Source of the DNA: Escherichia coli
GTDB taxonomy: Bacteria; Pseudomonadota; Gammaproteobacteria; Enterobacterales; Enterobacteriaceae
NCBI RefSeq assembly: GCF_044324785.1
Contig: NZ_CP172127.1
Length of the DNA stretch: 64,000 nt
Direction: 5' to 3' (one strand)
Shown: positions 1 through 64,000 of the stretch, piece by piece
How the letters are laid out: the number at the start of each line of letters is the position of its first letter
How positions within the stretch are numbered: the first letter of the stretch is position 1
Notes under the pieces: generated by a model
Told to the model about the DNA's origin: nothing
Database searches by the model: none
Seen by the model: only the letters and a program-made list of their open reading frames with translations
Translations under genes and position numbers: made by a program

Positions 1-357
1 CATCACGAGAGACTTCCAGATTCGACAATACTTGCTCTTCAGCGGTAATGAGATTCTCAAGGCGCGCGATTTCTTCAGCAACTTCGTTAATCAACGACGG
101 ATTAACGTTCTTGCTTAACGCTTCCAGCGCACGAGCTTCCAGACTGGCTTTGCGCTCACGTAAATCTTTCAGCTTATCGTGACTTAATTTCACCCGTGCC
201 AGCAGATCAACGCGAGATTTTCCGGCTTTATCGAGTTCAGCTTTAGCGTCACGAATATGCTGTTCCAGCATGCGCACGCCCTGGGTTTCTTCAATGGATT
301 CTTCCGCCTGAGAGATAAACGATTTCCCCAGCGTAAATAAACTTTTTAAAATTCCCA
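1..357 (-). CDS. yjfJ: PspA/IM30-family protein YjfJ, N-terminal part (gene runs off the window start)
   Basis: Reverse-strand translation from ATG at 355-357 gives MGILKSLFTLGKSFISQAE, matching the YjfJ N-terminus; sits downstream of yjfI as in K-12. Confidence 0.65.
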
Positions 358-376
358 TAAATACCCGTCCTTGTAA

Positions 377-778
377 TTAGTGTGAATATTCTTCTGTAAT
401 TTCAGCCAGATCCAATGCGTTATCTACCAGCGAGGTTATCTCAAGCAGGATATCTTCAAGAGAAGATTTAAGCGATAACGCACCGAAAACAATGTAATAC
501 TCTTCATGTTGCACGCTGGAGATCCCTACCGATGACAACGGCATCATCTTCTGATTTCTTAATAAGAAGGTATTAAATTCATCTGGATTGCTGATACTAC
601 TTACCGGACAAATAAAGGTTTCGATAATCATTTGGCGGGAAATAAATAGAATATTGATTTGCAAATCGCCATAATCATTCATTTTAATAATTAATGCGTT
701 CTCGCCATTTGTTACATCAATATTTTGTTCAGGTACAGTTTGCAGCGCCGTCGCCAGCGCCAACGGATTCCATGTCAT
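377..778 (-). CDS. yjfI: DUF2170-family protein YjfI
   Basis: 133-aa ORF, same size and position as K-12 yjfI downstream of rlmB. Confidence 0.7.
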   Translation of the reverse strand: MTWNPLALATALQTVPEQNIDVTNGENALIIKMNDYGDLQINILFISRQMIIETFICPVSSISNPDEFNTFLLRNQKMMPLSSVGISSVQHEEYYIVFGALSLKSSLEDILLEITSLVDNALDLAEITEEYSH

Positions 779-856
779 ATATTATTCCATATAAATTAAG
801 TTTAAATATTAATAAAATGAATATTTGCAGTACGTAATTATCTTACCAGCTATAGA

Positions 857-886
857 CAAAAAAAAACCATCCAAATCTGGATGGCT
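857..886 (-). terminator. rho-independent terminator after rlmB
   Basis: Hairpin ccatccaaatctggatgg followed on the minus strand by a U-run, immediately 3' of the rlmB stop. Confidence 0.55.
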
Positions 887-904
887 TTTCATAATTCCGA
901 GGAA

Positions 905-1636
905 TTAGCTGCGCTGTCGCACCGCTTCAAATAAGCAAATCCCTGTCGCAACCGAAACGTTCAGGGAAGAAACGCTTCCTGCCATTGGGATGCTGATCAA
1001 CTCGTCGCAATGTTCACGAGTCAGGCGACGCATACCTTCACCTTCCGCGCCCATCACCAGTGCCAGGCGTCCGGTCATTTTGCTCTGATAAAGTGTATGA
1101 TCCGCCTCACCTGCCGTACCGACGATCCAGATATTCTCTTCCTGCAACATACGCATGGTGCGCGCAAGGTTAGTCACCCGAATCAGCGGAACGCTTTCTG
1201 CCGCGCCGCAGGCTACTTTTTTCGCCGTGGCGTTGAGCTGTGCGGAACGATCTTTCGGCACAATCACCGCATGAACACCTGCGGCGTCCGCGCTACGCAG
1301 GCACGCGCCGAGGTTATGCGGATCGGTTACACCGTCGAGGATCAGCAGGAACGGTTGATCGAGCGAAGCGATCAGATCCGGCAGATCGTTTTCCTGATAC
1401 TGCCGTCCTGGCTTCACACGGGCGATAATGCCCTGATGCACGGCACCGTCGCTTTTCTCGTCGAGATACTGACGGTTCGCCAACTGGATAACCACGCCCT
1501 GGGACTCAAGGGCGTGAATCAGCGGTAACAGACGTTTATCTTCACGGCCTTTTAAAATAAAGACTTCCTGAAAACGTTCAGGGGCGCGCTCCAGCAGGGC
1601 CTGCACTGCGTGGATGCCGTAAATCATTTCGCTCAT
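905..1636 (-). CDS. rlmB: 23S rRNA (guanosine-2'-O)-methyltransferase RlmB
   Basis: 243-aa ORF with SpoU/TrmH-family features; conserved position downstream of rnr. Confidence 0.9.
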
Positions 1637-1726
1637 TAATGTACTCGTTGTTTACGTTTTGCCGGGAGCGCCACGCTTGCCCGGCCTACGGATAATTCAC
1701 CCTCTTCTGTTTGAAGAGGGTAATGA

Positions 1727-4168
1727 TCACTCTGCCACTTTTTTCTTCGCCGCACGCTTCGCTTTGGTCGCTGCGGCTATTTTCTGCGTTTTCGCCGATG
1801 GCTTTTTCGCTTTTCTCGCGTCTTTCTTCGCCGCTTTCGGTTTCGGTTTTTTCTCGCCGCGGAAGGCGCTGTCTGGCTCAAAGTTTACCTTTTTACCGAC
1901 CTGACGACGCTTGCCGCCTTTTTTGCCTGCATCGCCTTTTTTCGCTTTCTCGCGCGCCGTTTTACCGACGTTGCGCGGTGCGCGATCGCTGGAGATCAGG
2001 CTAAAGTCGATTTTACGCTCGTCCATATTAACCGCTTCGACGCGAACTTCCACGCGATCGCCCAGGCGATAAGTCTGGCCGCTGGATTCACCCATCAGGC
2101 GTTGCCCTACCTGGTCAAAGCGATAGTAGTCATTGTCCAGCGAAGAGACATGGACCAGACCATCAATGAACAAGTCGTCCAGACGGACGAAGAAGCCAAA
2201 GCCAGTGACGCTGGAAATTACGCCTTTAAAGACGTTACCTACCTGGTCGAGCATGAAGTCACACTTCAGCCAGTCAGCTACATCGCGTGTTGCTTCGTCG
2301 GCACGACGTTCCGCCATCGAACAGTGCTGACCCAGTTGCAGCATCTCTTCCATCGAATAATGGTAACCGCCGGTTTCAGTAGTGTTGCCCTGATGCCCCT
2401 GCTCTTTCGCCAGCAGATACTTAATGGCGCGGTGCAGCGTCAGGTCAGGATAACGACGAATCGGCGAAGTGAAGTGTGCATAGGACTGCAATGCCAGACC
2501 GAAGTGACCACGGTTTTCCGGATCGTAAATCGCCTGTTTCATCGAGCGCAGCAGCATGGTTTGCAGCATTTCTGCATCAGGACGATCAGCAACCGACTCC
2601 AGCAACTCCGCGTAGTCGCGCGGTTCCGGCTTGTTACCGCCCGGCAGTTCCAGCCCCAGCTCCGCCAGCACTGAACGGAAAGAGGTAATCGCTTCGGTGC
2701 TCGGCTTGTCGTGAATACGGAACAGTGCCGGTTCTTTCGCTTTCTCAACGAAACGCGCCGCCGAGATATTCGCCAGAATCATGCACTCTTCAATTAACTT
2801 GTGTGCGTCGTTACGCTGAGTCTGTTCGATACGCTCAATACGGCGTTCAGCGTTGAAAATGAACTTCGCTTCTTCGCTCTCAAATGAGATCCCGCCGCGT
2901 TCTTCACGGGCTTTATCCAGCACTTTATAGAGGTTATGCAACTCTTCGAGATGCTTAACCAGCGGGGCGTACTGCTCGCGCAGATCCTGATCGCCCTGCA
3001 GAATATGCCAGACTTTGGTGTAGGTCAGACGCGCGTGAGAGCTCATCACCGCTTCGTAGAATTTGTAGCCAGTCAGGCGGCCTTTCGACGAAACCGTCAT
3101 CTCGCACACCATACACAGGCGGTCTACCTGCGGGTTGAGCGAACACAGGCCGTTAGAGAGCACTTCCGGCAGCATCGGGATAACCTGCGAAGGGAAGTAC
3201 ACCGACGTACCACGGTTACGCGCTTCTCTGTCCAGCGGCGTTGGCGGACGCACATAGTAGCTGACGTCAGCAATCGCGACCCATAAACGCCAGCCGCCGC
3301 CGCGTTTTTTCTCGCAGTAAACTGCATCGTCAAAGTCACGGGCGTCTTCGCCATCAATGGTGACCAGCGGTAAATCGCGCAAATCGACACGGCCCGCTTT
3401 TGCTTCTTCCGGCACTTCTTCTTTCAGCCCGGCAACCTGTTGCTCAACAGCCTGCGGCCAGATGTACGGAATTTCATGGGTACGCAGAGCGATATCAACC
3501 GCCATGCCGGTGCCCATATTGTCGCCAAGTACTTCGACGATTTTACCCACCGCTTTGGTACGGCGAGTCGGGCGTTGGGTCAGTTCAACCACCACCACAA
3601 AGCCCATCCGCGCGCCCATGATCTGATCGGGCGGGATTAAGATATCGAAGCTCAAACGACTGTCGTCAGGAACCACAAAGCCGACGCCCGCTTCGGTAAA
3701 GTAGCGACCAACAATCTGGCTGGTTTTTGGCACCAGTACGCGGACAATACGCGCTTCACGACGACCTTTACGGTCAGCGCCCAGCGGCTGCGCCAGCACC
3801 TGATCGCCATGAATGCAGGTTTTCATCTGCTCGCTGGAGAGATACAAATCATCTTTACGCCCTTCAACCCGCAGAAAGCCGTAGCCATCACGGTGGCCAA
3901 TAACGGTACCTTTCACCAGGTCGAGGCGTTCCGGCAGCGCATAGCACTGACGACGAGTGAAGACCAGTTGACCATCGCGCTCCATCGCGCGCAGGCGGCG
4001 ACGCAGGCCTTCAAGCTGCTCTTCGCCTTCAATGTGCAGTTCTACCGCCAGCTCATCACGGCTGGCCGGTTTTTCACGTTTGGTTAAATGTTCGAGGATA
4101 AATTCCCGACTAGGGATGGGATTCGCGTATTTTTCAGCTTCGCGTTCCTGGAAAGGATCTTGTGACAT
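1727..4168 (-). CDS. rnr: Ribonuclease R
   Basis: ORF carries RNB and S1 domains and a lysine-rich C-terminal tail; start taken at the internal ATG (MSQDPFQ) to give 813 aa. Confidence 0.9.
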
Positions 4169-4206
4169 CTCGGTTCCTCCGTTGTCATCTCTGATGAAGA
4201 TTTTCG

Positions 4207-4632
4207 TCACTCCACCAGCAATAATTTATAAAGCGGTTGATTCTCTTCAACCAAATCGGCAAGCGTGTAGTTATCCAGTTCCGTAAGAAAACTTTGCACG
4301 GCCTTAGAAAGCGCCTGTTTCAACCGACAGGCAGGTGTAATGTGGCAAAACTCACTGCTGCAATTCACCAGCGATAAGGGCTCCAGCTCGCGCACCACAT
4401 CACCAATACGTATCGCACTCGCCGGTTTACCCAGACGAATGCCGCCATTTTTTCCACGAACAGCAGTCACGTAGCCGGCACGACTAAGTTGATTGATTAT
4501 TTTGACCATATGATTACGGGAGACGCCGTAGACGTCAGTCACTTCAGAAATACTGGTCATCCGCCCTTCTGGCAATGACGCCATGTAGATCAGCGCACGT
4601 AATCCGTAATCAGTGAAACTCGTTAACTGCAC
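4207..4632 (-). CDS. nsrR: Rrf2-family NO-sensing repressor NsrR
   Basis: 141-aa Rrf2-family protein with the three C-terminal Cys; located between purA and rnr. Confidence 0.9.
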
Positions 4633-4836
4633 ATCAACCTCAAAAGGGAAATCGGGAAAAAATACATTTATATTGATGATAAACCAGCCACAAGCTGTGT
4701 CGCTAATTTATTTCAGTTCGGGGAAGGAAAAAAGCGAGGATTTAACACTGTGTCGGATAGCGTAATGGCTTACCCGACACAGCAATGTATCACACTGTTA
4801 GCCCGGCAGGCAAAATATCTGCCAGGCGTACCAGAA

Positions 4837-6138
<1,302 letters not shown>

Positions 6139-6238
6139 TCAAAATCACCGTTTGCTTAAAAATGGATTCTACCATCGCTTTTTCAGAGTTACAGCACTTT
6201 TTGCACTCAAAAATGACCTCGATCAGTCTGTTTTTTGT

Positions 6239-6436
6239 TCAGCCAATCGTTTTCCTCAACATGTAGTAGACCACAACGCCCGCAACCACAAGTCCACCGC
6301 CAAAACGACGTAAAATATTATCGGGCAAATTGGTCATCGCAGAGATCATCTTCTTCCATGCCTTCGGGTAAAGCATCGGCCCTAAACCTTCGAGCACCAA
6401 AACCAGGGCAAGCGCCAGCCAGATTGTCGAATTCAT
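6239..6436 (-). CDS. yjeT: Small membrane protein YjeT (DUF2065)
   Basis: 65-aa hydrophobic ORF between hflC and purA, as in K-12. Confidence 0.7.
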   Translation of the reverse strand: MNSTIWLALALVLVLEGLGPMLYPKAWKKMISAMTNLPDNILRRFGGGLVVAGVVVYYMLRKTIG

Positions 6437-6450
6437 TCATTATCCTTATA

Positions 6451-6488
6451 GAAAAAGAAAACCACCGACATCCCTGAGGATGCGGTGG
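6451..6488 (-). terminator. rho-independent terminator after hflC
   Basis: GC-rich hairpin ccaccgaca...tgcggtgg followed on the minus strand by a U-run. Confidence 0.5.
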
Positions 6489-6517
6489 CTTTATTGACCT
6501 GTACCGCAGTCGTTATA

Positions 6518-7522
6518 TTAACGCGTTGCGGAAGTCGGCGTCTTCATGTAGCGGAAGAAATCGCTATCCGGGCTCATGACCATCACGTCCTGATTGCCAG
6601 AGAAGCTGTTCTCATAAGCACGCAGGCTACGGATAAATGCGTAGAAGTCCGGATCTTTACTGAATGCATCAGCAAACAGTTTGGCTGCTTCGGCATCGCC
6701 TTCACCACGCATGATGCGGCCCTGACGCTCAGCTTCTGCCAGCGTTCTGGTCACTTCATAGTCGGCAGTCGCACGCAGTTTTTCCGCTTCTTCCTGACCT
6801 TGTGAACGGTGACGACGCGCTACCGCTTCACGCTCGGCGCGCATACGGTTGTAGATCGCTTCAGACACTTCGGTCGGCAGGTTGATCTGCTTAATTCGCA
6901 CATCGACAACTTCAATACCCAGCGCCGCCATACTGTTCGGGTTGATGACCGGAACTTTACCCTTCGTCTCAGCCGTTACGCGCTCTGCCGCTTCGGCAAT
7001 GGCGTTATCTGCTGCCGGGGTAGTAACTTCATCTTCTGTACCCGCAGAACCGGAGTTCAGCGCGTCACGTACTTCGAGGGTCAGACGACCACGGGAATCG
7101 GTGACGATGTCTTTCACGTCCAGGCGACCAATTTCAGAACGCAGACGGTCAGAGAACTTACGTTTCAACAGCACTTCCGCTTGCGAAATGTCGCCACCGC
7201 CCGTTGCCAGGTAGTAACGGCTGAAATCGCTGATGCGCCATTTGATGTAAGAGTCGACGATCAGGTCTTTCTTCTCTTTGGTCACAAAGCGGTCGGCCTG
7301 GTTGTCCATGGTCTGAATACGTGCGTCGAGCATTTTCACCGTTTCAATGAACGGTATCTTGAAATGCAGACCCGGCTCATAAACCAGAGGTTTGTTGTCA
7401 TCGTCACGCAGTACCTTACCAAAACGCAGCGTAATACCGCGCTCACCTTCTTTGACGACAAAGACAGACATGTAAAGCACTACCAGCACGATGATGATAA
7501 TCGCGATAACTGACTTACGCAT
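6518..7522 (-). CDS. hflC: FtsH protease modulator HflC
   Basis: 334-aa SPFH/band-7 protein immediately downstream of hflK. Confidence 0.9.
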   Translation of the reverse strand: MRKSVIAIIIIVLVVLYMSVFVVKEGERGITLRFGKVLRDDDNKPLVYEPGLHFKIPFIETVKMLDARIQTMDNQADRFVTKEKKDLIVDSYIKWRISDFSRYYLATGGGDISQAEVLLKRKFSDRLRSEIGRLDVKDIVTDSRGRLTLEVRDALNSGSAGTEDEVTTPAADNAIAEAAERVTAETKGKVPVINPNSMAALGIEVVDVRIKQINLPTEVSEAIYNRMRAEREAVARRHRSQGQEEAEKLRATADYEVTRTLAEAERQGRIMRGEGDAEAAKLFADAFSKDPDFYAFIRSLRAYENSFSGNQDVMVMSPDSDFFRYMKTPTSATR

Positions 7523-7524
7523 CG

Positions 7525-8784
7525 TTATTCCCCCTGACGCTGGTAGTCGTTACGCTGCGCGTTGGCGCGGCGTTGGTCCATAATATCGCCCTGACTGGTG
7601 GACGACGTGTTGCTTGCTCCACTGGTTGTGGAGGAAGAGGCTGGCGGCAGACGCAGCAGGTTGCTGGCACCGTTATCGCTCTTCGCCGCAGGCGCATTGC
7701 CGCCTTTCAGCATCTGGTCTAACGGCAGAACCATCAGGTTGCCACCTTTATCGTTAACCAGCACTTTGCGGGTGTTGCCCAACACTTTTTCCATCGTCTC
7801 GATATACAGACGCTCGCGAGTAATTTCCGGCGCGGCTTTATATTCCGGCAGAAGTTTAGCAAAGCGCGCCACTTCACCCTGAGCTTCCAGGATGGTCTGG
7901 GCCTTGTACGCACGCGCCTCTTCGAGGATACGTTGCGCCTGACCGTTCGCACGCGGCTGAACTTCGTTGGTATACGCTTCTGCTTCACGAATGTATTGCT
8001 GTTCGTTTTCACGCGCGGCAATCGCATCGTCAAACGCCGCTTTTACTTCTTCCGGCGGACGAGCTGCCTGGAAGTTGACGTCCAGCAGCGTGATACCCAT
8101 GTCATACGGACGAATCGTCTCTTCCAGTTCGCGCTGAGTATCGCTACGAATCACGGTACGACCTTCCGTCAGAATGCGGTCCATGGTGTATTTACCGATA
8201 ACCCCACGCAGGGCGCTGTCGGTAGCCTGACGCAGGCTGTCATCCGGGCTGGTCACGCTATACAGATATTTTTCCGGATTGGTGACGCGGTACTGCACGT
8301 TCATCTCAACGCGCACTACGTTCTCGTCCGACGTCAGCATCACACCAGAAGCGGCCAGTTCACGCACGGCTTCCACGTTCACCGGTTTGACTTCGTCGAT
8401 AAACGTCGGTTTCCAGTTCAGACCCGGCTCAACCAGATGGCTGAATTTACCAAAGCGTGTTACCACGCCACGTTCGGCTTCTTTAATGGTATAGAAACCA
8501 CTGGCCGCCCAGATAATGACAATCGCTGCCGCTGCGATGGTAACGACACGACCGCCAAGCTGCGGGCGCGGGCCTTGCGATGAACTGCCACCGCCAGATC
8601 CGGTGCCTTTACCGCCGCCCAGACCACCGAGCTTTTTGCTCAGTTTGCGGAAGATATCATCTAAATCAGGTGGCCCTTGATCGCGACCGCCTTTGTTTCC
8701 ATTTCCCTCAGAGTTGCCGCCAGGTTTGCTGCTTCCCCACGGGTCGCGGTCTTGTCCGTTATTACCGGGCTGATTCCACGCCAT
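7525..8784 (-). CDS. hflK: FtsH protease modulator HflK
   Basis: 419-aa SPFH protein with a Gly-rich N-terminus (MAWNQPGNNGQDRDPWG). Confidence 0.9.
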   Translation of the reverse strand: MAWNQPGNNGQDRDPWGSSKPGGNSEGNGNKGGRDQGPPDLDDIFRKLSKKLGGLGGGKGTGSGGGSSSQGPRPQLGGRVVTIAAAAIVIIWAASGFYTIKEAERGVVTRFGKFSHLVEPGLNWKPTFIDEVKPVNVEAVRELAASGVMLTSDENVVRVEMNVQYRVTNPEKYLYSVTSPDDSLRQATDSALRGVIGKYTMDRILTEGRTVIRSDTQRELEETIRPYDMGITLLDVNFQAARPPEEVKAAFDDAIAARENEQQYIREAEAYTNEVQPRANGQAQRILEEARAYKAQTILEAQGEVARFAKLLPEYKAAPEITRERLYIETMEKVLGNTRKVLVNDKGGNLMVLPLDQMLKGGNAPAAKSDNGASNLLRLPPASSSTTSGASNTSSTSQGDIMDQRRANAQRNDYQRQGE

Positions 8785-8869
8785 GTTTGTGCTCCATATT
8801 TGTTATGCGGTGATCCCTGTTGTCTTTCGACGCCAGAGGATATGACTCCACGCTTCAGACGCTACGCCG

Positions 8870-10150
8870 TTAGATCAGGTAATCGATCAACGCCGGTTCT
8901 TGTTTACAGAGGCGACGCCAGTCAACGATCGGCATACGAACTTGCAGACTTACGCTGCCGTCCTCCTCCATCCACTCTTTTTCTATTGCCTGAAGCTGAT
9001 AAAAACGACTTCTCAGACGCCCTTCCTGCGGTGGCAGACGCAATGTATGCTGCGCCACCTCGCCGGAAAGCCGCTCCGTCAAAGCCTGAAAAAGCTGTGG
9101 TATCCCCGCTCCGGTCTGTGCGGAAAGCCAGACACGGATCGGTTTGTTCTCTTCGTCCCGATCAATACGCGGTTCGAAATCTTCCAGCATATCGATCTTG
9201 TTCATCACCAGCAGGGTTGGGATCTCGTGAGCGTCGATCTCTTCAAGAACCGTATTCACCGCTTCGATGTTTTCTTGTACACGCACATCCGCCGCATCAA
9301 TGACGTGCAGCAGCAATGTGGCTTGCCGCGTCTCTTGTAACGTGGCTTTAAATGCCGCCACCAGATCGTGCGGCAGGTGGCGAATAAACCCTACGGTATC
9401 TGCCAACACGGTTTCACCGACATCTGCGACGTCAATACGCCGCAACGTCGGGTCGAGGGTGGCAAACAACTGGTCTGCCGCGTAGACCCGCGCTTCGGTG
9501 ATGCGATTGAAAAGGGTAGATTTACCGGCGTTGGTATATCCCACCAGCGAAACAGTAGGAACGTCGGCTTTGATACGCGATTGCCGCCCCTGCTCACGCT
9601 GCTTTTCAACTCTTTCCAGGCGCGACTGTATCTGCACGATGCGATTACGCAACAAACGACGGTCGGTTTCGAGCTGGGTTTCACCCGGACCACGCAAACC
9701 TATCCCGCCTTTCTGTCTTTCAAGGTGGGTCCAGCCACGCACCAGGCGCGTAGCCAGATGGCGCAGCTGCGCCAGCTCAACCTGCAACTTACCCTCATGG
9801 GTACGCGCACGTTGGGCGAAAATATCTAAAATAAGGCCGGTGCGGTCGATGACACGACACTCGCACAAACGCTCCAGGTTACGCTCTTGCGCCGGGCTCA
9901 GGGCATGGTCAAAAAGAACGACCGAAGCACCCGTCGCTTTGACAGCTTCCGCAATTTCAACTGCTTTACCTTCACCTACAAAATACTTTGGGTGCGGCGC
10001 TTTACGGCTACCGGTAATCACCTGCAATGCTTCGACACCGGCGGAAGAGACCAGAGATTCAAACTCCTGGAGGTCTTCCATATCTTTGTCTTGCGTAAAA
10101 TAGATGTGTACCAGTACCGCCTGCTCACCAGCATCATAACGGTCAAACAA
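8870..10150 (-). CDS. hflX: Ribosome-associated GTPase HflX
   Basis: 426-aa ORF with GTPase motifs (GYTNAGKST); positioned between hfq and hflK. Confidence 0.9.
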
Positions 10151-10226
10151 GCGTATAACCCTCTAAATAGATCAGCGGGGAACGCAGGATCGCTGGCTCC
10201 CCGTGTAAAAAAAACAGCCCGAAACC

Positions 10227-10547
<321 letters not shown>

Positions 10548-10620
10548 TTATATGCTTATTTGTACTTTGAACCTTTCGATTCTGAAAAAATTGCGCACGA
10601 TACGTCTCAATTGTACACAT

Positions 10621-11571
10621 TCAGCCTGCGATAGCACCAACAACCTGTAATACTTCGTCACGCGCTTGTTCTGGTTTTTCACTGTCAAGCCAGTGAACCC
10701 CTTCCCAACCACGCAGCCAGGTTATCTGCCGCTTCGCCAACTGTCTCGTGGCGCAAACACCTCGATAAACCATTTCATCGTATGAGATTTCGCCTTCAAG
10801 GTAAGACCACATCTGGCGATAACCCACGCAACGAATGGAAGGCAAGTCCGTATGCAAATCTCCTCGGGCAAAAAGCGCCCGGACTTCTGCTTCAAAACCT
10901 GAAGCCAACATCTGATGAAAACGCTGCTCAATTCGTTGATGGAGCAGTTCACGGCTCGCCGGGGCGATGGCGAACTGATGCACCTGATACGGTAGAGCGT
11001 CTCCTGACGTTTGCGTCAGTTCTGTTAAAGTTTTACCCGAAATGAAAAAAACTTCCAGTGCCCGGGAAAGCCTTTGTGGATCATTTGGATGAATCCTTGC
11101 TGCCGCAACCGGATCGATCTCCTGAAGTTGACGATGCAATGACTCCCAACCTTGCTCTGCCGCCTGTTGCTCAATTCTGGCCCGCACTTCCGGGTCCGCC
11201 GACGGTAGCGGCGACAACCCTTCCAGCAATGCCTTGAAATACAACATCGTACCGCCCACTAACAGTGGGATCCGCCCCGCCGCGGTGATATCGGCCATTT
11301 CCGCCAGCGCATCGCGGCGAAAATCAGCAGCCGAGTAAGCCTGCGACGGATCGCGAATATCCAGCAATCGGTGCGGCGCGGCGAGTAACTCTTCAGCGTT
11401 CGGCTTCGCCGTCCCGATATCCATCCCTTTGTAAATAAGGGCAGAATCAACGCTTATCAACTCTACTGGTAAAATTTTACACAGCTCAATGGCTAACGCC
11501 GTTTTACCGGAGGCCGTCGGCCCCATCAAAAAAATCGCCTTAGGCAGGCTCGCCTTACTGATATCACTCAT
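10621..11571 (-). CDS. miaA: tRNA dimethylallyltransferase MiaA
   Basis: 316-aa ORF with P-loop GPTASGKT; its start overlaps the mutL stop. Confidence 0.92.
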
Positions 11572-13411
11572 CTTTAAGGGCTTTTATCGCCGGATGTAAA
11601 TCAACAGATTGTAACAGACCACCCGGCGGCGTTTTCACAAGTTGCGGACATAACCGTTCCACGTCCGCCAGCAGGGTTATGGCCTGCGCCATTGACCACT
11701 GCGCATGTTCGCTCATCAGATTTCGTGCAATCCACTGCGCAATATTGCCAGGTTCGAATACGGACTGCTTCGCCAGGTAGCCTATCAGTTCAGGAATCAA
11801 GATTTGTAAATTTTGTTGGCGTAAGGGTAAAGGCACGGCCCTGATGGTCACATGCTGCGCATCGGACTGGAAATCAATACCCAATTCCGCCAGGGCAGAC
11901 TGCGCTTTTTCTAATGCCGATTTTTCTTCGCCAGAAACTTTTAGCCGCAGCGGAATCAGCAACGGCTGGGCGCAAACTGGCGCTTCACCCGGCGTCAGTT
12001 GCGCCTGACGCAGCCAACGTTCTGCCACTGGCAAGGCTAAAAGTGAAATGTTGCCGTCGCGCTCAAGCAACGCACAGTCGGAATGGACGATAGTCAGTAC
12101 CCGACCAAAGCTTTGACTGTTCGCCGCAAGTGCAGGTTCCTGCAGTTCTGGCGCTTTTGGTTTTTGCATCGGCGCGGGCGTTTGCAAAAGCTGGCGATAC
12201 ACTTCACCTTGCTGTTTCTGGTAACCTGGCTGCGCATTCGGCCAGGGGGCAGCCGGACGACTGCCTGAGGCGGGCGCAGGAGTGTAACGCGGAGCTACTG
12301 GCTCACGAACTGCCGGTTCTGCAAAGTGATTGCGCCCCGCCGCCACGCGGTTTTCCGGGATGGCGCGCGGTGCAGGTTGTGGTTCATCGTCCAGCGGTAG
12401 CGGCGTTTCCAGTTGCTGTTGTAGCACGCTCAGCACGCCCTGATAGATAAAATCATGCACCAGACGCGACTGATGGAAACGCACTTCGTGTTTGGCAGGG
12501 TGCACGTTGACGTCCACCTGATGTGGGTCGATCTCCAGATACAACACAAATGCCGGTTGCTGATCGGCCCCCAGTTTGTCTTCACAGGCCTGGCGGATCG
12601 CGTGATTGATCAGACGATCGCGCATCATGCGACCATTCACGTAGCAATACTGAATTTCCGCCAGTGCGGGCGTGGTGTGATTCGGATCTGCCACCCAGCC
12701 GCGCAGCGTGAGATCGCCGTGTTGCCATTCAATCGCCAGCGCTTGTTCGAGAAAAGCGGTGCCGCAAATCGCCCCTAAACGGCGCTCTTTTTGTCCACCT
12801 TCCGGCACGGCGCGGTACTGGCGGACCATTTTCCCGTTATGCGACAGGTTGATCGTGACGTCGAAACGCGCCAGCGCAATGCGGCGGATGATTTCATCGA
12901 TATGGTTAAATTCGGTTTTCTCGGTGCGCAGGAATTTGCGCCGCGCCGGGGTGTTGTAGAACAGGTCCAGCACCTCCAGCGTCGTTCCCACCGGATGCGC
13001 CGCCGGTTTAACCGTCACGTCCATATCGCGCCCTTCGGCATAGGCCTGCCAGGCTTCCTGCTGTTCTGCGGTACGTGAAGTGAGCGTCAGGCGGGAAACC
13101 GAACTGATACTCGCCAGCGCCTCACCGCGAAAGCCCAGGCTGATAATGGCTTCGAGATCGTCCAGAGAGGCGATTTTACTGGTGGCATGACGAGCCAGCG
13201 CCAGCGCCAGCTCATCTTTTTTGATACCGCAGCCGTTATCACGAATGCGGATAAGTTTCGCCCCACCGCGTTCGATATCAATATCGATACGCGTCGCACC
13301 TGCATCGAGGCTGTTTTCCACCAGTTCTTTGACTACCGACGCAGGTCGCTCGACCACCTCACCTGCGGCAATCTGGTTCGCCAGTTGTGGCGGTAAGACC
13401 TGAATTGGCAT
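11564..13411 (-). CDS. mutL: DNA mismatch repair protein MutL
   Basis: N-terminus [39 protein letters not shown] (GHKL ATPase); start taken at the second Met. Confidence 0.92.
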
Positions 13412-13420
13412 CAATAATCC

Positions 13421-14758
13421 TTAGTTTGGCAGCGTGCGATCTGGCGTCGTCACCGTACTGGCCGTTTGTGCCGCTGCACCCTGCGGCGCAGATTGCATCG
13501 GATGCGCAAGGAAATAATTACGCAGGCCTTTGTAAATGGCTTCTGCCAGCTGTTGTTGGTAATCGTCGCTCGCCAGCAAACGTTCTTCGCTGTTGTTGCT
13601 GATAAAACCGGTTTCGACCAGTACTGATGGGATATCCGGCGAACGCAGAACGCCAAGGCTGGCGTGTTCTGGTCGACGTTTATGTATTTCGCCAATGCGT
13701 TGCAACTGGCTGATCATACTGGTCGCTACATCATACCCTACACGCTGGGAATGGCCGAACTGTAAATCCAGCACAGCCTGGCTTAAATAGGGGTCAGACT
13801 GACTGTTCGCCAGCACATCGCCCGCTCCGCCCAATAGCTCCGACTGTTTCTCATGCTGTTCCAGCCAGCTTGCCATCTCGCTGTTGGCGCGACGGTTAGA
13901 GAGCACCCAAACGGAAGCGCCAGTCGCACTGCGGTTTGGTGCGGCATCAGCGTGAATCGACACGAGGAAATTGGCGTTTTGCTTACGTGCCACATCGCTG
14001 CGCCCCATCACCGAGATAAAGTAATCCCCGTCACGGGTTAAAACGCCTTTAAACATTGGATCGTCATTGAGCAAAGTACGCAATTTACGTGCGATGGCGA
14101 TGGTGACATTTTTCTCCCGCGTACCACCGGGGCCGATAGCGCCAGGGTCCTGACCGCCGTGTCCTGCATCAATAGCGATGATAATTTTATCGCCAGTGTT
14201 AGCCGTCGCGCGCGCTGCCGGACGCGTTACCGTATTACTGCTGATAACACCTGTAGTGCGGTTACTTTCCGTTTTAAACGGATTGCGCGCCGGTTCGCTG
14301 ACGCGCGGTGCGACAACCGCAGGCGTTTCAACGCGTTTCGCAACCACAGGCGGCGGAGGAGGCGGTGGCGGCACATCGGCGTTAATCGTAAAGACGACAG
14401 TGTAATTGCTGCCATTCTGCCGCTTCACCGCTTCGGTTTTACCATTTTCGGTAAGATCGACCACCAGCCGTAGCGTTTGTGCATCTTTAGGCGTTCCGGA
14501 GCGAATCGCCTTCACCAGATTATTGCCGCTAAACAACAACGGCAGTCCCTGAATCACGCCCGTTTGTTTGATATCGAGCGCCACGGTGCGTTTGCTTTGA
14601 TGGCTAAAGGCATAATCAGGATCGCCAATAAAACTCAACGTTATCCGCGCCTGTTGATTACCGTTAGAAACCTGAATATCAGAGAGCGTCGCGGCACCCA
14701 CCGGCGCGCACAGCAGCAGCAACGTCGCTACCAACCAATTTCTGATGCGATACATCAT
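13421..14758 (-). CDS. amiB: N-acetylmuramoyl-L-alanine amidase AmiB
   Basis: Signal peptide, Pro-rich linker (PPPPPPP) and amidase_3 domain; start taken at [10 protein letters not shown]. Confidence 0.9.
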
Positions 14759-14776
14759 CCCGCCACCTTTCAAAGG

Positions 14777-16755
<1,979 letters not shown>

Positions 16756-16757
<2 letters not shown>

Positions 16758-17895
16758 GTCAGAGCCCCTCGATCTCAATCAGTTAGCGCAAAAAATTAAA
16801 CAGTGGGGGCTGGAACTGGGCTTTCAGCAGGTAGGTATTACCGATACCGATCTCAGCGCGTCCGAGCCCAAACTGCAAGCATGGCTGGACAAACAATACC
16901 ACGGCGAAATGGACTGGATGGCGCGTCACGGTATGCTGCGTGCTCGTCCTCACGAATTATTGCCCGGTACGCTGCGCGTGATCAGCGTGCGGATGAATTA
17001 CCTTCCTGCTAACGCCGCATTTGCCAGCACGCTGAAAAACCCCAAGCTCGGCTATGTGAGCCGTTATGCGCTGGGCCGTGACTATCACAAACTTCTGCGC
17101 AACCGACTCAAAAAGCTGGGCGAGATGATTCAGCAACATTGTGTTTCGCTGAATTTTAGACCGTTTGTCGATTCTGCGCCTATTCTCGAGCGTCCGTTAG
17201 CTGAAAAAGCAGGACTCGGCTGGACAGGTAAGCACTCACTTATCCTCAATCGCGAGGCTGGTTCGTTCTTCTTTTTAGGCGAATTGCTGGTCGATATTCC
17301 TCTGCCCGTGGATCAACCGGTCGAGGAAGGATGCGGTAAATGCGTGGCCTGTATGACGATTTGCCCGACCGGAGCCATCGTCGAACCATATACCGTCGAT
17401 GCTCGCCGCTGTATCTCTTATCTCACCATCGAACTGGAAGGGGCGATCCCGGAAGAGTTGCGACCGTTAATGGGAAACCGTATTTATGGTTGCGATGACT
17501 GCCAGCTTATCTGCCCGTGGAATCGCTATTCGCAACTCACTACAGAAGACGATTTCAGCCCGCGTAAGCCGCTACACGCTCCGGAACTCATTGAGTTATT
17601 CGCCTGGAGCGAAGAGAAGTTTTTAAAAGTCACGGAAGGTTCGGCGATTCGCCGTATAGGTCACCTGCGTTGGCTGCGTAATATCGCCGTAGCATTAGGC
17701 AATGCCCCCTGGGATGAAACGATTTTGACAGCACTGGAAAGTCGTAAAGGTGAGCACCCACTTCTCGATGAGCACATAGCGTGGGCGATTGCGCAGCAAA
17801 TCGAGAGGCGAAATGCGTGCGTGGTCGAAGTGCAATTACCGAAAAAACAGCGTCTGGTTCGGGTGATTGAAAAAGGGTTACCGCGTGACGCCTGA
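16756..17895 (+). CDS. queG: Epoxyqueuosine reductase QueG
   Basis: Start MSEPLDLNQLAQ; 4Fe-4S Cys motifs (CGKCVACMTICP, CDDCQLICP); divergent from nnr. Confidence 0.85.
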
Positions 17896-18164
17896 TTCAT
17901 CCACAGCTTGTGAATAAAAATAAAAACGCATTGCAATTCAAGCCGGAAAAAATCGTCAAGTGATCGATACGACAAAACGAAATCTTAATTTTTAACTTAT
18001 CTATCAATAGGTTAAAAAAATACTATTCACCGTGCGAAGTTTCTTTGAAATTAAGATTACAGCCTGAGACTGTGGATAACTCTGTTTACAAGAGTTTGTC
18101 AGAGACAACAAAAACCAGCAATAACGCATCGCGTCGCTGTGGATATTTTATTGAGAGAAGAATT

Positions 18165-18240
<76 letters not shown>

Positions 18241-18276
18241 TTGGGTGGTCTGTGCTTTGCAGCACTTTTCAAATTT

Positions 18277-18352
<76 letters not shown>

Positions 18353-18387
18353 TTGGGTGGTCTGTGCTTTTCAGCACTTTCAAATTT

Positions 18388-18463
<76 letters not shown>

Positions 18464-18673
18464 GTACTACTTAATTTTGCTTTCGTAATTTTCGCATTTC
18501 TGCGTCGTTACGGGAGGCGCATTATACGAGAAATCTTTCCCTCTGCAACCCCCCTAAAAAATTTTTTTTGAGTTTTTATCTCAAATGCTGAAATTATCAG
18601 CAAGACGTTCAATTTAGCGTCAAAATCACGCCGCCGCAAGTGGATTACGGCGCTTACGTGACCAGGAAAAATT

Positions 18674-19219
18674 TTACAGCTTGATAAAATGCTCGCGGTA
18701 GTAAGCCAGTTCTGCCACCGACTCACGGATATCATCCATCGCCTGATGCGTCCCCTGCTTGGTAAAACCATCAAGAATTTCCGGCTTCCAGCGGCGCGCC
18801 AGCTCTTTCAGCGTGCTGACATCGAGATAACGGTAGTGGAAATAGGCTTCCAGCTCCGGCATGTATTTAAACAGGAAGCGACGGTCCTGACCGATGCTGT
18901 TACCGCAAATCGGCGATTTTCCCGCAGGCACCCACTGTTTTAAGAATTCGAGCGTTGCCAGTTCAGCTTCACGATCGCCCATCGTGCTCGCTTTCACGCG
19001 CTCTACCAGCCCGCTGGCGGTATGGGTGCGCACGTTCCAGTCATCCATCAGCGCCAGCTGTTCATCAGACTGGTGTACTGCAATGGTCGGCCCTTCTGCC
19101 AGAATATTCAGGTTGGCATCGGTCACCAGCGTGGCAATCTCAATAATGCGATCGCGCTCGGGATCCAGACCGGTCATTTCAAGATCGATCCAAATCAGGT
19201 TGTTTTCATTGGCACTCAT
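18674..19219 (-). CDS. orn: Oligoribonuclease
   Basis: Internal start [18 protein letters not shown] gives 181 aa, DEDDh exonuclease family; the supplied ORF is N-terminally over-extended. Confidence 0.9.
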
Positions 19220-19313
19220 GCTATTTTCCACCCATTCACAGTGACTATATTGATCCACAATTGCGTGTATCATAGATGTTTTGCCCATCAGGGGCGACCA
19301 GGAGTCTGTACGA

Positions 19314-20366
19314 TTGAGTAAAAATAAACTCTCCAAAGGCCAGCAGCGCCGCGTGAACGCCAATCACCAGCGTCGTCTTAAAACGTCTAAGGAGAAGCCC
19401 GACTACGACGACAATCTGTTTGGCGAGCCTGATGAAGGTATCGTCATCAGCCGCTTTGGTATGCACGCTGATGTGGAATCCGCCGATGGCGACGTTCACC
19501 GCTGCAATATTCGCCGTACCATCCGTTCGCTGGTGACCGGCGACCGCGTAGTCTGGCGTCCGGGTAAACCGGCGGCGGAAGGCGTAAATGTCAAAGGGAT
19601 CGTGGAAGCGGTGCATGAGCGCACCTCGGTGTTGACGCGTCCGGATTTCTACGACGGCGTGAAACCTATTGCCGCCAACATCGACCAGATTGTCATTGTC
19701 TCCGCCATTTTGCCGGAGCTGTCGCTCAATATTATCGACCGTTACCTGGTGGCCTGCGAAACCTTGCAGATTGAGCCGATTATTGTGCTCAACAAGATAG
19801 ACCTGCTGGACGACGAAGGCATGGCATTCGTCAACGAGCAGATGGATATCTACCGCAATATCGGTTATCGCGTATTGATGGTTTCCAGCCATACTCAGGA
19901 TGGGCTGAAACCGCTGGAAGAGGCGTTGACCGGGCGCATCAGCATTTTTGCCGGGCAGTCTGGCGTCGGTAAATCCAGCCTGCTGAACGCGTTGCTGGGG
20001 CTGCAAAAAGAGATCCTGACCAACGATGTTTCTGACAACTCGGGTCTCGGTCAGCACACCACGACCGCCGCTCGGCTGTATCACTTCCCGCACGGTGGTG
20101 ATGTGATTGATTCCCCAGGTGTGCGTGAGTTTGGTCTCTGGCACCTGGAGCCGGAACAAATCACTCAGGGCTTTGTCGAATTCCATGACTATTTAGGTCT
20201 GTGTAAATATCGCGATTGCAAACACGATACCGATCCGGGCTGCGCTATCCGGGAAGCGGTTGAGGAAGGGAAAATCGCGGAAACCCGTTTCGAAAACTAT
20301 CACCGTATTCTGGAAAGCATGGCGCAGGTAAAAACGCGTAAAAACTTTTCTGATACGGATGACTGA
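19314..20366 (+). CDS. rsgA: Ribosome small-subunit biogenesis GTPase RsgA
   Basis: Circularly permuted GTPase motifs and C-terminal zinc finger; start inferred at the non-ATG codon before [12 protein letters not shown] (350 aa). Confidence 0.85.
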
Positions 20367-20462
20367 CAATTAAGCTAACCGTCGTTAGAATCGTCCCCTT
20401 TTTTTCAGGATCCGGCATGTAGGCCGGATCAGGAACGACAAAACAATGGCCTGGAGGCTACC

Positions 20463-21431
20463 TTGTTAAATTCATTTAAACTTTCGCTACAGTACATTCT
20501 GCCGAAACTATGGCTTACTCGCCTGGCGGGTTGGGGCGCAAGCAAGCGGGCAGGATGGCTGACAAAACTGGTTATCGATCTGTTCGTTAAATACTACAAG
20601 GTCGACATGAAAGAGGCGCAAAAGCCGGACACCGCCAGCTACCGCACCTTTAACGAATTCTTTGTCCGTCCGCTGCGTGACGAAGTACGCCCAATCGATA
20701 CCGATCCGAATGTCCTGGTCATGCCTGCCGATGGCGTTATCAGCCAGTTGGGTAAAATCGAAGAAGATAAAATCCTGCAAGCCAAAGGCCACAACTACAG
20801 CCTCGAAGCCCTGCTGGCAGGCAACTATCTGATGGCTGACCTGTTCCGCAACGGTACGTTTGTGACCACTTACCTCTCCCCGCGTGACTACCACCGCGTA
20901 CACATGCCGTGCAACGGTATTCTGCGTGAAATGATCTACGTGCCGGGCGATCTCTTCTCCGTTAACCATCTCACCGCTCAGAACGTGCCGAATCTGTTTG
21001 CCCGTAACGAACGCGTGATCTGCCTGTTCGATACCGAATTTGGCCCGATGGCGCAGATTCTGGTCGGTGCGACGATTGTTGGCAGCATTGAGACGGTCTG
21101 GGCGGGCACCATTACGCCGCCGCGCGAAGGTATCATCAAGCGCTGGACCTGGCCTGCCGGGGAAAACGACGGTTCTGTGGCACTGCTGAAAGGCCAGGAA
21201 ATGGGTCGCTTTAAACTTGGCTCTACCGTTATCAACCTGTTTGCACCGGGTAAAGTGAATCTGGTTGAGCAACTGGAAAGCCTGTCTGTTACGAAAATTG
21301 GTCAGCCGCTGGCAGTATCTACCGAAACCTTTGTTACGCCAGACGCTGAACCGGCCCCGCTTCCTGCTGAAGAGATCGAAGCAGAACACGACGCCAGCCC
21401 ATTGGTTGACGACAAAAAAGACCAGGTCTAA
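20463..21431 (+). CDS. psd: Phosphatidylserine decarboxylase proenzyme
   Basis: 322 aa, [29 protein letters not shown], with the LGST processing motif near the C-terminus. Confidence 0.92.
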
Positions 21432-21452
21432 TCCATCAAAGGAAACGCTGAC

Positions 21453-24400
21453 GTGCGCCTGATTATCACTTTTCTGATGGCCTGGTGCCTCAGTTGGGGG
21501 GCGTACGCCGCGACGGCCCCCGATAGCAAACAAATCTCACAAGAACTGGAGCAGGCAAAAGCGGCAAAACCCGCGCAGCCGGAAGTCGTAGAGGCGCTCC
21601 AGTCCGCCTTAAATGCGCTTGAGGAACGAAAAGGTTCCCTTGAGCGCATCAAGCAATATCAAGAAGTCATTGATAATTACCCGAAACTTTCCGCTACTCT
21701 GCGCGCACAATTAAACAACATGCGTGACGAGCCGCGCAGCGTGTCACCGGGAATGTCTACCGACGCGCTGAATCAGGAAATTCTCCAGGTCAGTAGCCAG
21801 TTGCTGGATAAAAGCCGTCAGGCCCAGCAAGAGCAGGAACGCGCCCGCGAGATTGCCGATTCGCTGAATCAACTGCCGCAACAGCAAACCGATGCCCGCC
21901 GTCAGTTAAATGAAATCGAGCGCCGCCTGGGGACGCTTACCGGCAATTCCCCGCTCAATCAGGCACAAAATTTCGCGTTGCAGTCTGACTCCGCACGCCT
22001 GAAAGCGCTCGTCGATGAACTGGAACTCGCGCAGCTGTCCGCCAATAACCGCCAGGAATTAGCGCGCTTACGCTCAGAGCTGGCGGAAAAAGAGAGCCAG
22101 CAACTGGATGCGTATTTGCAGGCCTTACGTAATCAGTTGAACAGCCAACGTCAGCTTGAGGCGGAGCGGGCGCTGGAAAGTACCGAATTACTGGCAGAAA
22201 ACAGCGCCGATTTGCCGAAAGATATCGTCGCGCAATTCAAAATTAACCGCGAACTATCGGCGGCGCTGAATCAACAGGCGCAGCGGATGGATCTCGTTGC
22301 CTCGCAACAGCGTCAGGCTGCCAGCCAGACGTTACAGGTCCGGCAGGCGTTGAATACGCTGCGTGAACAGTCGCAATGGCTGGGATCGTCCAACCTGCTC
22401 GGCGAAGCGTTGCGGGCGCAGGTGGCACGGCTACCGGAAATGCCAAAACCACAACAGCTTGATACCGAAATGGCGCAGTTGCGTGTGCAACGGTTACGTT
22501 ATGAGGATCTGCTAAATAAACAGCCGCTGCTACGGCAAATCCATCAGGCCGACGGTCAGCCGCTGACCGCCGAGCAAAACCGTATTCTGGAAGCACAGCT
22601 ACGCACTCAGCGTGAGTTGCTGAACTCATTGTTGCAGGGTGGCGACACGCTACTGCTGGAACTGACCAAGTTGAAAGTCTCCAACGGGCAACTGGAGGAT
22701 GCGCTGAAAGAGGTGAACGAAGCGACGCACCGCTATCTGTTCTGGACCTCTGACGTGCGTCCGATGACCATCGCCTGGCCGCTGGAGATCGCCCAGGATC
22801 TGCGTCGTCTCATTTCGCTGGACACCTTCAGTCAGTTGGGCAAAGCCAGTGTGATGATGCTGACCAGTAAAGAGACGATTTTGCCGCTGTTTGGCGCGTT
22901 GATTCTGGTCGGTTGCAGTATTTACTCGCGCCGCTATTTCACCCGTTTTCTTGAACGTTCGGCGGCGAAAGTCGGCAAAGTGACTCAGGATCACTTCTGG
23001 CTGACGTTACGCACTCTTTTCTGGTCGATTCTCGTCGCGTCACCGCTGCCTGTGCTGTGGATGACGCTGGGTTACGGCTTGCGCGAGGCGTGGCCTTATC
23101 CGCTGGCGGTCGCGATTGGTGATGGCGTAACAGCCACCGTACCGCTGCTGTGGGTAGTGATGATTTGCGCCACCTTTGCCCGCCCGAACGGCTTGTTTAT
23201 CGCTCATTTTGGCTGGCCGCGCGAACGGGTTTCCCGTGGGATGCGCTACTACCTGATGAGCATTGGGCTTATCGTGCCGCTGATTATGGCGCTGATGATG
23301 TTCGATAACCTCGACGACCGTGAATTCTCCGGTTCGCTGGGACGGCTTTGCTTTATCCTCATTTGCGGTGCACTGGCAGTAGTCACCCTCAGTCTGAAAA
23401 AGGCCGGGATCCCGCTGTATCTCAACAAAGAAGGCAGCGGCGACAACATTACCAACCATATGCTGTGGAACATGATGATTGGCGCACCGCTGGTTGCCAT
23501 TCTGGCGTCGGCGGTGGGTTATCTGGCAACGGCGCAGGCGCTGTTAGCGAGGCTTGAAACCTCGGTTGCCATCTGGTTCCTGCTACTGGTGGTTTATCAC
23601 GTTATCCGCCGCTGGATGCTGATCCAGCGCCGCAGGCTGGCGTTTGACCGGGCGAAGCATCGCCGGGCAGAGATGTTAGCGCAACGTGCGCGTGGCGAAG
23701 AAGAAGCGCATCATCACAGTAGCCCCGAAGGGGCAATTGAAGTCGATGAAAGCGAAGTCGATCTCGATGCCATCAGTGCGCAATCCTTGCGGCTGGTGCG
23801 CTCAATTTTGATGTTGATCGCCCTGCTTTCGGTCATTGTGCTGTGGTCAGAAATCCATTCCGCTTTCGGCTTCCTTGAAAATATTTCGCTGTGGGATGTC
23901 ACTTCCACGGTACAGGGAGTGGAAAGTCTGGAACCGATTACCCTCGGTGCGGTGCTGATTGCCATTCTGGTGTTTATCATCACCACGCAGCTGGTGCGCA
24001 ACCTGCCCGCACTGCTGGAACTGGCGATTTTGCAGCACCTGGATTTAACGCCGGGTACGGGCTACGCCATCACCACCATCACCAAATATCTGCTGATGCT
24101 GATTGGCGGGCTGGTCGGCTTCTCGATGATTGGTATTGAGTGGTCGAAATTGCAGTGGCTGGTCGCCGCACTCGGTGTTGGTCTCGGTTTTGGTCTGCAG
24201 GAAATTTTCGCCAACTTTATCTCTGGCCTGATCATCCTGTTCGAAAAACCGATTCGCATTGGCGATACGGTAACGATCCGCGATCTTACCGGTAGTGTGA
24301 CGAAAATTAACACCCGCGCCACCACCATCAGCGACTGGGATCGCAAAGAAATTATCGTGCCGAACAAGGCGTTTATTACCGAGCAGTTTATCAACTGGTC

Positions 24401-24776
24401 GCTCTCTGACTCGGTCACGCGCGTGGTGTTGACGATTCCGGCCCCTGCCGATGCCAACAGTGAAGAAGTGACGGAAATCCTGCTCACCGCAGCGCGTCGC
24501 TGCTCGCTGGTGATCGACAACCCGGCACCGGAAGTCTTCCTGGTGGATCTGCAACAGGGGATTCAGATTTTCGAGCTGCGTATTTACGCCGCTGAGATGG
24601 GTCACCGTATGCCGCTACGCCATGAAATCCATCAACTGATTCTGGCGGGCTTCCACGCCCACGGTATTGATATGCCATTCCCGCCCTTCCAGATGCGTCT
24701 GGAAAGCCTGAATGGTAAGCAAACGGGGAGAACATTAACTTCTGCGGGCAAAGGTCGTCAGGCGGGAAGTTTGTAA
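21453..24776 (+). CDS. mscM: Miniconductance mechanosensitive channel MscM (YjeP)
   Basis: 1107-aa protein with N-terminal coiled-coil periplasmic domain, multiple TM helices and a C-terminal MscS-type channel domain. Confidence 0.9.
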   Translation: MRLIITFLMAWCLSWGAYAATAPDSKQISQELEQAKAAKPAQPEVVEALQSALNALEERKGSLERIKQYQEVIDNYPKLSATLRAQLNNMRDEPRSVSPGMSTDALNQEILQVSSQLLDKSRQAQQEQERAREIADSLNQLPQQQTDARRQLNEIERRLGTLTGNSPLNQAQNFALQSDSARLKALVDELELAQLSANNRQELARLRSELAEKESQQLDAYLQALRNQLNSQRQLEAERALESTELLAENSADLPKDIVAQFKINRELSAALNQQAQRMDLVASQQRQAASQTLQVRQALNTLREQSQWLGSSNLLGEALRAQVARLPEMPKPQQLDTEMAQLRVQRLRYEDLLNKQPLLRQIHQADGQPLTAEQNRILEAQLRTQRELLNSLLQGGDTLLLELTKLKVSNGQLEDALKEVNEATHRYLFWTSDVRPMTIAWPLEIAQDLRRLISLDTFSQLGKASVMMLTSKETILPLFGALILVGCSIYSRRYFTRFLERSAAKVGKVTQDHFWLTLRTLFWSILVASPLPVLWMTLGYGLREAWPYPLAVAIGDGVTATVPLLWVVMICATFARPNGLFIAHFGWPRERVSRGMRYYLMSIGLIVPLIMALMMFDNLDDREFSGSLGRLCFILICGALAVVTLSLKKAGIPLYLNKEGSGDNITNHMLWNMMIGAPLVAILASAVGYLATAQALLARLETSVAIWFLLLVVYHVIRRWMLIQRRRLAFDRAKHRRAEMLAQRARGEEEAHHHSSPEGAIEVDESEVDLDAISAQSLRLVRSILMLIALLSVIVLWSEIHSAFGFLENISLWDVTSTVQGVESLEPITLGAVLIAILVFIITTQLVRNLPALLELAILQHLDLTPGTGYAITTITKYLLMLIGGLVGFSMIGIEWSKLQWLVAALGVGLGFGLQEIFANFISGLIILFEKPIRIGDTVTIRDLTGSVTKINTRATTISDWDRKEIIVPNKAFITEQFINWSLSDSVTRVVLTIPAPADANSEEVTEILLTAARRCSLVIDNPAPEVFLVDLQQGIQIFELRIYAAEMGHRMPLRHEIHQLILAGFHAHGIDMPFPPFQMRLESLNGKQTGRTLTSAGKGRQAGSL

Positions 24777-24926
24777 TGCATGAAGCTGCCAAATGATGTC
24801 AACGTGGCTCATTTAGCAGCTTAACATCATCTTCAGTTATCACCGGCCCTGGAGAGTATCATCCATACGCATTACTTCCTGACAACTCATCGCCGGAGAG
24901 ACGATGAGTTGCAGGATTTCATATGA

Positions 24927-26429
24927 TCAGTCGAGAGCTAACTCAGGTTTGTTCGCCATGCGACTGCAATAGTTCTGGTAAATCGCCATCGCTAACAGCG
25001 AGAAGAAGACAGGGCCGCCAATCATCCACAATGTGCTGTCCCAGTCTCCGGCTTCAACCACAGGTTGAATGATGGTGAAGACGTTCGCAAATGCCACAAC
25101 CAGTACGACAACCACCGTCGCAATCATTGCCGACATACGCGTTTTGAAAATCACAAACGGTCTGTCGAGATCCTGACGTGCTTTAAAGAATGGGAAAGCC
25201 AGCGCGAGGAACAAGTAAGGAAGCGTCATAGACACGTTCGCCATCAGCGTCAGCTTGTTAAAGAACGCCGATGCGGTACCGCCACCAAACGAAACCAGCA
25301 GGATGAAGATAGTAACCAACCCACACTGCATCCACATGGCGATAGACGGCATCCCCATCGCATTCAGGCGCGTCATCGGTTCCGGCCACAACGCTTTCGG
25401 CGTCCCCTGGATGATGGCTTTCAGCGGTGAATAGCAAAGCGTAAAGAACGCACCGGTATAAGCGAGGAACATCGAAAGTCCGGTAATACGCGCAAACCAT
25501 ACGCCCAGCGACAATGACGCTTCAGGTGACAAATGCAGTGCGTTACCCAGCGCCATCCCGAGGCTCTTCATCAGCACATAGGTAATATTGCCGAGGTTAA
25601 CGGAACCATTACTTAATACCTGCTGCCAGTTTGTGCTGACGCCCCATAAAAATATTGCCAGCGAATAACCGATTGAAATAACAATAGCGGCAAAAACAAT
25701 ACCTTTGGCAAAGTTCTTTTCTGGATTTTCCGTTTTATCGACCAGACCACCAACCGCTTCAATTCCGCCATAGGCAAAAATAGCAAATACCACAAACGAT
25801 AGCATTGCCAGACCGGACTGATAACCTGGGTTCGGTGATGCAAGGAAATTAATATCCTGCGCGAAATGCCCACCATTTAATAACAAAATAGTAATGCTTA
25901 CTAACAGCAATACTAAATTCAGACACATTACTGCAATACCGCCCACCGCAGTAATGCGGGCAATTTTATTAATCCCCTTTGAAGCAACGACGGTGACCAG
26001 AATCATCCATGCCACTGCCAGCAGACCAACCACCTGCGTAGGCTCCAGTCCGGCAATACGCCAGTGCTGGGTCATGTCGCTACCATAGAGGAATGTTGAG
26101 AACGGTACCCAAACTTTCGCGGAGGTACTCACCATCCAGATGATATAAGAGGAAAACCACATAAATGTACCAATGAAGGCAAAACGTGGTCCGACACTAT
26201 TATTCATCCAGGAATAGATACCGCCTTCTTCTTTGCGATAAGCAGCTCCCATTTCAGCCATCATTAAGGCGAATGGAATAAAGAATAACAATGCAGAAAA
26301 TATATAAAAGGGAATCGCACTATAACCCATTAAGTAATAAGCCGATGGGCTATTGGCAAATCCAAATACGGAAGTAAAGATCATCAATATGAGTCCTATC
26401 AGACTCATCTTTTTTATCGTGTGAGGCAT
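24927..26429 (-). CDS. yjeM: APC-family amino acid transporter YjeM
   Basis: Polytopic membrane protein; start inferred at MPHTIKKMSL to give about 500 aa (ORF could extend to 26471). Confidence 0.75.
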   Translation of the reverse strand: MPHTIKKMSLIGLILMIFTSVFGFANSPSAYYLMGYSAIPFYIFSALLFFIPFALMMAEMGAAYRKEEGGIYSWMNNSVGPRFAFIGTFMWFSSYIIWMVSTSAKVWVPFSTFLYGSDMTQHWRIAGLEPTQVVGLLAVAWMILVTVVASKGINKIARITAVGGIAVMCLNLVLLLVSITILLLNGGHFAQDINFLASPNPGYQSGLAMLSFVVFAIFAYGGIEAVGGLVDKTENPEKNFAKGIVFAAIVISIGYSLAIFLWGVSTNWQQVLSNGSVNLGNITYVLMKSLGMALGNALHLSPEASLSLGVWFARITGLSMFLAYTGAFFTLCYSPLKAIIQGTPKALWPEPMTRLNAMGMPSIAMWMQCGLVTIFILLVSFGGGTASAFFNKLTLMANVSMTLPYLFLALAFPFFKARQDLDRPFVIFKTRMSAMIATVVVVLVVAFANVFTIIQPVVEAGDWDSTLWMIGGPVFFSLLAMAIYQNYCSRMANKPELALD

Positions 26430-26647
26430 GAAACCATCCTTCATTTCAGCGCGTGTATAAAACGCGCCCACTGAACTGCACTGCCCAACATTGAGCGGGC
26501 AGCGTAAAAACCAATACAGAATTGATACCTGGATGATATCAAATATCCAGTCTTAAATTGTGGCCTTTAGCGGAAAAATGAAAACATATGCTACAGAATG
26601 GCGCTTATCACGCCATTCTTCGCGGTTAATTCAGTAATTTTTCAGAA

Positions 26648-27625
26648 TTATGCCCGGTCAACGCTAAAGGCGATGACTTCAGCCAGTGTCTCCGCGCCCA
26701 GCGCCAACATCACCAGACGATCAACACCTAATGCCACGCCGGAACAGTCAGGCATACCGACTTTCAAGGCTTCAATCAGATTCTGGTCAATGGGGTGCTG
26801 CGGCAAACCGCGCGCCGCGCGCTTACGGTTATCTTGTTCAAAGCGTTGTTGCTGCTCACGGGCATCCGTCAATTCATGGAAACCATTCGCCAGCTCAATA
26901 CCTTTATAATAAACCTCAAAGCGTTCAGCGACCCGATGATCTTCGGTACTGATTTGCGCCAGTGATGCCTGGCTGGCTGGAAAGTGGTACACAAAGGTCG
27001 GTTTTTCTTTACCAATATTTGGCTCTACGCCAAAGGTAAACAGCAATTGTAGAAGCGTGTCGCGGTCTTCTTCGGTATCGGCAACGTTGCTCAAATCCAG
27101 TTTCGCTGCCACTTCCCGCAGTTGCGTTTTGTCGGCAGAGAGCGGGTCAATTTCCAGATAACGCAAGAAAGCTTGTTGATAAGAAAGGCTTTCTGCTGCC
27201 GGGCAGTCAAGCACCTGTTGTAAGAGATCGTCCACCTCGTTCATCAACCGGTACATATCATAGTGCGGTCGATACCACTCCAGCATAGTGAACTCAGGGT
27301 TGTGATAACGCCCCATCTCTTCATTACGGAAGCTGCGGCACAGCTGGAATACCGGCCCACAACCGGCAACCAGCAGGCGCTTCATATGGTATTCCGGGCT
27401 GGTCATTAACCAGAGATTCATCCCCTGCGAATGCCCGGGGCCTACGAAACGTGTCTCAAACGGGACCAAATGAATATCGGTTACCGTCGCCTGGCTCATA
27501 CAAGGCGTCTCCACCTCCAGCACTCCACGATCGGCAAAGAAACGACGGATCTCCGCCATAATCGCCGCGCGTTTTAATAAGTTAGGAATGGATGCGCTCG
27601 GCTGCCAGGATGCCGTTTCGCTCAT
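26648..27625 (-). CDS. epmA: EF-P lysine-34 lysyltransferase EpmA (PoxA)
   Basis: Class II aaRS-like catalytic domain; start [30 protein letters not shown]. Confidence 0.9.
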
Positions 27626-27802
27626 AGTTAAATCTCCAGTTTTTGACAAGGGCACGAAGTCTACTCGCAACGCGACGGCGAGACAAATTTTACGCAGGAA
27701 TCAAACAAGGGTGGGTAGTGACTAAAAAAAGCACGATCTGATGGTTTAGTAATTAAATTAATCATCTTCAGTGATAATTTAGCCCTCTTGCGCACTAAAA
27801 AA

Positions 27803-27816
27803 ATCGATCTCGTCAA
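27803..27816 (+). promoter_or_regulatory. Candidate FNR binding site of the frdA promoter
   Basis: tcgatctcgtcaaa resembles the FNR consensus TTGAT-N4-ATCAA, about 130 bp upstream of the frdA start; anaerobic activation of frd by FNR is established. Confidence 0.45.
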
Positions 27817-27949
27817 ATTTCAGACTTATCCATCAGACTATACTGTTGTACCTATAAAGGAGCAGTGGAATAGCGTTCGCAGACCGTAACTTTCAGGCAC
27901 TTACCCTGAAGTACGGGGCTGTGGGATAAAAACAATCTGGAGGAATGTC

Positions 27950-29750
27950 GTGCAAACCTTTCAAGCCGATCTTGCCATTGTAGGCGCCGGTGGCGCGGGA
28001 TTACGTGCTGCAATTGCTGCCGCGCAGGCAAATCCAAATGCAAAAATCGCACTAATCTCAAAAGTATACCCGATGCGTAGCCATACCGTTGCTGCAGAAG
28101 GGGGCTCCGCCGCTGTCGCGCAGGATCATGACAGCTTCGAATATCACTTTCACGATACAGTAGCGGGTGGCGACTGGTTGTGTGAGCAGGATGTCGTGGA
28201 TTATTTCGTCCACCACTGCCCAACCGAAATGACCCAACTGGAACTGTGGGGATGCCCATGGAGCCGTCGCCCGGATGGTAGCGTCAACGTACGTCGCTTC
28301 GGCGGCATGAAAATCGAGCGTACCTGGTTCGCCGCCGATAAGACCGGCTTCCATATGCTGCACACGCTGTTCCAGACCTCTCTGCAATTCCCGCAGATCC
28401 AGCGTTTTGACGAACATTTCGTGCTGGATATTCTGGTTGATGATGGTCATGTTCGCGGCCTGGTAGCAATGAACATGATGGAAGGCACGCTGGTGCAGAT
28501 CCGTGCTAACGCGGTCGTTATGGCTACCGGCGGTGCGGGTCGCGTTTATCGTTACAATACCAATGGCGGCATCGTTACCGGTGACGGTATGGGTATGGCG
28601 CTAAGCCACGGCGTTCCGCTGCGTGACATGGAATTCGTTCAGTATCACCCAACCGGTCTGCCAGGTTCCGGTATCCTGATGACCGAAGGCTGCCGCGGTG
28701 AAGGCGGTATTCTGGTCAACAAAAATGGCTACCGTTATCTGCAAGATTACGGCATGGGCCCGGAAACTCCGCTGGGCGAGCCGAAAAACAAATATATGGA
28801 ACTGGGTCCACGCGACAAAGTTTCTCAGGCCTTCTGGCACGAATGGCGTAAAGGCAACACCATCTCCACGCCGCGTGGCGATGTGGTTTATCTCGACCTG
28901 CGTCACCTCGGCGAGAAAAAACTGCATGAACGTCTGCCGTTCATCTGCGAACTGGCGAAAGCGTACGTTGGCGTCGATCCGGTTAAAGAACCGATTCCGG
29001 TACGTCCGACCGCGCACTACACCATGGGCGGTATCGAAACCGATCAGAACTGTGAAACCCGCATTAAAGGTCTGTTCGCCGTGGGTGAATGTTCCTCTGT
29101 TGGTCTGCACGGTGCAAACCGTCTGGGTTCTAACTCCCTGGCGGAACTGGTGGTCTTCGGCCGTCTGGCCGGTGAACAAGCGACAGAGCGTGCAGCAACT
29201 GCCGGTAATGGCAACGAAGCGGCAATTGAAGCGCAGGCAGCTGGCGTTGAACAACGTCTGAAAGATCTGGTTAACCAGGATGGCGGCGAAAACTGGGCGA
29301 AGATCCGCGACGAAATGGGCCTGGCTATGGAAGAAGGTTGCGGTATCTACCGTACGCCGGAACTGATGCAGAAAACCATCGACAAGCTGGCAGAGCTGCA
29401 GGAACGCTTCAAGCGCGTGCGCATCACTGACACTTCCAGCGTGTTCAACACCGACCTGCTCTACACCATTGAACTGGGCCACGGTCTGAACGTTGCTGAA
29501 TGTATGGCGCACTCCGCAATGGCACGTAAAGAGTCCCGCGGCGCGCACCAGCGTCTGGACGAAGGTTGCACCGAGCGTGACGACGTCAACTTCCTCAAAC
29601 ACACCCTCGCCTTCCGCGATGCTGATGGCACGACTCGCCTGGAGTACAGCGACGTGAAGATTACTACGCTGCCGCCAGCTAAACGCGTTTACGGTGGCGA
29701 AGCGGATGCAGCCGATAAGGCGGAAGCAGCCAATAAGAAGGAGAAGGCGA

Positions 29751-29758
<8 letters not shown>
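27950..29758 (+). CDS. frdA: Fumarate reductase flavoprotein subunit
   Basis: [29 protein letters not shown]-binding N-terminus; 602 aa. Confidence 0.96.
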
Positions 29759-30891
<1,133 letters not shown>

Positions 30892-30901
30892 GGAGCCTGA
30901 G

Positions 30902-32457
<1,556 letters not shown>

Positions 32458-32545
32458 AATTTCATCGGGTCCGAATTTTTGGACCTTTTCTCCGCTTTTC
32501 CTTGCTGTCATCTACACTTAGAAAAAAACCAGTAAGGAAACATTT

Positions 32546-33079
32546 ATGCGCCTGCTCCCTCTCGTTGCCGCAGCGACAGCTGCATTTCTGGTCGTTGCCT
32601 GCAGTTCTCCTACGCCGCCCCGTGGCGTGACCGTAGTGAATAATTTCGATGCTAAACGCTATCTCGGTACCTGGTATGAGATTGCCCGTTTTGATCACCG
32701 CTTTGAACGTGGACTGGAAAAAGTCACCGCAACATACAGCCTGCGTGATGACGGCGGCCTGAATGTCATTAATAAAGGCTATAACCCTGACAGAGAAATG
32801 TGGCAGCAGAGTGAAGGGAAAGCGTACTTTACCGGCGCACCAACTCGCGCTGCGCTGAAAGTGTCATTCTTTGGTCCTTTCTATGGCGGTTATAACGTTA
32901 TTGCACTCGATCGGGAATACCGCCATGCGCTGGTTTGCGGTCCGGACCGCGACTACCTGTGGATACTCTCCCGCACGCCAACCATTTCTGACGAAGTGAA
33001 ACAGGAGATGCTGGCAGTTGCGACCCGGGAAGGGTTTGATGTCAGTAAGTTTATTTGGGTACAGCAACCCGGTAGTTAA
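32546..33079 (+). CDS. blc: Outer-membrane lipocalin Blc
   Basis: 177-aa lipoprotein (lipobox VVAC) with lipocalin motif GTWYEIAR. Confidence 0.9.
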
Positions 33080-33393
33080 TGAGTGCTGAGTTTCAGACCA
33101 ATAATCCCCAATACGATTAACGTCAGACTCGCCAGGCGCATCGGGTTAGCGGACTCGCCGAGCAGCACAATGCCGGTGATGGCCGCGCCGACTGCGCCAA
33201 TACCCGTCCACACGGCATAAGCCGTCCCTACCGGTAGCGATTTCATCGCCCAGGCAAGTAGCGCCATACTGACAATCATCGCCGTCACGGTAATAACACT
33301 TGGCGTCAAACGACTAAAGCCGTGGGTATATTTCAGGCCAACGGCCCATACCACTTCCAGCAGACCAGCAATAACTAAGATAATCCAGGACAT
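33076..33393 (-). CDS. gdx: SMR-family guanidinium exporter Gdx (SugE)
   Basis: Start [22 protein letters not shown]; 105 aa, four TM helices. Confidence 0.88.
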
Positions 33394-33419
33394 ATCAGGC
33401 TCCGGAGAATTGGGGCCGT

Positions 33420-33468
33420 CCCCGGTGAAAAGACGCGTTTGCAGGTCGTCCTGCAAAGCTGATGGTTG
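33420..33468 (-). ncRNA. Guanidine-II (mini-ykkC) riboswitch in the gdx leader
   Basis: Two hairpins with ACGR loops on the minus strand (gcaggACGAcctgc and ggggACGGcccc) just upstream of the gdx RBS and start. Confidence 0.6.
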
Positions 33469-33567
33469 AACGGATATTTTGCCAGGTGGCAGAGGAATTT
33501 CAACTATTACCTTTGTGACTATCGCAAAAAAACAAACGGCACGACACAGCTGCCGTACCGTTATTGC

Positions 33568-33714
33568 TTATTGCTGCGCTTTCGTTGCTGCGCCAGAAAT
33601 CGCGTTACCGCCATCAGAAATGTCTTCACCAACGCCACGCGTGGTGTTGCAGGCAGTTAATACTGTTGAAAGCACCAGAACAGAAAAGATCGCTGCAATT
33701 GTCTTCTTCACCAT
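33568..33714 (-). CDS. ecnB: Entericidin B lipoprotein
   Basis: Manual translation gives [48 protein letters not shown]; not in the ORF track because it is under 60 aa. Confidence 0.8.
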
Positions 33715-33824
33715 AACGTCTTCCTTTTAGGTAATGTTATTTATGTTTGCCTATAGCAAATTAATAATAGACAACATCGCCAAAAATGATGGAAATCTGA
33801 TGATTTTTCGGAAGAGAAGAAAAA

Positions 33825-33950
33825 TTAGCTGGCAGCGCGGGAGATGGAGTTGCCGAGGTGTTTGATATCTTCGCCGAAACCGCGAGCGGTGTTACAGCCC
33901 GTAAGCAGCGTGCTGGCAAGCAAAACAAGAACGATAAGGCGTTTCATCAT
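33825..33950 (-). CDS. ecnA: Entericidin A lipoprotein
   Basis: Manual translation gives MMKRLIVLVLLASTLLTGCNTARGFGEDIKHLGNSISRAAS. Confidence 0.8.
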   Translation of the reverse strand: MMKRLIVLVLLASTLLTGCNTARGFGEDIKHLGNSISRAAS

Positions 33951-34001
33951 CTCTAACCTGAATAAGTGATGGTGCAGCCTGCAGGCCGCACCACAACCGC
34001 A

Positions 34002-34568
34002 TTACTTCACGCGAGAGACGTATTCACCAGAGCGGGTATCCACTTTGATGACTTCGCCGATTTGTACAAACAGCGGAACTTTAACCACAGCGCCAGTAGA
34101 CAGGGTAGCCGGTTTGCCGCCAGTACCTGCGGTATCACCTTTCAGGCCCGGATCGGTATCCACGATTTCCAGTTCAACGAAGTTCGGTGGAGTAACGGAG
34201 ATCGGCTGACCATTCCACAGAGTTACGATACACTCTGCCTGATCCAGCAACCATTTGGCGTTGTCGCCAATTGCTTTTGCATCAGCAGACAGCTGCTCGA
34301 AAGTTTCGTTGTTCATGAAGTGCCAGAACTCACCGTCGTTGTACAGGTAAGTCAGGTTCATATCGACAACATCAGCGCCTTCAGCGGAATCAGTAGATTT
34401 GAAGGTTTTTTCTACGCGAGTACCGGTCAGCAGACGACGCAGTTTAACGCGAGCAAATGCCTGGCCTTTACCCGGTTTTACGAATTCACTCGCTTCAACC
34501 GCGTAAGGTTCGCCGTCTAACATGATTTTAAGACCAGCACGAAAATCGTTGCTATAGTACGTTGCCAT
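34002..34568 (-). CDS. efp: Elongation factor P
   Basis: 188 aa, [46 protein letters not shown]. Confidence 0.96.
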
Positions 34569-34609
34569 AAGGCCCTCTGAAATTTGTTAATTGGTAGCTA
34601 AGCCACAAA

Positions 34610-35638
34610 ATGGCGCATATTGTAACCCTAAATACCCCATCCAGAGAAGATTGGTTAACGCAACTTGCCGATGTTGTGACCGATCCTGATGAACTTCTGC
34701 GTCTTTTGAATATAGACGCGGACGAAAAACTGTTGGCCGGACGCAGCGCCAAAAAGCTTTTTGCCCTGCGTGTGCCCCGCTCATTTATCGATCGCATGGA
34801 GAAAGGCAATCCGAACGATCCGCTTTTGCGTCAGGTAATTACCTCGCAAGATGAGTTTGTCGTCGCGCCCGGATTCTCCACCGACCCGCTGGAAGAACAG
34901 CACAGCGTAGTGCCAGGTTTGTTGCATAAATACCACAACCGGGCGCTTTTGCTGGTCAAAGGCGGCTGCGCGGTAAATTGCCGCTATTGCTTCCGTCGCC
35001 ACTTCCCCTATGCCGAAAATCAGGGCAACAAGCGTAACTGGCAGACTGCACTTGAGTATGTTGCTGCGCATCCGGAACTGGACGAGATGATTTTCTCCGG
35101 CGGCGATCCGCTGATGGCGAAAGATCACGAGCTGGACTGGTTGCTCACACAACTGGAAGCCATCCCGCATATCAAACGTCTGCGGATTCACAGCCGTCTG
35201 CCGATTGTGATCCCGGCACGCATCACAAATGCGCTGGTTGAACGCTTTTCACATTCTACGCTGCAAATCTTGCTGGTGAATCACATCAACCATGCCAATG
35301 AGATAGATGAAACATTCCGTCAGGCGATGGCTAAGTTGCGCCGGGTAGGCGTTACTTTGCTGAACCAGAGCGTTCTGTTACGTGGCGTGAACGATAACGC
35401 GCAAACGCTGGCAAACCTGAGTAATGCGTTGTTCGATGCGGGCGTGATGCCGTATTACCTGCATGTGCTCGATAAAGTTCAGGGCGCGGCGCATTTTATG
35501 GTGAGTGATGACGAAGCACGGCAGATTATGCGTGAGTTGCTGACACTGGTGTCGGGATATCTGGTGCCTAAACTGGCGCGAGAAATTGGCGGCGAACCCA
35601 GCAAAACGCCGTTGGATCTCCAGCTACGCCAGCAGTAA
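34610..35638 (+). CDS. epmB: EF-P beta-lysylation lysine 2,3-aminomutase EpmB (YjeK)
   Basis: Radical-SAM CxxxCxxC motif (CAVNCRYCFRRHFPY); divergent from efp. Confidence 0.9.
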   Translation: MAHIVTLNTPSREDWLTQLADVVTDPDELLRLLNIDADEKLLAGRSAKKLFALRVPRSFIDRMEKGNPNDPLLRQVITSQDEFVVAPGFSTDPLEEQHSVVPGLLHKYHNRALLLVKGGCAVNCRYCFRRHFPYAENQGNKRNWQTALEYVAAHPELDEMIFSGGDPLMAKDHELDWLLTQLEAIPHIKRLRIHSRLPIVIPARITNALVERFSHSTLQILLVNHINHANEIDETFRQAMAKLRRVGVTLLNQSVLLRGVNDNAQTLANLSNALFDAGVMPYYLHVLDKVQGAAHFMVSDDEARQIMRELLTLVSGYLVPKLAREIGGEPSKTPLDLQLRQQ

Positions 35639-35872
35639 CTGATTAAACAGGGAAGTTTAATCTTTGCACGTTGCATAACCTTTAATTATTCATATACATT
35701 GCTGTTATTACTTTTTATATAACCAACACCAATAATTAACCTTTCTTTTCTGTTTATATAGAGTGAGCACGGCTATTTATGTTATTTTAACAACTATTAC
35801 TACCAAGCCCATTTATCTGGCTTATAAATTAAAATTAATTATTTAATTGAGAAATGGTTAGGGAGAACCTAC

Positions 35873-36742
35873 ATGGCCATAAGCATCAAGGGTGTTAATA
35901 CCGGTGTTATTCGCAAGAGCAATAATTTCATTGCACTGGCGCTGAAAATTAAAGAGCCTCGCAATAAAGAATCGTTGTTCTTTCTGTCTGTCATGGAACT
36001 GCGCGACCTTCTGATTGCGCTGGAAAGCCGTCTGCATCAAAAGCATAAACTGGATGCTGCTGCACGCCTTCAGTATGAGCAAGCTCGCGATAAAGTCATT
36101 AAGAAAATGGCAGAAAATATCCCAGAAATTCTGGTTGATGAGCTTAAAAATGCCGATATTAATCGTCGGGTTAACACGCTGGAACTTACCGATAATCAGG
36201 GTGAAAATCTTACCTTCGTATTAACGCTACATGACGGTAGCAAATGTGAGTTAGTCATCAATGAATTGCAGATTGAAATGCTGGCGCGAGCAATCATTCA
36301 TGCAATTAATAATGCGGAAATGCGTGAACTGGCATTACGTATTACCTCACTGTTAGATTTCCTGCCGTTATACGACGTTGACTGCCAGGACAATGGCAAT
36401 CTGGAATATGACACCTATTCCCAACCGGAATGGAAACATAACTTGTTCAACCATTATCTGGCGGTGCTTTACCGCTTTAAAGATGAAAGTGGCAAAGAAC
36501 AATTTAGCGGCGCAGTGGTGAAAACGCGTGAAGCAACGCCGGGTAAAGAAGTGGAGGCGATCACTCGCCGAATGCTTGATTTCAGCCCACGACTGAAAAA
36601 ACTCGCGGGTGTACCATGTCAGGTCTATGTTCGCACCGTAGCGGCAAATAACGCCCAACTGCTAACCCAGGATCAATGCTTACGCGCGCTACATCACTTA
36701 CGTGTTCAATCCACCAGCAAAACTGCACCACAGGCGAAATAA
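35873..36742 (+). CDS. yjeJ: Uncharacterised protein YjeJ
   Basis: 289-aa ORF in an AT-rich segment between epmB and groL, as in K-12; function unknown. Confidence 0.65.
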   Translation: MAISIKGVNTGVIRKSNNFIALALKIKEPRNKESLFFLSVMELRDLLIALESRLHQKHKLDAAARLQYEQARDKVIKKMAENIPEILVDELKNADINRRVNTLELTDNQGENLTFVLTLHDGSKCELVINELQIEMLARAIIHAINNAEMRELALRITSLLDFLPLYDVDCQDNGNLEYDTYSQPEWKHNLFNHYLAVLYRFKDESGKEQFSGAVVKTREATPGKEVEAITRRMLDFSPRLKKLAGVPCQVYVRTVAANNAQLLTQDQCLRALHHLRVQSTSKTAPQAK

Positions 36743-36791
36743 TCCCATCTGTTTTACTACGAGGCTGGAAGTATCCAGCCTCTGGATCCCA

Positions 36792-37145
36792 TCAGTTCGG
36801 GCACTTATATACCTGGCCGATAATCTGGCTATCCGTCGGGACAAAACTGGACAACATCCCCTGCGACGGGCTGCTGATGCCATAAATCACGTTACCGCCC
36901 ATTGCAGCCGCCTGGTTGCGCAGATCGTTTGCTGCGCCGCGCATAGAACCGCCCTCTTCACCGTGTTGCCCGGAAAGCCAGTTGCTTTGCTTACCTGTCG
37001 CAGTACCAATCAGCTGGCACTCTGCGCCTGGCTGCTCGTCCACAATGCGTACACTCTGACCGGCAGCACTCAATTCGTTGCTGGAGCTACAACCCGCCAT
37101 CAGTAGCGCGGCACCGACAATCCCTGCTAAGTATTTTACGTGCAT
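36792..37145 (-). CDS. yjeI: Putative lipoprotein YjeI
   Basis: Start MHVKYLAGIVGAALLMAGCSS (lipobox); about 117 aa. Confidence 0.7.
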   Translation of the reverse strand: MHVKYLAGIVGAALLMAGCSSSNELSAAGQSVRIVDEQPGAECQLIGTATGKQSNWLSGQHGEEGGSMRGAANDLRNQAAAMGGNVIYGISSPSQGMLSSFVPTDSQIIGQVYKCPN

Positions 37146-37224
37146 GTTATTCCCCATAATCAATGAGCTGGACGCCACTCGCGTCGTCCGTGTCTGAATC
37201 TTATACTAGAAAGATGACCAAAAG

Positions 37225-37260
37225 AAAAACCCCCAGACATTTCTGCCCGGGGGTTTGTTT
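37225..37260 (-). terminator. groSL operon rho-independent terminator
   Basis: Hairpin cccccag...ctgcccggggg with a U-run on the minus strand, 3' of the groL stop. Confidence 0.6.
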
Positions 37261-37282
37261 ATTTCTGCGAGGTGCAGGGCAA

Positions 37283-38941
<1,659 letters not shown>

Positions 38942-38972
38942 TTAAATTCGTATGTTCAGTGTCGTGCGCGGA

Positions 38973-39317
<345 letters not shown>

Positions 39318-39342
39318 TTACGTGGTTTCCCGGCTGGTGACC

Positions 39343-39380
39343 AGAGAAATGGGGATGAGGCTTCGCCCCTTCAAGGGGGG
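39343..39380 (-). promoter_or_regulatory. Sigma-32 heat-shock promoter of groSL
   Basis: Minus strand reads ccccCTTGAAgg (-35) and CCCCATTTc (-10) with appropriate spacing upstream of groS; matches the sigma-32 consensus. Confidence 0.6.
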
Positions 39381-39541
39381 AAAAGAAAAAAAATTCTGAT
39401 CAGCACAAAATCGGGTGAAAACCCTGATTCACCTCACATTTCATCGCAATTTCTTCATCACCGTCATAAGCGAATCTGATTGTGCTACCATCGAAAATCT
39501 ACGCAGTTGCCCATAATTTGGGCGCAATCGGACATCAACCC

Positions 39542-40798
39542 ATGAGTGGACTCAAACAAGAACTGGGGCTGGCCCAGGGCATTGGCCTGCTATCGACGTC
39601 ATTATTAGGCACTGGCGTGTTTGCCGTTCCTGCGTTAGCTGCGCTGGTAGCGGGCAATAACAGCCTGTGGGCGTGGCCCGTTTTGATTATCTTAGTGTTC
39701 CCGATTGCGATTGTGTTTGCGATTCTGGGTCGCCACTATCCCAGCGCAGGCGGTGTCGCGCACTTCGTCGGTATGGCGTTTGGTTCGCGGCTTGAGCGAG
39801 TCACCGGCTGGTTGTTTTTATCGGTCATTCCCGTGGGTTTGCCTGCCGCGTTACAAATTGCTGCCGGGTTCGGCCAGGCAATGTTTGGCTGGCATAGCTG
39901 GCAACTGTTGTTGGCAGAACTCGGTACGCTGGCGCTGGTGTGGTATATCGGTACTCGCGGTGCCAGTTCCAGTGCTAATCTACAAACAGTTATTGCCGGA
40001 CTTATCGTCGCGCTGATTGTCGCTATCTGGTGGGCGGGCGATATCAAACCTGCGAATATCCCCTTCCCTGCACCTGGTAATATCGAACTTACCGGGTTAT
40101 TTGCTGCGTTATCAGTGATGTTCTGGTGCTTTGTCGGTCTGGAAGCATTTGCCCATCTTGCCTCGGAATTTAAAAATCCAGAGCGTGATTTTCCTCGTGC
40201 TTTGATGATTGGTCTGCTGCTGGCAGGATTAGTCTACTGGGGCTGTACGGTAGTCGTCTTACACTTCGACGCCTATGGTGAACAAATGGCGGCAGCAGCA
40301 TCGCTTCCAAAAATTGTAGTGCAACTGTTCGGTGTAGGAGCGTTATGGATTGCCTGCGTGATTGGCTATCTGGCCTGCTTTGCCAGTCTCAACATTTATA
40401 TACAGAGCTTCGCCCGCCTGGTCTGGTCGCAGGCACAACATAATCCTGACCACTACCTGGCACGCCTCTCTGCTCGTCATATCCCGAATAATGCCCTCAA
40501 TGCGGTGCTCGGCTGCTGCGTGGTGAGCACGTTGGTGATTCATGCTTTAGAGATCAATCTGGACGCTCTTATTATTTATGCCAATGGCATCTTTATTATG
40601 ATTTATCTGTTATGCATGCTGGCAGGTTGTAAATTATTGCAAGGACGTTATCGACTACTGGCGGTGGTTGGCGGGCTGTTATGCGTTCTGTTACTGGCAA
40701 TGGTCGGCTGGAAAAGTCTCTATGCGCTGATCATGCTGGCGGGGTTATGGCTGTTTCTGCCAAAACGAAAAACGCCGGAAAATGGCATAACCACATAA
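39542..40798 (+). CDS. yjeH: APC-family L-methionine/amino acid exporter YjeH
   Basis: Polytopic transporter; start inferred at MSGLKQELGLAQGIGLL to give about 418 aa. Confidence 0.8.
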   Translation: MSGLKQELGLAQGIGLLSTSLLGTGVFAVPALAALVAGNNSLWAWPVLIILVFPIAIVFAILGRHYPSAGGVAHFVGMAFGSRLERVTGWLFLSVIPVGLPAALQIAAGFGQAMFGWHSWQLLLAELGTLALVWYIGTRGASSSANLQTVIAGLIVALIVAIWWAGDIKPANIPFPAPGNIELTGLFAALSVMFWCFVGLEAFAHLASEFKNPERDFPRALMIGLLLAGLVYWGCTVVVLHFDAYGEQMAAAASLPKIVVQLFGVGALWIACVIGYLACFASLNIYIQSFARLVWSQAQHNPDHYLARLSARHIPNNALNAVLGCCVVSTLVIHALEINLDALIIYANGIFIMIYLLCMLAGCKLLQGRYRLLAVVGGLLCVLLLAMVGWKSLYALIMLAGLWLFLPKRKTPENGITT

Positions 40799-40813
40799 TC
40801 CGGCGTTTCGGCA

Positions 40814-41290
40814 TTAATCCTGGCGATCGTCTTTATGATCAAGGCGGTCGCGGTCATCATCCTTTCGCTGGTACTCACCATCAAAAGTATTACCGCCACC
40901 GGTCCCGGCGCTAAAACCGCCGCCTGGCATGCGAGAAAAGCGCAAATGCGGCATCAACTTCACAGTCAGATGCTTTTGCACCGGCGGTAATAAAAGCAGA
41001 AGACCGAGGAAGTCGGTGAAAAAGCCCGGTAATAAAAGCAGCAAACCGGCAATGATCAGCGAAACACTTTTAATCATCTCCGCCGCTGGGTTTTCACCTG
41101 CTGCCATTTTTTGCTGCATCAGCACGAAATTCTTAAAGCCCTGGTTACGTACCAGTGACATACCGATAACTGACGTGAATATAACCAGCACGAGGGTCAG
41201 CAATACCCCCAATACATGGGCAACCTGAATAAAGATTGAAATCTCAATATAGACATAAAGGAAAATGGCAATAAAAGGTAACCAGCGCAA
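40814..41290 (-). CDS. fxsA: Inner membrane protein FxsA
   Basis: 158 aa, MRWLPFIAIFLYVYIEISIFIQVAHVLGVLLTLVL, with a C-terminal acidic tail. Confidence 0.85.
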   Translation of the reverse strand: MRWLPFIAIFLYVYIEISIFIQVAHVLGVLLTLVLVIFTSVIGMSLVRNQGFKNFVLMQQKMAAGENPAAEMIKSVSLIIAGLLLLLPGFFTDFLGLLLLLPPVQKHLTVKLMPHLRFSRMPGGGFSAGTGGGNTFDGEYQRKDDDRDRLDHKDDRQD

Positions 41291-41626
41291 AGGTTTCTCC
41301 TGTAATAGCAGCCGGTTAAACCCGGCTACCTGAATGGGTTGCGAATCGCGTTCAGCTTATATTGTGGTCATTAGCAAAATTTCAAGATGTTTGCGCAACT
41401 ATTTTTGGTAGTAATCCCAAAGCGGTGATCTATTTCACAAATTAATAATTAAGGGGTAAAAACCGACACTTAAAGTGATCCAGATTACGGTAGAAATCCT
41501 CAAGCAGCATATGATCTCGGGTATTCGGTCGATGCAGGGGATAATCGTCGGTCGAAAAACATTCGAAACCACATATATTCTGTGTGTTTAAAGCAAATCA
41601 TTGGCAGCTTGAAAAAGAAGGTTCAC

Positions 41627-43063
41627 ATGTCAAACAACATTCGTATCGAAGAAGATCTGTTGGGTACCAGGGAAGTTCCAGCTGATGCCTACTATGGTGT
41701 TCACACTCTGAGAGCGATTGAAAACTTCTATATCAGCAACAACAAAATCAGTGATATTCCTGAATTTGTTCGCGGTATGGTAATGGTTAAAAAAGCCGCA
41801 GCTATGGCAAACAAAGAGCTGCAAACCATTCCTAAAAGTGTAGCGAATGCCATCATTGCCGCATGTGATGAAGTCCTGAACAACGGAAAATGCATGGATC
41901 AGTTCCCGGTAGACGTCTACCAGGGCGGCGCAGGTACTTCCGTAAACATGAACACCAACGAAGTGCTGGCCAATATCGGTCTGGAACTGATGGGTCACCA
42001 GAAAGGTGAATATCAGTACCTGAACCCGAACGACCATGTTAACAAATGTCAGTCCACTAACGACGCCTACCCGACCGGTTTCCGTATCGCTGTTTACTCT
42101 TCCCTGATTAAGCTGGTAGATGCGATTAACCAACTGCGTGAAGGCTTTGAACGTAAAGCTGTCGAATTCCAGGACATCCTGAAAATGGGTCGTACCCAGC
42201 TGCAGGACGCAGTACCGATGACCCTCGGTCAGGAATTCCGCGCTTTCAGCATCCTGCTGAAAGAAGAAGTGAAAAACATCCAACGTACCGCTGAACTGCT
42301 GCTGGAAGTTAACCTTGGCGCAACAGCAATCGGTACTGGTCTCAACACGCCGAAAGAGTACTCTCCGCTGGCAGTGAAAAAACTGGCTGAAGTCACTGGC
42401 TTCCCATGTGTACCGGCTGAAGACCTGATCGAAGCGACCTCTGACTGCGGCGCTTATGTAATGGTTCACGGCGCGCTGAAACGCCTGGCTGTGAAGATGT
42501 CCAAAATCTGTAACGACCTGCGCTTGCTCTCTTCTGGCCCACGTGCCGGCCTGAACGAGATCAACCTGCCGGAACTGCAGGCGGGCTCTTCCATCATGCC
42601 AGCTAAAGTAAACCCGGTTGTTCCGGAAGTGGTTAACCAGGTATGCTTCAAAGTCATCGGTAACGACACCACTGTTACCATGGCAGCAGAAGCAGGTCAG
42701 CTGCAGTTGAACGTTATGGAGCCGGTCATTGGCCAGGCTATGTTCGAATCCGTTCACATTCTGACCAACGCTTGCTACAACCTGCTGGAAAAATGCATTA
42801 ACGGCATCACTGCTAACAAAGAAGTGTGCGAAGGTTACGTTTACAACTCTATCGGTATCGTTACTTACTTGAACCCGTTCATCGGTCACCACAACGGTGA
42901 CATCGTGGGTAAAATCTGTGCCGAAACCGGTAAGAGTGTACGTGAAGTCGTTCTGGAACGCGGTCTGTTGACTGAAGCGGAACTTGACGATATTTTCTCC
43001 GTACAGAATCTGATGCACCCGGCTTACAAAGCAAAACGCTATACTGATGAAAGCGAACAGTAA
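41627..43063 (+). CDS. aspA: Aspartate ammonia-lyase
   Basis: Start [30 protein letters not shown]; fumarate-lyase signature [10 protein letters not shown]. Confidence 0.96.
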
Positions 43064-43089
43064 TCGTACAGGGTAGTACAAATAAAGAA

Positions 43090-43118
43090 GGCACGTCAGA
43101 TGACGTGCCTTTTTTCTT
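43090..43118 (+). terminator. aspA rho-independent terminator
   Basis: Hairpin ggcacgtcagatgacgtgcc followed by ttttttctt. Confidence 0.6.
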
Positions 43119-43180
43119 GTGAGCAGTAACTTAAAAATAACAATCTAATATCAACTTGTTAAAAAACAAGGAAGGCTAAT

Positions 43181-44482
43181 ATGCTAGTTGTAGAACTCAT
43201 CATAGTTTTGCTGGCGATCTTCTTGGGCGCCAGATTGGGGGGAATAGGTATTGGTTTTGCAGGCGGATTGGGGGTGCTGGTTCTTGCCGCTATTGGCGTT
43301 AAACCCGGTAACATCCCGTTCGATGTCATTTCCATTATCATGGCGGTTATCGCCGCTATTTCTGCCATGCAGGTTGCTGGCGGTCTGGACTATCTGGTTC
43401 ATCAGACAGAAAAGCTGCTGCGCCGTAACCCGAAATACATCACGATCCTCGCGCCGATCGTGACCTATTTCCTGACAATCTTTGCTGGTACTGGCAACAT
43501 CTCTCTGGCGACACTGCCAGTTATCGCTGAAGTTGCGAAGGAACAAGGCGTTAAACCTTGCCGTCCGCTGTCTACTGCAGTGGTATCCGCGCAGATTGCG
43601 ATCACCGCATCGCCAATCTCAGCGGCAGTGGTTTACATGTCTTCCGTGATGGAAGGTCATGGCATCAGCTACCTCCATCTGCTCTCCGTGGTCATCCCGT
43701 CCACCCTGCTGGCGGTTCTGGTGATGTCCTTCCTGGTCACTATGCTGTTCAACTCCAAACTCTCTGACGATCCGATTTATCGCAAGCGTCTGGAAGAAGG
43801 CCTGGTTGAACTGCGCGGTGAAAAGCAGATTGAAATCAAATCCGGTGCAAAAACGTCCGTCTGGCTGTTCCTGCTGGGCGTAGTTGGCGTGGTTATCTAT
43901 GCAATCATCAACAGCCCAAGCATGGGTCTGGTTGAAAAACCGCTGATGAACACCACCAACGCAATCCTGATCATCATGCTCAGCGTTGCAACTCTGACCA
44001 CCGTTATCTGTAAAGTCGATACTGACAACATCCTCAACTCCAGCACCTTCAAAGCAGGTATGAGCGCCTGTATTTGTATCCTGGGTGTTGCGTGGCTGGG
44101 CGATACTTTCGTTTCCAACAATATCGACTGGATCAAAGATACCGCTGGTGAAGTGATTCAGGGTCATCCGTGGCTGCTGGCCGTCATCTTCTTCTTTGCT
44201 TCTGCTCTGCTGTACTCTCAGGCTGCAACCGCAAAAGCACTGATGCCGATGGCTCTGGCACTGAACGTTTCTCCTCTGACCGCTGTTGCTTCTTTCGCTG
44301 CGGTGTCTGGTCTGTTCATTCTGCCGACCTACCCGACGCTGGTTGCTGCGGTACAGATGGATGACACGGGTACTACCCGTATCGGTAAATTCGTCTTCAA
44401 CCATCCGTTCTTCATCCCGGGTACTCTGGGTGTTGCCCTGGCCGTTTGCTTCGGCTTCGTGCTGGGTAGCTTCATGCTGTAA
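43181..44482 (+). CDS. dcuA: Anaerobic C4-dicarboxylate transporter DcuA
   Basis: 433-aa polytopic membrane protein MLVVELIIVLLAIFLGARLGGIGIGFAGGLGVLVLAAIGV. Confidence 0.92.
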   Translation: MLVVELIIVLLAIFLGARLGGIGIGFAGGLGVLVLAAIGVKPGNIPFDVISIIMAVIAAISAMQVAGGLDYLVHQTEKLLRRNPKYITILAPIVTYFLTIFAGTGNISLATLPVIAEVAKEQGVKPCRPLSTAVVSAQIAITASPISAAVVYMSSVMEGHGISYLHLLSVVIPSTLLAVLVMSFLVTMLFNSKLSDDPIYRKRLEEGLVELRGEKQIEIKSGAKTSVWLFLLGVVGVVIYAIINSPSMGLVEKPLMNTTNAILIIMLSVATLTTVICKVDTDNILNSSTFKAGMSACICILGVAWLGDTFVSNNIDWIKDTAGEVIQGHPWLLAVIFFFASALLYSQAATAKALMPMALALNVSPLTAVASFAAVSGLFILPTYPTLVAAVQMDDTGTTRIGKFVFNHPFFIPGTLGVALAVCFGFVLGSFML

Positions 44483-44490
44483 TGACCAAT

Positions 44491-44517
44491 CGCGGGGCGT
44501 TCACGCCCCGCTTTCTT
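44491..44517 (+). terminator. dcuA rho-independent terminator
   Basis: Hairpin cgcggggcgttcacgccccgc followed by tttcttt. Confidence 0.55.
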
Positions 44518-44597
44518 TCCCGCCGACTAACATCCTTCCCCCGTCCGTTGTATAGTGACCTCTCTCTTGCGGTTCCATCTGTTCTTGCGAGGTGTTT

Positions 44598-44936
44598 ATG
44601 CTTGATGAAAAAAGTTCGAATACCGCGTCTGTCGTGGTGCTATGTACGGCACCGGATGAAGCGACAGCCCAGGATTTAGCCGCCAAAGTGCTGGCGGAAA
44701 AACTGGCGGCCTGCGCGACCTTGATCCCCGGCGCTACCTCTCTCTATTACTGGGAAGGTAAGCTGGAGCAAGAATACGAAGTGCAGATGATTTTAAAAAC
44801 TACCGTATCTCACCAGCAGGCACTGCTGGAATGCCTGAAGTCTCATCATCCATACCAAACCCCGGAACTTCTGGTTTTACCTGTTACACACGGAGACACA
44901 GATTACCTCTCATGGCTCAACGCATCTTTACGCTGA
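44598..44936 (+). CDS. cutA: Divalent-cation tolerance protein CutA
   Basis: Start [40 protein letters not shown]; 112 aa. Confidence 0.88.
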
Positions 44937-46609
44937 TCCTGCTACTTTGCAGCACTTCCGTTTTTGCCGGATTATTCGACGCGCCGGGACGTTCACAATT
45001 TGTCCCCGCGGATCAAGCCTTTGCTTTTGATTTTCAGCAAAACCAACATGACCTGAATCTGACCTGGCAGATCAAAGACGGTTACTACCTCTACCGTAAA
45101 CAGGTCCGCATTACGCCGGAACACGCGAAAATTGCCGACGTGCAGCTGCCGCAAGGCGTCTGGCATGAAGATGAGTTTTACGGCAAAAGCGAGATTTACC
45201 GCGATCGGCTGACGCTTCCCATAACCATCAACCAGGCGAGTGCGGGAGCGACGTTAACTGTCACCTACCAGGGCTGTGCTGATGCCGGTTTCTGTTATCC
45301 GCCAGAAACCAAAACCGTTCCGTTAAGCGAAGTGGTCGCCAACAACGCAGCGTCACAGCCTGTGTCTGTTCCGCAGCAAGAGCAGCCCTCCGCGCAATTG
45401 CCCTTTTCCGCGCTCTGGGCGTTGTTGATCGGTATTGGTATCGCCTTTACGCCATGCGTGCTGCCAATGTACCCACTGATTTCTGGCATCGTGCTGGGCG
45501 GTAAACAGCGGCTTTCCACTGCCAGAGCATTGTTGCTGACCTTTATTTATGTGCAGGGGATGGCGCTGACTTACACGGCACTGGGTCTGGTGGTTGCTGC
45601 CGCAGGGTTACAGTTCCAGGCGGCGCTACAGCACCCATACGTGCTCATTGGCCTCGCTATCGTCTTTACCTTGCTGGCGATGTCAATGTTTGGCTTGTTT
45701 ACTCTGCAACTCCCCTCTTCGCTGCAAACACGTCTCACGCTGATGAGCAATCGCCAACAGGGCGGCTCACCTGGCGGTGTGTTTGTTATGGGGGCGATTG
45801 CCGGACTGATCTGTTCACCATGCACCACCGCACCGCTTAGCGCGATTCTGCTGTATATCGCCCAAAGCGGGAACATGTGGCTGGGCGGCGGCACGCTTTA
45901 TCTCTATGCGTTGGGCATGGGCCTGCCGCTGATGCTAATAACCGTCTTTGGTAACCGCCTGCTGCCGAAAAGCGGCCCGTGGATGGAACAAGTCAAAACC
46001 GCGTTTGGTTTTGTGATCCTCGCATTGCCGGTCTTCCTGCTGGAGCGAGTGATTGGTGATATATGGGGATTACGCTTGTGGTCGGCGCTTGGTGTCGCAT
46101 TCTTTGGCTGGGCCTTTATCACCAGCCTACAGGCCAAACGCGACTGGATGCGCGTGGTGCAAATAATCCTGCTGGCAGCGGCATTGGTTAGCGTGCGCCC
46201 ACTTCAGGATTGGGCATTTGGTGCGACGCATACCGCGCAAACTCAGACGCATCTCAACTTTACACAAATCAAAACGGTAGATGAGTTAAATCAGGCGCTC
46301 GTTGAAGCCAAAGGCAAACCAGTGATGTTAGATCTCTATGCCGACTGGTGCGTCGCCTGTAAAGAGTTTGAGAAATACACCTTCAGCGACCCGCAGGTGC
46401 AAAAAGCGTTAGCAGACACGGTATTACTTCAGGCCAACGTCACTGCCAACGACGCACAAGATGTGGCGCTGTTAAAGCATCTTAATGTCCTTGGCCTACC
46501 GACAATTCTCTTTTTTGACGGACAAGGCCAGGAGCATCCACAAGCACGCGTCACGGGCTTTATGGATGCTGAAACCTTCAGCGCACATTTGCGCGATCGC
46601 CAACCGTGA
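44912..46609 (+). CDS. dsbD: Thiol:disulfide interchange protein DsbD
   Basis: Start [19 protein letters not shown]; central TM domain and C-terminal thioredoxin-like domain with CVAC motif; overlaps the cutA 3' end. Confidence 0.92.
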
Positions 46610-46645
46610 ACGACACTTGCAGTGGGAAAGACGGAGGAAAATAGC

Positions 46646-47221
46646 GTGCAACGTGAAGATGTACTGGGAGAAGCCCTGAAATTATTAGAATTACAAGGGA
46701 TTGCCAACACCACGCTGGAGATGGTTGCTGAACGTGTGGATTATCCACTGGACGAGCTACGCCGCTTCTGGCCAGACAAAGAGGCAATCCTCTACGATGC
46801 GCTGCGTTATCTTAGCCAACAGATAGATGTCTGGCGTCGTCAGCTGATGCTGGACGAAACGCAAACCGCCGAACAAAAGCTGCTGGCACGTTATCAGGCG
46901 TTATCGGAGTGCGTTAAAAACAACCGCTATCCGGGCTGTCTGTTTATCGCTGCCTGTACGTTTTATCCCGATCCTGGCCACCCTATTCATCAACTGGCCG
47001 ATCAGCAAAAAAGCGCGGCCTACGATTTCACCCACGAACTGTTAACCACACTGGAAGTTGACGATCCGGCGATGGTAGCAAAGCAGATGGAACTGGTGCT
47101 GGAAGGCTGTTTAAGCCGAATGCTGGTGAATCGTAGCCAGGCGGATGTCGACACCGCACATCGGCTGGCAGAAGATATCCTGCGCTTCGCCCGCTGCCGC
47201 CAGGGTGGCGCACTGACCTGA
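46646..47221 (+). CDS. yjdC: TetR-family regulator YjdC
   Basis: TetR-type HTH N-terminus; start inferred at a non-ATG codon ([30 protein letters not shown]). Confidence 0.75.
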
Positions 47222-47327
47222 CAGAAACACAGAAAAGAAGCGATTTGCCGCAATCTTAAGCAGTTGAATCGCTTTTACTGAAATTAGGTTGACGAGATGT
47301 GCATATTACGGTTTAATGCGCCCCGTT

Positions 47328-47403
47328 GCCCGGATAGCTCAGTCGGTAGAGCAGGGGATTGAAAATCCCCGTGTCCTTGGTTCGATTCCGAGTCCGGGCA
47401 CCA
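47328..47403 (+). tRNA. pheU: tRNA-Phe (GAA)
   Basis: gcccggatagctcagtcggtagagcaggggattgaaaatccccgtgtccttggttcgattccgagtccgggcacca, 76 nt with GAA anticodon; promoter-like ttgacg/tttaat upstream. Confidence 0.92.
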
Positions 47404-47579
47404 CTTTCACTTCCAGATTCATCTCCCGAACTCCACGAAACTCAAGTATAATCACATCGTTACAAGCAATCTGAACATCCTGAACTCCACCGAACTCTAC
47501 TGAACTCTCTCTCAATCAAGCGTTCATTGGGGGCACCGGTGGGGGCTCATTGTGTTCAGTCAGTTTCAGGAGCCCCCAT

Positions 47580-48764
47580 ATGGCACTTACAGCCAGACAG
47601 GTCGAAACAGCCAGACCTAAAGAAAAAGACTATAAACTCTCTGACGAACGTGGTTTATATCTGCTGGTAAAAACCACGGGTGCCCGCTACTGGCGGCTTA
47701 AATACCGGATAGCAGGAAAAGAGAAAAAACTGGCCCTCGGCGTCTATCCCGACGTCTCCCTTGCTGAAGCCAGAATCAAACGCGACGATGCCCGAAAAAT
47801 TATCTCCGAAGGTGGCGACCCGGGCGAAAAGAAGCGAAAGGAAAAACTCACTCAGAAAATCTCTGCCACCAATACGTTCCATGCCCTTGCTACGGAATGG
47901 CATCAGCATAAATCTTTGTCATGGTCTGAAAGTTACGCCAGAAGCGTACTGGAGGCTCTGGATAAAGATATTTTCCCGTATCTGGGCAAACGAAGCGTTA
48001 CTGATATCCTCCCGCTGGAAATGCTGGAAATTCTGCGCCGCATAGAAAAACGTGGCTCGCTGGAAAAACTTCGTAAGGTGCGTCAATACTGTAATCAGAT
48101 TTTTCGTTATGCCATCGCCACCGGACGAGCCACTGTCAATCCGGCATCTGAACTGACCAGTACGCTGGCGGCGCCAAAAGCTGCACATTTCCCCCACCTG
48201 AGAGCAGATGAGCTCCCTGTTTTTCTCCGGAAGCTCGCTGAATATCATGGCAGTCCTGTTACCCGCATGGCGACAAATCTGCTGCTTCTGACAGGCCTCA
48301 GAACGATTGAACTACGGTCCGCTGAATGGTCAGAAATTGATTTTGATAATGCCCTGTGGACAATCCCTGAAAGCCGCATGAAAATGCGACGTAAACATGT
48401 CGTACCACTGTCACGACAGGCCACTGACATTCTGCTGCAGCTCAAAACTTTCTCCGGACAATACCGGCTGGTTTTCCCGGGACGTTGTGATATCAACAAG
48501 CCAATGAGCGAAGCCAGCATCAATATGGTGCTCAAACGTATCGGTTACGATGGCAGGGCAACCGGTCATGGTTTTCGTCACACCATGAGTACCATTCTGC
48601 ACGAACAGGGCTTTAATTCTGCCTGGATTGAAATGCAGTTAGCTCATGTGGATAAAAATTCCATCAGGGGTACCTATAATCATGCCCTGTATCTCGATGG
48701 TCGCCGTGAAATGATGCAATGGTACGCTGACTACATTGATTCACTTTCCATCCAGGAGAGTTAA
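47580..48764 (+). CDS. P4-type tyrosine integrase adjacent to tRNA-Phe
   Basis: Start MALTARQVETARPKEKDYKLSDERGLYLLV with SD caggag upstream; catalytic R...HxxR...Y residues (HGFRHT, RGTYNHALY); N-terminal arm-binding-type domain. Confidence 0.88.
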   Translation: MALTARQVETARPKEKDYKLSDERGLYLLVKTTGARYWRLKYRIAGKEKKLALGVYPDVSLAEARIKRDDARKIISEGGDPGEKKRKEKLTQKISATNTFHALATEWHQHKSLSWSESYARSVLEALDKDIFPYLGKRSVTDILPLEMLEILRRIEKRGSLEKLRKVRQYCNQIFRYAIATGRATVNPASELTSTLAAPKAAHFPHLRADELPVFLRKLAEYHGSPVTRMATNLLLLTGLRTIELRSAEWSEIDFDNALWTIPESRMKMRRKHVVPLSRQATDILLQLKTFSGQYRLVFPGRCDINKPMSEASINMVLKRIGYDGRATGHGFRHTMSTILHEQGFNSAWIEMQLAHVDKNSIRGTYNHALYLDGRREMMQWYADYIDSLSIQES

Positions 48765-48849
48765 TTACACTTTGTCCTGAAATTATTCTCACAATCAATA
48801 ACCTTTCCCTCTGATCTTACAGATCAGAGGGATTCCGTTAACTTACAAT

Positions 48850-48889
48850 AAGTGATATTGGTTGTCTGGAGATTTAGGGGGACGGTCTA
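48850..48889. repeat. Solo IS2 left-end-like terminal repeat upstream of rafR
   Basis: aagtgatattggttgtctggagatttagggggacggtcta is near-identical to the terminal repeat of the complete IS2 at 58363-58402, in the same orientation. Confidence 0.5.
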
Positions 48890-48913
48890 CTATAATAATT
48901 AGCAGGAGATAAT

Positions 48914-49924
48914 ATGTCACTTAAGGCGATTGCCACTGCACTCGGAGTTTCTGTCACCACTGTCAGTCGGGCTCTTGGAGGCTATGCAGATGTGTCAGCT
49001 TCCACCCGTGCACGGGTGGAAGCTGAAGCTCGTCGACGCGGTTACCGTCCTAATACTCAGGCAAGAAGACTCAAAACCGGTAAAACCGATGCTGTCGGTC
49101 TGGTTTATCCTGGACGTGATGTGCCATTTAACAGTGGTGTTTTTATGGATATGGTCAGTTGCATCAGCCGGGAACTTGCTCACCATGATATTGACTTACT
49201 ACTGATAGCTGATGATGAGCATGCCGATTGCCACAGCTATATGCGGCTTGTTGAAAGTCGCAGGGTTGATGCTCTCATCATTGCACACACTCTGGATGAC
49301 GATCCCCGTATCACACACCTTCATAAAGCAGGTATTCCATTTCTGGCTCTTGGTCGGGTACCATCTGGTCTGCCCTGTGCGTGGTTTGACTTTGATAATC
49401 ATGCCGGGACTGGACAGGCAACCCAGAAACTGATTGCTTTGGGACATAAACGTATTGCATTGTTGAGTGAAGACACTTCACATAGCTATGTTGTTGCAAG
49501 ACGTCAGGGATGGCTTGATGCACTGAATGAGCATGAACTGGAAGATACATGGCTGCGGCTGGTTTCTCCCACACGGCGAGCAGGATATCAGGCCGTGATG
49601 GAGTTAATGTCACTACCGATACCACCAACAGCTATTATTACTGACAATGACCTGAGTGGAGATGGTGCTGCCATGGCACTGCAGTTGAGCGGTCGTCTTT
49701 CAGGAAAAGATGCGGTATCTCTGGTTGTATATGATGGTTTGCCACAGGACAGTATTATTGAGCTGGATGTGGCTGCAGTTATTCAGTCAACACGAAGCCT
49801 CGTTGGTCGCCAGATTTCCGAGATGATATATCAGATAATTACTGATTCATCATCAAAACCACTACAGGTTGTCTGGAACCCGGTATTTTATCCGGGAAAG
49901 ACGATTCATCCTCCTTGCTCCTGA
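48914..49924 (+). CDS. rafR: LacI-family raffinose operon repressor RafR
   Basis: N-terminal HTH (MSLKAIATALGVSVTTVSRALGG) plus periplasmic-binding-protein-like sugar domain; 336 aa; precedes rafA. Confidence 0.8.
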   Translation: MSLKAIATALGVSVTTVSRALGGYADVSASTRARVEAEARRRGYRPNTQARRLKTGKTDAVGLVYPGRDVPFNSGVFMDMVSCISRELAHHDIDLLLIADDEHADCHSYMRLVESRRVDALIIAHTLDDDPRITHLHKAGIPFLALGRVPSGLPCAWFDFDNHAGTGQATQKLIALGHKRIALLSEDTSHSYVVARRQGWLDALNEHELEDTWLRLVSPTRRAGYQAVMELMSLPIPPTAIITDNDLSGDGAAMALQLSGRLSGKDAVSLVVYDGLPQDSIIELDVAAVIQSTRSLVGRQISEMIYQIITDSSSKPLQVVWNPVFYPGKTIHPPCS

Positions 49925-49945
49925 TTTTTTTATCCAGCTCACATA

Positions 49946-49981
49946 TCCGAAACGTTTTGGTTGATACCCGAAACGTTTCGG
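49946..49981 (+). promoter_or_regulatory. Putative RafR operator pair flanking the rafA -35 box
   Basis: Near-palindrome tccgaaacgttttgg, then ttgata (-35-like), then the perfect palindrome ccgaaacgtttcgg, all in the rafR-rafA intergenic region. Confidence 0.55.
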
Positions 49982-50019
49982 ATCAACAGTAAGGCATCCC
50001 TGAGAAAGGAGAATGTCTT

Positions 50020-52146
50020 ATGGTTTCAAAGTACTGCAGACTGAGCAGTCCTCGCTCTGATTTAATTATTAAAACCCGTCCACATGCAGAAATTATCTGG
50101 TGGGGCTCTGCACTGAAACATTTCTCACCGGATGACTGTGCCAGCCTGGAAAGACCGGTTGCGAATGGTCGTCTGGATATTGATACGCCACTAACACTGA
50201 TGGCTGAAAATGCCCTGGGACTTTTTAGCTCTCCGGGACTGGAAGGACACAGGAATGGGCTGGATGCATCTCCTGTTTTTTATACAGTTGACGTGGAACA
50301 TACCGAAAACACTCTGAGACTTACCAGTGAAGATTCGGTAGCCGGCCTGCGTCTGGTCAGCGAGCTGGTGATGACGCCATCAGGAATTCTGAAAGTTCGT
50401 CATGCACTGACCAACCTCAGAGAGGGGGACTGGCAGATAAATCGTTTCGCCATCACTTTACCTTTAGCGGAACGTGCGGAAGAAGTCATGGCTTTTCACG
50501 GACGCTGGACTCGTGAATTTCAGCCGCACAGGGTACGTCTCACTCATGATGCTTTTGTTCTGGAAAATCGCAGAGGGCGGACATCTCATGAGCATTTTCC
50601 GGCGCTGATTGTCGGCACGCCAGGCTTCTCGGAACAACAGGGAGAGGTGTGGGCTGTGCATCTGGGGTGGAGTGGAAATCACCGCATGAGATGTGAGGCA
50701 AAAACTGACGGCAGGCGTTACGTTCAGGCTGAGGCTCTGTGGATGCCGGGTGAGAAGGCTCTCAGGAAGAATGAAACCCTGTACACCCCGTGGCTATATG
50801 CCTGCCACTCTGCGGATGGCCTGAATGGAATGAGTCAGCAATACCATCGTTTTTTGCGTGATGAAATTATCCGTTTCCCTGAGCAAAAACCCCGCCCTGT
50901 ACATCTCAATACCTGGGAAGGTATTTATTTCAATCACAATCCTGATTACATCATGCAGATGGCTGAGCGTGCAGCAGCACTGGGCGTTGAACGTTTCATT
51001 ATTGATGATGGCTGGTTTAAAGGACGTAACGATGACCGCGCGGCTCTGGGCGACTGGTATACCGATGAACAGAAATACCCGAACGGGCTGATGCCGGTTA
51101 TTAAACATGTGAAATCTCTCGGTATGGAATTTGGCATATGGGTTGAGCCGGAAATGATTAACCCGGATTCTGACCTGTTTCGTCTTCATCCTGACTGGGT
51201 ATTGTCAATGCCTGGATATTCCCAGCCAACCGGAAGATATCAGTATGTTCTTAACCTGAATATTCCAGAGGCCTTTGCTTACATTTATGAACGTTTCTTA
51301 TGGTTACTGGGAGAACATCCGGTTGATTATGTGAAATGGGACATGAATCGTGAGCTTGTACAGGCAGGGCATGAAGGCCGTGCGGCAGCAGATGCACAGA
51401 CCCGTCAGTTCTATCGATTGCTTGATCTCCTCCGTGAACGTTTTCCACATGTTGAGTTTGAGTCCTGTGCTTCCGGTGGGGGGCGTATTGACTTCGAAGT
51501 CCTGAAACGCACACACCGGTTCTGGGCATCTGACAATAATGATGCCCTGGAGCGCTGCACCATACAACGTGGCATGAGTTACTTTTTCCCTCCTGAGGTG
51601 ATGGGGGCGCATATTGGCCATCGCCGCTGCCATGCAACTTTCCGGCAGCACAGCATCGCTTTTCGTGGGCTGACGGCATTGTTCGGCCATATGGGGCTGG
51701 AGCTGGATCCGGTGGCCGCAGATGCGAAGGAATCTGACGGTTATCGCCGGTATGCCTTGCTCTATAAAGAATGGCGACAACTGATTCATACAGGAGTTCT
51801 CTGGCGTGTGGATATGCCAGATCCTTCGATACAGGTTCAGGGAGTCGTCAGCCCTGATCAGTCTCAGGCACTTTTTATGATCAGCCAGCTTGCAATGCCG
51901 GATTACACCTTACCAGGCATACTTCGTTTTCCCGGTCTGGCGGCGGAAGTGCGTTACCGGCTTCGGGTTATTGATCACCCGGACCTCCAGGTGGTTGGTG
52001 AAGGCGGTCATACCATGCGCAAATTACCTGTCTGGATGAATCAGAGCCTTGAGGCCAGTGGTGAATGGCTGGCACAGGGAGGGATTCAGCTCCCCGTACT
52101 GGATCCGGAGAGTGCGATTTTGATAGCACTTGAAAGAGCTGTGTGA
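50020..52146 (+). CDS. rafA: Alpha-galactosidase (GH36) RafA
   Basis: 708-aa ORF with GH36 architecture; SD aaaggag upstream; first gene of the rafABD cluster. Confidence 0.85.
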   Translation: MVSKYCRLSSPRSDLIIKTRPHAEIIWWGSALKHFSPDDCASLERPVANGRLDIDTPLTLMAENALGLFSSPGLEGHRNGLDASPVFYTVDVEHTENTLRLTSEDSVAGLRLVSELVMTPSGILKVRHALTNLREGDWQINRFAITLPLAERAEEVMAFHGRWTREFQPHRVRLTHDAFVLENRRGRTSHEHFPALIVGTPGFSEQQGEVWAVHLGWSGNHRMRCEAKTDGRRYVQAEALWMPGEKALRKNETLYTPWLYACHSADGLNGMSQQYHRFLRDEIIRFPEQKPRPVHLNTWEGIYFNHNPDYIMQMAERAAALGVERFIIDDGWFKGRNDDRAALGDWYTDEQKYPNGLMPVIKHVKSLGMEFGIWVEPEMINPDSDLFRLHPDWVLSMPGYSQPTGRYQYVLNLNIPEAFAYIYERFLWLLGEHPVDYVKWDMNRELVQAGHEGRAAADAQTRQFYRLLDLLRERFPHVEFESCASGGGRIDFEVLKRTHRFWASDNNDALERCTIQRGMSYFFPPEVMGAHIGHRRCHATFRQHSIAFRGLTALFGHMGLELDPVAADAKESDGYRRYALLYKEWRQLIHTGVLWRVDMPDPSIQVQGVVSPDQSQALFMISQLAMPDYTLPGILRFPGLAAEVRYRLRVIDHPDLQVVGEGGHTMRKLPVWMNQSLEASGEWLAQGGIQLPVLDPESAILIALERAV

Positions 52147-52208
52147 AGAGAGGTACGGAGCCTCAGCTCCGTCCTGTTTCTCAATATTATCCCGTGAGGG
52201 TAAGAATA

Positions 52209-53486
52209 ATGAATTCTGCAAGTACGCATAAAAATCCCGATTTCTGGATTTTCGGTCTGTTCTTCTTTCTCTACTTTTTCATCATGGCAACCTGTTTTCC
52301 GTTTTTGCCTGTATGGCTGTCCGATGTGGTCGGACTGAGTAAAACGGATACAGGTATAGTCTTTTCATGTCTTTCTCTGTTTGCCATCAGTTTCCAGCCA
52401 TTGCTTGGGGTCATATCAGATCGCCTGGGACTGAAAAAAAACCTGATCTGGAGTATCAGCCTGTTACTTGTATTTTTCGCCCCCTTTTTTTTATATGTAT
52501 TTGCGCCCCTGCTGCGCTTCAATATCTGGGCAGGCGCACTGACTGGCGGTGTCTTTATTGGTTTTGTGTTTTCTGCAGGTGCCGGAGCTATTGAAGCTTA
52601 TATAGAGCGGGTCAGTCGCAGTCGTGGATTTGAATACGGTAAAGCGAGGATGTTCGGGTGTCTGGGCTGGGCGTTATGTGCGGCTATGGCTGGAATGCTT
52701 TTTAATGTCGATCCTTCTCTGGTTTTCTGGATGGGGTCAGTAAGCGCATTATTGTTGCTTCTTCTGTTGTTTCTGGCGCGCCCCAGTACCAGCCAGACGG
52801 CAATGGTTATGAATACACTGGGTGCCAATTCTTCCCTGATTTCGACCAGAATGGTCTTCAGCCTGTTTCGCATGCGTCAGATGTGGATGTTTGTTCTCTA
52901 CACGATTGGTGTGGCCTGTGTCTATGATGTATTTGATCAGCAGTTTGCCACATTTTTTCGTTCATTCTTTGACACTCCTCAGGCAGGAATAAAAGCATTC
53001 GGATTTGCTACCACTGCGGGGGAGATTTGTAATGCCATTATCATGTTCTGTACACCATGGATAATTCATCGCATTGGTGCCAAAAATACCCTGCTTGTTG
53101 CGGGGGGAATTATGACCATCCGCATTACCGGTTCTGCTTTTGCCACCACCGCGACAGAAGTGGTGATTCTGAAAATGCTTCACGCTCTTGAAGTTCCATT
53201 TTTGCTGGTTGGGGCGTTCAAATATATTACGGCAGTGTTTGACACCCGACTGTCAGCGACCGTTTATTTAATAGGTTTTCAGTTTTCCAAACAACTTGCT
53301 GCAATACTTCTCTCTACCTTTGCCGGCCACCTGTATGATCGTATGGGATTCCAGAATACGTATTTTGTGCTCGGGATGATTGCTCTGACTGTTACCGTGA
53401 TATCAGTTTTCACGCTGAGTTCTTCCCGCGGGAGCGTACACCCTTCTGTAGAAAAAGCCCCTGCAGCGCATTCGGAGATTAACTGA
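52209..53486 (+). CDS. rafB: Raffinose permease RafB (LacY-like MFS symporter)
   Basis: Start inferred at MNSASTHKNPDFWIFGLFFFLYFFIMATCFPFLPVWL (LacY-like N-terminus), about 425 aa with 12 TM segments. Confidence 0.85.
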   Translation: MNSASTHKNPDFWIFGLFFFLYFFIMATCFPFLPVWLSDVVGLSKTDTGIVFSCLSLFAISFQPLLGVISDRLGLKKNLIWSISLLLVFFAPFFLYVFAPLLRFNIWAGALTGGVFIGFVFSAGAGAIEAYIERVSRSRGFEYGKARMFGCLGWALCAAMAGMLFNVDPSLVFWMGSVSALLLLLLLFLARPSTSQTAMVMNTLGANSSLISTRMVFSLFRMRQMWMFVLYTIGVACVYDVFDQQFATFFRSFFDTPQAGIKAFGFATTAGEICNAIIMFCTPWIIHRIGAKNTLLVAGGIMTIRITGSAFATTATEVVILKMLHALEVPFLLVGAFKYITAVFDTRLSATVYLIGFQFSKQLAAILLSTFAGHLYDRMGFQNTYFVLGMIALTVTVISVFTLSSSRGSVHPSVEKAPAAHSEIN

Positions 53487-54916
53487 TGAAACAGCGTCTT
53501 GCTTTGGCACAGTCTGCCCTTGAAAAACTTTGCGCACGTCGTGGTAATGCCTGGTACCCGATTTTTCATCTGGCTCCACCTGCCGGCTGGATGAATGATC
53601 CAAATGGCCTTATTTACTTCAATGGGCGTTACCATGCGTTCTTCCAGCATCATCCTGCAAGCGCATATCAGGGGCCAATGCACTGGGGGCATGCCACCAG
53701 TACCGACATGTTGCACTGGCAACACGAACCTGTCGCGCTGGCACCCGGAGATAAATATGATCGTGATGGCTGTTTTTCAGGGAGTGCCGTGGATGATGAT
53801 GGCGTGCTATCACTTATTTATACTGGTCATATTTGTCTCGATGATCGTGGTAATGACAGCATTATCCGTGAAGTACAGTGTCTGGCTACAAGTCATGATG
53901 GTATTCACTTTGAGAAGCAGGGCTGTGTGCTGACACCTCCGGAAGGTATAATGCATTTCCGTGATCCCAAAGTCTGGCACGAAGACGGCTCCTGGTGGAT
54001 GGTCATTGGTGCCCGGGACGCTTCTGACAATGGGCAAGTTCTGTTGTATCGCGGGACATCTTTGCGGGACTGGCATCTGGAGCATGTTCTTGCTCATTCC
54101 GCAGCCGGAAAAAGTTATATGTGGGAATGCCCCGATTTCTTCAGGTGTGGTAATTTTCACTGGCTGATGTTCTCACCACAGGGGATGCCCCCTTCCGGTT
54201 ATCGGTTCCGTAACCTTTTTCAGAGCGGTGTGTTGGCAGGGAGCTGGAAGCCTGGTTCTGTCTTTGCGCTGAAAGGGGGATTTGAAGAGCTGGATTATGG
54301 TCATGACTTTTATGCTCCACAGTCCATGCTGGCTGAGGACGGCAGGCGTATCATTATGGCATGGATGAATATGTGGGATTCACCCGTGCCCACCCGCAGT
54401 GAAGCCTGGGCAGGATGTCTGACGCTGCCCAGAGAGGTTTTTGAGCGCGATGGCCGGCTGTGCCAGCGACCTGTGCGTGAAGTCGAATCTCTGCGCAAAA
54501 AATGCCAGCCATTATCCCCTGTAAGGTTACAGGGTTTGCAATTACTGACCGAAAATGTACAGGCCGCAGAATTATTGGTGACGTGGCATACGGTTGACAG
54601 TCATGCGGAGCACTATGGCGTCCGCCTTGGAGACGGTCTGCGACTTTATGTGGATAATCAGGCCGGGCGACTGGTACTGTGGCGCTATTACCCTGAGGAA
54701 GGGTTGGATGGTTACCGCAGTGTTGAACTTCCTGATACAGAATATCTGACTCTTCGTATTTTCTTGGATCGTTCATCTGTTGAAGTGTTTGTTAACGATG
54801 GTGAGGCAACCTTATCAAGTCGTATTTATCCGCAAGCGGACTCGAGACAATTATCGTTATATGCCGCTCATGGCGATGCGATATTAACTGATGGCACTTT
54901 ATGGATGCTGACCTGA
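53486..54916 (+). CDS. rafD: Sucrose-6-phosphate hydrolase/invertase (GH32) RafD
   Basis: GH32 signature WMNDPNG plus the RDP and EC motifs; start overlaps the rafB stop (TGATG). Confidence 0.85.
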   Translation: MKQRLALAQSALEKLCARRGNAWYPIFHLAPPAGWMNDPNGLIYFNGRYHAFFQHHPASAYQGPMHWGHATSTDMLHWQHEPVALAPGDKYDRDGCFSGSAVDDDGVLSLIYTGHICLDDRGNDSIIREVQCLATSHDGIHFEKQGCVLTPPEGIMHFRDPKVWHEDGSWWMVIGARDASDNGQVLLYRGTSLRDWHLEHVLAHSAAGKSYMWECPDFFRCGNFHWLMFSPQGMPPSGYRFRNLFQSGVLAGSWKPGSVFALKGGFEELDYGHDFYAPQSMLAEDGRRIIMAWMNMWDSPVPTRSEAWAGCLTLPREVFERDGRLCQRPVREVESLRKKCQPLSPVRLQGLQLLTENVQAAELLVTWHTVDSHAEHYGVRLGDGLRLYVDNQAGRLVLWRYYPEEGLDGYRSVELPDTEYLTLRIFLDRSSVEVFVNDGEATLSSRIYPQADSRQLSLYAAHGDAILTDGTLWMLT

Positions 54917-55110
54917 GACATATCGATATCAGTATTTTTTCTGACATTATCTGTCATTACTTTGCCAGTACACATTAATTATCTTTGCTGTGTGCTTTTG
55001 GTAATGTGTTGCGATTATATATACCAGTCTGGTGAAGAATATGAATGGTATTTTGTGTTGATACAGAGAATATAAGAGTACCCACATTTGTTTTTATTTA
55101 AGGGGGTAAA

Positions 55111-56505
55111 ATGAATAAGTTACTTTTGGGTTTATCTCTTTTTTTATTACTGGAATACAATGCGTGTGCAGCAAAAACAGGGGGGCTAACGCTTGAACAA
55201 AGAATGGCATTGCTGGAAGAACGCCTGGAAGCTGCAGAAAAAAGGGCGGAAAAAGCAGAAAGAATGTTAAAGAGTTTTGATATAGAACAACATTCTGAAA
55301 TACGTCAAATTAGTTCAGAGCAGAATAAAAAAGATGCTAACAGCTATGCAGTAGTTGAGTCAACAAAAGAAAAAACATCTTCTCCAGGTTTTCTGCTCTC
55401 TGGTTACAATGATTTGAAGTTTTATGGTGATGTGGAGTTTAATATAGATGCTGCCAGTAAACCCGGTCAGTTAGTAATGATAAGTTCCGGGGCGAACAGT
55501 GAGTCAGTGAATGAACGGTGGGACCTTAATGGCCGTATTCTATTAGGTTTTGACGGTACCCGTAAGCTTGATAATGGTTATTTCGCTGGATTTTCAGCAC
55601 AACCACTGGCGGATATGCACGGTTCAGTGAATATTGATGATGCATTATTCTTTTTTGGAAAAGATGACGAGTGGAAAGTGAAAGTCGGTCGTTTTGAAGC
55701 TTACGATATGTTCCCTCTAAATCAGGATACTTTCATTGAGTATTCCGGTAATACAGCTAATGATATTTATGCTGATGGCCGTGGTTATATCTATATGATG
55801 AAAGAGGGACGCGGTCGTTCTGACGCTGGTGGTAATTTCCTCATCAGTAAACAACTCGATAACTGGTATTTTGAGTTAAACACGTTACTTGAAGACGGAA
55901 CATCTTTATATAATAACGGTAATTATCATGGACGATATATGGAGCAGCAGAAAAATGTCGCTTATCTGCGCCCGGTAATTGCCTGGTCGCCAACGGAAGA
56001 ATTCACAGTCTCCGCAGCGATGGAAGCGAACGTGGTAAAAAATGCTTATGGCTATACCGATAATAAGGGGAATTTTGTCGATCAGTCCAATCGTTCCGGT
56101 TATGGTATTAGCATGACATGGAACGGTCTGAAAACAGATCCGGAAAATGGCATCGTGGTTACTCTTAATACCGCCTATTTGGATGCCAGTAATGAGAAAG
56201 ATTTCACTGCCAGTATTAATGCTCTGTGGAAACGTTTCGAACTGGGTTATATCTACGCACATAATAAGATTGATGAATTTAGTGGTGTCGTGTGTAATAA
56301 TGGTTGCTGGATTGATGGTGAAGGAATATACAACATTCACACCATTCATGCATCTTATCAGTTTGCTAATGTGATGGATATGGAGAACTTTAATATTTAC
56401 CTCGGGGCTTATTACTCAATTCTGGATAGTAACTGTAGATATAGTAATTGTGACATTACCGATGATCGTTACGGTGCCCGATTACGTTTCAAATACTTTT
56501 TTTGA
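55111..56505 (+). CDS. rafY: Raffinose glycoporin RafY
   Basis: 464-aa protein with signal peptide, N-terminal coiled-coil (LEERLEAAEKRAEKAERMLK) and beta-rich body ending in an aromatic residue (RFKYFF), typical of outer-membrane porins. Confidence 0.8.
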   Translation: MNKLLLGLSLFLLLEYNACAAKTGGLTLEQRMALLEERLEAAEKRAEKAERMLKSFDIEQHSEIRQISSEQNKKDANSYAVVESTKEKTSSPGFLLSGYNDLKFYGDVEFNIDAASKPGQLVMISSGANSESVNERWDLNGRILLGFDGTRKLDNGYFAGFSAQPLADMHGSVNIDDALFFFGKDDEWKVKVGRFEAYDMFPLNQDTFIEYSGNTANDIYADGRGYIYMMKEGRGRSDAGGNFLISKQLDNWYFELNTLLEDGTSLYNNGNYHGRYMEQQKNVAYLRPVIAWSPTEEFTVSAAMEANVVKNAYGYTDNKGNFVDQSNRSGYGISMTWNGLKTDPENGIVVTLNTAYLDASNEKDFTASINALWKRFELGYIYAHNKIDEFSGVVCNNGCWIDGEGIYNIHTIHASYQFANVMDMENFNIYLGAYYSILDSNCRYSNCDITDDRYGARLRFKYFF

Positions 56506-57005
56506 TGCATAGTAACAAAGTATTGTTCCACACTTACATTAACGCGTTTTTCGGGCGCGTCATCAGCGATGCATACGAATGATCGCAGTCTGCCAATGGT
56601 CGATTTATCTTGGTTGCGCAGGGGCGAGCACCGGGCAGGTACCGGCGGCTGACTCTGAAGCTCTGAGTCGGGTAATTGCGTCAGGTCACGAAGGACTGAC
56701 ACGGGTATTGGTGGCAGGTGATGAAGTACTGAGTGTGGTAATTTCGGGGATGCAATGCAGGAGCTGAGTCAGGTTTGCACTGAGCTGAGGACCCGTAGCG
56801 AGCGGGTTCCTGCTATTTTTCGGTGTCAGGGGCGCAAGTCCCGACGTCGGGACTTGCCGGGAGATTGTCAGGTCATTGACCGGGTGTGAGCGGCTCGACG
56901 TAAGCGGTAGATATGCCCAATTCCCCCCGATAAATTCATTACCAAACACATTATTCAATTTGTTTTTATTTTTCCGCTTTCAGTCATTATCGCTATCGCT
57001 TCGTC

Positions 57006-57071
57006 GGTAATGACTCCAACTTATTGATAGTGTTTTATGTTCAGATAATGCCCGATGACTTTGTCATGCAG
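57006..57071. mobile_element. IS1 terminal fragment (66 bp), truncated by the IS2 insertion
   Basis: ggtaatgactccaacttattgatagtgttttatgttcagataatgcccgatgactttgtcatgcag is identical to the first 66 bp of the complete IS1 at 59354; it abuts the IS2 end directly. Confidence 0.8.
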
Positions 57072-57082
57072 TGGATTTGCCC

Positions 57083-57988
57083 CTATATTTCCAGACACCT
57101 GTTATCACTTAACCCATTACTGGTCCGCTGCCGCAGATATTCCCGTGGCGAGCGATAACCCAGCGCACTATGCGGATGCCATTCGTTATAATGCTCGAAC
57201 GCCTCTGCAAGGTTCTTTGCTGCCGTTAACCCGTCTGGTTTGGGCATGATACTGATGTAGTCACGCTTTATCGTTTTCACGAAGCTCTCTGCTATTCCGT
57301 TACTCTCCGGACTCCGCACCGCCGTGTTCTTCGGTTCAAGTCCCAACATCCGGGCGAACTGGCGTGTTTCATTAGCCCGGTAGCATGAACCATTATCCGT
57401 CAGCCACTCCACTGGAGACGACGGAAGATCGTTGCCGAAGCGGCGTTCCACCGCTCCTGGCATGACGTCCTGTACTGTTTCACTGTTGAAGCCGCCGGTA
57501 GTGACCGCCCAGTGCAGTGCCTCACGATCACAGCAGTCCAGCGCGAACGTGACACGCAGTCTCTCTCCGTTATCACAGCAGAACTCGAACCCGTCAGAGC
57601 ACCATCGCTGATTGCTTTCTTTCACGGCCACTCTGCCAGTATGTGCCCGTTTCGATGGCGGTACAGCGGTTTTTCGCTCAAGCAACAGCGCATTCTGGCG
57701 CATGATCCGGTAAACACGTTTGGCATTGATCGCAGGCATACCATCAAGTTCGGCCTGTCTGCGAAGCAGCGCCCATACCCGACGATAACCATACGTGGGC
57801 AGCTCTCCGATAACATGGTGTATACGGAGAAGCACATCCGTATCATCTGAGTGACGGCTGCGGCGACCATCTTTCCAGTCATCGGTTCGTCTGAGAATTA
57901 CGTGCAACTGCGCACGCGACACCCGGAGACAACGGCTGACTAAGCTTACTCCCCATCCCCGGGCAATAAGGGCGCGTGCGCTATCCAC
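57083..57988 (-). CDS. insD: IS2 transposase OrfB (InsD)
   Basis: 301-aa DDE transposase [30 protein letters not shown]. Confidence 0.92.
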
Positions 57989-58311
57989 TTTTTTGCACGC
58001 CCGTATTCAACGGCTTCTTTAAGGAGTTCATTTTCCATCGTTTTTTTGCCGAGCAGGCGCTGGAGTTCTTTAATCTGCTTCATGGCAGCAGCAAGTTCAG
58101 AGGCAGGAACGACCTGCTCTCCTGCGGCCACAGCAGTAAGACTTCCCTCCTGGTATTGCTTGCGCCAGAGAAATAACTGGCTGGCTGCCACACCGTGTTG
58201 CCGGGCAACAAGGGAGACCGTCATTCCCGGTTCAAAACTCTGCTGAACAATAGCGATCTTTTCCTGTGTAGTACGCCGTCTGCGTTTCTCCGGTCCTAAG
58301 ACATCAATCAT
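57946..58311 (-). CDS. insC: IS2 OrfA (InsC)
   Basis: Start [43 protein letters not shown] protein; 3' end overlaps insD in the programmed frameshift arrangement. Confidence 0.9.
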
Positions 58312-58562
58312 CTGCTCTCCAATGACTAGTCTAAAAACTAGTATTAAGACTATCACTTATTTAAGTGATATTGGTTGTCTGGAGATTCATGGGGCCAGTC
58401 TAGCAGATTATGGTGCGCAGTTATACAACAGCAGTAATGAGGAGTCTACTATTTCTCTTGTTATGCCAGATGCAATTGAATGGAACGGAAAGAATACGCC
58501 AAGACGGCAATACATGATAAAATATATTGCCGTATTTAAATATTAAAATTTATTTTTGTAGA

Positions 58563-58952
58563 TCATCTGAATTTTCGGTGACCTTCAAGTTTTATATCGT
58601 TCATTTTATCCAGAGACTCACGTAATGATTCTATATTCCCGTCCTCAACTTTCTTTTTTGCAATATTGATTTCATGTTGTAGTTTTTTTAACTCTTCCTT
58701 ATAACTATCTACAGAAACTTTATCATTAACATCTATCTTTTCAGGAATAATATTCATAGAAGAATCTACAGATTTATCCATCATTTCAAGAGCATTTAAT
58801 AGTGATGATTTATCATTGGAAGATTGTAGAATACTCATACTTTTGGCAAGAGACTGCATGTTTTTATCCAGGCCGGAAGCCAAAGATACGTTGCTGAGAG
58901 ATAAAAAAATAGCTAGTACAGCACCTGAGAAAAATACCTTTTGTTTTTTCAT
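58563..58952 (-). CDS. Secreted cytochrome b562-like four-helix-bundle protein (divergent CybC homolog)
   Basis: Start MKKQKVFFSGAVLAIFLSLSNVSLA (signal peptide); mature region aligns with cytochrome b562 including the Met heme ligand (SGLDKNM vs ADLEDNM) and C-terminal His (LEGHRKFR vs NAYHQKYR). Confidence 0.6.
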   Translation of the reverse strand: MKKQKVFFSGAVLAIFLSLSNVSLASGLDKNMQSLAKSMSILQSSNDKSSLLNALEMMDKSVDSSMNIIPEKIDVNDKVSVDSYKEELKKLQHEINIAKKKVEDGNIESLRESLDKMNDIKLEGHRKFR

Positions 58953-59368
58953 TAATATATTCCTGTTCAAAGTTGATTATAGTTATGTCAATTTAAGTTT
59001 ATTATTATGATTTTTTATTTTTGTACTATGAATCTCCTGTATGCTTATATGTGCAGAAAATCTCATTTTATCAAGAAGAATATCAAATTTTCTCCGATAC
59101 TTCTACATACTCCATCATTCATGCTCCTTTTATCCGTGCACCGTAAAACCCCGTCCTTCAGCGGGGGATATAAGGCGCTGTTTTCCACCTAACCAGGTGT
59201 CTGCTGCTATTCAATGTATTGGCGGATGACGGATGCCGCCCGTTGAAGCAGGACCCCTCGTCCTTAGGGCGTGGAGGATGTCAAAATGAAAACTTGTGGT
59301 ATGAATCAATCCATTCATCATCCTTTCGGATCATTGCATTCAGTATAACGCTGGGTAATGACTCCAAC

Positions 59369-59872
59369 TTATTGATAGTGTTTTATGTTCAGATAATGCC
59401 CGATGACTTTGTCATGCAGCTCCACCGATTTTGAGAACGACAGCGACTTCCGTCCCAGCCGTGCCAGGTGCTGCCTCAGATTCAGGTTATGCCGCTCAAT
59501 TCGCTGCGTATATCGCTTGCTGATTACGTGCAGCTTTCCCTTCAGGCGGGATTCATACAGCGGCCAGCCATCCGTCATCCATATCACCACGTCAAAGGGT
59601 GACAGCAGGCTCATAAGACGCCCCAGCGTCGCCATAGTGCGTTCACCGAATACGTGCGCAACAACCGTCTTCCGGAGACTGTCATACGCGTAAAACAGCC
59701 AGCGCTGGCGCGATTTAGCCCCGACATAGCCCCACTGTTCGTCCATTTCCGCGCAGACGATGACGTCACTGCCCGGCTGTATGCGCGAGGTTACCGACTG
59801 CGGCCTGAGTTTTTTAAGTGACGTAAAATCGTGTTGAGGCCAACGCCCATAATGCGTGCACTGGCACGACAT
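59369..59872 (-). CDS. insB: IS1 InsB
   Basis: 167 aa, [37 protein letters not shown]. Confidence 0.92.
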
Positions 59873-60066
59873 CCGACGCCATTCATGGCCATATCAATGA
59901 TTTTCTGGTGCGTACCGGGTTGAGAGGCGGTGTAAGTGAACTGTAGTTGCCATGTTTTACGGCAATGAGAGCAGAGATAGCGCTGATGTCCGGCAGTGCT
60001 TTTGCCGTTACGCACCACGCCTTCAGGAGCGGAGCAGGAAGGACATCTGATGGAAATGGAAGCCAC
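59791..60066 (-). CDS. insA: IS1 InsA
   Basis: 91 aa, [40 protein letters not shown]. Confidence 0.92.
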
Positions 60067-60329
60067 GCAAGCACCTTAAAATCACCATCATACACTAAAT
60101 CAGTAAGTTGGCACCATTACCTGACCAAGCTTCCTCTATTGCGGCACCTGATTGCATCAATATCGAAAGTGATAAGATCCTCTCACTAGCAGGGCATGAC
60201 AAGTGTAACTGCTGATTTGTTAGCCTGTTTTAAGTTTTTTAAGATCAATTATTTCTCATTTTTTGACTTTATTGCTAGCCGTGAAAATGCAAAGCCTATA
60301 GGATACAAAAATTACAATTTGTAGGTTTT

Positions 60330-60836
60330 GTGAGTCATATGAAGGCAACCAATATAGACCCTCAACTGCTTGAAAAAGCCACGAGTATCTTTGCTGAGTT
60401 GGGCTTACCTATTGAGCAGGCTATTAACGTCTTTTTAGCTAAATCCGTTCAAGCCAAAGGTTTTCCGTTTTCTGTTGCTCTTGAAAATGAAGTAGAGACA
60501 CGGGAAGTTGCACAAACGCAACACAATATCAGCAATGCAGAGATAACCGAAGCTATCCAAGACTTGGTTGAACATGCTCTACCACTGAGTGAAATAGAAA
60601 ACCTCACGCAGCTAACCTATTGTCGCAACATTTTTGGGTTGTCATTCCCCGTGCTCAAACTGGCTAAATCATCACGGCCAGAAGACATTCGCAGTGCAGC
60701 CAAAGATGCCAAAGAGCGAAACCGCTACTCCACCACTAAAGTGGCCCAGCGAGATGAAAAAACCTATGTTATTTGCACCCAATGGACCGACAGACATCGT
60801 TCTGCATTTTGCCGTTGGCAAGCCATCTTTAGCTAG
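60330..60836 (+). CDS. RelB/DinJ-like ribbon-helix-helix protein with an uncharacterised C-terminal extension
   Basis: N-terminal 50 aa (KATNIDPQLLEKATSIFAELGLPIEQAINVFLAKSVQAKGFPFSV) follow the DinJ pattern; the remaining 110 aa or so are unassigned; alternative ATG start at 60339; AT-rich; no toxin gene adjacent. Confidence 0.5.
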   Translation: MSHMKATNIDPQLLEKATSIFAELGLPIEQAINVFLAKSVQAKGFPFSVALENEVETREVAQTQHNISNAEITEAIQDLVEHALPLSEIENLTQLTYCRNIFGLSFPVLKLAKSSRPEDIRSAAKDAKERNRYSTTKVAQRDEKTYVICTQWTDRHRSAFCRWQAIFS

Positions 60837-60902
60837 AACGCAAAATAATAACCAAACAATACACTGATTTTTTAACGATTTAACTTCATTTAGGTAGTAT
60901 CA

Positions 60903-62882
60903 ATGAACTTACAAGACAAAGAACAAAGCGCCAAACTCTCCAGTGCTATTTGGCGTATGGCAGATGATTTATGGGGTGATTTCAAACACACCGATTTTGC
61001 GCGGATTATCCTGCCATTTTTGCTACTGCGTCGTATTGAATGCGTGTTAGAACCCACCCGTGAGGAAGTTCGTAAGTTCTATCTGGCCGAAAAACAATCC
61101 GGCATAGACCTTGGTTTAGTGTTGCCAGAAATTGCGGGATTCGCCTTTTACAACACCAGTGAATATAGCCTAGAAACCTTAGGCGCGTCAGACACCGGCG
61201 ACAACCTAGAACACTACATCAGCCAGTTCAGCAAAAACGTTCGTACCATCTTTGATGAGTTTAAATTTGGTCAAACCATAGAAGATCTGGAAAAAGCCAA
61301 GTTGCTGTATCGCATGGTAAACCATTTTGCCAACCTCGACTTGCATCCTGATGTAGTGTCTGACCGCGTATTATCAGATGCTTATGAAGAGCTGATTCTA
61401 AAGTTCGCCAGTTCGGTTAATGAAAAGGCCGGGGAATTTATGACCCCGCGTGATGCCGTGCGTCTTGCCACCAAACTGGTGCTGGCGGCGGATGAAGATA
61501 TCTTTAGTGAAAAGGGTGTGATCCGCACCATCTATGACCCAACCTGTGGCACGGGCGGTTTCCTTTCCGATGCCATTAGCCAAATTGAAGAAATGGGCAG
61601 CAGCGCTAAAGTCGTGCCTTTTGGTCAAGAGCTCGACCCCGCGACCCATGCCATGGCGCTGACCAATATGATGATCCGCGGTTTTGATGCCAATAACATC
61701 AAGCAAGGCAACACCTTATCAGACGATCAGTTACGTGCCGACAAGTTTCACTACGGCCTTGCCAACCCGCCATTTGGCATTAAGTGGGAAAAAGCCAAGA
61801 AAGAAGTAGAACGTGAGCACAAACAGCTCAAATACGCCGGACGCTTTGGGCCAGGCCTGCCGAGTATTTCTGATGGTTCAATGCTGTTTTTACTGCACTT
61901 GGTATCAAAAATGGAAACGCCGGAAAATGGTGGTGGCCGAGTGGGTATAGTCCTTTCTGGCTCGCCACTGTTTAATGGCGATGCAGGCTCAGGCCCATCA
62001 GAAATCCGCCGTTGGCTGCTAGAACAAGACTTAGTCGAAGCGATTGTTGCCCTGCCAACCGATATGTTCTTCAACACCGGCATTGGCACCTACATCTGGA
62101 TTTTGACTAACCATAAAGAGCCAAGACGCAAGAATCAGGTGCAACTGATTAACTTGGCAGATATTTGGACTCCCATGCGTAAATCGCAAGGCGATAAGCG
62201 CAAGTACCTGAGTGATGAACAGATTGACGATATTGTCCGTGCGTACGATGGCTTTGAAGCCAGTGACAACTGTAAGATCTTCCAGACTACTGATTTTGCC
62301 TACCGTAAAGTCACCATTCAGCGTCCACTGCGTGCCAAACTAGATATTACCGCTGCGGGCATTGCTGCATTTGTGCAGCAAGATACGTTTAAAAAACTCA
62401 AACCAGAGCAACAAGCGGCATGGGTACAATACCTCACCGATAACCTTGGCCTTCAGCCTTATGAATGGGCACGTTTGGCGGTTAAGAAGAATAACAATAA
62501 GGGTGACTTTGGTAAGTGCTCAAAAGCACTGGCTACGGCCTTAACTGCGCACTTTGTAAAAATTGATCCGCAATTTGAGCCTGCACTGGATGAAAAAGGC
62601 CAAGTGATCGCCGACCCTAAACTCAAAGACACCGAAAGCATTCCTTTTGACCGCGACGTTGAAGATTACTTCGCACAAGAGGTGCTGCCACATGTACCGG
62701 ATGCCTTTATTGATCACTCAGTGCGTGATGAAAAAGACGGCGAAGTGGGCATTGTCGGTTATGAAATTAACTTTAACCGCTATTTCTACCAATACGTGCC
62801 ACCACGCGAGTTGAGTGTGATTGATCGTGAGCTAAAAGCATGTGAAGCGCGCATTCAGGCTCTGCTGAATGAGGTGGCGTAA
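60903..62882 (+). CDS. hsdM: Type I restriction-modification N6-adenine DNA methyltransferase subunit HsdM
   Basis: 659 aa with AdoMet motif YDPTCGTGGFL and catalytic NPPFG; stop overlaps the hsdS start (TAATG). Confidence 0.88.
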   Translation: MNLQDKEQSAKLSSAIWRMADDLWGDFKHTDFARIILPFLLLRRIECVLEPTREEVRKFYLAEKQSGIDLGLVLPEIAGFAFYNTSEYSLETLGASDTGDNLEHYISQFSKNVRTIFDEFKFGQTIEDLEKAKLLYRMVNHFANLDLHPDVVSDRVLSDAYEELILKFASSVNEKAGEFMTPRDAVRLATKLVLAADEDIFSEKGVIRTIYDPTCGTGGFLSDAISQIEEMGSSAKVVPFGQELDPATHAMALTNMMIRGFDANNIKQGNTLSDDQLRADKFHYGLANPPFGIKWEKAKKEVEREHKQLKYAGRFGPGLPSISDGSMLFLLHLVSKMETPENGGGRVGIVLSGSPLFNGDAGSGPSEIRRWLLEQDLVEAIVALPTDMFFNTGIGTYIWILTNHKEPRRKNQVQLINLADIWTPMRKSQGDKRKYLSDEQIDDIVRAYDGFEASDNCKIFQTTDFAYRKVTIQRPLRAKLDITAAGIAAFVQQDTFKKLKPEQQAAWVQYLTDNLGLQPYEWARLAVKKNNNKGDFGKCSKALATALTAHFVKIDPQFEPALDEKGQVIADPKLKDTESIPFDRDVEDYFAQEVLPHVPDAFIDHSVRDEKDGEVGIVGYEINFNRYFYQYVPPRELSVIDRELKACEARIQALLNEVA

Positions 62883-64000
62883 TGAATGCTGGCAACATAG
62901 TAGATGCTTTCGTATCTGACTCGAAATGGAACTCAGTACCAGCTAAACGTTTATTTACGAGTAGCAAAGAAATCAATCAAGGAATGAAAGAATCTAATCG
63001 TCTTGCACTAACAATGAAAGGTGTCATAAACCGCTCGTTAGACGATTTACAAGGACTTCAATCTTCTGATTACTCTGTTTATCAGATTTTTGAAAAAGAT
63101 GACTTAGTTTTTAAGCTCATAGATCTTGAAAATATAAAGACTAGCCGAGTGGGGATTGTGCATGAACGAGGAATAATGAGCCCTGCATACATCCGTGTTT
63201 CAGCGAGTTCAAATAGCATCTACCCAAGGTTCTATTACTGGTACTTTTTTGCTCTATACCTAACCAATATTTATAACAAACTGGGTGGAGGAGTTCGTCA
63301 GAACCTAACAGCTGGTGATCTTTTAGAAATACCTGTTCCACTGATTGATATTTCATTACAGAAGCAGGTTAGCACATTCCTTGATCGCGAAACCCAGCGC
63401 ATCGACAGTCTGATCGAGGAAAAGCAGACCTTTATTAAGCTGCTCAAAGAAAAACGCCAAGCACTGATCAGCCATGTGGTCACAAAGGGGCTCTATCCCA
63501 ATGTGGAGATGCAGGACTCTGGCATCGAGTGGATTGGGCAAGTGCCGAAGCATTGGGAAGTCAAAAAGATAAAGCATATTTGCTCCAACTTTATGTATGG
63601 AACCTCTCAAGACTGTAACCAGTCTGATGTTGGCTATCCTGTTCTCAGGATACCAAACATCAAGAGTACCAATGTTGATTTTGAAGATCTCAAATATGCA
63701 AATATCAGTGATGTTGATGCTTTAACTTATCTTTTATCAAGAGGCGACATTTTAGTCATCAGAACTAACGGTAACCCTAATCTGGTCGGCCAAAGCGCGC
63801 TTTTTGATTCAAATGGGCAGTATTTATTTGCGTCGTACCTAATAAAGTTAACACCAAAGCAAGGAGTGGATACTAGCTTCTTAGTGGAAGCGATGAACTC
63901 ACTATCTGTTCGTCAAGCATTAACATTTCAGTCAAGAACATCGGTAGGTAACTACAACCTGAGCATTCCTTCACTAGCTAATACAAGTATTGCTATCCCA
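62882..64000 (+). CDS. hsdS: Type I restriction-modification specificity subunit HsdS, 5' partial (runs off the window end)
   Basis: Open frame from ATG 62882 to the window end (373 codons, manual translation); first variable target-recognition domain, conserved central segment FLDRETQRIDSLIEEKQTFIKLLKEKRQALISHVVTKGL, then a second variable domain. Confidence 0.8.
   Translation, partial: MNAGNIVDAFVSDSKWNSVPAKRLFTSSKEINQGMKESNRLALTMKGVINRSLDDLQGLQSSDYSVYQIFEKDDLVFKLIDLENIKTSRVGIVHERGIMSPAYIRVSASSNSIYPRFYYWYFFALYLTNIYNKLGGGVRQNLTAGDLLEIPVPLIDISLQKQVSTFLDRETQRIDSLIEEKQTFIKLLKEKRQALISHVVTKGLYPNVEMQDSGIEWIGQVPKHWEVKKIKHICSNFMYGTSQDCNQSDVGYPVLRIPNIKSTNVDFEDLKYANISDVDALTYLLSRGDILVIRTNGNPNLVGQSALFDSNGQYLFASYLIKLTPKQGVDTSFLVEAMNSLSVRQALTFQSRTSVGNYNLSIPSLANTSIAIP

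Follow-up and report, generated by a model that had tools for sequence, protein, structure and literature searches.

What precedes gdx (sugE) in this stretch of E. coli DNA, is it an intact guanidine-II (mini-ykkC) riboswitch, and which nucleotides hide the Shine-Dalgarno (SD) sequence when the switch is off? A sequence-only reading of the window (the whole stretch analysed, 64 kb in length) had described two ACGR-loop hairpins upstream of the gdx ribosome-binding site on the minus strand, and both are found, P1 at 33457-33438 and P2 at 33423-33412. It had named a covariance-model scan as the check on its claim. We scanned the entire window with Rfam 15 at gathering thresholds and retrieved four tRNAs and a single non-tRNA match, RF01068 (Guanidine-II, mini-ykkC) at 33457..33411 on the minus strand, with a score of 49.3 bits (E 9.5e-7), above the gathering score of 32, and with an alignment that covers the full model (positions 1-48 of 48). 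A local scan of 32400-34700 gives the same family at E 3.4e-8, and at the permissive limit of E<=1 no other Rfam family is matched on either strand of that interval. A search for the bare motif GGACGRCC-N12-42-GGGACGRCCC finds it at one place in the window and nowhere in 100 dinucleotide shuffles of the window. The motif at E. coli sugE/gdx has been known since 2007, and its role in sensing guanidine since 2017. Its parts in the window are as follows.

33411..33457, minus strand: guanidine-II aptamer (P1, linker and P2), RF01068 at 49.3 bits
33438..33457, minus strand: P1 hairpin, UUUGCAGG-ACGA-CCUGCAAA, 8-bp stem with the ACGA tetraloop at 33449-33446
33459-58 with 33436-35, minus strand: possible 2-bp extension of P1 across a 1-nt bulge
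33424..33437, minus strand: linker of 14 nt between P1 and P2, CGCGUCUUUUCACC
33412..33423, minus strand: P2 hairpin, GGGG-ACGG-CCCC, with the ACGG tetraloop at 33419-33416, from the sequence and the Rfam alignment
33400..33403, minus strand: SD sequence GGAG, 6 nt upstream of the ATG at 33393

The interval first proposed for the element, 33420-33468, has to be corrected, as it lies about 10 nt too far 5': it takes in an untranslated 5' stretch, P1, the linker and, from P2, the 5' strand alone, with the loop and 3' strand of P2 (33419-33412) falling outside it. The aptamer spans 33457-33411. Base-pair probabilities in P1 are 0.83-1.0, and the hairpins folded in isolation have energies of -9.9 kcal/mol (P1) and -5.6 kcal/mol (P2). 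A spacer of 8 nt separates the end of P2 from the GGAG, the same motif that is marked as the SD in Fig. 1 of PMC13064478, and 18 nt separate it from the gdx ATG. The guanidine-II class is defined by two hairpins whose ACGR tetraloops are each closed by two conserved G-C pairs, by 16 conserved nucleotides and by a linker of 7-40 nt, and is described as a translational ON switch (PMC5558903). Members precede guanidine-related genes, either a Gdx/SugE exporter or a guanidine carboxylase operon. All 16 conserved positions are present in the window (GG-ACGA-CC in P1 and GG-ACGG-CC in P2), the 14-nt linker falls within the class range, and the aptamer is part of the 5' UTR of a Gdx/SugE exporter gene, just ahead of its SD and start codon. 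The assignment to guanidine-II made from the letters alone holds up on the RF01068 match, on the SugE/Gdx equivalog downstream and on the literature on the same E. coli element. We conclude that the locus is almost certainly the chromosomal guanidine-II riboswitch of E. coli gdx, a translational ON switch. It is an intact, ordinary and already known element, and as a discovery it matters little.

The gene that the aptamer precedes, and the signals further upstream, can be set out in the same way.

33076..33393, minus strand: gdx (sugE) coding sequence, 105-aa guanidinium/H+ antiporter, from NF008512, K-12 identity and the RefSeq annotation of strain N3
33476..33503, minus strand: promoter-like site, -35 TTGAAA, 16-nt spacer and TG-extended -10 CAAAAT, from a consensus scan
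33525..33562, minus strand: intrinsic terminator of ecnB, 12-bp stem and T-run, from a terminator scan

The product scores 192.5 bits against the NCBIfam SugE equivalog NF008512 (cut-off 126), and the Qac and EmrE models all stay far below their own cut-offs. The nearest PDB structures are Gdx-Clo entries (115 bits for 6WK5, vs 44 bits for EmrE), and by these profile and structure matches the product is placed in the Gdx (guanidinium exporter) clade of SMR transporters. It is identical to K-12 Gdx at 104 of 105 residues, with T91 here and A91 in K-12. The stop codon of gdx overlaps that of the convergent blc by 4 nt, with ampC and frdABCD beyond blc and with ecnB, ecnA, efp and epmB on the other flank; the window is E. 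coli chromosome (frd-ampC-blc-gdx-ecnBA-efp). A 301-nt region of the locus matches strain N3 at 100% identity and occurs in 5425/5426 complete E. coli genomes.

Upstream of the aptamer, the promoter-like site has its -35 hexamer at 33503-33498 and its -10 at 33481-33476, and an alignment shows the -35 hexamer conserved in the K-12 and Citrobacter-type leaders. From this placement we infer a transcription start near 33469 and a 5' UTR of about 76 nt, and the ecnB terminator would insulate gdx from ecnAB transcription. The list of open reading frames also holds a 126-aa frame with a TTG start (33456..33076, minus strand) that crosses the aptamer and shares the gdx reading frame. We reject it as a mechanical artefact of that list, because residue 1 of the SugE profile match falls on the ATG at 33393, a start codon with an SD of its own.

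In the genomes shown, RefSeq leaves the matched 66-nt leader without any annotated feature, and the full feature tables of strain N3 (NZ_CP031609.1) and K-12 (NC_000913.3) list no riboswitch. The gene itself is named "guanidinium exporter" in the K-12 record and "quaternary ammonium compound efflux SMR transporter SugE" in the inspected non-K-12 records. The practical value of the locus thus lies in annotation: the riboswitch is unannotated, and a guanidinium exporter is named as a quaternary ammonium efflux transporter.

Comparison with strain N3 and K-12 brought up further differences along the chromosome. Three tandem tRNA-Gly genes lie at 18168-18463 in the window and at 17874-18172 in N3 (locus L126), about 294 nt further along in the window, and since the gdx coordinates coincide, the window and N3 differ by indels between about 18 kb and about 33 kb and represent different strains. 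The K-12 spacer between yjeJ and epmB contains a sub-threshold naRNA4/REP-like match (L002 440-529; 39.9 bits vs a gathering score of 59.5), and strain N3 and the window lineage (window about 35640-35870) have a version of this spacer that lacks about 160 nt, so the match is read as a variable REP element. In strain N3 a frameshifted tyrosine recombinase/integrase fragment is annotated just downstream of tRNA-Phe (pheU; L126 47600-47759) and is likely the scar of an integrated island; tRNA-Phe of the window lies at 47328-47400.

The closest characterized relative of the window's leader is that of K-12 sugE/gdx, which has the same locus, gene order (blc-gdx-ecnB), P1, P2, SD and start. The element had been called intact, and both hairpins are indeed identical to those of E. 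coli K-12 MG1655. The 191-nt intergenic regions are 98-99% identical, with four differences: two substitutions and a 1-nt indel upstream of the aptamer and, as the only difference in the riboswitch, a linker position that is G33434 in the window and C in K-12. The K-12 leader scores 50.4 bits against RF01068 at the orthologous site.

To count alleles, we required an exact match over all 66 nt of the leader (33395-33460) and searched 5426 complete E. coli genomes. The K-12 allele is found in 3160 of them and the window allele (G33434) in 1123 (~21%), O157:H7 strains included, the remainder being other haplotypes; at an identity of at least 95% the leader is present in 5362/5426. Among the sequences inspected, variation is confined to the linker and the spacer between P2 and the SD, with a single exception. 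The chromosome of E. coli AR_0081 (NZ_CP027534.1; L003 154-200) has the P1 loop AUGA in place of ACGA (equivalent to window 33448), an allele that is unique among the 5426 complete genomes and lowers the RF01068 score to 40.6 bits. The changed base is the loop C that forms the loop-loop kissing pair, and this is probably an uninducible natural allele, as the kissing model predicts. AR_0081 also carries a blaCMY-2-blc-sugE plasmid (L004, NZ_CP027535.1) with an intact Citrobacter-type riboswitch.

Mutations of the E. coli riboswitch that give ionic-liquid tolerance were reportedly described by Higgins et al. in 2019 (J Bacteriol). The same E. coli element has been described as a guanidine-II riboswitch controlling sugE/gdx in several studies (PMC9300104, PMC9094411, PMC13064478, PMC12186494), and a 2025 review, which places E. 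coli, Salmonella and Klebsiella among the guanidine-II carriers, states that riboswitch mutations raise ionic-liquid tolerance (PMC12186494). NMR and SAXS of a 49-nt E. coli aptamer (Gdn49) gave guanidinium-dependent G-C kissing pairs by NMR (PMC9300104), smFRET and simulation of a 47-mer gave a ligand-dependent kissing state by smFRET, and the crystal structure 5NDI shows P1 of E. coli as a dimer (PMC9094411). Structural work on the guanidine-II class uses the E. coli sugE element as its model system. By analogy with this published work, done on identical hairpins, the aptamer in the window would bind guanidinium and form a kissing complex, and gdx expression would be expected to rise with guanidine, as in an ON switch.

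Genetic evidence comes from Cs+-resistant E. coli, which carries a 20-bp deletion on the gdx strand, delCCGGGGACGGCCCCAATTCT (PMC13064478). In the window this deletion corresponds to 33425-33406 or, equivalently, 33423-33404, so that P2 is removed and the linker is left. It makes gdx constitutive, and addition of guanidinium induces Gdx-dependent Cs+ resistance in E. coli (PMC13064478).

In the mechanism that we consider, a guanidinium ion would bind in each ACGR loop of the ~76-nt leader, and the ligand-bound loops would kiss through their C and G bases, holding P1 and P2 head to head; binding and kissing have both been established by experiment for the E. coli sequence. This state would leave the GGAG and AUG accessible, so that the Gdx guanidinium/H+ antiporter could be made and the toxic ion exported; without guanidine the ribosome-binding site would be occluded and gdx nearly silent. 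Any assignment of the nucleotides that mask the SD in the absence of guanidine is a matter of inference, and the papers describe the way in which kissing would expose the SD as no more than "proposed".

The linker is drawn as the "putative anti-SD" in two of the studies (PMC9300104, PMC9094411). In K-12, its complementarity to the SD is limited to four pairs, one of them G.U, between C33434-U-C-U33431 and G33403-G-A-G33400, and G33434 in the window cuts these pairs (CUCU:GGAG) to three, yet some 21% of the genomes have this base. In ViennaRNA folds the probability of linker-SD pairing stays below 0.05 with either allele. Nor do the folds settle on another partner, as the predicted partner of the SD shifts with the length of coding sequence included. 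To open the SD..AUG stretch costs about 6 kcal/mol in each of three states: the free RNA, the RNA in which both hairpins are locked and the RNA that carries the constitutive 20-nt deletion. Given these equal opening energies and shifting partners, nearest-neighbour folding neither reproduces nor explains the switch.

A different wiring of the same riboswitch, tentative and on balance doubtful, would have P2 itself open in the OFF state, with its 5' strand and loop, GGGACGGC (33422-33415), and its 3' CC (33413-12) pairing with the SD GG, the GCC that follows and AUG-GUCCU, until guanidine-driven kissing traps the P2 hairpin and frees the ribosome-binding site. This is the structure predicted when 30 nt of coding sequence are included (a 106-nt fold): the probability of the P2 hairpin drops to 0.2, the SD nucleotides G33403 and G33402 pair with C33412 and C33413 at 0.62, GCC 33400-398 pairs with GGC 33417-15 at 0.68 and G33391 of the AUG pairs with C33418 at 0.46, the linker partners remaining below 0.05. 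With 13 more coding nucleotides (43 nt), however, the minimum-energy fold keeps P2 and the SD pairs with the coding region, and NMR sees P2 folded in the isolated aptamer, a construct without the SD (PMC9300104).

Other species give a similarly divided picture. P2 is the predicted partner of the ribosome-binding site (at least 7 expected pairs) in 7/25 other gdx leaders among the matches listed, and the leaders with this partner often use GGGUCGUC or a GGCCGUC tract that can pair with the P2 loop and 3' stem. Across 27 gdx leaders among the matches listed (one of them, L121, with a mis-parsed start codon), however, the expected number of pairs between ribosome-binding site and aptamer equals that of the shuffled control (3.96 vs 3.96), and the partners are heterogeneous, being P2, the linker or the coding region, with no general rule. 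The genetics lean slightly the other way, in that a constitutive deletion of P2 with the linker kept fits occlusion by a P2 strand somewhat better than a linker-only anti-SD.

The natural polymorphism of the linker is a ready-made test of the way in which the OFF state conceals the SD. We would give only low odds to the linker being other than neutral in the sense that either strains with G33434 are leakier or differently tuned, or the alleles behave identically and the linker anti-SD model is wrong. Identical behaviour would mean that in E. coli the SD is hidden by invasion of a P2 strand or by the coding region.

Quite unlikely, in our judgement, is control that acts partly or mainly on the mRNA, through termination at P1 and a U-tract, Rho-dependent termination in the leader or RNase E decay. 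Such control would agree with the strong rise of gdx mRNA in the P2-deletion strain (RNA-seq with n=1 per condition; PMC13064478), although an mRNA rise can be secondary to translation protecting the transcript, and an RNase E layer is documented for guanidine-III (PMC9094411, PMC12186494); the guanidine-II class, by contrast, is described as a translational ON switch (PMC5558903). A consensus scan also flags P1 followed by CGCGUCUUUU as terminator-like. The flag, which spans P1 at 33438-33457 and CGCGTCTTTT at 33428-33437, was raised in a loose scan and is probably coincidental, judging by the short and displaced U-run. P1 is an improbable intrinsic terminator both by anatomy, as a G+C-rich stem should run straight into a long U-tract and here no more than 4 consecutive U occur, 6 nt beyond the stem, and by logic, as the ligand stabilizes P1 and would then turn expression off, contrary to the induction observed.

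Returning to the translational ON switch, we asked how the motif behaves in other genera. A scan of GTDB species genomes with GGACGRCC-N12-42-GGGACGRCCC gave at least 120 loci, with 134 matches among those listed, mostly from high-G+C Actinomycetota or metagenome-assembled genomes and with few Enterobacterales (Yersinia and Providencia only). A Gdx-like ORF follows within 700 nt (phmmer E<1e-3) in 25 of the 134 listed matches, from Pseudomonas, Shewanella, Yersinia, Providencia, Paraburkholderia, Bradyrhizobium and others; the search covered gdx-like ORFs alone, and 109 of the 134 have none within 700 nt downstream. Bare matches are common in high-G+C genomes, and the motif alone is therefore weak evidence.

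In the 25 listed gdx-associated matches together with the window, P1 pairs 3, 4 and 5 can form in 100%, 100% and 92% of sequences, respectively, and are made up of 3-4 types of base pair; P2 pair 4 can form in 100% and is made up of 5 types. The sample is pattern-selected (loops and inner G-C pairs fixed) and counted per sequence, not per evolutionary event. The same stem positions pair in about 54-62% of the 109 listed matches without gdx. In this sample the stems are conserved in relatives and covary, as expected of stems maintained by compensatory change. The ACGA/ACGG loop combination of E. coli is common to 6/26 of these sequences (the 25 listed and the window).

That the two hairpins in the window are a chance resemblance or a decayed relic without regulation, as the many listed matches lacking gdx might allow, is a negligible prospect given a covariance-model score 17 bits above threshold, a motif that none of the 100 shuffles of the window produced, hairpins identical to those of the experimentally active K-12 element, a leader kept at high identity across nearly all of the complete E. 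coli genomes and an aptamer that lies exactly in front of gdx.

Besides K-12, a close relative of the chromosomal riboswitch is the one that travels on plasmids. The Citrobacter-type leader has the same architecture, and its P1 and P2 hairpin sequences are identical to those of the window; its linker has 1 nt less and carries U at the polymorphic position (CGCUUCUUUCACC), and its SD context is CUGGAG, compared with CCGGAG in the window. The copy on NZ_CP027535.1 (L004 1549-1593) scores 47.2 bits against RF01068, and over a 445-nt query of gdx plus leader the Citrobacter type and the window are 77% identical. PLSDB contains 705 records that match this query, 688 of them at 60-80% identity, the Citrobacter-type band. 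The Citrobacter-type gdx and riboswitch accompany blaCMY-2 and blc on IncI, IncA/C and related plasmids, and plasmid-borne gdx copies under guanidine-II control were noted in the 2025 review (PMC12186494). Carriers of the conjugative blaCMY-2-blc-gdx plasmids include Escherichia, Salmonella, Klebsiella, Providencia, Vibrio and others.

In 64 PLSDB plasmids (including NZ_CP029110.1, L005 about 1495-1515) a subset of the blaCMY-2-blc-sugE carriers, the mobilized segment ends inside P1. Plasmid backbone stands in place of the 5' strand of P1 and of ACG in its loop (equivalent to window 33457-33447), and P2, the SD and gdx are intact, with no Rfam match left. Under the kissing model, such a P1-truncated copy would be unable to respond to guanidine.

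The guanidine-II riboswitch of P. aeruginosa, whose P2 was crystallized by Reiss and Strobel in 2017, likewise has a pair of ACGR hairpins ahead of a SugE-type gene and is also modelled as a translational ON switch (PMC5558903). For P. aeruginosa the proposed partners of the SD are the 5' end of P1 and a portion of the linker, and in the E. coli leader no such complementarity of the SD to the linker or the P1 5' end is evident. Guanidine-I (ykkC), -III and -IV share the ligand and overlap in the genes that they regulate, gdx among them (PMC12186494); their folds are unrelated to that of guanidine-II, and classes I and IV act on transcription.

Follow-up and report, generated by a model that had tools for sequence, protein, structure and literature searches.

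What occupies the DNA to the right of the tRNA-Phe gene in this Escherichia coli chromosome, and how was it put together? These questions are raised by the right-hand part of the window, as we call the whole stretch of 64,000 nucleotides that was analyzed (contig NZ_CP172127.1). The original prediction was of a mosaic island anchored at tRNA-Phe, and this view is borne out by a break in synteny, an integrase, modules that differ in their counts among genomes, and empty sites in other strains. The tRNA-Phe (GAA) gene, located at 47328–47403 on the plus strand (ARAGORN; Rfam, 68 bits), is the integration target, and since annotation places dsbD and dicD/yjdC to its left, the site is pheU. We compared a junction query (46700–48800) with 5,426 complete E. 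coli genomes and found that in nearly all of them the match stopped at query base 704 or 710, which corresponds to window position 47403 or 47409. Thus, as predicted, backbone synteny ends exactly at the 3′ end of the tRNA gene. The match ran on into the window's integrase at pheU in only 196 genomes, and the dicD-pheU-cadC site was empty in 3,699; the comparison with empty sites that had been proposed therefore shows that the same content is far from common to all E. coli.

A joint alignment of attL and attR with the annotated empty pheU site (attB) of BL21 defined the limits of the insertion. The attL core is a 19-nt sequence (ATTCCGAGTCCGGGCACCA; 47385–47403) formed by the 3′ end of the tRNA gene. 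The search for a downstream direct repeat, which had been suggested as a check, identified an exact 19-nt copy in the closest complete relative, 23CRST007 (record position 2733714–2733732), directly before the cadC backbone; when the comparison is extended, 22/24 bases agree. The island of this relative measures ~113 kb from tRNA-Phe to attR. The genome collection did not include the window's own genome, and its best match to window 30000–50000 was 99.2%. The 3′ end of the tRNA gene does not recur within the window, even with up to three mismatches allowed, consistent with the expectation that the right-hand repeat lies outside it. The right boundary and total size assumed for the window's island are those of 23CRST007. 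We hold with high confidence that 47404–64000 (16.6 kb) belongs to a large mosaic island at pheU (GI-pheU) and represents the end nearest its integrase. The island was inserted by site-specific recombination, which would have joined an att site borne by the element to the tRNA-Phe gene at its 3′ end.

The P4-type integrase that had been expected right after the tRNA is indeed present. The gene starts 176 bp past the tRNA end (47403) and encodes an intact P4-family tyrosine integrase of 394 aa (47580–48764, plus strand) with the P4-type set of Pfam domains (Arm-DNA-bind_3, Phage_int_M, and Phage_integrase). A full-length alignment with P4 Int shows 42% identity (E = 1e-107), with the conserved C-terminal motifs GLRTIELR, GHGFRHT, LAHV, and GTYNH in register. 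Between the core and int (47426–47510, plus strand), we found repeats of GAACTC, one copy at 47428 and three at 47482, 47492, and 47502 with a spacing of 10 bp. They are placed like the annotated arm repeats of P4 attP and are thus putative arm-type binding sites of the integrase. No excisionase was found in the window, and the sole candidate in 23CRST007 is a sub-threshold excisionase-like HTH protein encoded far downstream. In the proposed mechanism, the integrase beside attL, taken as the sole recombination function of the stretch, would catalyze integration, and excision is predicted to occur between the 19-nt cores with a directionality factor. Integrase activity is presumed here, as is the order of the assembly events considered below.

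The first part of the cargo is a raffinose-utilization cluster with the gene order rafR-rafA-rafB-rafD-rafY (48914–56505), all genes lying on the plus strand. It follows the integrase, as had been proposed, and its protein families match. The first gene, rafR (48914–49924), encodes a LacI-family repressor (NCBIfam LacI-family matches; RefSeq annotation), and rafA (50020–52146) encodes an α-galactosidase of 708 aa, as indicated by RefSeq annotation and cluster names. The product of rafB (52209–53486) is an oligosaccharide/H+ permease of the MFS type with 425 aa (TIGR00882, 676 bits, above the cut-off). The 476-aa product of rafD (53486–54916) is a GH32 invertase (TIGR01322, 461 bits), one cluster member being named raffinose invertase. 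Upstream of rafA, a repeat search detected two 18-nt near-palindromic repeats, 21 nt apart (49943–49981), which we take, with the pRSD2 literature in mind, to be putative RafR operators. The last gene, rafY (55111–56505), encodes a carbohydrate porin of 464 aa, as supported by annotation, composition, and published work (PMC4809568). In that work, rafY lies downstream of rafRABD, and the order in the window agrees (PMC4809568).

The cluster is shared with plasmids. It is 98.9% identical at the nucleotide level to raf clusters on 163 plasmids, pIP1206 included, and raf was found in 459 of the 5,426 complete genomes, on both chromosomes and plasmids. We presume the plasmid raf operon to be of the pRSD2 type, and the identity value refers to the 163 other plasmids. 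The window's cluster has the gene order (rafRABD-rafY) and protein families of the plasmid operon; in contrast to it, it is chromosomal and lies directly behind an intact integrase. The raf copies on plasmids carry the 3′ 760 bp of the window's int, which is cut there by an IS2 located at the counterpart of window position 48005. Because they keep this part of int, int and raf act as one linked unit. A solo 41-nt copy of an IS2 end (48849–48889; 90% identical to 58362–58402) lies between int and rafR and is also present upstream of rafR on pIP1206. Homology to plasmids decays in the 500-bp spacer that follows rafY (56506–57005), where identity to pIP1206 falls to 74.6% over the last 193 aligned bases; a 90-aa ORF in this spacer gave no match in a PHROG search.

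To the right of the spacer, the sequence is joined at insertion sequences. A 66-nt stub of an IS1 end (57006–57071, minus strand), 100% identical to 59354–59419, is truncated by a complete IS2 of 1331 bp (57072–58402, minus strand; NCBIfam IS2 TnpA and TnpB, both above cut-offs). There follow a 951-bp AT-rich segment of plasmid type (58403–59353, minus strand; GC 0.35) and a complete IS1 of 768 bp (59354–60121, minus strand; NCBIfam IS1 transposase). Thus, the predicted nesting of IS elements holds for the stub cut by IS2 and not for the second IS1, which is separate. We found neither a clean 5-bp target duplication around IS2 (flanks TGCAG and GCAGA) nor a 9-bp duplication around IS1 (flanks ATAACGCTG and TGACCAAGC). 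The flanks of both complete elements are not matching pairs; the joints therefore probably reflect IS-mediated deletion or recombination of one IS copy with another rather than simple insertion. The AT-rich segment contains a cytochrome b562-like gene of 129 aa (58563–58952; NCBIfam cytochrome b562, 65.8 bits, below the cut-off of 130). This b562 piece is present in 138 of the 5,426 complete genomes and is mostly plasmid-borne elsewhere, with plasmids accounting for 248 of the 268 places where it was located in complete genomes. On plasmid pCys-1, it occurs in a matching arrangement beside an element of the IS3 family.

The presence of a restriction-modification module, the last part of the prediction on cargo, was likewise confirmed. 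Its hsdM (60903–62882, plus strand) encodes a type I methyltransferase of 659 aa (PADLOC MTase_I, 808 bits). The specificity gene hsdS (62882–64000, plus strand) runs off the window end; it was identified by annotation and by the full-length copy of a relative (PADLOC Specificity_I, 324 bits), the full length in relatives being 428 aa. The hsdR gene is located outside the window, in a 100%-identical relative (PADLOC, 103 bits), in which the set of hsdM, hsdS, and hsdR is thus complete. Upstream of hsdM lies a gene whose 165-aa product has a RelB-like ribbon-helix-helix domain at its N terminus (60339–60836, plus strand; Pfam RelB, E = 5e-5, residues 5–67). We found no toxin gene beside it, and PADLOC also gave no match. 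The protein is >90% identical in Vibrio, Providencia, Pectobacterium, and Shewanella and is possibly a regulator of the R-M operon.

The origin of this block was indicated by its left end, where 49 bp from the 3′ end of a serine-recombinase (resolvase) gene remain as a scar (60141–60189, plus strand). From this scar onward, across the RelB-like gene and hsdM and as far as hsdS (60141–64000), the window is 99.8% identical to the interior of an island that E. coli 1585m1 carries next to mnmE. The match begins at position 12001 of that island locus, inside the resolvase coding sequence (11426–12049). The mnmE (trmE) island of 1585m1 has the layout of the IncC-mobilizable type. Beyond hsdS, 23CRST007 and 1585m1 are 99.2% identical through hsdR and two KwaA/KwaB-like genes, and the identity goes down to 83% across RhuM and mobI. 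The latter gene, typical of the trmE islands of the MGIVchHai6 family (PMC7449626), appears shortened or split in the relatives. Islands of this family are mobilizable by IncC plasmids, and most carry type I R-M systems (PMC7449626). The "defense module" of the original prediction is a captured piece from the interior of an mnmE/trmE-type island. The block resembles the family in being the interior of an mnmE-adjacent island with type I R-M genes; unlike the family, it has no trmE-type int, xis, or att ends and is bounded on its left side by IS1. We rejected its assignment as a member of the MGIVchHai6-type trmE islands, as it lies in the pheU island behind IS1 and is an internal fragment only. 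The R-M block was found in 76 of the 5,426 complete genomes, always on the chromosome, and strain S30 has the same IS1/R-M junction in its leuX island.

Base composition fits the predicted picture only in part. The raf genes had been described as near backbone composition, which is true of the GC of rafA and rafD (0.51) and not of rafB (0.46) or the AT-rich rafY (0.395). GC3 is <0.50 in every island gene (0.25–0.49) and thus below the minimum of 24 backbone ORFs (0.511; mean, 0.579). The description of 58400–64000 as AT-rich did not hold: the region is mixed, with GC values ranging from 0.35 in the b562 piece through 0.40 in hsdS and 0.48 in hsdM to 0.53 in IS1.

Sequence comparison supports separate histories of the modules. 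Their distributions differ (196, 459, 138, and 76 genomes, as given above), and integrase, raf, b562 piece, and R-M block occur all together in only 12 of the 5,426 complete genomes. In our model, the cargo is a patchwork joined at insertion sequences. It begins with the raf cluster (rafR, the twin putative operators, rafABD, and rafY), tightly linked to int, and continues with the IS1 stub cut by IS2, the 951-bp piece otherwise found mostly on large plasmids, the complete IS1, and the R-M part (RelB-like gene, hsdM, hsdS, and beyond) of the internal fragment from an mnmE/trmE island of IncC-mobilizable layout. The mosaic would have been built in a previous host before it entered the present backbone as a single block.

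The island of 23CRST007 shows what the complete element may contain. Its cargo includes iha, the aerobactin genes iucABCD-iutA, and sitABCD, and it ends with a yeeU/cbtA-type module. It also holds pseudogenes of the TIGR03756 and TIGR03757 ICE proteins and of TraU; because its ICE genes are pseudogenized, it would not transfer itself by conjugation. These pseudogenes bring up an alternative in which a self-transmissible ICE came into pheU and decayed there, the catabolic and defense modules being later cargo, and pheU and pheV are indeed known ICE hotspots, as exemplified by ICEEc2 (PMC11537424). However, the window has no conjugation, relaxase, or type IV secretion genes, and the remnants lie ~40 kb off among IS wrecks and could be captured fragments themselves. 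We regard a decayed ICE as rather unlikely.

Another alternative concerns the place of assembly. The original prediction of stepwise assembly stands as far as the separate distributions of the modules go, and its timing can now be refined to before the latest transfer. If the modules had been added successively in the present genome, the rearrangements implied by IS junctions without target duplications would be explained, as would the differences among related islands to the right of IS2, where strain EC25, for example, carries ireA. Against this, a comparison of the window with 23CRST007 gave 110 mismatches over the 10.6 kb of backbone that end at 47304 (~1%) and only 2 over the 16.6 kb of island, so the mosaic probably arrived ready-made. 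The whole arrangement is, moreover, 99.7 to 100% identical in 11 other genomes; a twelfth matches 87% of the query at 99.4% identity. Strain 98232 has a collinear island, at least 70 kb long, at pheV, since the att sequence of this site is the same as that of pheU. The joints therefore predate the island's entry into the window's backbone, and assembly in situ is improbable. The weakest alternative, a prophage or P4-like satellite, has in its favor the P4-type integrase, to which the nearest phage integrases (Sf6 and phiAH14b) are 46 to 47% identical, but the 16.6 kb contain no capsid, replication, primase, or phage regulatory genes and PHROG searches of unassigned ORFs gave nothing informative, which makes this reading highly implausible.

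The preferred reading, a mosaic GI-pheU, has close parallels. SHI-3 of Shigella boydii is an aerobactin island at pheU with a P4-like integrase. The window's island shares with it the site and the type of integrase, and the 23CRST007 island also shares the aerobactin genes; to our knowledge, SHI-3 is much smaller and has no raf or R-M modules. The GI-pheV islands have been described as mosaics of modules bounded by IS elements, with intP4 as their sole conserved gene (PMC11537424). The window's island agrees with GI-pheV and GI-pheU in its insertion at the tRNA-Phe 3′ end, in intP4 directly beside the tRNA, and in modular cargo bounded by IS elements (PMC11537424); the attR of its closest relative, a partial repeat of the tRNA end, and this relative's terminal module and iha, iuc/iutA, and sitABCD cargo are further likenesses. 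In contrast, the set at its integrase end (raf, IS2, b562 piece, IS1, and type I R-M) is confined to the 12 genomes mentioned above, and we found no mention of galactosidase, sucrose, restriction, or IS2 in the text of PMC11537424.

Together, the pheU island is an ordinary instance of a well-known kind of mobile DNA and leaves known island biology unchanged. The region shows in clear form how islands of E. coli come to be built, with a sugar cluster shared with plasmids behind a tRNA-Phe integrase and, stitched on by IS elements, a plasmid fragment and a defense block from another class of island. We tentatively suggest, as a possibility somewhat short of an even chance, that the mosaic of >100 kb may still work as an integrase-driven unit that enters pheU or pheV as one piece, and that the raf operons of many large plasmids may derive from the part of the island next to its integrase, with IS2 capturing the segment from inside int and leaving the 760-bp int remnant. 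Since rafY is associated with chicken isolates (PMC12987596), the raf cluster may matter for gut colonization on soy-rich diets.

The island begins at a tRNA-Phe(GAA) gene (47328-47403), identified with ARAGORN and Rfam; Rfam gave no other match in the island. Because dsbD and dicD/yjdC are the left neighbors of this tRNA gene, the insertion site is pheU. When a query spanning the junction (46700-48800) was compared with 5,426 complete E. coli genomes, nearly all of them matched only to query base 704 or 710, corresponding to window positions 47403 and 47409, while only 196 of the 5,426 extend into the integrase gene 3' of pheU. Thus, the backbone ends at the last base of the tRNA, in agreement with the original prediction.

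That prediction had also placed the right-hand repeat of the tRNA 3' end outside the window, and we indeed detected no second copy inside it, even when 3 mismatches were allowed. DNA beyond position 64000 was read in 23CRST007 (NZ_AP045764.1), the closest complete relative. The exact 23-nt repeat of the tRNA end was not found downstream in this genome; a mismatch-tolerant search showed that a 19-nt core, ATTCCGAGTCCGGGCACCA, recurs ~113 kb downstream, and in an extended version of this core, 22 of 24 bases match. After the second core come a short remnant of an integrase gene and cadCBA, in this order. Taken from 23CRST007, this position would be the right end of the island in the window's own genome as well.

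The site is empty in BL21, where the order is dicD, pheU, remnant, and cadC. A three-way alignment demonstrated that the empty site corresponds to the left side of attL (the left island end) and the right side of attR (the right end), joined at the core. Because 3,699 of the 5,426 genomes have this empty site, the same gene content is not found here in all E. coli, which had been named as the observation that would argue against an island. The region is a genuine tRNA-Phe-anchored island.

The "empty" pheU site is not virgin, as it retains a short integrase pseudogene and a stretch, tctcccgaactc, similar to the DNA beside attL (region 733-1090 of locus L004 and 3705-4061 of locus L006). This suggests that an earlier element with an integrase of the same family once occupied the site and has since decayed. 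When the site is occupied, the native terminator hairpin of pheU remains at attR and thus lies ~113 kb from the tRNA.

Three domains, Arm-DNA-bind_3, Phage_int_M, and Phage_integrase, were detected in the integrase ORF (47580-48764, 394 aa). Over its full length, the protein shares 42% identity with the P4 integrase (E=1e-107), with the conserved C-terminal motifs aligned, and its nearest phage relatives are the integrases of Sf6 and phiAH14b (46-47% identity). Between the core and the int start codon, the motif GAACTC is repeated, with three copies spaced 10 bp apart; P4 has its arm repeats at the corresponding position, and those of the island are possible arm sites of the integrase. Reading the region as a prophage or satellite was rejected, as phage genes are absent.

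The raf cluster (48914-56505) encodes, in order, a LacI-family repressor, an α-galactosidase of 708 aa, an oligosaccharide MFS permease (676 bits), a GH32 invertase (461 bits), and a porin. This agrees with the rafR-rafABD-rafY order already described (PMC4809568; PMC12987596). The cluster was found in 459 of the 5,426 genomes, on both chromosomes and plasmids, and shares 98.9% identity with the copies carried by 163 plasmids. Two 18-nt near-palindromes upstream of rafA are consistent with the twin RafR operators known from work on pRSD2. A subset of E. coli chromosomes has an additional raf-like cluster, 79.5% identical and without the porin, and a lone rafY-like porin gene (86-87% identity) is present in many genomes.

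Plasmid raf clusters retain the 3' 760 bp of the island int, cut by IS2. On plasmid pIP1206 (locus L005, 2877-5090), the match begins at window position 48005, within int and abutting an IS2, with 97.9% identity over the int remnant and 99.1-99.5% over the raf genes. Thus, int and raf travel together, with a truncated int in the plasmid copies. Furthermore, the int-rafR interval contains a solo IS2 end of 41 nt in the plasmid and chromosomal copies alike. The plasmid int remnant and this common IS2 end suggest that the raf modules of plasmids and the tRNA-Phe island descend from one ancestral int-raf joint (48005-48889 in the window). A promoter-like site pointing into rafR (48867-48896; 10 of 12 positions matched) has its -35 within the solo IS2 end and its -10 immediately beyond it, although the promoter and terminator scan as a whole performed no better than chance.

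Downstream of rafY, homology to the plasmid raf regions decays within a 500-bp spacer (56506-57005, GC 0.52) that separates it from an IS1 stub; a 90-aa ORF in the spacer matched no family in PADLOC or PHROGs. The stub is a 66-nt IS1 end (57006-57071) cut by a complete IS2 of 1331 bp (57072-58402). The predicted nesting of IS elements holds only for IS2 within the IS1 stub (57006-58402), while the complete IS1 (59354-60121, 768 bp) is a separate element. Because matching target duplications are absent at both complete elements, their flanks were probably joined through either deletion or recombination between IS copies. The piece between them (58403-59353; GC 0.35) contains a cytochrome b562-like gene (129 aa), which scored 65.8 bits and so fell short of the NCBIfam cut-off of 130, and for which PADLOC and PHROGs returned nothing informative. 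Among the 268 places where this piece occurs in complete genomes, 248 are on plasmids. The arrangement on pCys-1 is the same, with an IS3-family element beside the piece, which there runs on into genes missing from the island.

Past IS1, the type I R-M block opens with the 3'-terminal 49 bp of a resolvase gene (from 60141), followed by the gene for a 165-aa protein whose N-terminal domain is RelB-like (60339-60836) in front of hsdM (808 bits, PADLOC), and by hsdS, which extends past the window end. The C-terminal 100 residues of the RelB-like protein have no family assignment, no toxin gene lies alongside, and PADLOC and PHROGs were uninformative. This protein accompanies the R-M block, and its identity exceeds 90% in Vibrio, Providencia, Pectobacterium, and Shewanella. 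In 23CRST007, the block extends into hsdR and a weak KwaA-like gene, which overlap at the stop of the former and the start of the latter; a weak KwaB-like gene, a RhuM-family gene, and mobI then follow (locus L001, 33169-39605). The mobI gene of this strain looks split, because its annotated length is 128 aa, compared to 194 aa in strain 1585m1, and an ORF of 66 aa precedes it.

The R-M block was present in 76 genomes and was chromosomal in all of them. Strain S30 has the block behind the same IS1, as part of a leuX island. In 1585m1, 60141-64000 is matched at 99.8% identity inside an island of ~20 kb that spans tnaC to mnmE (trmE), with its own integrase adjoining mnmE. This layout agrees with the IncC-mobilisable MGIVchHai6 family, most members of which carry type I R-M systems (PMC7449626). 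The block in the window is not a member of this family; it is a captured internal fragment of an mnmE/trmE-type island.

Base composition was less clear-cut than originally proposed. The raf genes had been described as near backbone composition (GC 0.521), which holds for the bulk GC of rafA and rafD (0.51) and roughly of rafR (0.485) but not for rafB (0.46) or rafY (0.395). The 58400-64000 segment turned out to be mixed rather than uniformly AT-rich: beside the b562 piece, hsdS is at 0.40, hsdM at 0.48, and IS1, like IS2, at 0.53. Third-position GC is below 0.50 in all island genes, as compared to a mean of 0.579 and a minimum of 0.511 in 24 backbone ORFs.

Relative to 23CRST007, positions 1-36.8k are only 96-98% identical, the segment from 36.8k (36775) to 47.3k contains 110 mismatches (6-18 per kb), and 47404-64000 contains 2 mismatches in 16.6 kb; the search with 47000-64000 gave a 100% match to this strain. 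With the last backbone mismatch at 47304, divergence drops within 100 bp of the tRNA from ~1% to nearly none. Such a step is what would result if the same element had recently entered two different backbones by site-specific insertion. The best match to 30000-50000 among complete genomes was 99.2%. In the backbone, three tandem tRNA-Gly(GCC) genes (18165-18463, minus strand; spacings 112 and 111 nt) form the ordinary gly tRNA cluster beside orn; the two spacings are in reversed order relative to 23CRST007.

All four modules (int at pheU, raf, the b562 piece, and the R-M block) occur together in only 12 of the 5,426 genomes. Strain 98232 carries the island at pheV, beside yqgA, with the first 17 kb 99.9% identical and gene order collinear over at least 70 kb, while the pheU island of EC25 has int, raf, and IS2 in common and then continues with ireA. 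Because of this distribution, the pheV copy, and the EC25 variant, the predicted stepwise assembly is retained with a refinement: the mosaic was probably built stepwise before its latest moves and reached the present backbone as a block. GI-pheV/pheU islands are IS-bounded modular mosaics in which a P4-type integrase is the sole constant (PMC11537424), and the island described here, of a kind already known, fits this picture.

Follow-up and report, generated by a model that had tools for sequence, protein, structure and literature searches.

The region at 47404-47579 was found to be the spacer between the tRNA gene pheU and an integrase gene (int) of an Escherichia coli island of about 70 kb, the cargo of which includes the raf operon (raffinose utilisation) and the resistance genes floR, tet(A), sul2 and aph. 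The features of the spacer and its flanks are given below in positions of the window, i.e. the whole 64,000-nucleotide stretch of DNA that was analysed.

47328-47403, plus strand: tRNA-Phe (pheU), the integration target (ARAGORN; Rfam tRNA, 68 bits)
47385-47403, no strand assigned: attachment (att) core, the 19-bp sequence ATTCCGAGTCCGGGCACCA, with a copy at the far end of the island (attR)
47427-47446, plus strand: phased block 1, two 10-bp units (CGAACTCCAC, GAAACTCAAG), proposed RDF (recombination directionality factor, i.e. excisionase) sites
47447-47462, no strand assigned: A/T-rich TATAAT followed by ATCAC, IHF-like (AATCACATCGTTA, 8/9 consensus positions)
47472-47520, plus strand: phased block 2, five units (TGAACATCC, TGAACTCCAC, CGAACTCTAC, TGAACTCTCT, CTCAATCAAG), proposed RDF sites
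47528-47546, plus strand: tandem pair TGGGGGC-n5-TGGGGGC in a 12-bp register, proposed P'1 and P'2
47540-47578, plus strand: potential RNA hairpin of P'2/P'3 with a 9-10 bp stem, ending 1 nt before the AUG
47554-47558, no strand assigned: GTTCA, invariant in the alignment of 20 relatives, between the direct and inverted arm-type copies
47572-47578, minus strand: inverted arm-type copy (GCCCCCA on the plus strand), proposed P'3, 1 nt from the int ATG
47580-48764, plus strand: int, a P4/IntS-family tyrosine integrase of 394 aa (PGAP CDS WP_001218742.1)

The tRNA gene was identified as pheU from its context, with dsbD-dicD upstream and cadC downstream. A second copy of ATTCCGAGTCCGGGCACCA was found about 69 kb downstream in the same genome (L007:4033-4051), just before the displaced pheU terminator and cadC; that is, the island is integrated at the tRNA 3' end and a direct repeat of this end lies at the opposite island boundary. 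No further copy of the 19-bp core was present within the 64-kb window. The terminator (11-bp stem, L007:4061-4086) directly follows attR and is the native pheU terminator, and no terminator-like site was found in the spacer between pheU and int. In composition the island is a mosaic, in which IS elements, integrase pseudogenes and several integrase remnants were found. Among 5,426 complete E. coli genomes, about 530 carry the int-proximal spacer. A search of the available literature for the arm sites of pheU/pheV integrases returned no description of them.

The ATG of int at 47580 coincides with the start annotated by PGAP. The protein contains the Pfam domains Arm-DNA-bind_3 (8.7e-27), Phage_int_M and Phage_integrase, the catalytic residues R241, K268, H330, R333, H356 and Y366 are all conserved, and judged by these domains and residues the integrase looks intact. 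Its identity is 46% to IntS of KplE1 and 42-53% to the P4 integrase. Along its length the spacer could be aligned collinearly with the attP-int region of phage P4 and the argW-intS region of prophage KplE1.

Two types of repeats were found in the spacer. The first consists of TGGGGGC, with direct copies at 47528 and 47540, the former missed in the original prediction, and an inverted copy next to the int start. The tandem pair was invariant in 20 relatives, and a matching tandem pair (TGGGGGCCTCATTGGTGGC) is located in the distal arm at L007:3955-3973, ending 59 bp before the attR core. When about 128 kb was scanned for TGGKGGC-n5-TGGKGGC, the pattern occurred at attL and attR only, and the distal-arm pair is also kept in the attR arms of other strains. 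The layout expected of arm-type sites is thus present in all its parts, i.e. a 12-bp tandem pair followed by an inverted copy where int starts, and on the distal arm a further tandem pair, and from the sequence the TGGGGGC set is best read as the arm-type sites for the N-terminal (Arm-DNA-bind_3) domain of the integrase. At the place equivalent to the invariant GTTCA, TTCGA was found in P4 and in the HPI/pks integrase leaders.

The second type comprises the GAACTC-like copies on the plus strand: CGAACTC at 47427, GAAACTC at 47437, TGAACAT at 47472, TGAACTC at 47481, CGAACTC at 47491 and TGAACTC at 47501. At least five copies of (c/t)GAACT(C/A) had been predicted; the cluster is real, but only four copies are exact and the other two have one mismatch. 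A Poisson estimate gave about 9e-6 clusters of four exact GAACTC within 81 nt per 64 kb window, and more than two GAACTC per 90 nt were found in 0/200 mononucleotide shuffles. Over the whole window YGAACTC was not enriched (17 observed versus 15 expected), so that only the local cluster is significant. A repeat search grouped the copies as a 20-nt family with 10-bp spacing, and the copies proved to be strictly phased, in 2 + 5 units at 9-10-bp spacing. The original prediction had missed this phasing as well as the fifth unit of block 2 (CTCAATCAAG at 47511-47520) and the minus-strand GAAC copies, among them GTTCA at 47554-47558. Among the 20 relatives the conserved core of the unit was AAnTCnA and not GAACTC, and the GAAC letters varied even between close variants.

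RDF operators are direct repeats about one helical turn apart, at which binding is cooperative and bends the DNA (PMC7498355), and footprints of the P4 protein Vis have been obtained on attP DNA (PMC2603039). By analogy of position and architecture with the sites of TorI in KplE1 and of Vis in P4, the phased AAnTCnA units are most likely RDF binding sites. This analogy is weakened by the fact that TorI is a lambda-Xis-like winged-helix protein of a different family from AlpA/Vis, and the conserved AA..TC.A core could also reflect intrinsic curvature or a host factor. An attempt to link the phased units of P4 to Vis through GTCCG near its late promoters was abandoned, as the 29 occurrences of GTCCG in P4 make the motif too common. 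An AlpA-family protein of 78 aa (WP_000958154.1; PF05930, 2e-10) is encoded at L006:34975-35211, within the island and outside the window. It may not be the cognate partner of this integrase, because the island is a mosaic of about 70 kb with several integrase remnants.

Between the two phased blocks, TATAAT or TAAAAT followed by ATCA is conserved at the same position throughout the family, P4 and KplE1 included. The IHF consensus was matched at 8/9 positions at 47450 and 47514, and positional clustering across the family was weak (4 loci per bin versus 0.27 expected). An IHF site has been reported in P4 Pint and in PintI of PAI I536 (PMC7286903). The assignment of 47447-47462 as an IHF-like element is suggestive only, the alternative being a -10 hexamer that lacks a -35. 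We also considered TATAAT at 47447-47452 as a promoter of int itself, and set this aside with some uncertainty since it has no -35 and is conserved in P4 and KplE1, whose promoter lies elsewhere. A consensus scan of 47200-47700 gave no sigma-70-like promoter, a weak negative given that the same scan also misses the mapped KplE1 promoter. The hexamers of the P4-type promoter are not conserved in the window, where CAATCA/CACCGG stand at the positions homologous to TTGAAA/CATAAT.

The same architecture was found across the family of related integrases. At the nine tRNA targets represented, the spacer between tRNA and int is typically 160-177 nt, but some loci have a longer one, for example a tRNA-SeC subgroup at about 295 nt. 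A motif/motif/inverted-motif layout was present in 61 of 74 family loci as compared to 5% of shuffles, and in 47 of the 61 loci with this layout the inverted copy was located 0-4 nt from the start codon. Autocorrelation was maximal at period 10 in 54/73 family loci (5.7 expected). The sequences filling this frame depend on the lineage, both for the arm motif (GGGGGC, GTATAG, ACGGTA, GATGGTA or GGGTAAA) and for the phased units (CTCnAC, GTCTCYT, GTCCG, CGATTG or CGTATCA), and loci with an integrase identity as low as 43% still keep the architecture. Identity of the N-terminal part of the integrase tracked the class of arm motif when C-terminal identity was controlled for (+0.105; reached in 0/1000 permutations). 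A natural exchange was found in two Proteus tRNA-Ser loci, the integrases of which are 98% identical over aa 100-380 and 50% identical over aa 1-88; here the arm motif had switched and the phased units were unchanged. The tRNA-Ser elements of P. mirabilis ATCC 29906 and P. cibi are an example of a pair with a switched motif. The arm motif and the N-terminal domain are physically contiguous DNA, and linkage contributes to their joint switching. The arm sites and the N-terminal domain may form a contiguous specificity cassette of about 330 bp that elements can exchange without a change of catalytic domain, tRNA target or RDF operators.

Based on sequence and on analogy with P4 attP and KplE1 attL, we conclude with a probability of roughly 70% that 47404-47579 is the int-proximal (P') arm of the attachment site (attL) of the island, carrying TGGGGGC arm sites for the integrase and phased sites for an RDF. 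The order of modules from the tRNA core would be two phased units, the A/T-rich IHF-like element, five phased units, the tandem TGGGGGC pair and the inverted TGGGGGC, and the spacer repeats would constitute the standard protein-binding att arm of a P4-type island, functional but ordinary. With its N-terminal domain at TGGGGGC on both arms, the integrase would form an intasome that bridges the arms and the core, as suggested by the matching tandem pair of the distal arm. By analogy, cooperative binding of an RDF to the phased units, along a single face of the helix, would introduce a bend into the arm and steer the reaction towards excision. Because every one of these sites is in the interval from the tRNA to the int ATG, integrase and RDF bound there would be expected to hold down int expression, i.e. 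to exert negative autoregulation, although the promoter-occlusion form known from KplE1 is not simply transferable because no sigma-70-like promoter was found in the spacer. This lineage has not kept promoter hexamers of the P4/KplE1 type, and its pheU terminator now lies beyond attR; most transcription of int would therefore probably be read-through of pheU, and on such transcripts the P'2/P'3 inverted repeat could also fold into a hairpin that occludes the SD.

The original prediction had proposed the GAACTC repeats as candidate integrase arm-type sites or accessory-protein sites. The reasons for the former choice are that these are clustered direct repeats in an att arm and that arm-type sites of the lambda kind are short repeats too. 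However, another class of repeat fills this role in both characterised relatives, P4 and KplE1; the distal arm, inspected by eye, has no phased AAnTCnA cluster and only one match (AATTCGA), while heterobivalent integrases need distal sites; in the Proteus exchange the N-terminal arm-binding domain is replaced and the phased units stay identical; and strict 10-bp phasing in two blocks is the signature of an RDF. We regard the arm-type role of the GAACTC copies as quite improbable, and it is the accessory-protein option that agrees with their TorI-like position, phasing and division into two blocks. The prediction was right that the spacer holds recombination-protein sites of a P4-like element, and when the repeats were sought in islands with close homologues of this integrase they were present, but the roles given to the two types of repeat were largely swapped. 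Instead, the phased units might serve for curvature or for a host factor (phased AA tracts, IHF or Fis), bending the arm so that arm-bound integrase reaches the core. Conservation of the units is indeed highest at AA, TC and A, set in a 10-bp frame; elements resembling WATCAA lie at 47450 and 47514; and in both PAI I536 and P4 the region of the int promoter is bound by IHF (PMC7286903). This explanation is nevertheless unlikely: lineage-specific unit sequences fit diverging element-encoded proteins better than a universal host factor, and the equivalent units of KplE1 have been shown to be TorI sites. It is hardly credible that the repeats arose by chance as low-complexity sequence, or that they have decayed and no longer function. 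Such a reading would suit an old mosaic island with IS elements and integrase pseudogenes and the drift of the GAAC letters among close variants, but the cluster statistics speak against chance, the architecture is conserved down to the integrase identity given above, and nothing is missing from the two att arms, the core repeat or the catalytic residues of the integrase.

The inverted repeat at the int start can also be read at the level of RNA. It had been predicted to flank the SD and to be a possible translation-control hairpin. The repeat is real and one base longer than predicted, TGGGGGCTC at 47540-47548 being complementary at 9/9 positions to GAGCCCCCA at 47570-47578 with 21 nt between the arms, but the SD (AGGAG, 47568-47572) overlaps the 3' arm instead of being flanked. 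The segment 47536-47582 was predicted to fold at -20.9 kcal/mol (z = -3.89), with 0/200 shuffles folding as well, and the hairpin pairs three bases of the SD (G35-A36-G37). If the repeat acted chiefly on RNA, the TGGGGGCUC/GAGCCCCCA hairpin on pheU read-through transcripts would sequester the SD and attenuate translation or transcription of int. Such a function would fit a hairpin that is stable, non-random and paired to SD bases, the lack of a terminator between tRNA and int with the native pheU terminator beyond attR, and the non-conserved P4-type promoter hexamers. It would also fit ICEKp1, in which the tRNA-Asn promoter drives int, hardly any promoter activity resides in the 5' flank and deletion of SL3 increases expression by 194% (PMC13023037), and the CFT073 HPI int leader, which folds into three stem-loops, the third being the equivalent inverted repeat. 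On the other hand, two arms suffice for a hairpin, yet the motif occurs three times here and as a tandem pair about 69 kb away, and the first direct copy is conserved as well as the second. In KplE1 the mapped transcription start is downstream of the direct copies, making the hairpin impossible on that mRNA, and the equivalent hairpin is weak both in KplE1 (-6.3 kcal/mol, z = -1.2) and in the HPI (z = -0.7). The alignment of 20 relatives contained no covariation supporting the hairpin beyond invariant G-C pairs, and the equivalence of the ICEKp1 SL3 to the arm repeat is presumptive. RNA control as the sole or primary function is thus improbable, and the hairpin cannot be the primary reason for the repeat because a tandem pair of the motif is present in the distal arm too and because the motif switches together with the arm-binding domain of the integrase. 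What stands of the predicted hairpin is its stability, its occlusion of the SD and its analogue in ICEKp1, and it could act as a second layer over the DNA sites, a role that we consider possible but doubtful. Within the leader only the arm-repeat stem was conserved in the 20 relatives. A long-range fold of the 197-nt leader, in which GAAC pairs with downstream GTTC (-49.5 kcal/mol, z = -2.24), was rejected as RNAalifold on the relatives kept none of it. Matches to Rfam 15 covariance models were confined to the tRNA, with nothing in 47404-47579 at E ≤ 1.

Extended to the P4/IntS family as a whole, the arm sites at the start codon would double as an SD-hiding hairpin on read-through transcripts and serve both as intasome scaffold and as a translational or transcriptional attenuator dependent on the state of integration, which we put forward tentatively. 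If this dual use is true, the ICEKp1 'SL3' attenuator (2026) is an integrase arm-site pair, and the comparison suggests that the published RNA stem-loop and DNA arm-site readings of such leaders describe one and the same sequence. For a widespread family of pheU/pheV islands, the whole att architecture is now annotated, i.e. the core and the two arms with their arm-type sites and candidate RDF operators. From the family comparison, rules of practical use can be drawn for where to expect arm-type sites and RDF operators beside any Arm-DNA-bind_3 integrase. Given the presence of both arms, the core repeat and the conserved integrase catalytic residues, the island may still be excisable as a unit.

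Among known systems, the attP/int region of P4 (Pierson & Kahn 1987 and Cali 2004/Piazzolla 2006, as cited in PMC2951348, PMC2603039 and PMC7286903) is closely similar. The annotated 12-bp 'attP arm sequence repeat' of P4 (NC_001609), TTGGGGGCATAA/TTGGGGGCATCT, aligns with the pair in the window and both have the core motif TGGGGGC. As in the island, these repeats are arranged as two tandem copies, one inverted copy at the int start (3915-3926 in P4) and two tandem copies on the other arm. Between its core and its arm sites P4, too, has phased units that contain TC and an A/T-rich element with ATCA, and its RDF belongs to the AlpA family. The distances agree as well: from the core to the start of the tandem pair on the int-proximal arm there are 124 bp in the island, 112 bp in P4 and 116 bp in KplE1, and from the end of the pair to the core on the distal arm 59, 53 and 58 bp, respectively. 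P4 differs in its target, tRNA-Leu, in having phased units of the (G/A)TCCG type where the window has AAnTCnAC, and in a good promoter, TTGAAA-18-CATAAT, that overlaps its first arm repeat at the place of CAATCA/CACCGG in the window; the SD and the hairpin are both stronger in the window.

In KplE1 (CPS-53) five TorI sites (GTTCG/GTCCG/GATCG) are grouped in the blocks I1;2 and I3;4;5, the arm-type P' sites of IntS follow the TorI sites and overlap the -10, and intS is repressed by both IntS and TorI (Panis et al. 2010, PMC2951348). From the KplE1 sequence the P' sites are two direct GGGTAAA and two inverted TTTACCC copies, up to the ATG. The 161-nt spacer has the same order of modules, i.e. 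core, RDF block of two, A/T-rich element, RDF block of three in 10-bp phase, direct pair and inverted copies to the ATG (PMC2951348; PMC3509656). Block 1 of the window is equivalent in position to I1;2 and block 2 to I3;4;5, which is 10-bp phased and ends at the -35; a TTTACCC copy abuts the ATG at the position of P'3, and the Pfam architecture of the integrase is the same. In contrast, the KplE1 arm motif is GGGTAAA, its RDF is TorI and not AlpA-like, the TorI motif GTTCG is on the int-sense strand where the window has CGAAC with GTTCG-like sequence opposite, and a mapped sigma-70 promoter is located inside the KplE1 arm while none is recognisable in the window.

ICEKp1 and the HPI (Liu et al. 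2026, PMC13023037) share with the window a co-oriented tRNA and int separated by a spacer of about 161-176 nt, a tRNA terminator that has been moved to the opposite end of the element, leaving no terminator between tRNA and int, and predicted leader stem-loops, of which the window has a stable one. The CFT073 HPI leader also has the motif/motif/inverted-motif layout, with TGG(T/G)GTCA, whereas PMC13023037 treats the leader of ICEKp1 as RNA stem-loops only, with no mention of arm-type sites. For intI of PAI I536 (Chitto et al. 2020, PMC7286903), a P4-like integrase beside a tRNA represses its own synthesis and has an upstream IHF site; its target is selC, no delineation of its arm-type sites was found there, and IHF in the window is a guess at the level of the consensus only. 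The att site of lambda differs in that the Xis sites are on the P arm, int is not adjacent to the arm it regulates and the sequences are unrelated, but the heterobivalent logic of an integrase with core-type and arm-type sites is the same, and the RDF operators of lambda, of phage 186 Apl and of others are likewise direct repeats one helical turn apart that are bound cooperatively and bent (PMC7498355).

The integrase gene after tRNA-Phe stands at the head of a mosaic island of ~70 kb that carries a raffinose operon, a type I restriction-modification system, floR/tet(A)/sul2/aph genes and a cbtA/cbeA module, and the 1,473 bp queried from tRNA-Phe to int were 100% identical to the E. coli ECCNB12-2 chromosome. 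The tRNA gene was identified as pheU from dsbD and dicD upstream and cadC after the island, and the catalytic residues of the integrase are conserved. At the far end of the island, in the same genome beyond the window (L007), a 19-bp copy of the tRNA 3' end was found at L007:4033-4051 with the displaced pheU terminator immediately after it. 47404-47579 is thus exactly the spacer between att core and int; it is a real and functional int-proximal att arm of a P4/IntS-family element, which is of a well-known kind.

Features of the locus and spacer
47328-47403, tRNA-Phe (pheU)
47427, plus strand, CGAACTC
47437, plus strand, GAAACTC
47472, plus strand, TGAACAT
47481, plus strand, TGAACTC
47491, plus strand, CGAACTC
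47501, plus strand, TGAACTC
47511-20, fifth phased unit, CTCAATCAAG
47528, direct TGGGGGC, 12 bp upstream of the 47540 copy
47540-48 and 47570-78, inverted repeat, TGGGGGCTC and GAGCCCCCA, perfect over 9 bp
47580-48764, int, 394-aa tyrosine integrase with Arm-DNA-bind_3, Phage_int_M and Phage_integrase domains

The raffinose operon lies directly after int (window 48914 onward) and the floR/tet(A)/aph(6)-Id/aph(3'')-Ib/sul2 cluster further along the island (L006, record 4493000-4542999), all of this cargo being enclosed by apparently intact att arms. In L007 4100-4410, past attR and between the pheU terminator and cadC, an int-proximal arm in decay (…CTACCGAACTCAACCAGATTCTC…) is accompanied by an integrase fragment with a frameshift; an earlier pheU island seems to have left them behind.

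The original prediction of a cluster of GAACTC-type repeats between tRNA-Phe and int, and of an inverted repeat near the integrase SD, was borne out in the sequence, and the second direct TGGGGGC and the in-register fifth unit at 47511-20 had been overlooked. A repeat search placed the GAACTC-type copies in one family with a spacing of 10 bp; four exact GAACTC within 81 nt have an expectation of about 1e-5 per window, and no such cluster occurred in 200 shuffles. The 3' arm of the inverted repeat overlaps the SD AGGAG and stops one base short of the ATG. Elsewhere in the window, the T-arms of three tandem tRNA-Gly(GCC) genes (glyVXY, 18165-18463, minus strand) supply three of the 17 YGAACTC matches, and an exact 10-nt direct repeat, ACAGCCAGAC, at 47589-47598 and 47607-47616 (int codons 4-13) codes for a repeated peptide T-A-R(Q/P) and is probably just a coding repeat.

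Among 5,426 complete E. coli genomes, about 530 contained the spacer; both pheU and pheV are occupied, and identity is 73-100%. Both TGGGGGC copies, as well as GCCCCCA and GTGTTCA, were invariant in a comparison of five E. coli variants, in which the GAAC letters varied (GAGCTC, GAATTC, AGACTC, GACTC). When the phased units of 20 relatives were stacked the logo was nnAAnTCnAn, strongest at T6 and C7; the conserved core is thus AAnTCnA(C) and not GAACTC. The GTTCA at 47554-47558, which lies after the direct arm-type copies and before the inverted one, was invariant in these 20 relatives, and its position is occupied by TTCGA in P4 and in the HPI and pks leaders.

Scanning one genome per species gave 80 loci with integrases 80-43% identical, and their spacers were compared right-justified on the start codon. 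The spacer is usually 160-177 nt, whether after tRNA-Phe, Asn, Arg, Thr, SeC, Ser, Gly, Leu or Ala, and longer ones are outliers, chiefly a tRNA-SeC subgroup near 295 nt. The common layout is core, ~20 nt, two phased units, TATAAT/TAAAAT plus ATCA, ~20 nt, 3-5 phased units, an arm motif (X), 5 nt, X, ~20 nt, inverted X and ATG; the second phased block ends in AATCAAG, with TTGACA in distant members. X is lineage-specific, and all copies in a locus change in concert (TGGGGGC/GCCCCCA, TGTATAG/CTATACA, ACGGTAT/ATACCGT, GATGGTA/TACCATC or GGGTAAA/TTTACCC). A formal search found X-X-inverted-X in 61/74 loci, against 5% when spacers were shuffled; most of the 61 keep a spacing of exactly 12 bp between the direct copies, and in 47 the gap between the detected inverted copy and the start codon is 0-4 nt. 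Upstream of X, autocorrelation was maximal at period 10 in 54/73 loci (5.7 expected), with a mean of 0.394 against 0.271 in shuffles.

In the ~295-nt tRNA-SeC loci (L026-L032, L038, L042, L084) the start codon is separated from the GGGGGT-type motif set by ~130 nt more than usual. These loci also have an additional GGGGGTAT copy and a leader, AGCCGGAGGATGTCATG, that is conserved, which suggests that DNA was inserted or that the leader is organised differently. In E. coli DG341-1 (L002, NZ_CM144243.1, 2440-2678) a homologue of the integrase, with a spacer of 78% identity, lies directly after ynjA; tRNA-Phe is absent beside it, the junction ...GGAGGGTACTACC loosely resembles the tRNA 3' end, and a secondary attachment site is the probable explanation.

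Heterobivalent integrases require arm-type sites on both arms. The distal arm of the window strain carries a tandem pair, TGGGGGCCTCATTGGTGGC, at L007:3955-3973; across about 128 kb of the genome the pattern was found nowhere beyond the two arms, and other strains keep the distal arm, with identities as low as 77%. No phased AAnTCnA cluster was seen there on inspection by eye.

Distances between tandem pair and core
Distal arm, pair end to core: window strain 59 bp, P4 53 bp, KplE1 58 bp
Int-proximal arm, core to pair start: window strain 124 bp, P4 112 bp, KplE1 116 bp

At equal C-terminal identity, the N-terminal domains were more alike between loci of the same X class (mean identity 0.63 versus 0.50 for different classes in the 0.55-0.65 C-terminal bin), and the X-class regression term of +0.105 was reached by none of 1000 label permutations. 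The clearest case is a natural module swap at two tRNA-Ser loci, of Proteus mirabilis and P. cibi (L048 and L060), over the 180 nt upstream of int and int codons 1-100. The integrases are 98% identical at residues 100-380 and only 50% at residues 1-88; the GTCTCYT phased units are common to both, and X has changed from GGGG(T/G)AC to TTGTATAG. X changed with the N-terminal domain and therefore travels with the arm-binding domain, of which the phased units are independent. Linkage contributes to this co-switch, X and the N-terminal coding region being contiguous DNA. The sequence comparisons argue strongly that the TGGGGGC set are integrase arm-type sites.

The inverted repeat had been proposed as a translation-control hairpin. 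Pairing of the direct copy at 47540 with the inverted copy at 47572-78 is predicted to be strong (-20.9 kcal/mol, z = -3.89), and in transcripts starting upstream of 47540 it would mask the SD, so that an RNA role is plausible as a second layer. However, this reading leaves the third X copy and the distal pair unexplained, the hairpin is without covariation support, and its equivalent is weak in KplE1 and HPI; the repeat is best explained as part of the integrase arm-type set. A scan detected no sigma-70-like site in the spacer, although the same scan misses the mapped KplE1 promoter, and no terminator was found in the spacer after the tRNA. Read-through from pheU combined with a hairpin layer may thus be envisaged.

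This setting resembles ICEKp1, where, according to the 2026 study (PMC13023037), the promoter activity of the 161-nt 5' flank is negligible and expression is held down by three predicted stem-loops, deletion of SL3 giving +194%; the study makes no mention of arm sites. The CFT073 HPI and pks-island int leaders (L095 2999-3159 and 47826-47986) are both 161 nt, with X-X-inverted-X of the type TGG(T/G)GTCA. SL3 is probably the arm-site pair, because the third of three predicted stem-loops in the HPI leader consists of the second X and the inverted copy.

The phased units carry the general signature of operators for recombination directionality factors (RDFs), which are direct repeats one helical turn apart, cooperatively bound (PMC7498355). 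Of the earlier proposal that they bind integrase or accessory proteins, the accessory part fits them better than the arm-type part; they are best explained as putative RDF operators, and the spacer may also contain an IHF element. The island encodes a 78-aa AlpA-family protein, which, the island being mosaic, is a candidate RDF only; P4 Vis, of the same family, gives a footprint on attP DNA (PMC2603039).

KplE1 and phage P4 are the two relatives that have been characterised. In KplE1 (CPS-53), whose IntS is 46% identical to the window integrase and whose argW-intS spacer is 161 nt, five TorI (excisionase) sites, GTTCG/GTCCG/GATCG, form blocks I1;2 and I3;4;5, the latter ending at the -35; the arm-type P' sites of IntS have a common TAAA motif, there is overlap between P'1 and the -10, the transcript begins 28-29 nt ahead of the ATG, and intS is repressed by both IntS and TorI (Panis et al., PMC2951348). 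The TorI sites are the 10-bp-phased units of KplE1, and its P' sites (GGGTAAA and GGATAAA, followed by two TTTACCC copies that reach the ATG) have the X-X-inverted-X layout of the window family. In the P4 GenBank record, 12-bp 'attP arm sequence repeats' are annotated: one tandem pair precedes int, an inverted copy stands at the int start, and a second tandem pair lies on the other arm; TTGGGGGCATAA/TTGGGGGCATCT ... TGCCCCCAA share the TGGGGGC core of the window. In P4 the promoter (TTGAAA-18-CATAAT) and the first arm repeat overlap; the positions homologous to the promoter hexamers read CAATCA and CACCGG in the window. In a seven-way alignment the features of the window, P4 and KplE1 were superimposed.

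Follow-up and report, generated by a model that had tools for sequence, protein, structure and literature searches.

The raf operon of pRSD2-type plasmids consists of rafRABD and rafY, and the repressor gene rafR is part of the plasmid-borne operon (PMC4809568). A 69-kb insertion with rafRABDY has been described in strains CRE1540, 14EC017, MRY15-117, WCHEC4533, HB-Coli0 and H8 (PMC6392093), all of which are among the 100%-identical matches obtained in this study. The ends of the insertion sequence IS2 are also well described. Footprinting has defined the cleavage and protein-binding domains of its left and right inverted repeats (IRL and IRR), and its minicircle promoter Pjunc is reported to need a spacer of exactly 17 bp, being dead at 18 bp (PMC3299598). 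Fusion promoters made by IS2 are documented at ampC, neoR and acrEF, where they are attributed to the IRR end and not to the IRL (PMC9330008).

The locus described here can be compared with each of these systems, and also with composite transposons of the Tn9/Tn10 type and with the solo terminal repeats that remain when the body of an insertion sequence is deleted. It lies in a 64,000-nucleotide stretch of Escherichia coli contig NZ_CP172127.1 (assembly GCF_044324785.1), hereafter called the window. The raf genes of the window are the same as those of the pRSD2-type plasmid operon and of the chromosomal 69-kb raf insertion of ST167 strain Sanji and its relatives, with DNA identities of 98.8–100%, and the IncF plasmid pIP1206 has the same junction of an IS2 scar with rafR. 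In contrast to the plasmid and Sanji modules, the module of the window is located in a pheU island, has an intact integrase gene and carries a scar allele that is 8 bp shorter. The searchable literature on rafR or raffinose together with IS2, which does not extend to the original raf papers (Aslanidis 1989, 1990), contains no published account of this scar.

The attachment site of the island is the tRNA-Phe gene pheU (47328–47403, plus strand), whose upstream neighbours are cutA-dsbD-yjdC. The tyrosine integrase gene of the island (47580–48764, plus strand) is followed by a hairpin with a 12-bp stem (48806–48832, plus strand), which has a calculated dG of −21.7 kcal/mol and a z-score of −7.8 but no U-tract. 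The solo IS2 end comes next, and behind it lie the Shine-Dalgarno sequence AGGAG of rafR (48904–48908, plus strand), 5 nt 5′ of the ATG, and rafR itself (48914–49924, plus strand), which encodes a LacI-family raffinose repressor. The genes rafA, rafB, rafD and rafY, for alpha-galactosidase, permease, invertase and porin, occupy 50020–56505 on the plus strand. At 500 bp past rafY, a 66-bp end fragment of IS1 (57006–57071, plus strand) abuts the IRR of a complete IS2 of 1331 bp (57072–58402, minus strand). This copy has the same orientation as the solo end, and both of its ORFs exceed the NCBIfam cut-offs for IS2 TnpA and TnpB. Its right flank contains the cytochrome b562 gene cybC (58563–58970, minus strand), and a full IS1 is located at 59354–60121.

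The initial annotation had placed an IS2 left-end repeat without an attached transposase between the integrase stop codon and the rafR ribosome-binding site, and both statements hold; the repeat is located between the integrase stop (48764) and the rafR start (48914). The 41 bp at 48849–48889 (minus strand, TAGACCGTCCCCCTAAATCTCCAGACAACCAATATCACTTA), with the tip at 48889 facing rafR, are a solo IS2 left end, which is an ordinary insertion-sequence scar. They agree with the canonical 41-nt IS2 IRL at 38 of 41 positions, with three mismatches, and with the IRL of the complete IS2 at 37 of 41 in a direct alignment, whereas, in a three-way alignment of the solo end with the IRL and IRR of that copy, the fit to the IRR was much worse. 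The inner 24 nt are identical in the two left ends, and BLAST reports an exact core of 26 nt common to the solo IRL and the local IS2, so that the similarity is neither shorter than 25 bp nor at the level of chance. Scanning of the 64 kb with the canonical IRL at up to three mismatches returned two sites, namely the solo IRL (three mismatches) and the IRL of the complete IS2 at 58362–58402 (one mismatch), and 100 dinucleotide-preserving shuffles returned 0 matches. A chance likeness, or the end of an element other than IS2, would have only the three to four mismatches of this allele in its favour. It is opposed by the shuffles and by the plasmid allele of the same locus, which is identical to the IS2 IRL at 41 of 41 positions, and we regard its probability as practically negligible.

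Compared with the published anatomy of IS2 ends (PMC3299598), the similarity probably extends inward to about 48841, where the alignments with IS2 copies of other genomes begin. The additional bases (48841–48848, minus strand) are probably a degenerate remnant of the OrfA-site and hairpin region: position 42 and the OrfA-site region depart from the IS2 sequence, and the ACTTA/TAAGT hairpin arm just inside the IRL carries a 1-nt indel relative to IS2. The joint between the IS2-derived bases and the integrase flank lies between about 48833 and 48841. In a search of the whole window, no other IS2 sequence was found to adjoin the solo IRL, neither a transposase gene nor a partner IRR; the integrase 3′ flank and the hairpin occupy the place where the body of the element would be. 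Of the 42-bp IRL, the orfA and orfB genes and the partner IRR of a complete IS2, only the IRL sequence is present at this site, as orfA and orfB are missing and no inverted IRR lies about 1.3 kb away. The other end of the original insertion, where the second copy of a 5-bp target duplication would lie, has been deleted. The sole IRR in the window (57072–57112) is part of the complete IS2, and no degenerate IS2 ends were found elsewhere in the window, including the vicinity of 56635. The scar is similar to other solo terminal repeats left by deletion of an IS body in that it matches the IS2 IRL, has no transposase or partner end, and is inherited with its locus. It differs from the usual ones because its terminal 8 bp are missing, yet the flank restores a tip-like TAGAC, and because hundreds of genomes and plasmids share it as a fixed feature of a gene boundary.

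To describe the distribution of the junction, we used a 161-bp stretch across the scar as the query and counted matches at full length. The initial annotation had suggested looking for it on other raf-carrying replicons, and it recurs there: it is present in 451 of 5426 complete E. coli genomes and in 148 PLSDB plasmids, and the raf-plasmid records include E. coli and Klebsiella hosts. The inner joint, at which TTAACTTACAA runs directly into TAAGTGAT, is found in every copy that we read (the window and comparison loci L001–L006 and L021–L025). Because all of these copies have the same inner joint, they point to one ancestral event. Among the PLSDB plasmids, the integrase flank plus scar and the scar-rafR junction were both counted 148 times, which gives no sign of a scar apart from rafR on plasmids. 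These equal counts, together with the presence of a single end only, do not conform to a MITE, which would have both terminal repeats around a short core and occur in multiple copies. Among the loci compared, the combination of the hairpin and the joint sequence did not occur outside raf loci.

The scar exists as two alleles. The long allele, carried by IncF plasmids such as pIP1206, has an IRL that is perfect over 41 bp; eight additional bases, ACGGTCTA, separate it from CTATAAT. The short allele, carried by the pheU and pheV chromosomal islands including that of the window, is without CCAGTCTA, precisely the 8 bp at the end of the IRL, and also has one C-to-T change. Every chromosomal copy read has the short form, and every plasmid copy read has the long form. 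A junction-specific 54-mer detected the long allele in 173 genomes, and the full-length matches that we sampled were all in plasmid-sized records. The complete integrase-rafR stretch is present in 282 genomes. Full-length copies of the short allele were found in 0 PLSDB plasmids; among the full-length matches on plasmids, the best reached 95.2% identity. A metagenome scan that allowed any spacer length returned just the two alleles, and there, too, the long allele adjoined an integrase gene truncated by IS2.

Two further variations were noted among these copies. The 3-nt loop of the hairpin (48818–48820) is TAC in the window and the plasmids and GTA in other chromosomal copies (L003, L004, L023 and L024), with identical stems. 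TAC and GTA are reverse complements, and such a flip is of the kind made by template switching at palindromes. On metagenome contig SKDY01012474.1 (L024), the homology to rafR ends at the window-equivalent position 49276 and is followed by an IS1 end. This suggests that the repressor gene of this contig is disrupted by IS1, and constitutive raf expression would be expected.

The plasmid modules begin inside the integrase gene, at a position corresponding to 48005 of the window, where they are abutted by a complete IS2. Only the 3′ 760 bp of the integrase gene are kept. Because the plasmids retain this truncated gene, the plasmid module appears to derive from an island-type ancestor with an intact integrase. 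The flanks of the plasmid IS2 (GGAAC and TCCTC) do not form a target duplication, and an insertion sequence without target duplication is typical of recombination between IS copies rather than simple insertion. The 8.6-kb segment common to plasmids and chromosomes extends from 48005 to about 56635, where gradual divergence sets in and no IS2 end is present. In pIP1206, two genes for group II intron reverse transcriptase/maturase (L002 1095–2762 and 6801–8468) are located a few kb upstream of the IS2-raf module.

On the chromosome, the integrase-scar-raf stretch is found at pheU in the window (47328–48764) and at pheV in strain 104 (L001 13929–15365). The raf-less pheV islands (L017 and L018) have the integrase gene and 32 bp past its stop codon in common with the window, up to 48796, and then diverge. 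Their integrases are 95–98% identical, and directly 3′ follow a different terminator hairpin, 418 bp (2952–3369) and a gene for a TPR protein. The raf island of strain 104 has, in place of those 418 bp, the whole block that begins at 48797 and comprises raf and its IS debris. The TPR gene of the raf-less islands is also present in strain 104, past the raf/IS block (L001 24377–25402).

We consider that the solo end is probably an old, passively inherited scar of one IS2 insertion upstream of rafR, and we infer the following order of events. In the common ancestor of the raf modules of IncF plasmids and of pheU/pheV islands, IS2 would have inserted about 32 bp 5′ of the rafR start codon, and this insertion would have displaced the native upstream region of rafR. 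A later deletion would have taken the IS2 body and its IRR, fusing the last 41–49 bp or so, that is, the IRL, to the 3′ flank of the integrase gene. The scar would then have been inherited passively with rafR, and the chromosomal lineage, including that of the window, would have lost the terminal 8 bp of the IRL and changed one base. The more distant raf lineages, whose rafR genes are 89% and 77% identical to that of the window at the DNA level, have only GCAGGAGA(T/A)AATATG upstream of rafR in common with the window. One of them has a promoter-like site about 85–110 nt upstream of rafR, in a region that is absent here.

The long allele is likely to be the ancestral one. This direction is assigned by parsimony, because an 8-bp insertion plus a substitution could not plausibly build a perfect IRL. 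No outgroup with the scar was found, and a search of genome contigs with the RafR peptide returned only distant LacI-family genes of Caulobacter and actinomycetes, none of which could serve as an outgroup. The indel (window 48882–48889 compared with L002 12878–12893) has exactly the extent of the last 8 bp of the IRL, and TAGACCGT, the octamer just outside, agrees with the IRL tip (TAGACTGG) in 6 of 8 bases. The likeness of TAGACCGT to TAGACTGG is the reason why the short allele still resembles an IRL with few mismatches. Neither the exact 8-bp extent of the indel nor this match to the tip is explained by a purely passive history. Two simple mechanisms were considered and rejected: gene conversion from the neighbouring IS2, considered for the perfect IRL of the plasmids, would not lengthen the sequence by 8 bp, and slippage between two GTCTA repeats, as a source of the 8-bp loss, would leave CCAGTCTA where ACGGTCTA is observed. 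If a full-length insertion sequence were to have TAGACCGTCCCCCTAAATC as its native left end, the short form would be the ancestral one and the element would not be IS2 proper.

IS2 is found upstream of rafR in other raf lineages as well, at three more positions within 140 bp. The distance from the tip to the ATG is 24 nt for the short-allele IRL scar of the window and 32 nt for the long-allele IRL scar of the IncF plasmids. It is 104 nt in IncFII contigs with an 89% identical rafR, where a complete IS2 has its IRR facing rafR, and 105 nt in a K88 (F4)-Raf plasmid, where a complete IS2 has its IRL facing rafR. A sister of the latter plasmid has an IS2 end at 136 nt, with the IRL facing rafR and no transposase annotated in its record, and the lineage with a 77% identical rafR has an IS2-like element at 334 nt. 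This recurrence suggests that IS2 has a target preference here or that IS2-mediated recombination takes place at the border of the raf cargo, and it is a hint that targeting or selection, and not one accident, may have been involved. A complete IS2 at precisely the junction of the window was looked for in raf loci but not found.

Several details of these neighbouring insertions were observed. In the sister contigs L010 and L011, two different elements end at the same base, about 104 nt upstream of rafR (5896/5897): a complete IS2, the IRR of which faces rafR, and a decayed IS3-family element. NZ_CP078136.1 (L019/L026) and CP099214.1 (L020/L027), both with an 89% identical rafR, have an IS2 IRL facing rafR at positions 31 bp apart. 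The insertion in the former (L019) removes a −35-like CTGACA hexamer, which the latter (L020) retains. In NZ_CP078136.1 (L026), IS2 separates raf from the K88 (F4) fimbrial operon.

Because its native upstream region is absent here, rafR must be transcribed either from a local promoter or by read-through from the integrase gene. In the plasmids, the integrase gene is truncated by an IS2 whose transposase gene is on the strand opposite to rafR, yet the repressor is assumed to be made, and a local promoter is therefore the better guess. The best candidate for its −10 element is a consensus TATAAT hexamer (48891–48896, plus strand), which lies 1 nt outside the IRL tip and is present in both alleles. 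Judging from the sequence, rafR is most likely transcribed from this hexamer with a leader of about 10–13 nt; a consensus −10 element can function with a poor −35 element. The promoter scan also found a −35-like TGGAGA hexamer inside the IRL (48867–48872, plus strand), so that the repeat may add a weak −35 element in this allele, although it would not be required. A promoter role of the repeat is plausible to this extent. The initial annotation had suggested that the end contributes promoter elements for rafR, and this stands in part: a −35-like hexamer does lie inside the repeat, but the consensus −10 hexamer lies outside it, and the spacing falls within the 16–18 bp of a fusion promoter only in the chromosomal allele. 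No RafR operators, which would point to autoregulation, were found near the scar, O1 and O2 being located at 49947–49960 and 49968–49981, and an Rfam search of 48500–49200 gave no match. On the minus strand, both alleles have promoter-like matches directed leftward into the scar, GTGACA-17-TATTAT (48920–48892) and GTGGCA-16-TATTAT (48936–48909), and no ORF or known RNA lies downstream of them.

A larger role for the repeat would follow if TGGAGA of the IRL and the flanking TATAAT formed a hybrid promoter that drives rafR, the 8-bp loss having been retained because it shortened the spacing from 26 bp to 18 bp. The combination TGGAGA-18-TATAAT has a score of 10/12 in the window, while the two hexamers are 26 bp apart in the plasmid allele, where the scan gave no plus-strand promoter match. 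This lineage lacks the native sequence upstream of rafR, and TGGAGA is by position the homologue of the −35 hexamer that the IRR provides for Pjunc (PMC3299598); the capacity of IS2 to make fusion promoters is itself established at the three genes named above (PMC9330008). However, TGGAGA matches the −35 consensus at just 4 of 6 positions, and the spacer is 18 bp, a length at which Pjunc is dead, so that the −35 contribution may be nil. The known fusion promoters use the IRR and not the IRL. Furthermore, the plasmid-borne operon, in which the spacing is 26 bp, is described as including a working repressor (PMC4809568), which implies that the −35 hexamer is not required. A hybrid promoter of this kind is thus possible but unlikely. 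The combined proposal, that the 8-bp loss turned an inert remnant into a Pjunc-like hybrid promoter and that the region upstream of rafR, with four independent insertion positions within 140 bp across raf lineages, is a preferred landing site of IS2, seems distinctly doubtful to us. The arrangement does resemble Pjunc and the IS2 fusion promoters in that an outward −35-like hexamer is located near an IS end and a −10 element just past the tip. It departs from them in the use of the IRL, in the spacer of 18 bp (26 bp in the plasmid allele) and in the presence of an IS remnant only, and it is a prediction from the sequence. The IS2 fusion promoter at ampC was reportedly described by Jaurin and Normark in 1983.

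The two other explanations to be weighed assign the solo end a role in transposition. The initial annotation had read the IS2-type ends on both sides of raf as a possible footprint of a composite transposon. In its full form, raf would once have been located between two IS2 copies and moved with them as a unit, the left copy having decayed to the IRL and the right copy being the complete IS2 at 57072–58402. The locus is indeed like Tn9/Tn10-type composites in that directly oriented IS2-type ends enclose a catabolic cargo. The complete IS2 is co-oriented with the solo IRL, and the raf-facing ends of the two, IRL and IRR, are those expected for the inner ends of a direct-repeat composite; moreover, IS2 borders rafR in several independent raf lineages, and the plasmid raf modules have a complete IS2 on the left. 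In contrast to Tn9 and Tn10, one of the two copies is represented here by a 41-bp inner end only, and there is no outer left IRR, without which raf could not be moved. The downstream IS2 is inserted at the broken edge of the 66-bp IS1 fragment and has the flanks ATGCAG and GCAGATT, which contain a 4-bp repeat (GCAG) and not a 5-bp duplication. Nor is this right-hand IS2 conserved. The rafY-IS1 fragment-IS2 arrangement occurs in 0 PLSDB plasmids, the arrangement with a complete IS2 and the same right flank is found in only 17 of 5426 genomes, and in other genomes, such as that of strain 104, the IS2 is cut short by IS1. The IS2-cybC junction is also present in matches that end at the IS2 end and contain no raf sequence. 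For two raf plasmids with an upstream IS2, the annotation lists no IS2 transposase downstream of raf. The block common to plasmids and chromosome is bounded by neither the solo end nor the downstream IS2, and the plasmid IS2, lacking a target duplication, fits recombination between IS copies. Outward ends that bracket the module, a target duplication of the unit and copies of the unit at unrelated sites were all lacking. The composite reading was thus not borne out, and we give it very little credence.

A different possibility is that the end can still be used as a substrate. IS2 transposase supplied in trans might bind the solo IRL together with a nearby IRR and cause rearrangements, or move the 2.2-kb unit of IS2, truncated integrase gene and IRL that is present in the plasmids. 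In the plasmid allele all 41 bp of the IRL are perfect, and with them the footprinted cleavage and protein-binding domains (PMC3299598); a complete IS2 is located 843 bp upstream and is oriented such that its IRR and the solo IRL form a proper IRR...IRL pair. The chromosomal 8-bp loss also stops exactly at the transposon tip, where the transposase acts. Against this, the two equal PLSDB counts provide no indication of any movement of the 2.2-kb unit, the sequence departs from IS2 at position 42 and in the OrfA-site region, and the allele of the window has two changes in the first 8 bp of the outer cleavage domain. We therefore judge such an activity improbable. The passive scar, which we favour, is a boundary marker and not a working transposon end. 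It cannot mobilise raf, with or without the IS2 at 57072–58402, because its tip faces raf and no partner IRR is present on its other side.

For the raf family, the inner joint is useful as a lineage marker, which indicates that the raf modules of IncF plasmids and of pheU/pheV islands share one ancestor. The truncated plasmid integrase gene indicates that the module moved from a tRNA-Phe island to plasmids, and the 8-bp allele cleanly divides the plasmid and island lineages in the copies read. The second matter that we infer is promoter use: rafR has lost its native upstream region here and would now depend on a −10 box beside an IS end, which involves no new mechanism. In this respect, the locus would provide a small, testable case of an insertion sequence rewiring the promoter of a repressor. 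If the 8-bp loss did create a hybrid promoter, the dosage of the repressor and the inducibility of raf would be expected to differ between chromosomal and plasmid operons.

What the first reader, a model, noticed from the sequence alone, without database searches (positions are those of the whole stretch)
48914..56505. Complete raffinose operon (rafR, rafA, rafB, rafD, rafY) carried on the chromosome
The raf genes (LacI-type repressor, GH36 alpha-galactosidase, LacY-like permease, GH32 invertase and glycoporin) are classically described as plasmid-borne in E. coli. Here they sit intact, with SD sequences and a coupled rafB-rafD junction, inside a tRNA-Phe island and bracketed by IS2-type ends.
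Basis: partly seen in the sequence, partly recalled or inferred. Interest (0 to 1): 0.45.

Follow-up and report, generated by a model that had tools for sequence, protein, structure and literature searches.

The report
Chromosomal raffinose operon at tRNA-Phe
This is an intact copy of the well-known E. coli raffinose-utilisation operon sitting in a genomic island next to the pheU tRNA-Phe gene; this chromosomal arrangement is found in hundreds of sequenced E. coli, so it is real but ordinary.

Summary
Five intact genes lie at the stated coordinates: rafR, rafA, rafB (true start ATG 52209), rafD and rafY. They have the gene order and protein lengths of the pRSD2 raf operon. RafA, RafB and RafD are 97.6%, 95.5% and 96.4% identical to the Swiss-Prot pRSD2 proteins. 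The twin operator palindromes around the rafA -35 box are conserved.

The context is chromosomal. About 47 kb of core genes (rnr to dsbD-dicD) runs into tRNA-Phe (pheU), a P4-type integrase, then raf.

It is not unusual. rafR-rafA occurs in 470 of 5,426 complete E. coli genomes, at 314 chromosomal and 195 plasmid places. The pheU-int-raf junction is in 102 genomes and the pheV equivalent in 191, including E24377A and SMS-3-5.

The "IS2 bracket" is only partly right. Upstream there is a 41-nt solo IS2 end. Downstream, a full IS2 lies 566 bp past rafY inside an IS1 remnant, with no target duplication. It is not a composite transposon.

One by-product: IncF-plasmid copies (about 99% identical) carry the last 760 bp of the island integrase, cut by IS2. 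This suggests they derive from the int-raf islet.

Interest is low.

The parts
47328..47403 (+). tRNA-Phe (GAA). This is the pheU copy, judged from the flanking dsbD and dicD/yjdC genes. It is the attachment site of the island.
   Evidence: ARAGORN and Rfam. dsbD and dicD lie upstream. In E24377A, homology with the island starts inside the tRNA 3' half at 47355.
47580..48764 (+). Tyrosine recombinase of the P4/CP4-57-like island-integrase type (394 aa), with an arm-type DNA-binding domain.
   Evidence: NCBIfam NF007246 scores 309 bits, covering residues 12-397, which is below the curated cutoff of 434. The RefSeq start and product name are given. The exact protein is seen on about 1,000 contigs.
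48849..48889 (+). Solo remnant of an IS2 left inverted repeat, with its outer end facing rafR. It carries an 8-bp deletion at the tip relative to the IncF-plasmid copy.
   Evidence: It is 37/41 identical to the IRL of the full IS2 at 58362-58402, in direct orientation. Homology with the pRSD2-type operon begins only at 48901.
48914..49924 (+). rafR, a LacI-family repressor (336 aa).
   Evidence: NCBIfam LacI-family hits cover residues 2-315. It is 98.8% identical to the pIP1206 RafR that one search's authors use as RafR, and 87.5% identical to the RafR of the pRSD2-type operon.
49947..49981 (+). rafA control region. Two operator-like palindromes, CCGAAACGTTTTGG (49947-49960) and CCGAAACGTTTCGG (49968-49981), flank the -35-like hexamer TTGATA (49961-49966).
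   Evidence: Repeats D6 and I13. The cores are invariant in the window, pIP1206 and the pRSD2-type operon while the flanks vary. Published twin raf operators are cited (refs 45-47). Binding was not tested here.
50020..52146 (+). rafA, a GH36 alpha-galactosidase (708 aa).
   Evidence: Pfam Melibiase at 6e-113 plus the GH36 N- and C-terminal domains. It is 97.6% identical to the exact Swiss-Prot RAFA_ECOLX sequence. DDGW and KWD motifs are present.
52155..52172 (+). Stable hairpin in the rafA-rafB intercistronic region, followed by a U-rich stretch.
   Evidence: The terminator-like scan finds it. The fold of 52145-52210 gives -23.4 kcal/mol, z = -4.08, with 0 of 200 shuffles as stable. Its role (attenuation or mRNA stability) is inferred.
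52209..53486 (+). rafB, a LacY-like raffinose:H+ symporter (425 aa). It carries a private G178V substitution (G>T at 52741).
   Evidence: TIGR00882 at 676 bits against a cutoff of 220. It is 95.5% identical to Swiss-Prot P16552. G178V is absent from the other copies examined. The exact protein is seen on one contig only. Position 178 varies in homologues, and Val occurs in 6 of 101.
53486..54916 (+). rafD, a GH32 invertase/sucrose hydrolase (476 aa). Its ATG overlaps the rafB stop codon (TGATG).
   Evidence: TIGR01322 at 460.6 bits against a cutoff of 356.4. WMNDPNG at residue 35, RDP at 159 and ECP at 214. It is 96.4% identical to the exact Swiss-Prot RAFD_ECOLX sequence.
55111..56505 (+). 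rafY, an outer-membrane glycoporin (464 aa), with a signal peptide, an N-terminal coiled extension and a C-terminal Phe.
   Evidence: Pfam PF16966 'Porin-like glycoporin RafY', model positions 1-372 of 372, E = 4e-148. N- and C-termini are shown. It is 86.9% identical to the RafY of the pRSD2-type operon and 99.1% to that of pIP1206.
57006..57071 (+). 66-bp IS1 end fragment, cut off by the adjacent IS2.
   Evidence: It is 100% identical to the first 66 nt of the full IS1 at 59354-60121 (family D1).
57072..58402 (-). Complete IS2 (1,331 bp, with insC/insD-type genes). It has no clean 5-bp target duplication: the flanks read TGCAG and GCAGA.
   Evidence: NCBIfam IS2 TnpB at 712 bits and IS2 TnpA at 276 bits. 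Terminal inverted repeat I1. It is 98.5% identical over 1,331 bp to the IS2 of pIP1206. Flanks are shown.

Best explanation
The region is a functional-looking, horizontally acquired raffinose catabolic operon. It is carried as the first cargo module of a mosaic genomic island integrated at the chromosomal pheU tRNA-Phe gene.

How it works is inferred from the characterised pRSD2 system:
1. RafY lets raffinose and related oligosaccharides cross the outer membrane.
2. RafB imports raffinose by proton symport.
3. RafA splits off galactose, leaving sucrose.
4. RafD hydrolyses sucrose to glucose and fructose.
5. RafR represses rafABD by binding two palindromic operators that straddle the -35 box of the rafA promoter, and is released by an alpha-galactoside inducer such as melibiose.

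The int-raf unit (about 9.2 kb) came in with the tRNA-Phe-specific tyrosine integrase, not by IS2 transposition. The IS2 and IS1 pieces around it are later insertion and deletion scars.

Shown here: gene content, intactness, sequence identity to the pRSD2 proteins, conservation of the operators, chromosomal context, and population frequency. Inferred: enzyme activities, regulation, and the route of integration.
For: Genes and families are established.

The comparison with the pRSD2-type operon is direct. Locus L005 encodes the exact Swiss-Prot RafA, RafB and RafD. The window matches it at 95.1% nt over 48901-54970 and 89.6% over 54973-56511, with identical gene lengths. The operator cores and the TTGATA hexamer are invariant across three diverged lineages.

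The chromosomal context is solid. The window from 1 to about 47400 is collinear with the rlmB-rnr-purA-hfq-mutL-glyVXY-frd-ampC-groESL-aspA-dcuA-dsbD-dicD-pheU region.

The same dsbD-dicD-pheU-int-raf junction is found in 102 complete genomes, and the yqgA-pheV-int-raf junction in 191.

Horizontal origin is supported. The island differs by 2 SNPs in 13.2 kb (positions 47328-60500, from the tRNA gene onward) from strain 23CRST007, while the adjacent core is only 98-99% identical. G+C is 44-51% across the island against 50-57% in most of the core.

In E24377A the shared unit runs from inside a partial tRNA-Phe copy (47355) to 39 bp past rafY (56544). This shows int-raf behaving as a discrete, tRNA-bounded unit.
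Against: No experiment was done here. Growth on raffinose, RafR binding and integrase activity are all untested.

The native rafR upstream region has been replaced by the IS2 remnant, starting 13 nt before the ATG, so the rafR promoter is uncertain. The only candidate is a consensus match, TGGAGA-18-TATAAT, at 48867-48896, and promoter-like hits in this region are no more frequent than in shuffled sequence.

RafB carries a private G178V change.

RafR and RafY are only about 87% identical to the pRSD2-type proteins.

The second att repeat of the island is not in the window, so integrase-mediated insertion is inferred from context only.
Confidence: 0.9

Rival explanations
1. The raf segment is really plasmid DNA, either a misassembled contig or an integrated plasmid, and not a chromosomal island.
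For: Raf is classically plasmid-borne, and a 2025 paper still calls it so. About 190 plasmids carry a 99%-identical module. IS1 and IS2 copies nearby could cause assembly joins.
Against: The junction tRNA-Phe/int/raf is continuous and identical in 102 independent complete genomes at pheU and 191 at pheV. No plasmid backbone genes lie in the window or in the next 30 kb of the matching genome. The chromosomal allele is distinguishable from the plasmid allele: 100% against about 99% identity, a full integrase against a truncated one, and an 8-bp difference at the solo IS2 end.
Confidence: 0.02
2. Raf reached this site as an IS2-flanked composite transposon, so the IS2 ends are the functional boundaries of the mobile unit.
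For: A solo IS2 IRL lies 25 nt upstream of rafR, close to the point where homology with the pRSD2-type operon begins. A full IS2 lies downstream. IncF plasmids have a full IS2 upstream of the module.
Against: The left element is only 41 nt, and the two IRLs are in direct orientation. The right IS2 is 566 bp from rafY, sits inside an IS1 remnant and lacks a 5-bp target duplication. E24377A has the same int-raf unit with no IS2 downstream and an IS66 at 56545 instead. The conserved unit includes the integrase and starts in the tRNA, which points to site-specific integration. An old IS2-mediated event probably did join raf to the island backbone, but that predates this locus.
Confidence: 0.08
3. 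The operon is present but silent or defective in this strain, because of RafB G178V or because rafR or rafA expression was altered by the IS2 scar.
For: G178V is private to this sequence; the exact RafB is seen on one contig only. The rafR upstream region is replaced.
Against: All five reading frames are full length. Position 178 is naturally variable (G/A/V/C/S), and Val occurs in 6 of 101 homologues. The IS2 scar is shared by all 293 chromosomal and about 190 plasmid copies, which would not persist if it destroyed function. The rafA promoter/operator region is 100% identical to that of pIP1206.
Confidence: 0.08

Closest known systems
raf operon of plasmid pRSD2 (rafR-rafA-rafB-rafD plus rafY; Aslanidis, Schmid & Schmitt 1989; Aslanidis & Schmitt 1990; Ulmke et al. 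1997, as cited)
   Same: The gene order and orientation are the same, and the protein lengths are identical (336, 708, 425, 476 and 464 aa). The rafB/rafD TGATG overlap is present. The twin operator palindromes around the -35 box are invariant. RafA, RafB and RafD are 97.6%, 95.5% and 96.4% identical to the Swiss-Prot proteins.
   Different: It is a distinct allele: 95% nt identity over rafR-rafD and 90% over rafY, with RafR 87.5% and RafY 86.9% identical. RafB has Arg instead of Ser at position 139. About 400 bp between rafD and rafY, a remnant of a PfkB sugar-kinase gene in the pRSD2-type operon, is absent here. The region upstream of rafR is replaced by an IS2 end. The location is chromosomal.
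raf module of IncF multireplicon plasmids such as pIP1206 (NC_010558)
   Same: It is 99.1-99.5% identical across all five genes. The solo IS2 end upstream of rafR is the same, as is the last 760 bp of the integrase gene.
   Different: In the plasmids the integrase is cut at the position equivalent to 48005 by a full IS2, and there is no tRNA. The plasmid copy keeps the intact IS2 tip (CCAGTCTA) that is deleted in the chromosomal copy. Sequence past rafY diverges from about 56506.
Chromosomal int-raf islets at pheV or pheU in other E. coli (for example E24377A, SMS-3-5, 23CRST007)
   Same: The int-raf unit is the same at 99.7-100% identity, and the tRNA-Phe attachment is the same. Two strains have the identical island for at least 16.7 kb at pheU.
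   Different: The only differences are a private SNP in rafB, one in IS1, and the choice of pheU over the commoner pheV.
Chromosomal csc (sucrose) regulon and the mel and lac operons of E. coli
   Same: The logic is the same: a LacI-type repressor controls a LacY-family symporter plus a glycoside hydrolase. GH32 invertase and a PfkB kinase are shared themes with csc.
   Different: The substrates and genes differ. Raf combines a GH36 alpha-galactosidase, a GH32 invertase and a dedicated porin.

Membership tests
raf (raffinose) operon, pRSD2 type | Gene set and order rafR-rafA-rafB-rafD-rafY on one strand | tested here: met
   Family assignments are. The order and lengths are the same as in L005, which encodes the exact Swiss-Prot RafA, RafB and RafD.
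raf (raffinose) operon, pRSD2 type | High sequence identity to the characterised proteins RafA P16551, RafB P16552 and RafD P16553 | tested here: met
   Identities are 97.6%, 95.5% and 96.4% over the full length. RafB keeps Val-35, Ser-138, Gly-389 and Ile-391 but has Arg-139 where pRSD2 has Ser (the residue list comes from the title cited).
raf (raffinose) operon, pRSD2 type | Two RafR operators flanking the -35 box of the rafA promoter | tested here: met
   Palindromes at 49947-49960 and 49968-49981 flank TTGATA and are invariant in three lineages. That these are the published operators rests on literature recalled and cited. Binding was not tested.
raf (raffinose) operon, pRSD2 type | Confers growth on raffinose; inducible by melibiose or raffinose | not testable with these tools
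   This needs a growth or enzyme assay.
raf (raffinose) operon, pRSD2 type | Plasmid location (historical description, not a functional requirement) | tested here: not met
   The context is chromosomal. Chromosomal places outnumber plasmid places, 314 to 195.
RafY glycoporin family (Pfam PF16966) | Full-length match to the family model, with a signal peptide and a C-terminal aromatic residue | tested here: met
   PF16966 model positions 1-372 of 372, 493.7 bits. The N-terminus is MNKLLLGLSLFLLLEYNACA and the C-terminus is ...KYFF.
GH32 invertase | Catalytic motifs WMNDPNG, RDP and EC | tested here: met
   Motifs at residues 35, 159 and 214. TIGR01322 scores above its cutoff.
tRNA-associated genomic island with P4-type integrase | Tyrosine integrase gene directly downstream of the 3' end of a tRNA gene, with foreign cargo beyond it | tested here: met
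   tRNA-Phe at 47328-47403 and int at 47580-48764. The cargo includes raf, IS elements, type I R-M and others. The island is near-identical between strains whose core differs by 1-2%.
tRNA-associated genomic island with P4-type integrase | Direct repeat of the tRNA 3' end (second att site) at the far end of the island | tested here: inconclusive
   There is no second copy of the last 16-24 nt of the tRNA within the window. The island runs beyond 64000. In E24377A a partial tRNA copy precedes int-raf.
IS2 composite transposon | Two IS2 copies bounding the cargo, with a 5-bp target duplication outside them | tested here: not met
   The left element is a 41-nt remnant. The right IS2 is 566 bp from rafY and its flanks are TGCAG and GCAGA. 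Other copies of int-raf lack it.

The most novel reading that the evidence does not exclude
The raf modules on today's IncF plasmids may be derivatives of the chromosomal tRNA-Phe int-raf islet, captured through IS2, so that gene flow ran from chromosome to plasmid. Every sampled plasmid copy starts at the same breakpoint inside the island integrase gene (window position 48005) and carries the same solo IS2 end.

A related point: the raf islet is physically linked (within 4.4 kb) to a type I hsdMSR system in this island type. This could explain why rafY and hsdR emerged together as chicken-associated genes in a published GWAS.
Probability: 0.55. Interest if true: 0.3.

Novelty: already known. 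Interest (0 to 1): 0.12.

Why it matters
There is little new biology here. The operon, its regulation and its porin have been characterised since 1989-1997, and chromosomal copies have been in public genomes since at least E24377A and SMS-3-5.

The practical value is as a correction. In complete E. coli genomes raf is more often chromosomal (at pheV or pheU) than plasmid-borne. Papers that treat raf as a plasmid marker, or interpret rafY/raf GWAS hits as plasmid traits, may therefore be misattributing it.

The trait is plausibly adaptive in soy-fed poultry, and many of the matching genomes are from chickens. The integrase fossil in IncF plasmids gives a simple, testable history for how a catabolic islet entered multidrug-resistance plasmids.

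Tried and rejected
- I tried to read the primary pRSD2 papers (PMC210573, PMC179467, PMC2440673). They are not held, so details of the raf promoter, CRP control and RafY function rest on memory and on secondary citations.
- Literature searches for a description of a chromosomal or tRNA-Phe raf island found nothing specific. One of them was too broad to be useful.
- pRSD2 DNA itself is not in the collections. I substituted a contig that encodes the exact Swiss-Prot RafA, RafB and RafD. Its RafR and RafY could not be tied to pRSD2 by name.
- I looked for a second att repeat in the window and found none.
- I considered a hybrid IS2/flank promoter for rafR. It is kept only as a weak lead, because promoter-like hits were not enriched over shuffles and the spacing differs by 8 bp in the plasmid copy.
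- I considered RafB G178V to be inactivating. I rejected this as unlikely because the position is variable and Val occurs naturally.
- I rejected the composite-transposon reading and the plasmid/misassembly reading (see the rival explanations).

Full report
**1. The observation**

The 336-aa product of 48914-49924 is a LacI-family regulator, matched from residue 2 and so including the helix-turn-helix.

The 708-aa product of 50020-52146 has the GH36 N-terminal, Melibiase and GH36 C-terminal domains. The next ORF is an oligosaccharide MFS/LacY-type symporter (TIGR00882, 676 bits against a cutoff of 220). Its annotated and Swiss-Prot-concordant start is ATG 52209, giving 425 aa. The in-frame GTG at 52143 listed mechanically is not the start.

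The product of 53486-54916 is a GH32 enzyme (TIGR01322, above its cutoff) with the WMNDPNG, RDP and ECP catalytic motifs. The product of 55111-56505 matches the Pfam family built on RafY (PF16966) over the whole model at E = 4e-148. It has a signal peptide and a terminal Phe.

Shine-Dalgarno motifs precede every gene. The rafB stop and rafD start overlap as TGATG. All reading frames are full length.

**2. Is it the raf operon?**

pRSD2 DNA is not in the collections, so I looked for an equivalent. A homology search with the window's RafB found a 425-aa protein that an exact look-up identifies as Swiss-Prot P16552/AAA24498, the pRSD2 raffinose permease.

Contigs encoding that exact protein (L005-L010) carry rafR-A-B-D-Y with the same five lengths. 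The RafA and RafD of L005 are the exact UniRef representatives RAFA_ECOLX and RAFD_ECOLX. L005 is therefore a faithful pRSD2-type operon.

The window aligns to L005 at 95.1% nt over 48901-54970 and at 89.6% over 54973-56511. Protein identities are RafR 87.5%, RafA 97.6%, RafB 95.5%, RafD 96.4% and RafY 86.9%.

In the rafR-rafA spacer, two palindromes (CCGAAACGTTTTGG at 49947-49960 and CCGAAACGTTTCGG at 49968-49981) flank TTGATA. Their cores are invariant across the window, pIP1206 and the pRSD2-type operon, although the surrounding bases differ. This matches the published description of two raf operators around the -35 box (papers listed, refs 45-47; details from memory).

The window therefore holds a diverged allele of the classical operon, complete with its control region.

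**3. Differences from pRSD2-type**

Homology starts only 13 nt before the rafR ATG. Upstream of that the window has 19 nt of unassigned sequence and then a 41-nt remnant of an IS2 left end (48849-48889), whose outer tip faces rafR.

Between rafD and rafY the pRSD2-type operon has about 400 extra bp. These are the two ends of a PfkB-type sugar-kinase gene that is intact in a third lineage, found on the chromosome of strain ST2747. The window lineage has lost that gene cleanly.

A strong hairpin sits between rafA and rafB (z = -4.08).

**4. Context**

Window positions 1-47400 are collinear with the core region yjfI-rlmB-rnr-purA-hflKC-hfq-mutL-glyVXY-frdABCD-ampC-efp-groESL-aspA-dcuA-cutA-dsbD-dicD. 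This region ends at tRNA-Phe (47328-47403), which by these neighbours is pheU.

A 394-aa tyrosine integrase follows, then raf. After rafY come:
- about 500 bp of spacer;
- a 66-bp IS1 end;
- a complete IS2 (57072-58402);
- a cytochrome b562 paralogue;
- a full IS1;
- an orphan RelB/DinJ antitoxin gene;
- a type I hsdM-hsdS pair that runs off the window.

In the matching genome the island continues for at least 30 kb more with hsdR, KwaA, RhuM, ICE remnants and iha.

The island differs from that genome by 2 SNPs in 13.2 kb (47328-60500, from the tRNA gene onward), whereas the adjoining core is only 98-99% identical. G+C drops to 44-51% across the island. This is what a horizontally acquired island looks like.

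**5. How common is it?**

rafR-rafA is present in 470 of 5,426 complete E. coli genomes, at 314 places on chromosomes and 195 on plasmids. A query spanning dsbD-dicD-pheU-int-rafR-rafA is covered at 80% or more in 102 genomes. The pheV equivalent (yqgA-pheV-int-raf) is covered in 191.

E24377A and SMS-3-5, both long-standing reference genomes, carry it chromosomally. Many hosts among the listed matches are chickens and other poultry. This fits two recent reports that raf or rafY is chicken-associated. One of those reports still calls the operon plasmid-borne, while the other lists rafY among chromosomal genes.

The chromosomal location is therefore real but routine. The plasmid/misassembly alternative is excluded by the many independent complete assemblies with the identical junction.

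**6. The IS2 'bracket'**

The upstream solo end is significant: 37 of 41 identical, blastn E of about 3e-9. It marks an old event that joined raf to the island backbone.

The downstream IS2, however, is not at the boundary of the raf module. Homology with pRSD2-type and ST2747-type ends at 56511, with E24377A at 56544 (where an IS66 begins), and with IncF plasmids at about 56698 with decay from 56506. This IS2 is embedded in an IS1 remnant, lacks a clean 5-bp duplication, and lies in direct rather than inverted orientation to the solo end. It is a later scar, not a transposon arm.

**7. A by-product: the plasmid copies**

IncF plasmids such as pIP1206 share window 48005-56698. That segment includes the last 760 bp of the integrase gene (97.9% identical), the solo IS2 end and all five raf genes (99.1-99.5%). 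A full IS2 abuts position 48005.

A spread sample of the roughly 200 matching plasmids shows the same breakpoint in every case that carries the segment. A truncated tRNA-island integrase on a plasmid is most simply a fossil of capture from an int-raf islet.

Conversely, the plasmid copy retains the intact IS2 tip that the chromosomal copies have lost through an 8-bp deletion. Both therefore descend from a common int-IS2 end-raf ancestor rather than one from the other as they stand today.

I rate chromosome-to-plasmid capture at about 0.55. It is not demonstrated.

**8. Mechanism**

By homology with the characterised system (literature cited; details from memory):
- RafY provides outer-membrane passage for raffinose-family sugars.
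- RafB provides proton-coupled uptake.
- RafA releases galactose.
- RafD splits the remaining sucrose.
- RafR represses from the twin operators until an alpha-galactoside inducer is present, with CRP-cAMP activation.

Sequence intactness and operator conservation are shown here. Activities and regulation are inferred.

The one private change, RafB G178V (52741 G>T), falls at a naturally variable position where Val occurs in 6 of 101 homologues. It is unlikely to matter.

**9. Verdict**

The finding is accurate in substance and slightly over-read in two respects: the rarity of chromosomal raf and the meaning of the IS2 ends. It describes an already known system in an already common location. 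Interest is low.

Noticed in passing
L003/L004 (IncF plasmids) 5206-5965, equivalent to window 48005-48764: IncF raf plasmids carry the 3' 760 bp of the tRNA-Phe island integrase gene, cut by a full IS2 at the same breakpoint in every sampled plasmid. This suggests a single capture of the raf module from an int-raf islet.
   Followed up: partly
window 52741 (rafB codon 178): A private G>T change gives RafB G178V. The exact protein is on record from one contig only. The position is variable among homologues, and Val is seen in 6 of 101.
   Followed up: yes
window 54970-54973; L011 15096-16022; L005 12763-13170: A PfkB-type sugar-kinase gene sits between rafD and rafY in a third, about 93%-identical chromosomal raf lineage (strain ST2747). 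The pRSD2-type operon keeps only its two ends, and the window lineage has lost it completely.
   Followed up: partly
window 57006-57071, 57072-58402 and 59354-60121: A 66-bp IS1 end is cut off by a complete IS2 that lacks a clean target duplication. A full IS1 with an identical first 66 nt lies 2.3 kb further on, and a cytochrome b562 paralogue (58563-58952, - strand) lies between them. These are signs of IS-mediated rearrangement.
   Followed up: partly
window 60339-64000: An orphan RelB/DinJ-type antitoxin gene (60339-60836) is followed by type I restriction-modification hsdM (60903-62882) and hsdS (from 62882, cut by the window end). In the matching genome, hsdR, a KwaA family protein gene and RhuM follow. 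rafY and hsdR were both chicken-associated in a published GWAS, and physical linkage in this island could explain that.
   Followed up: no
window 52155-52172: An unusually stable hairpin lies in the rafA-rafB intercistronic spacer (z = -4.08 against shuffles), followed by a U-rich run. It is a possible internal attenuator or mRNA-stabilising element.
   Followed up: partly
window 33411-33457 (- strand): A guanidine-II (mini-ykkC) riboswitch lies upstream of sugE. This is a known feature of the core genome.
   Followed up: no
plasmid record NZ_CP137739.1 35955-37436 (hit H71): A 187-kb record typed as a plasmid carries the tRNA-Phe flank plus the full-length island integrase (query 1-1482, 98.8% identical). 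This differs from all the other plasmids, which have only the truncated integrase gene.
   Followed up: no
L012 (E24377A) 7412-7490: In E24377A the int-raf unit follows a partial tRNA-Phe copy annotated 'tRNA-OTHER', itself preceded by SPI-7-type ICE genes. The int-raf islet therefore sits in a tandem array of tRNA-Phe islands.
   Followed up: partly

Follow-up and report, generated by a model that had tools for sequence, protein, structure and literature searches.

Predicted RafR operators at the rafA promoter of a chromosomal raf island in Escherichia coli, and a conserved hairpin in the rafA leader

The DNA analyzed here, referred to as the window, is a stretch of 64,000 nucleotides from the E. 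coli contig NZ_CP172127.1 (RefSeq assembly GCF_044324785.1). It contains a raf gene cluster that lies on an island next to a tRNA-Phe gene, in the chromosomal order dsbD-dicD-tRNA-Phe-integrase-rafR (Table 1). All five Raf proteins are full length and 98.7-99.6% identical to the copies on plasmid pIP1206 (RafR 332 of 336 residues, RafA 705 of 708, RafB 421 of 425, RafD 470 of 476, and RafY 460 of 464), and the 95-bp spacer between rafR and rafA is 100% identical to that of the plasmid (NC_010558 = AM886293). In UniRef, the exact RafR sequence carries the name 'HTH-type transcriptional regulator RafR', and no NCBIfam model reached its cut-off for RafR or RafA. Most RefSeq records call the intact RafR, HTH included, a 'substrate-binding domain-containing protein' and not a LacI-family regulator. 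A study from 2026 likewise took its RafR from pIP1206 (AM886293); it refers to the classical papers on the operators and names melibiose as the RafR ligand (PMC13056197).

Of 5426 complete E. coli genomes, 282 have the same junction of the tRNA-Phe island with raf, and many of these are from poultry; the raf region is also present on at least 180 plasmids, mostly conjugative IncF plasmids. When an attR copy was sought in the window, no repeat of the 3' end of tRNA-Phe of 12 nt or longer was detected. The gap between the integrase gene and rafR holds a perfect 10-bp inverted repeat at 48807-48831 (CCCTCTGATC ttaca GATCAGAGGG) with no T-run on its 3' side. The region 3' of rafY (56506-62882) contains IS3-family orfA/orfB on the minus strand (57083-58356), a cytochrome b562 gene (58563-58970), an IS1 transposase, a RelB-like ORF, and the type I methylase gene hsdM (60903-62882); the closest annotated genome is collinear with the window only as far as 57364.

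Table 1. Positions of the raf genes and of the observed and predicted control elements, in window coordinates.
Feature	Coordinates	Strand	Evidence or sequence
tRNA-Phe (GAA), island integration site	47328-47403	+	ARAGORN
P4-type tyrosine integrase of the island	47580-48764	+	NCBIfam PRK09692 integrase domain; annotated in RefSeq relatives
Candidate rafR promoter, TGGAGA-18-TATAAT	48867-48896	+	Consensus scan 10/12; perfect TATAAT
rafR, LacI-family repressor, 336 aa	48914-49924	+	Pfam LacI HTH and Peripla_BP_1; stop TGA 49922-49924
CRP-like site, 22-mer (putative CAP site)	49925-49946		Left half TTTTA 49928-49932, weak; right half TCACA 49939-49943, perfect; centre 49935.5
Operator O1 (predicted)	49947-49960		CCGAAACGTTTTGG, 14-mer with one non-symmetric pair; 18-bp form 49945-49962, ATCCGAAACGTTTTGGTT
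-35 hexamer TTGATA of the rafA promoter (most likely)	49961-49966	+	5/6 versus TTGACA; 18 bp before the nAnnnT -10
Operator O2 (predicted)	49968-49981		CCGAAACGTTTCGG, perfect 14-bp palindrome; 18-bp form 49966-49983, ACCCGAAACGTTTCGGAT
Candidate -10 hexamer AACAGT	49985-49990	+	3/6 positions match; three bases after O2; predicted start about 49996-49998
Leader hairpin (predicted)	49989-50021	+	5' arm 49989-50001, loop 50002-50006, 3' arm 50007-50021
rafA, GH36 alpha-galactosidase, 708 aa	50020-52146	+	Pfam Melibiase, GH36N, GH36C
rafB, LacY-type raffinose permease, 425 aa	52209-53486	+	Pfam LacY_symp
rafD, GH32 sucrose hydrolase/invertase, 476 aa	53486-54916	+	Pfam GH32 N and C domains
rafY, glycoporin, 464 aa	55111-56505	+	Pfam Porin_8 'glycoporin RafY'

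The first-pass annotation had described two near-identical palindromes flanking a ttgata hexamer, and the sequence bears this out: O1, TTGATA, and O2 follow one another within cacatatCCGAAACGTTTTGGTTGATAcCCGAAACGTTTCGGatcaacag (49940-49989). O1 and O2 are identical at 13 of 14 positions, and their starts are 21 bp apart. A repeat finder reported them both as a direct repeat of 18 nt (89% identical, 21-bp spacing) and as an inverted pair of 16 nt (94% complementary) with arms at 49945-49960 and 49968-49983. The half-sites fit the LacI/GalR operator type, CCGAAAC|GTTTCGG, with a central CG and an AAACGTTT core. The pair is located 22 nt 3' of the rafR stop and 39 nt 5' of the rafA ATG. The same annotation had placed it directly after the rafR stop, at 49946-49981; O1 does lie 3' of the stop and the end of that span is the end of O2, but the intervening 22 nt contain the CRP-like site, and the span started one base before O1.

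A scan of the 64 kb for CCGAAACGTTTCGG with up to two mismatches gave three matches (O1, O2, and position 952) against 0.31 expected, a number reached in 0 of 100 shuffles. Near-palindromic 14-mers as such are common, with 90 in the window against about 86 expected, which is the chance level and the one point in favor of regarding the twin palindromes as a functionless chance repeat. However, similar near-palindromic 14-mers no more than 40 bp apart occur as a single pair in the window and as none in 30 shuffles. This pair and the excess of motif matches speak against chance, as does the conservation described below, and we assign the chance reading a negligible probability. The match at 952-965 (CCGAAACGTTCAGG, two mismatches) lies within an ORF on the minus strand (905-1636); it was judged to be a chance match, as were two operator-like sequences with three mismatches each, at 48531 in the integrase gene and at 56227 in rafY. 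The operator scan found no RafR-like site with up to two mismatches 5' of rafR, thus giving no sign of autoregulation.

By its position, TTGATA is most likely the -35 hexamer of rafA, which is reportedly also its assignment in the primary raf papers. It is poorly conserved in the relatives, most of which carry TTGnnA or TTTGTA. At the -10 offset, AACAGT or AACACT was found in 67 of 76 unique relatives, and the form nAnnnT in all but one. A strict sigma-70 scan of 49700-50200 detected no promoter, which we attribute to the weak -10, a feature that would fit a promoter dependent on CRP; the transcription start of rafA given in Table 1 is predicted from spacing. No terminator on the plus strand was found between rafR and rafA by the terminator scan. 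Upstream of O1, the sequence GATCAC occupies positions -10 to -5 from the operator in 76 of 76 unique relatives, and these positions lie outside the search pattern with which the relatives were collected. The left half of the CRP-like site is TTTTA in the window and TCTGA or CCTGA in many relatives. By this pattern, the 22-mer is a putative CAP site; its class I geometry would agree with that reported for the CAP site of the classical system.

For the comparison across genera, RafR homologues of 55-89% identity were collected by protein search, and the operator played no part in the retrieval of their loci. These 12 protein-selected loci include the window itself and pIP1206, and they sample two diverged E. 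coli plasmid types, a K. quasipneumoniae plasmid, Cronobacter, Lelliottia, Pluralibacter, Pantoea, Providencia, Kluyvera, Dickeya, and an Enterovibrio MAG. The order rafR-rafA-rafB was the same in all 12, and each rafR-rafA spacer contained two sites, spaced by exactly 21 bp, with at most one mismatch to CCGAAACGTTTCGG. When the spacers were aligned, the sequence was conserved from GATCACA through both sites to ATCAACAGTAAG, and further upstream it was not; this retention of sites and spacing in different genera, against a divergent upstream sequence, refutes chance.

The RafR residues that are expected to read the DNA are equally constant. The recognition helix SVTTVSRAL is invariant among homologues down to 55% overall identity, and so is the hinge YRPNTxARRLK (YRPNTQARRLK in the window), including its leucine, which by the CcpA/LacI rule pairs with the central CG of the operator (PMC2329647). 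Enterobacterial RafR has been described with double sites only, 21-22 bp apart, and this was read as obligatory cooperative binding (PMC4052901). Throughout the Enterobacterales of the comparative set, both sites and their 21-bp spacing are rigidly kept, as are the CRP-like half-site and the DNA-reading residues of RafR. When species-representative genomes were scanned with RafR peptides, only distant LacI homologues of 27-31% identity were found.

A metagenome scan with the twin-site pattern brought the total to 119 twin-site loci, and 102 of these have an adjacent rafR on the upstream side and an adjacent rafA on the downstream side, with the two genes co-directional. In the resulting set of 76 sequences the operator columns carry no weight, since it was the operator pattern that served to retrieve the metagenome loci, and their invariance is partly circular. 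Two metagenome contigs (L026 and L054) show a different regulon architecture with the same operator pair: a RafR-like gene (51% identity) is divergent from twin RafR-type sites (4487-4521 in L026), which precede a gene other than rafA that runs off the contig. At a further locus (L024, 4639-4673), twin CCGAAACGTTTCG sites with the same spacing stand in an unrelated context, lacking both TCAC and ATCAAC, and the nearest LacI homologue there shares just 27% identity with RafR.

The AAACGTTT core is common to other LacI-family boxes, such as the PurR box. O1 and O2 might for this reason be bound by another LacI-family regulator of the host, for example one like PurR or CytR, with RafR acting elsewhere, and the description of the RafR site as deviating from the canonical backbone of the TVSR group (PMC2978694) also counts on that side. 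However, the twin sites accompany rafR on plasmids and islands and in many genera, and for this reason another LacI-family protein is unlikely as their ligand. The DNA-binding residues of RafR and the sites are conserved together, and the motif is otherwise absent from the 64-kb window, apart from the one two-mismatch match inside a gene. We regard binding by another regulator in place of RafR as very improbable.

The inverted relationship of the two sites allows a second alternative, in which O1 and O2 act as RNA, forming a 16-bp stem-loop after the rafR stop that terminates the rafR mRNA or stabilizes its 3' end, and are not DNA bound by a protein. The stem formed by the complementary arms dominates the predicted fold of the spacer RNA (-35.2 kcal/mol for the whole spacer, z-score -5.6), and in the E. 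coli plasmid pLH10-b-1-A two substitutions keep O1 complementary to O2. However, such complementarity is the automatic result of two similar palindromes, each of O1 and O2 is palindromic alone with the central CG typical of LacI-family operators, and in the Enterovibrio variant O2 has changed without a compensating change in O1. The stem is followed by CAACAGTAAGG, without a T-run, and the plus-strand scan likewise found no terminator, so the reading as an intrinsic (Rho-independent) terminator was rejected for want of the T-run. An RNA role may coexist with the operator role but cannot replace it, and as a substitute for protein binding we consider it highly unlikely.

Two raf copies on E. 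coli plasmids have altered control regions. On NZ_CP070230.1, at about 1690-1750, O1 and O2 are fused into the single site TCACATATCCGAAACGTTTCGGATCAACAG by an exact 21-bp deletion that has removed the -35 hexamer; rafR is split into fragments there, and rafA is truncated by IS1414. On pLH10-b-1-A (locus 1673-1771), the substitutions are mirrored, giving CCGAATCGTTTCGG as O1 and its exact reverse complement CCGAAACGATTCGG as O2, with CCGAATC as the outer half-site of both; each site is less palindromic, and the pair is still symmetric about the -35. The first-pass annotation had held the operon of the window to be functional rather than decayed. As far as the sequence can tell, this is supported by the five full-length genes, for which the NZ_CP070230.1 copy provides the decayed contrast. 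The strain is probably an inducible raffinose/melibiose user, although the operators by themselves are no proof of induction.

We consider it very likely that the twin palindromes are rafO1 and rafO2, the predicted binding sites, at the rafA promoter, of the RafR protein encoded next to them. The arrangement had been recognized from the letters as the classic one for RafR-mediated repression, and the flanking rafR and rafA genes, the spacer identity to pIP1206, and the twin sites in all 12 protein-selected loci support that recognition. By its sequence, the pair in the window is the already known raf control region, here as a chromosomal island copy, and this copy appears to keep the control region of the classic plasmid system complete and unaltered, its match to the published O1/O2 being indirect.

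The proposed mechanism takes RafR binding, the identity of the inducer, the transcription start, and the role of CRP from the literature or from what we infer here. One RafR dimer would bind to each site, and with two helical turns (21 bp) between the centres, both dimers would sit on one side of the helix. With transcription starting near 49996, O1 would lie at about -42.5 and O2 at about -21.5, and the two dimers would cover the -35 and the spacer of the weak CRP-dependent rafA promoter, thereby excluding RNA polymerase. The CRP site, abutting O1, would be centred at about -60.5, in class I geometry. An alpha-galactoside inducer, melibiose in the literature, would free RafR from the operators, and cAMP-CRP would then activate the transcription of rafA-rafB-rafD.

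The twin operators themselves offer no novel reading, and it is only the hairpin in the rafA leader that could teach something new. In the minimum free energy fold, its 3' arm takes in the Shine-Dalgarno sequence GGAG (50008-50011) and extends to the second base of the start codon. An out-of-frame ATG (50013-50015) stands directly after the Shine-Dalgarno sequence, 7 nt 5' of the rafA start, and GGAGATG, which is part of the 3' arm, is conserved in the relatives. The two arms change together among the relatives: they read TAAAAGCAT/ATGCTTTTA in Cronobacter, CAGATATC/GATATCTG in locus L080, GGGCAT/ATGCCC in Pluralibacter, GGACAT/ATGTCC in Lelliottia, and CCTCATC/GATGAGG in Dickeya. In a covariance-model alignment of 42 distinct sequences, an alignment that is fitted to the model, 88.9% of the cells were paired and 5 of 11 pairs had changes on both sides. 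The covariation score was reached in 0 of 500 shuffles, and slid pairings were 27-52% paired. In single-sequence folds, the diverged leaders each formed the same hairpin topology alone. RNAalifold on the MAFFT alignment of the leaders gave almost no structure (-0.75 kcal/mol), because MAFFT misaligned these sequences with indels.

The 5' arm of the hairpin directly follows the -10 in every relative examined, and a start about 7 nt downstream of the -10 therefore falls within this arm. With the 5' arm thus placed between the -10 and the predicted start, only transcripts reading through from rafR, which is constitutively expressed, would form the hairpin, and in these it would hide the Shine-Dalgarno sequence and the start codon of rafA, and transcripts from the raf promoter, which would lack the 5' arm, would be translated. 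The mean predicted folding energy of the leader was -12.7 kcal/mol in read-through transcripts against -4.6 kcal/mol in those from the predicted start, and the unpaired probability of the ribosome-binding region was 0.25 against 0.49. We tentatively propose, as one possibility that we hold to be rather less than even, that the hairpin is a fold-back insulator which silences the translation of rafA in read-through transcripts from rafR, the start being a predicted one. A lineage with a weakened stem (L087/L106) argues against this, and so does L026, where the genes are divergent and the arms are complementary although read-through from the regulator gene is impossible. If the proposal is true, a translational layer would keep the operon tight despite a co-directional repressor gene only 95 bp upstream. 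If it is confirmed, the hairpin would represent a catabolic operon shielding itself from the read-through of its own regulator gene, the sole potentially new point of this locus.

The operators O1 and O2 of raf, the promoter, and the CAP site were reportedly defined in primary studies published between 1990 and 1999. The control region of the E. coli raffinose plasmids (pRSD2) reportedly likewise has two near-identical palindromes flanking the -35, together with a CAP site abutting O1 to which the CRP-like site of the window would correspond, and the window has the same rafR-rafA-rafB-rafD-rafY order. Unlike in the raffinose plasmids, the copy in the window is chromosomal, on a tRNA-Phe island that has a P4-type integrase, and not on a conjugative plasmid, and its RafR has four amino-acid differences from that of pIP1206. 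For comparison, IS10 and IS50 are reported to inhibit the translation of their transposases in read-through transcripts by fold-back. There, as proposed for raf, the 5' arm lies upstream of the gene's own start, and the ribosome-binding site is hidden only in transcripts from outside; in IS10/IS50 the transcription enters from foreign DNA, whereas in raf it would come from the operon's own regulator gene, with a start that is predicted only. The operators that LacI, GalR, and PurR recognize at lac, gal, and pur are, like O1 and O2, palindromes with a central CG; a dimeric repressor with an HTH and a leucine in its hinge helix binds them, and in these systems, as proposed for raf, a CRP-assisted promoter is sterically blocked and the block is relieved by the sugar. 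The raf half-site CCGAAAC has C rather than T at -6, unlike those of lac, gal, and pur, and the two raf sites stand side by side on one face of the helix, with the -35 between them, whereas lac and gal use distant auxiliary operators joined by looping. The RafR regulog of Enterobacterales consists of double sites only, 21-22 bp apart and upstream of rafA (PMC4052901), and the window adds one more member to it.
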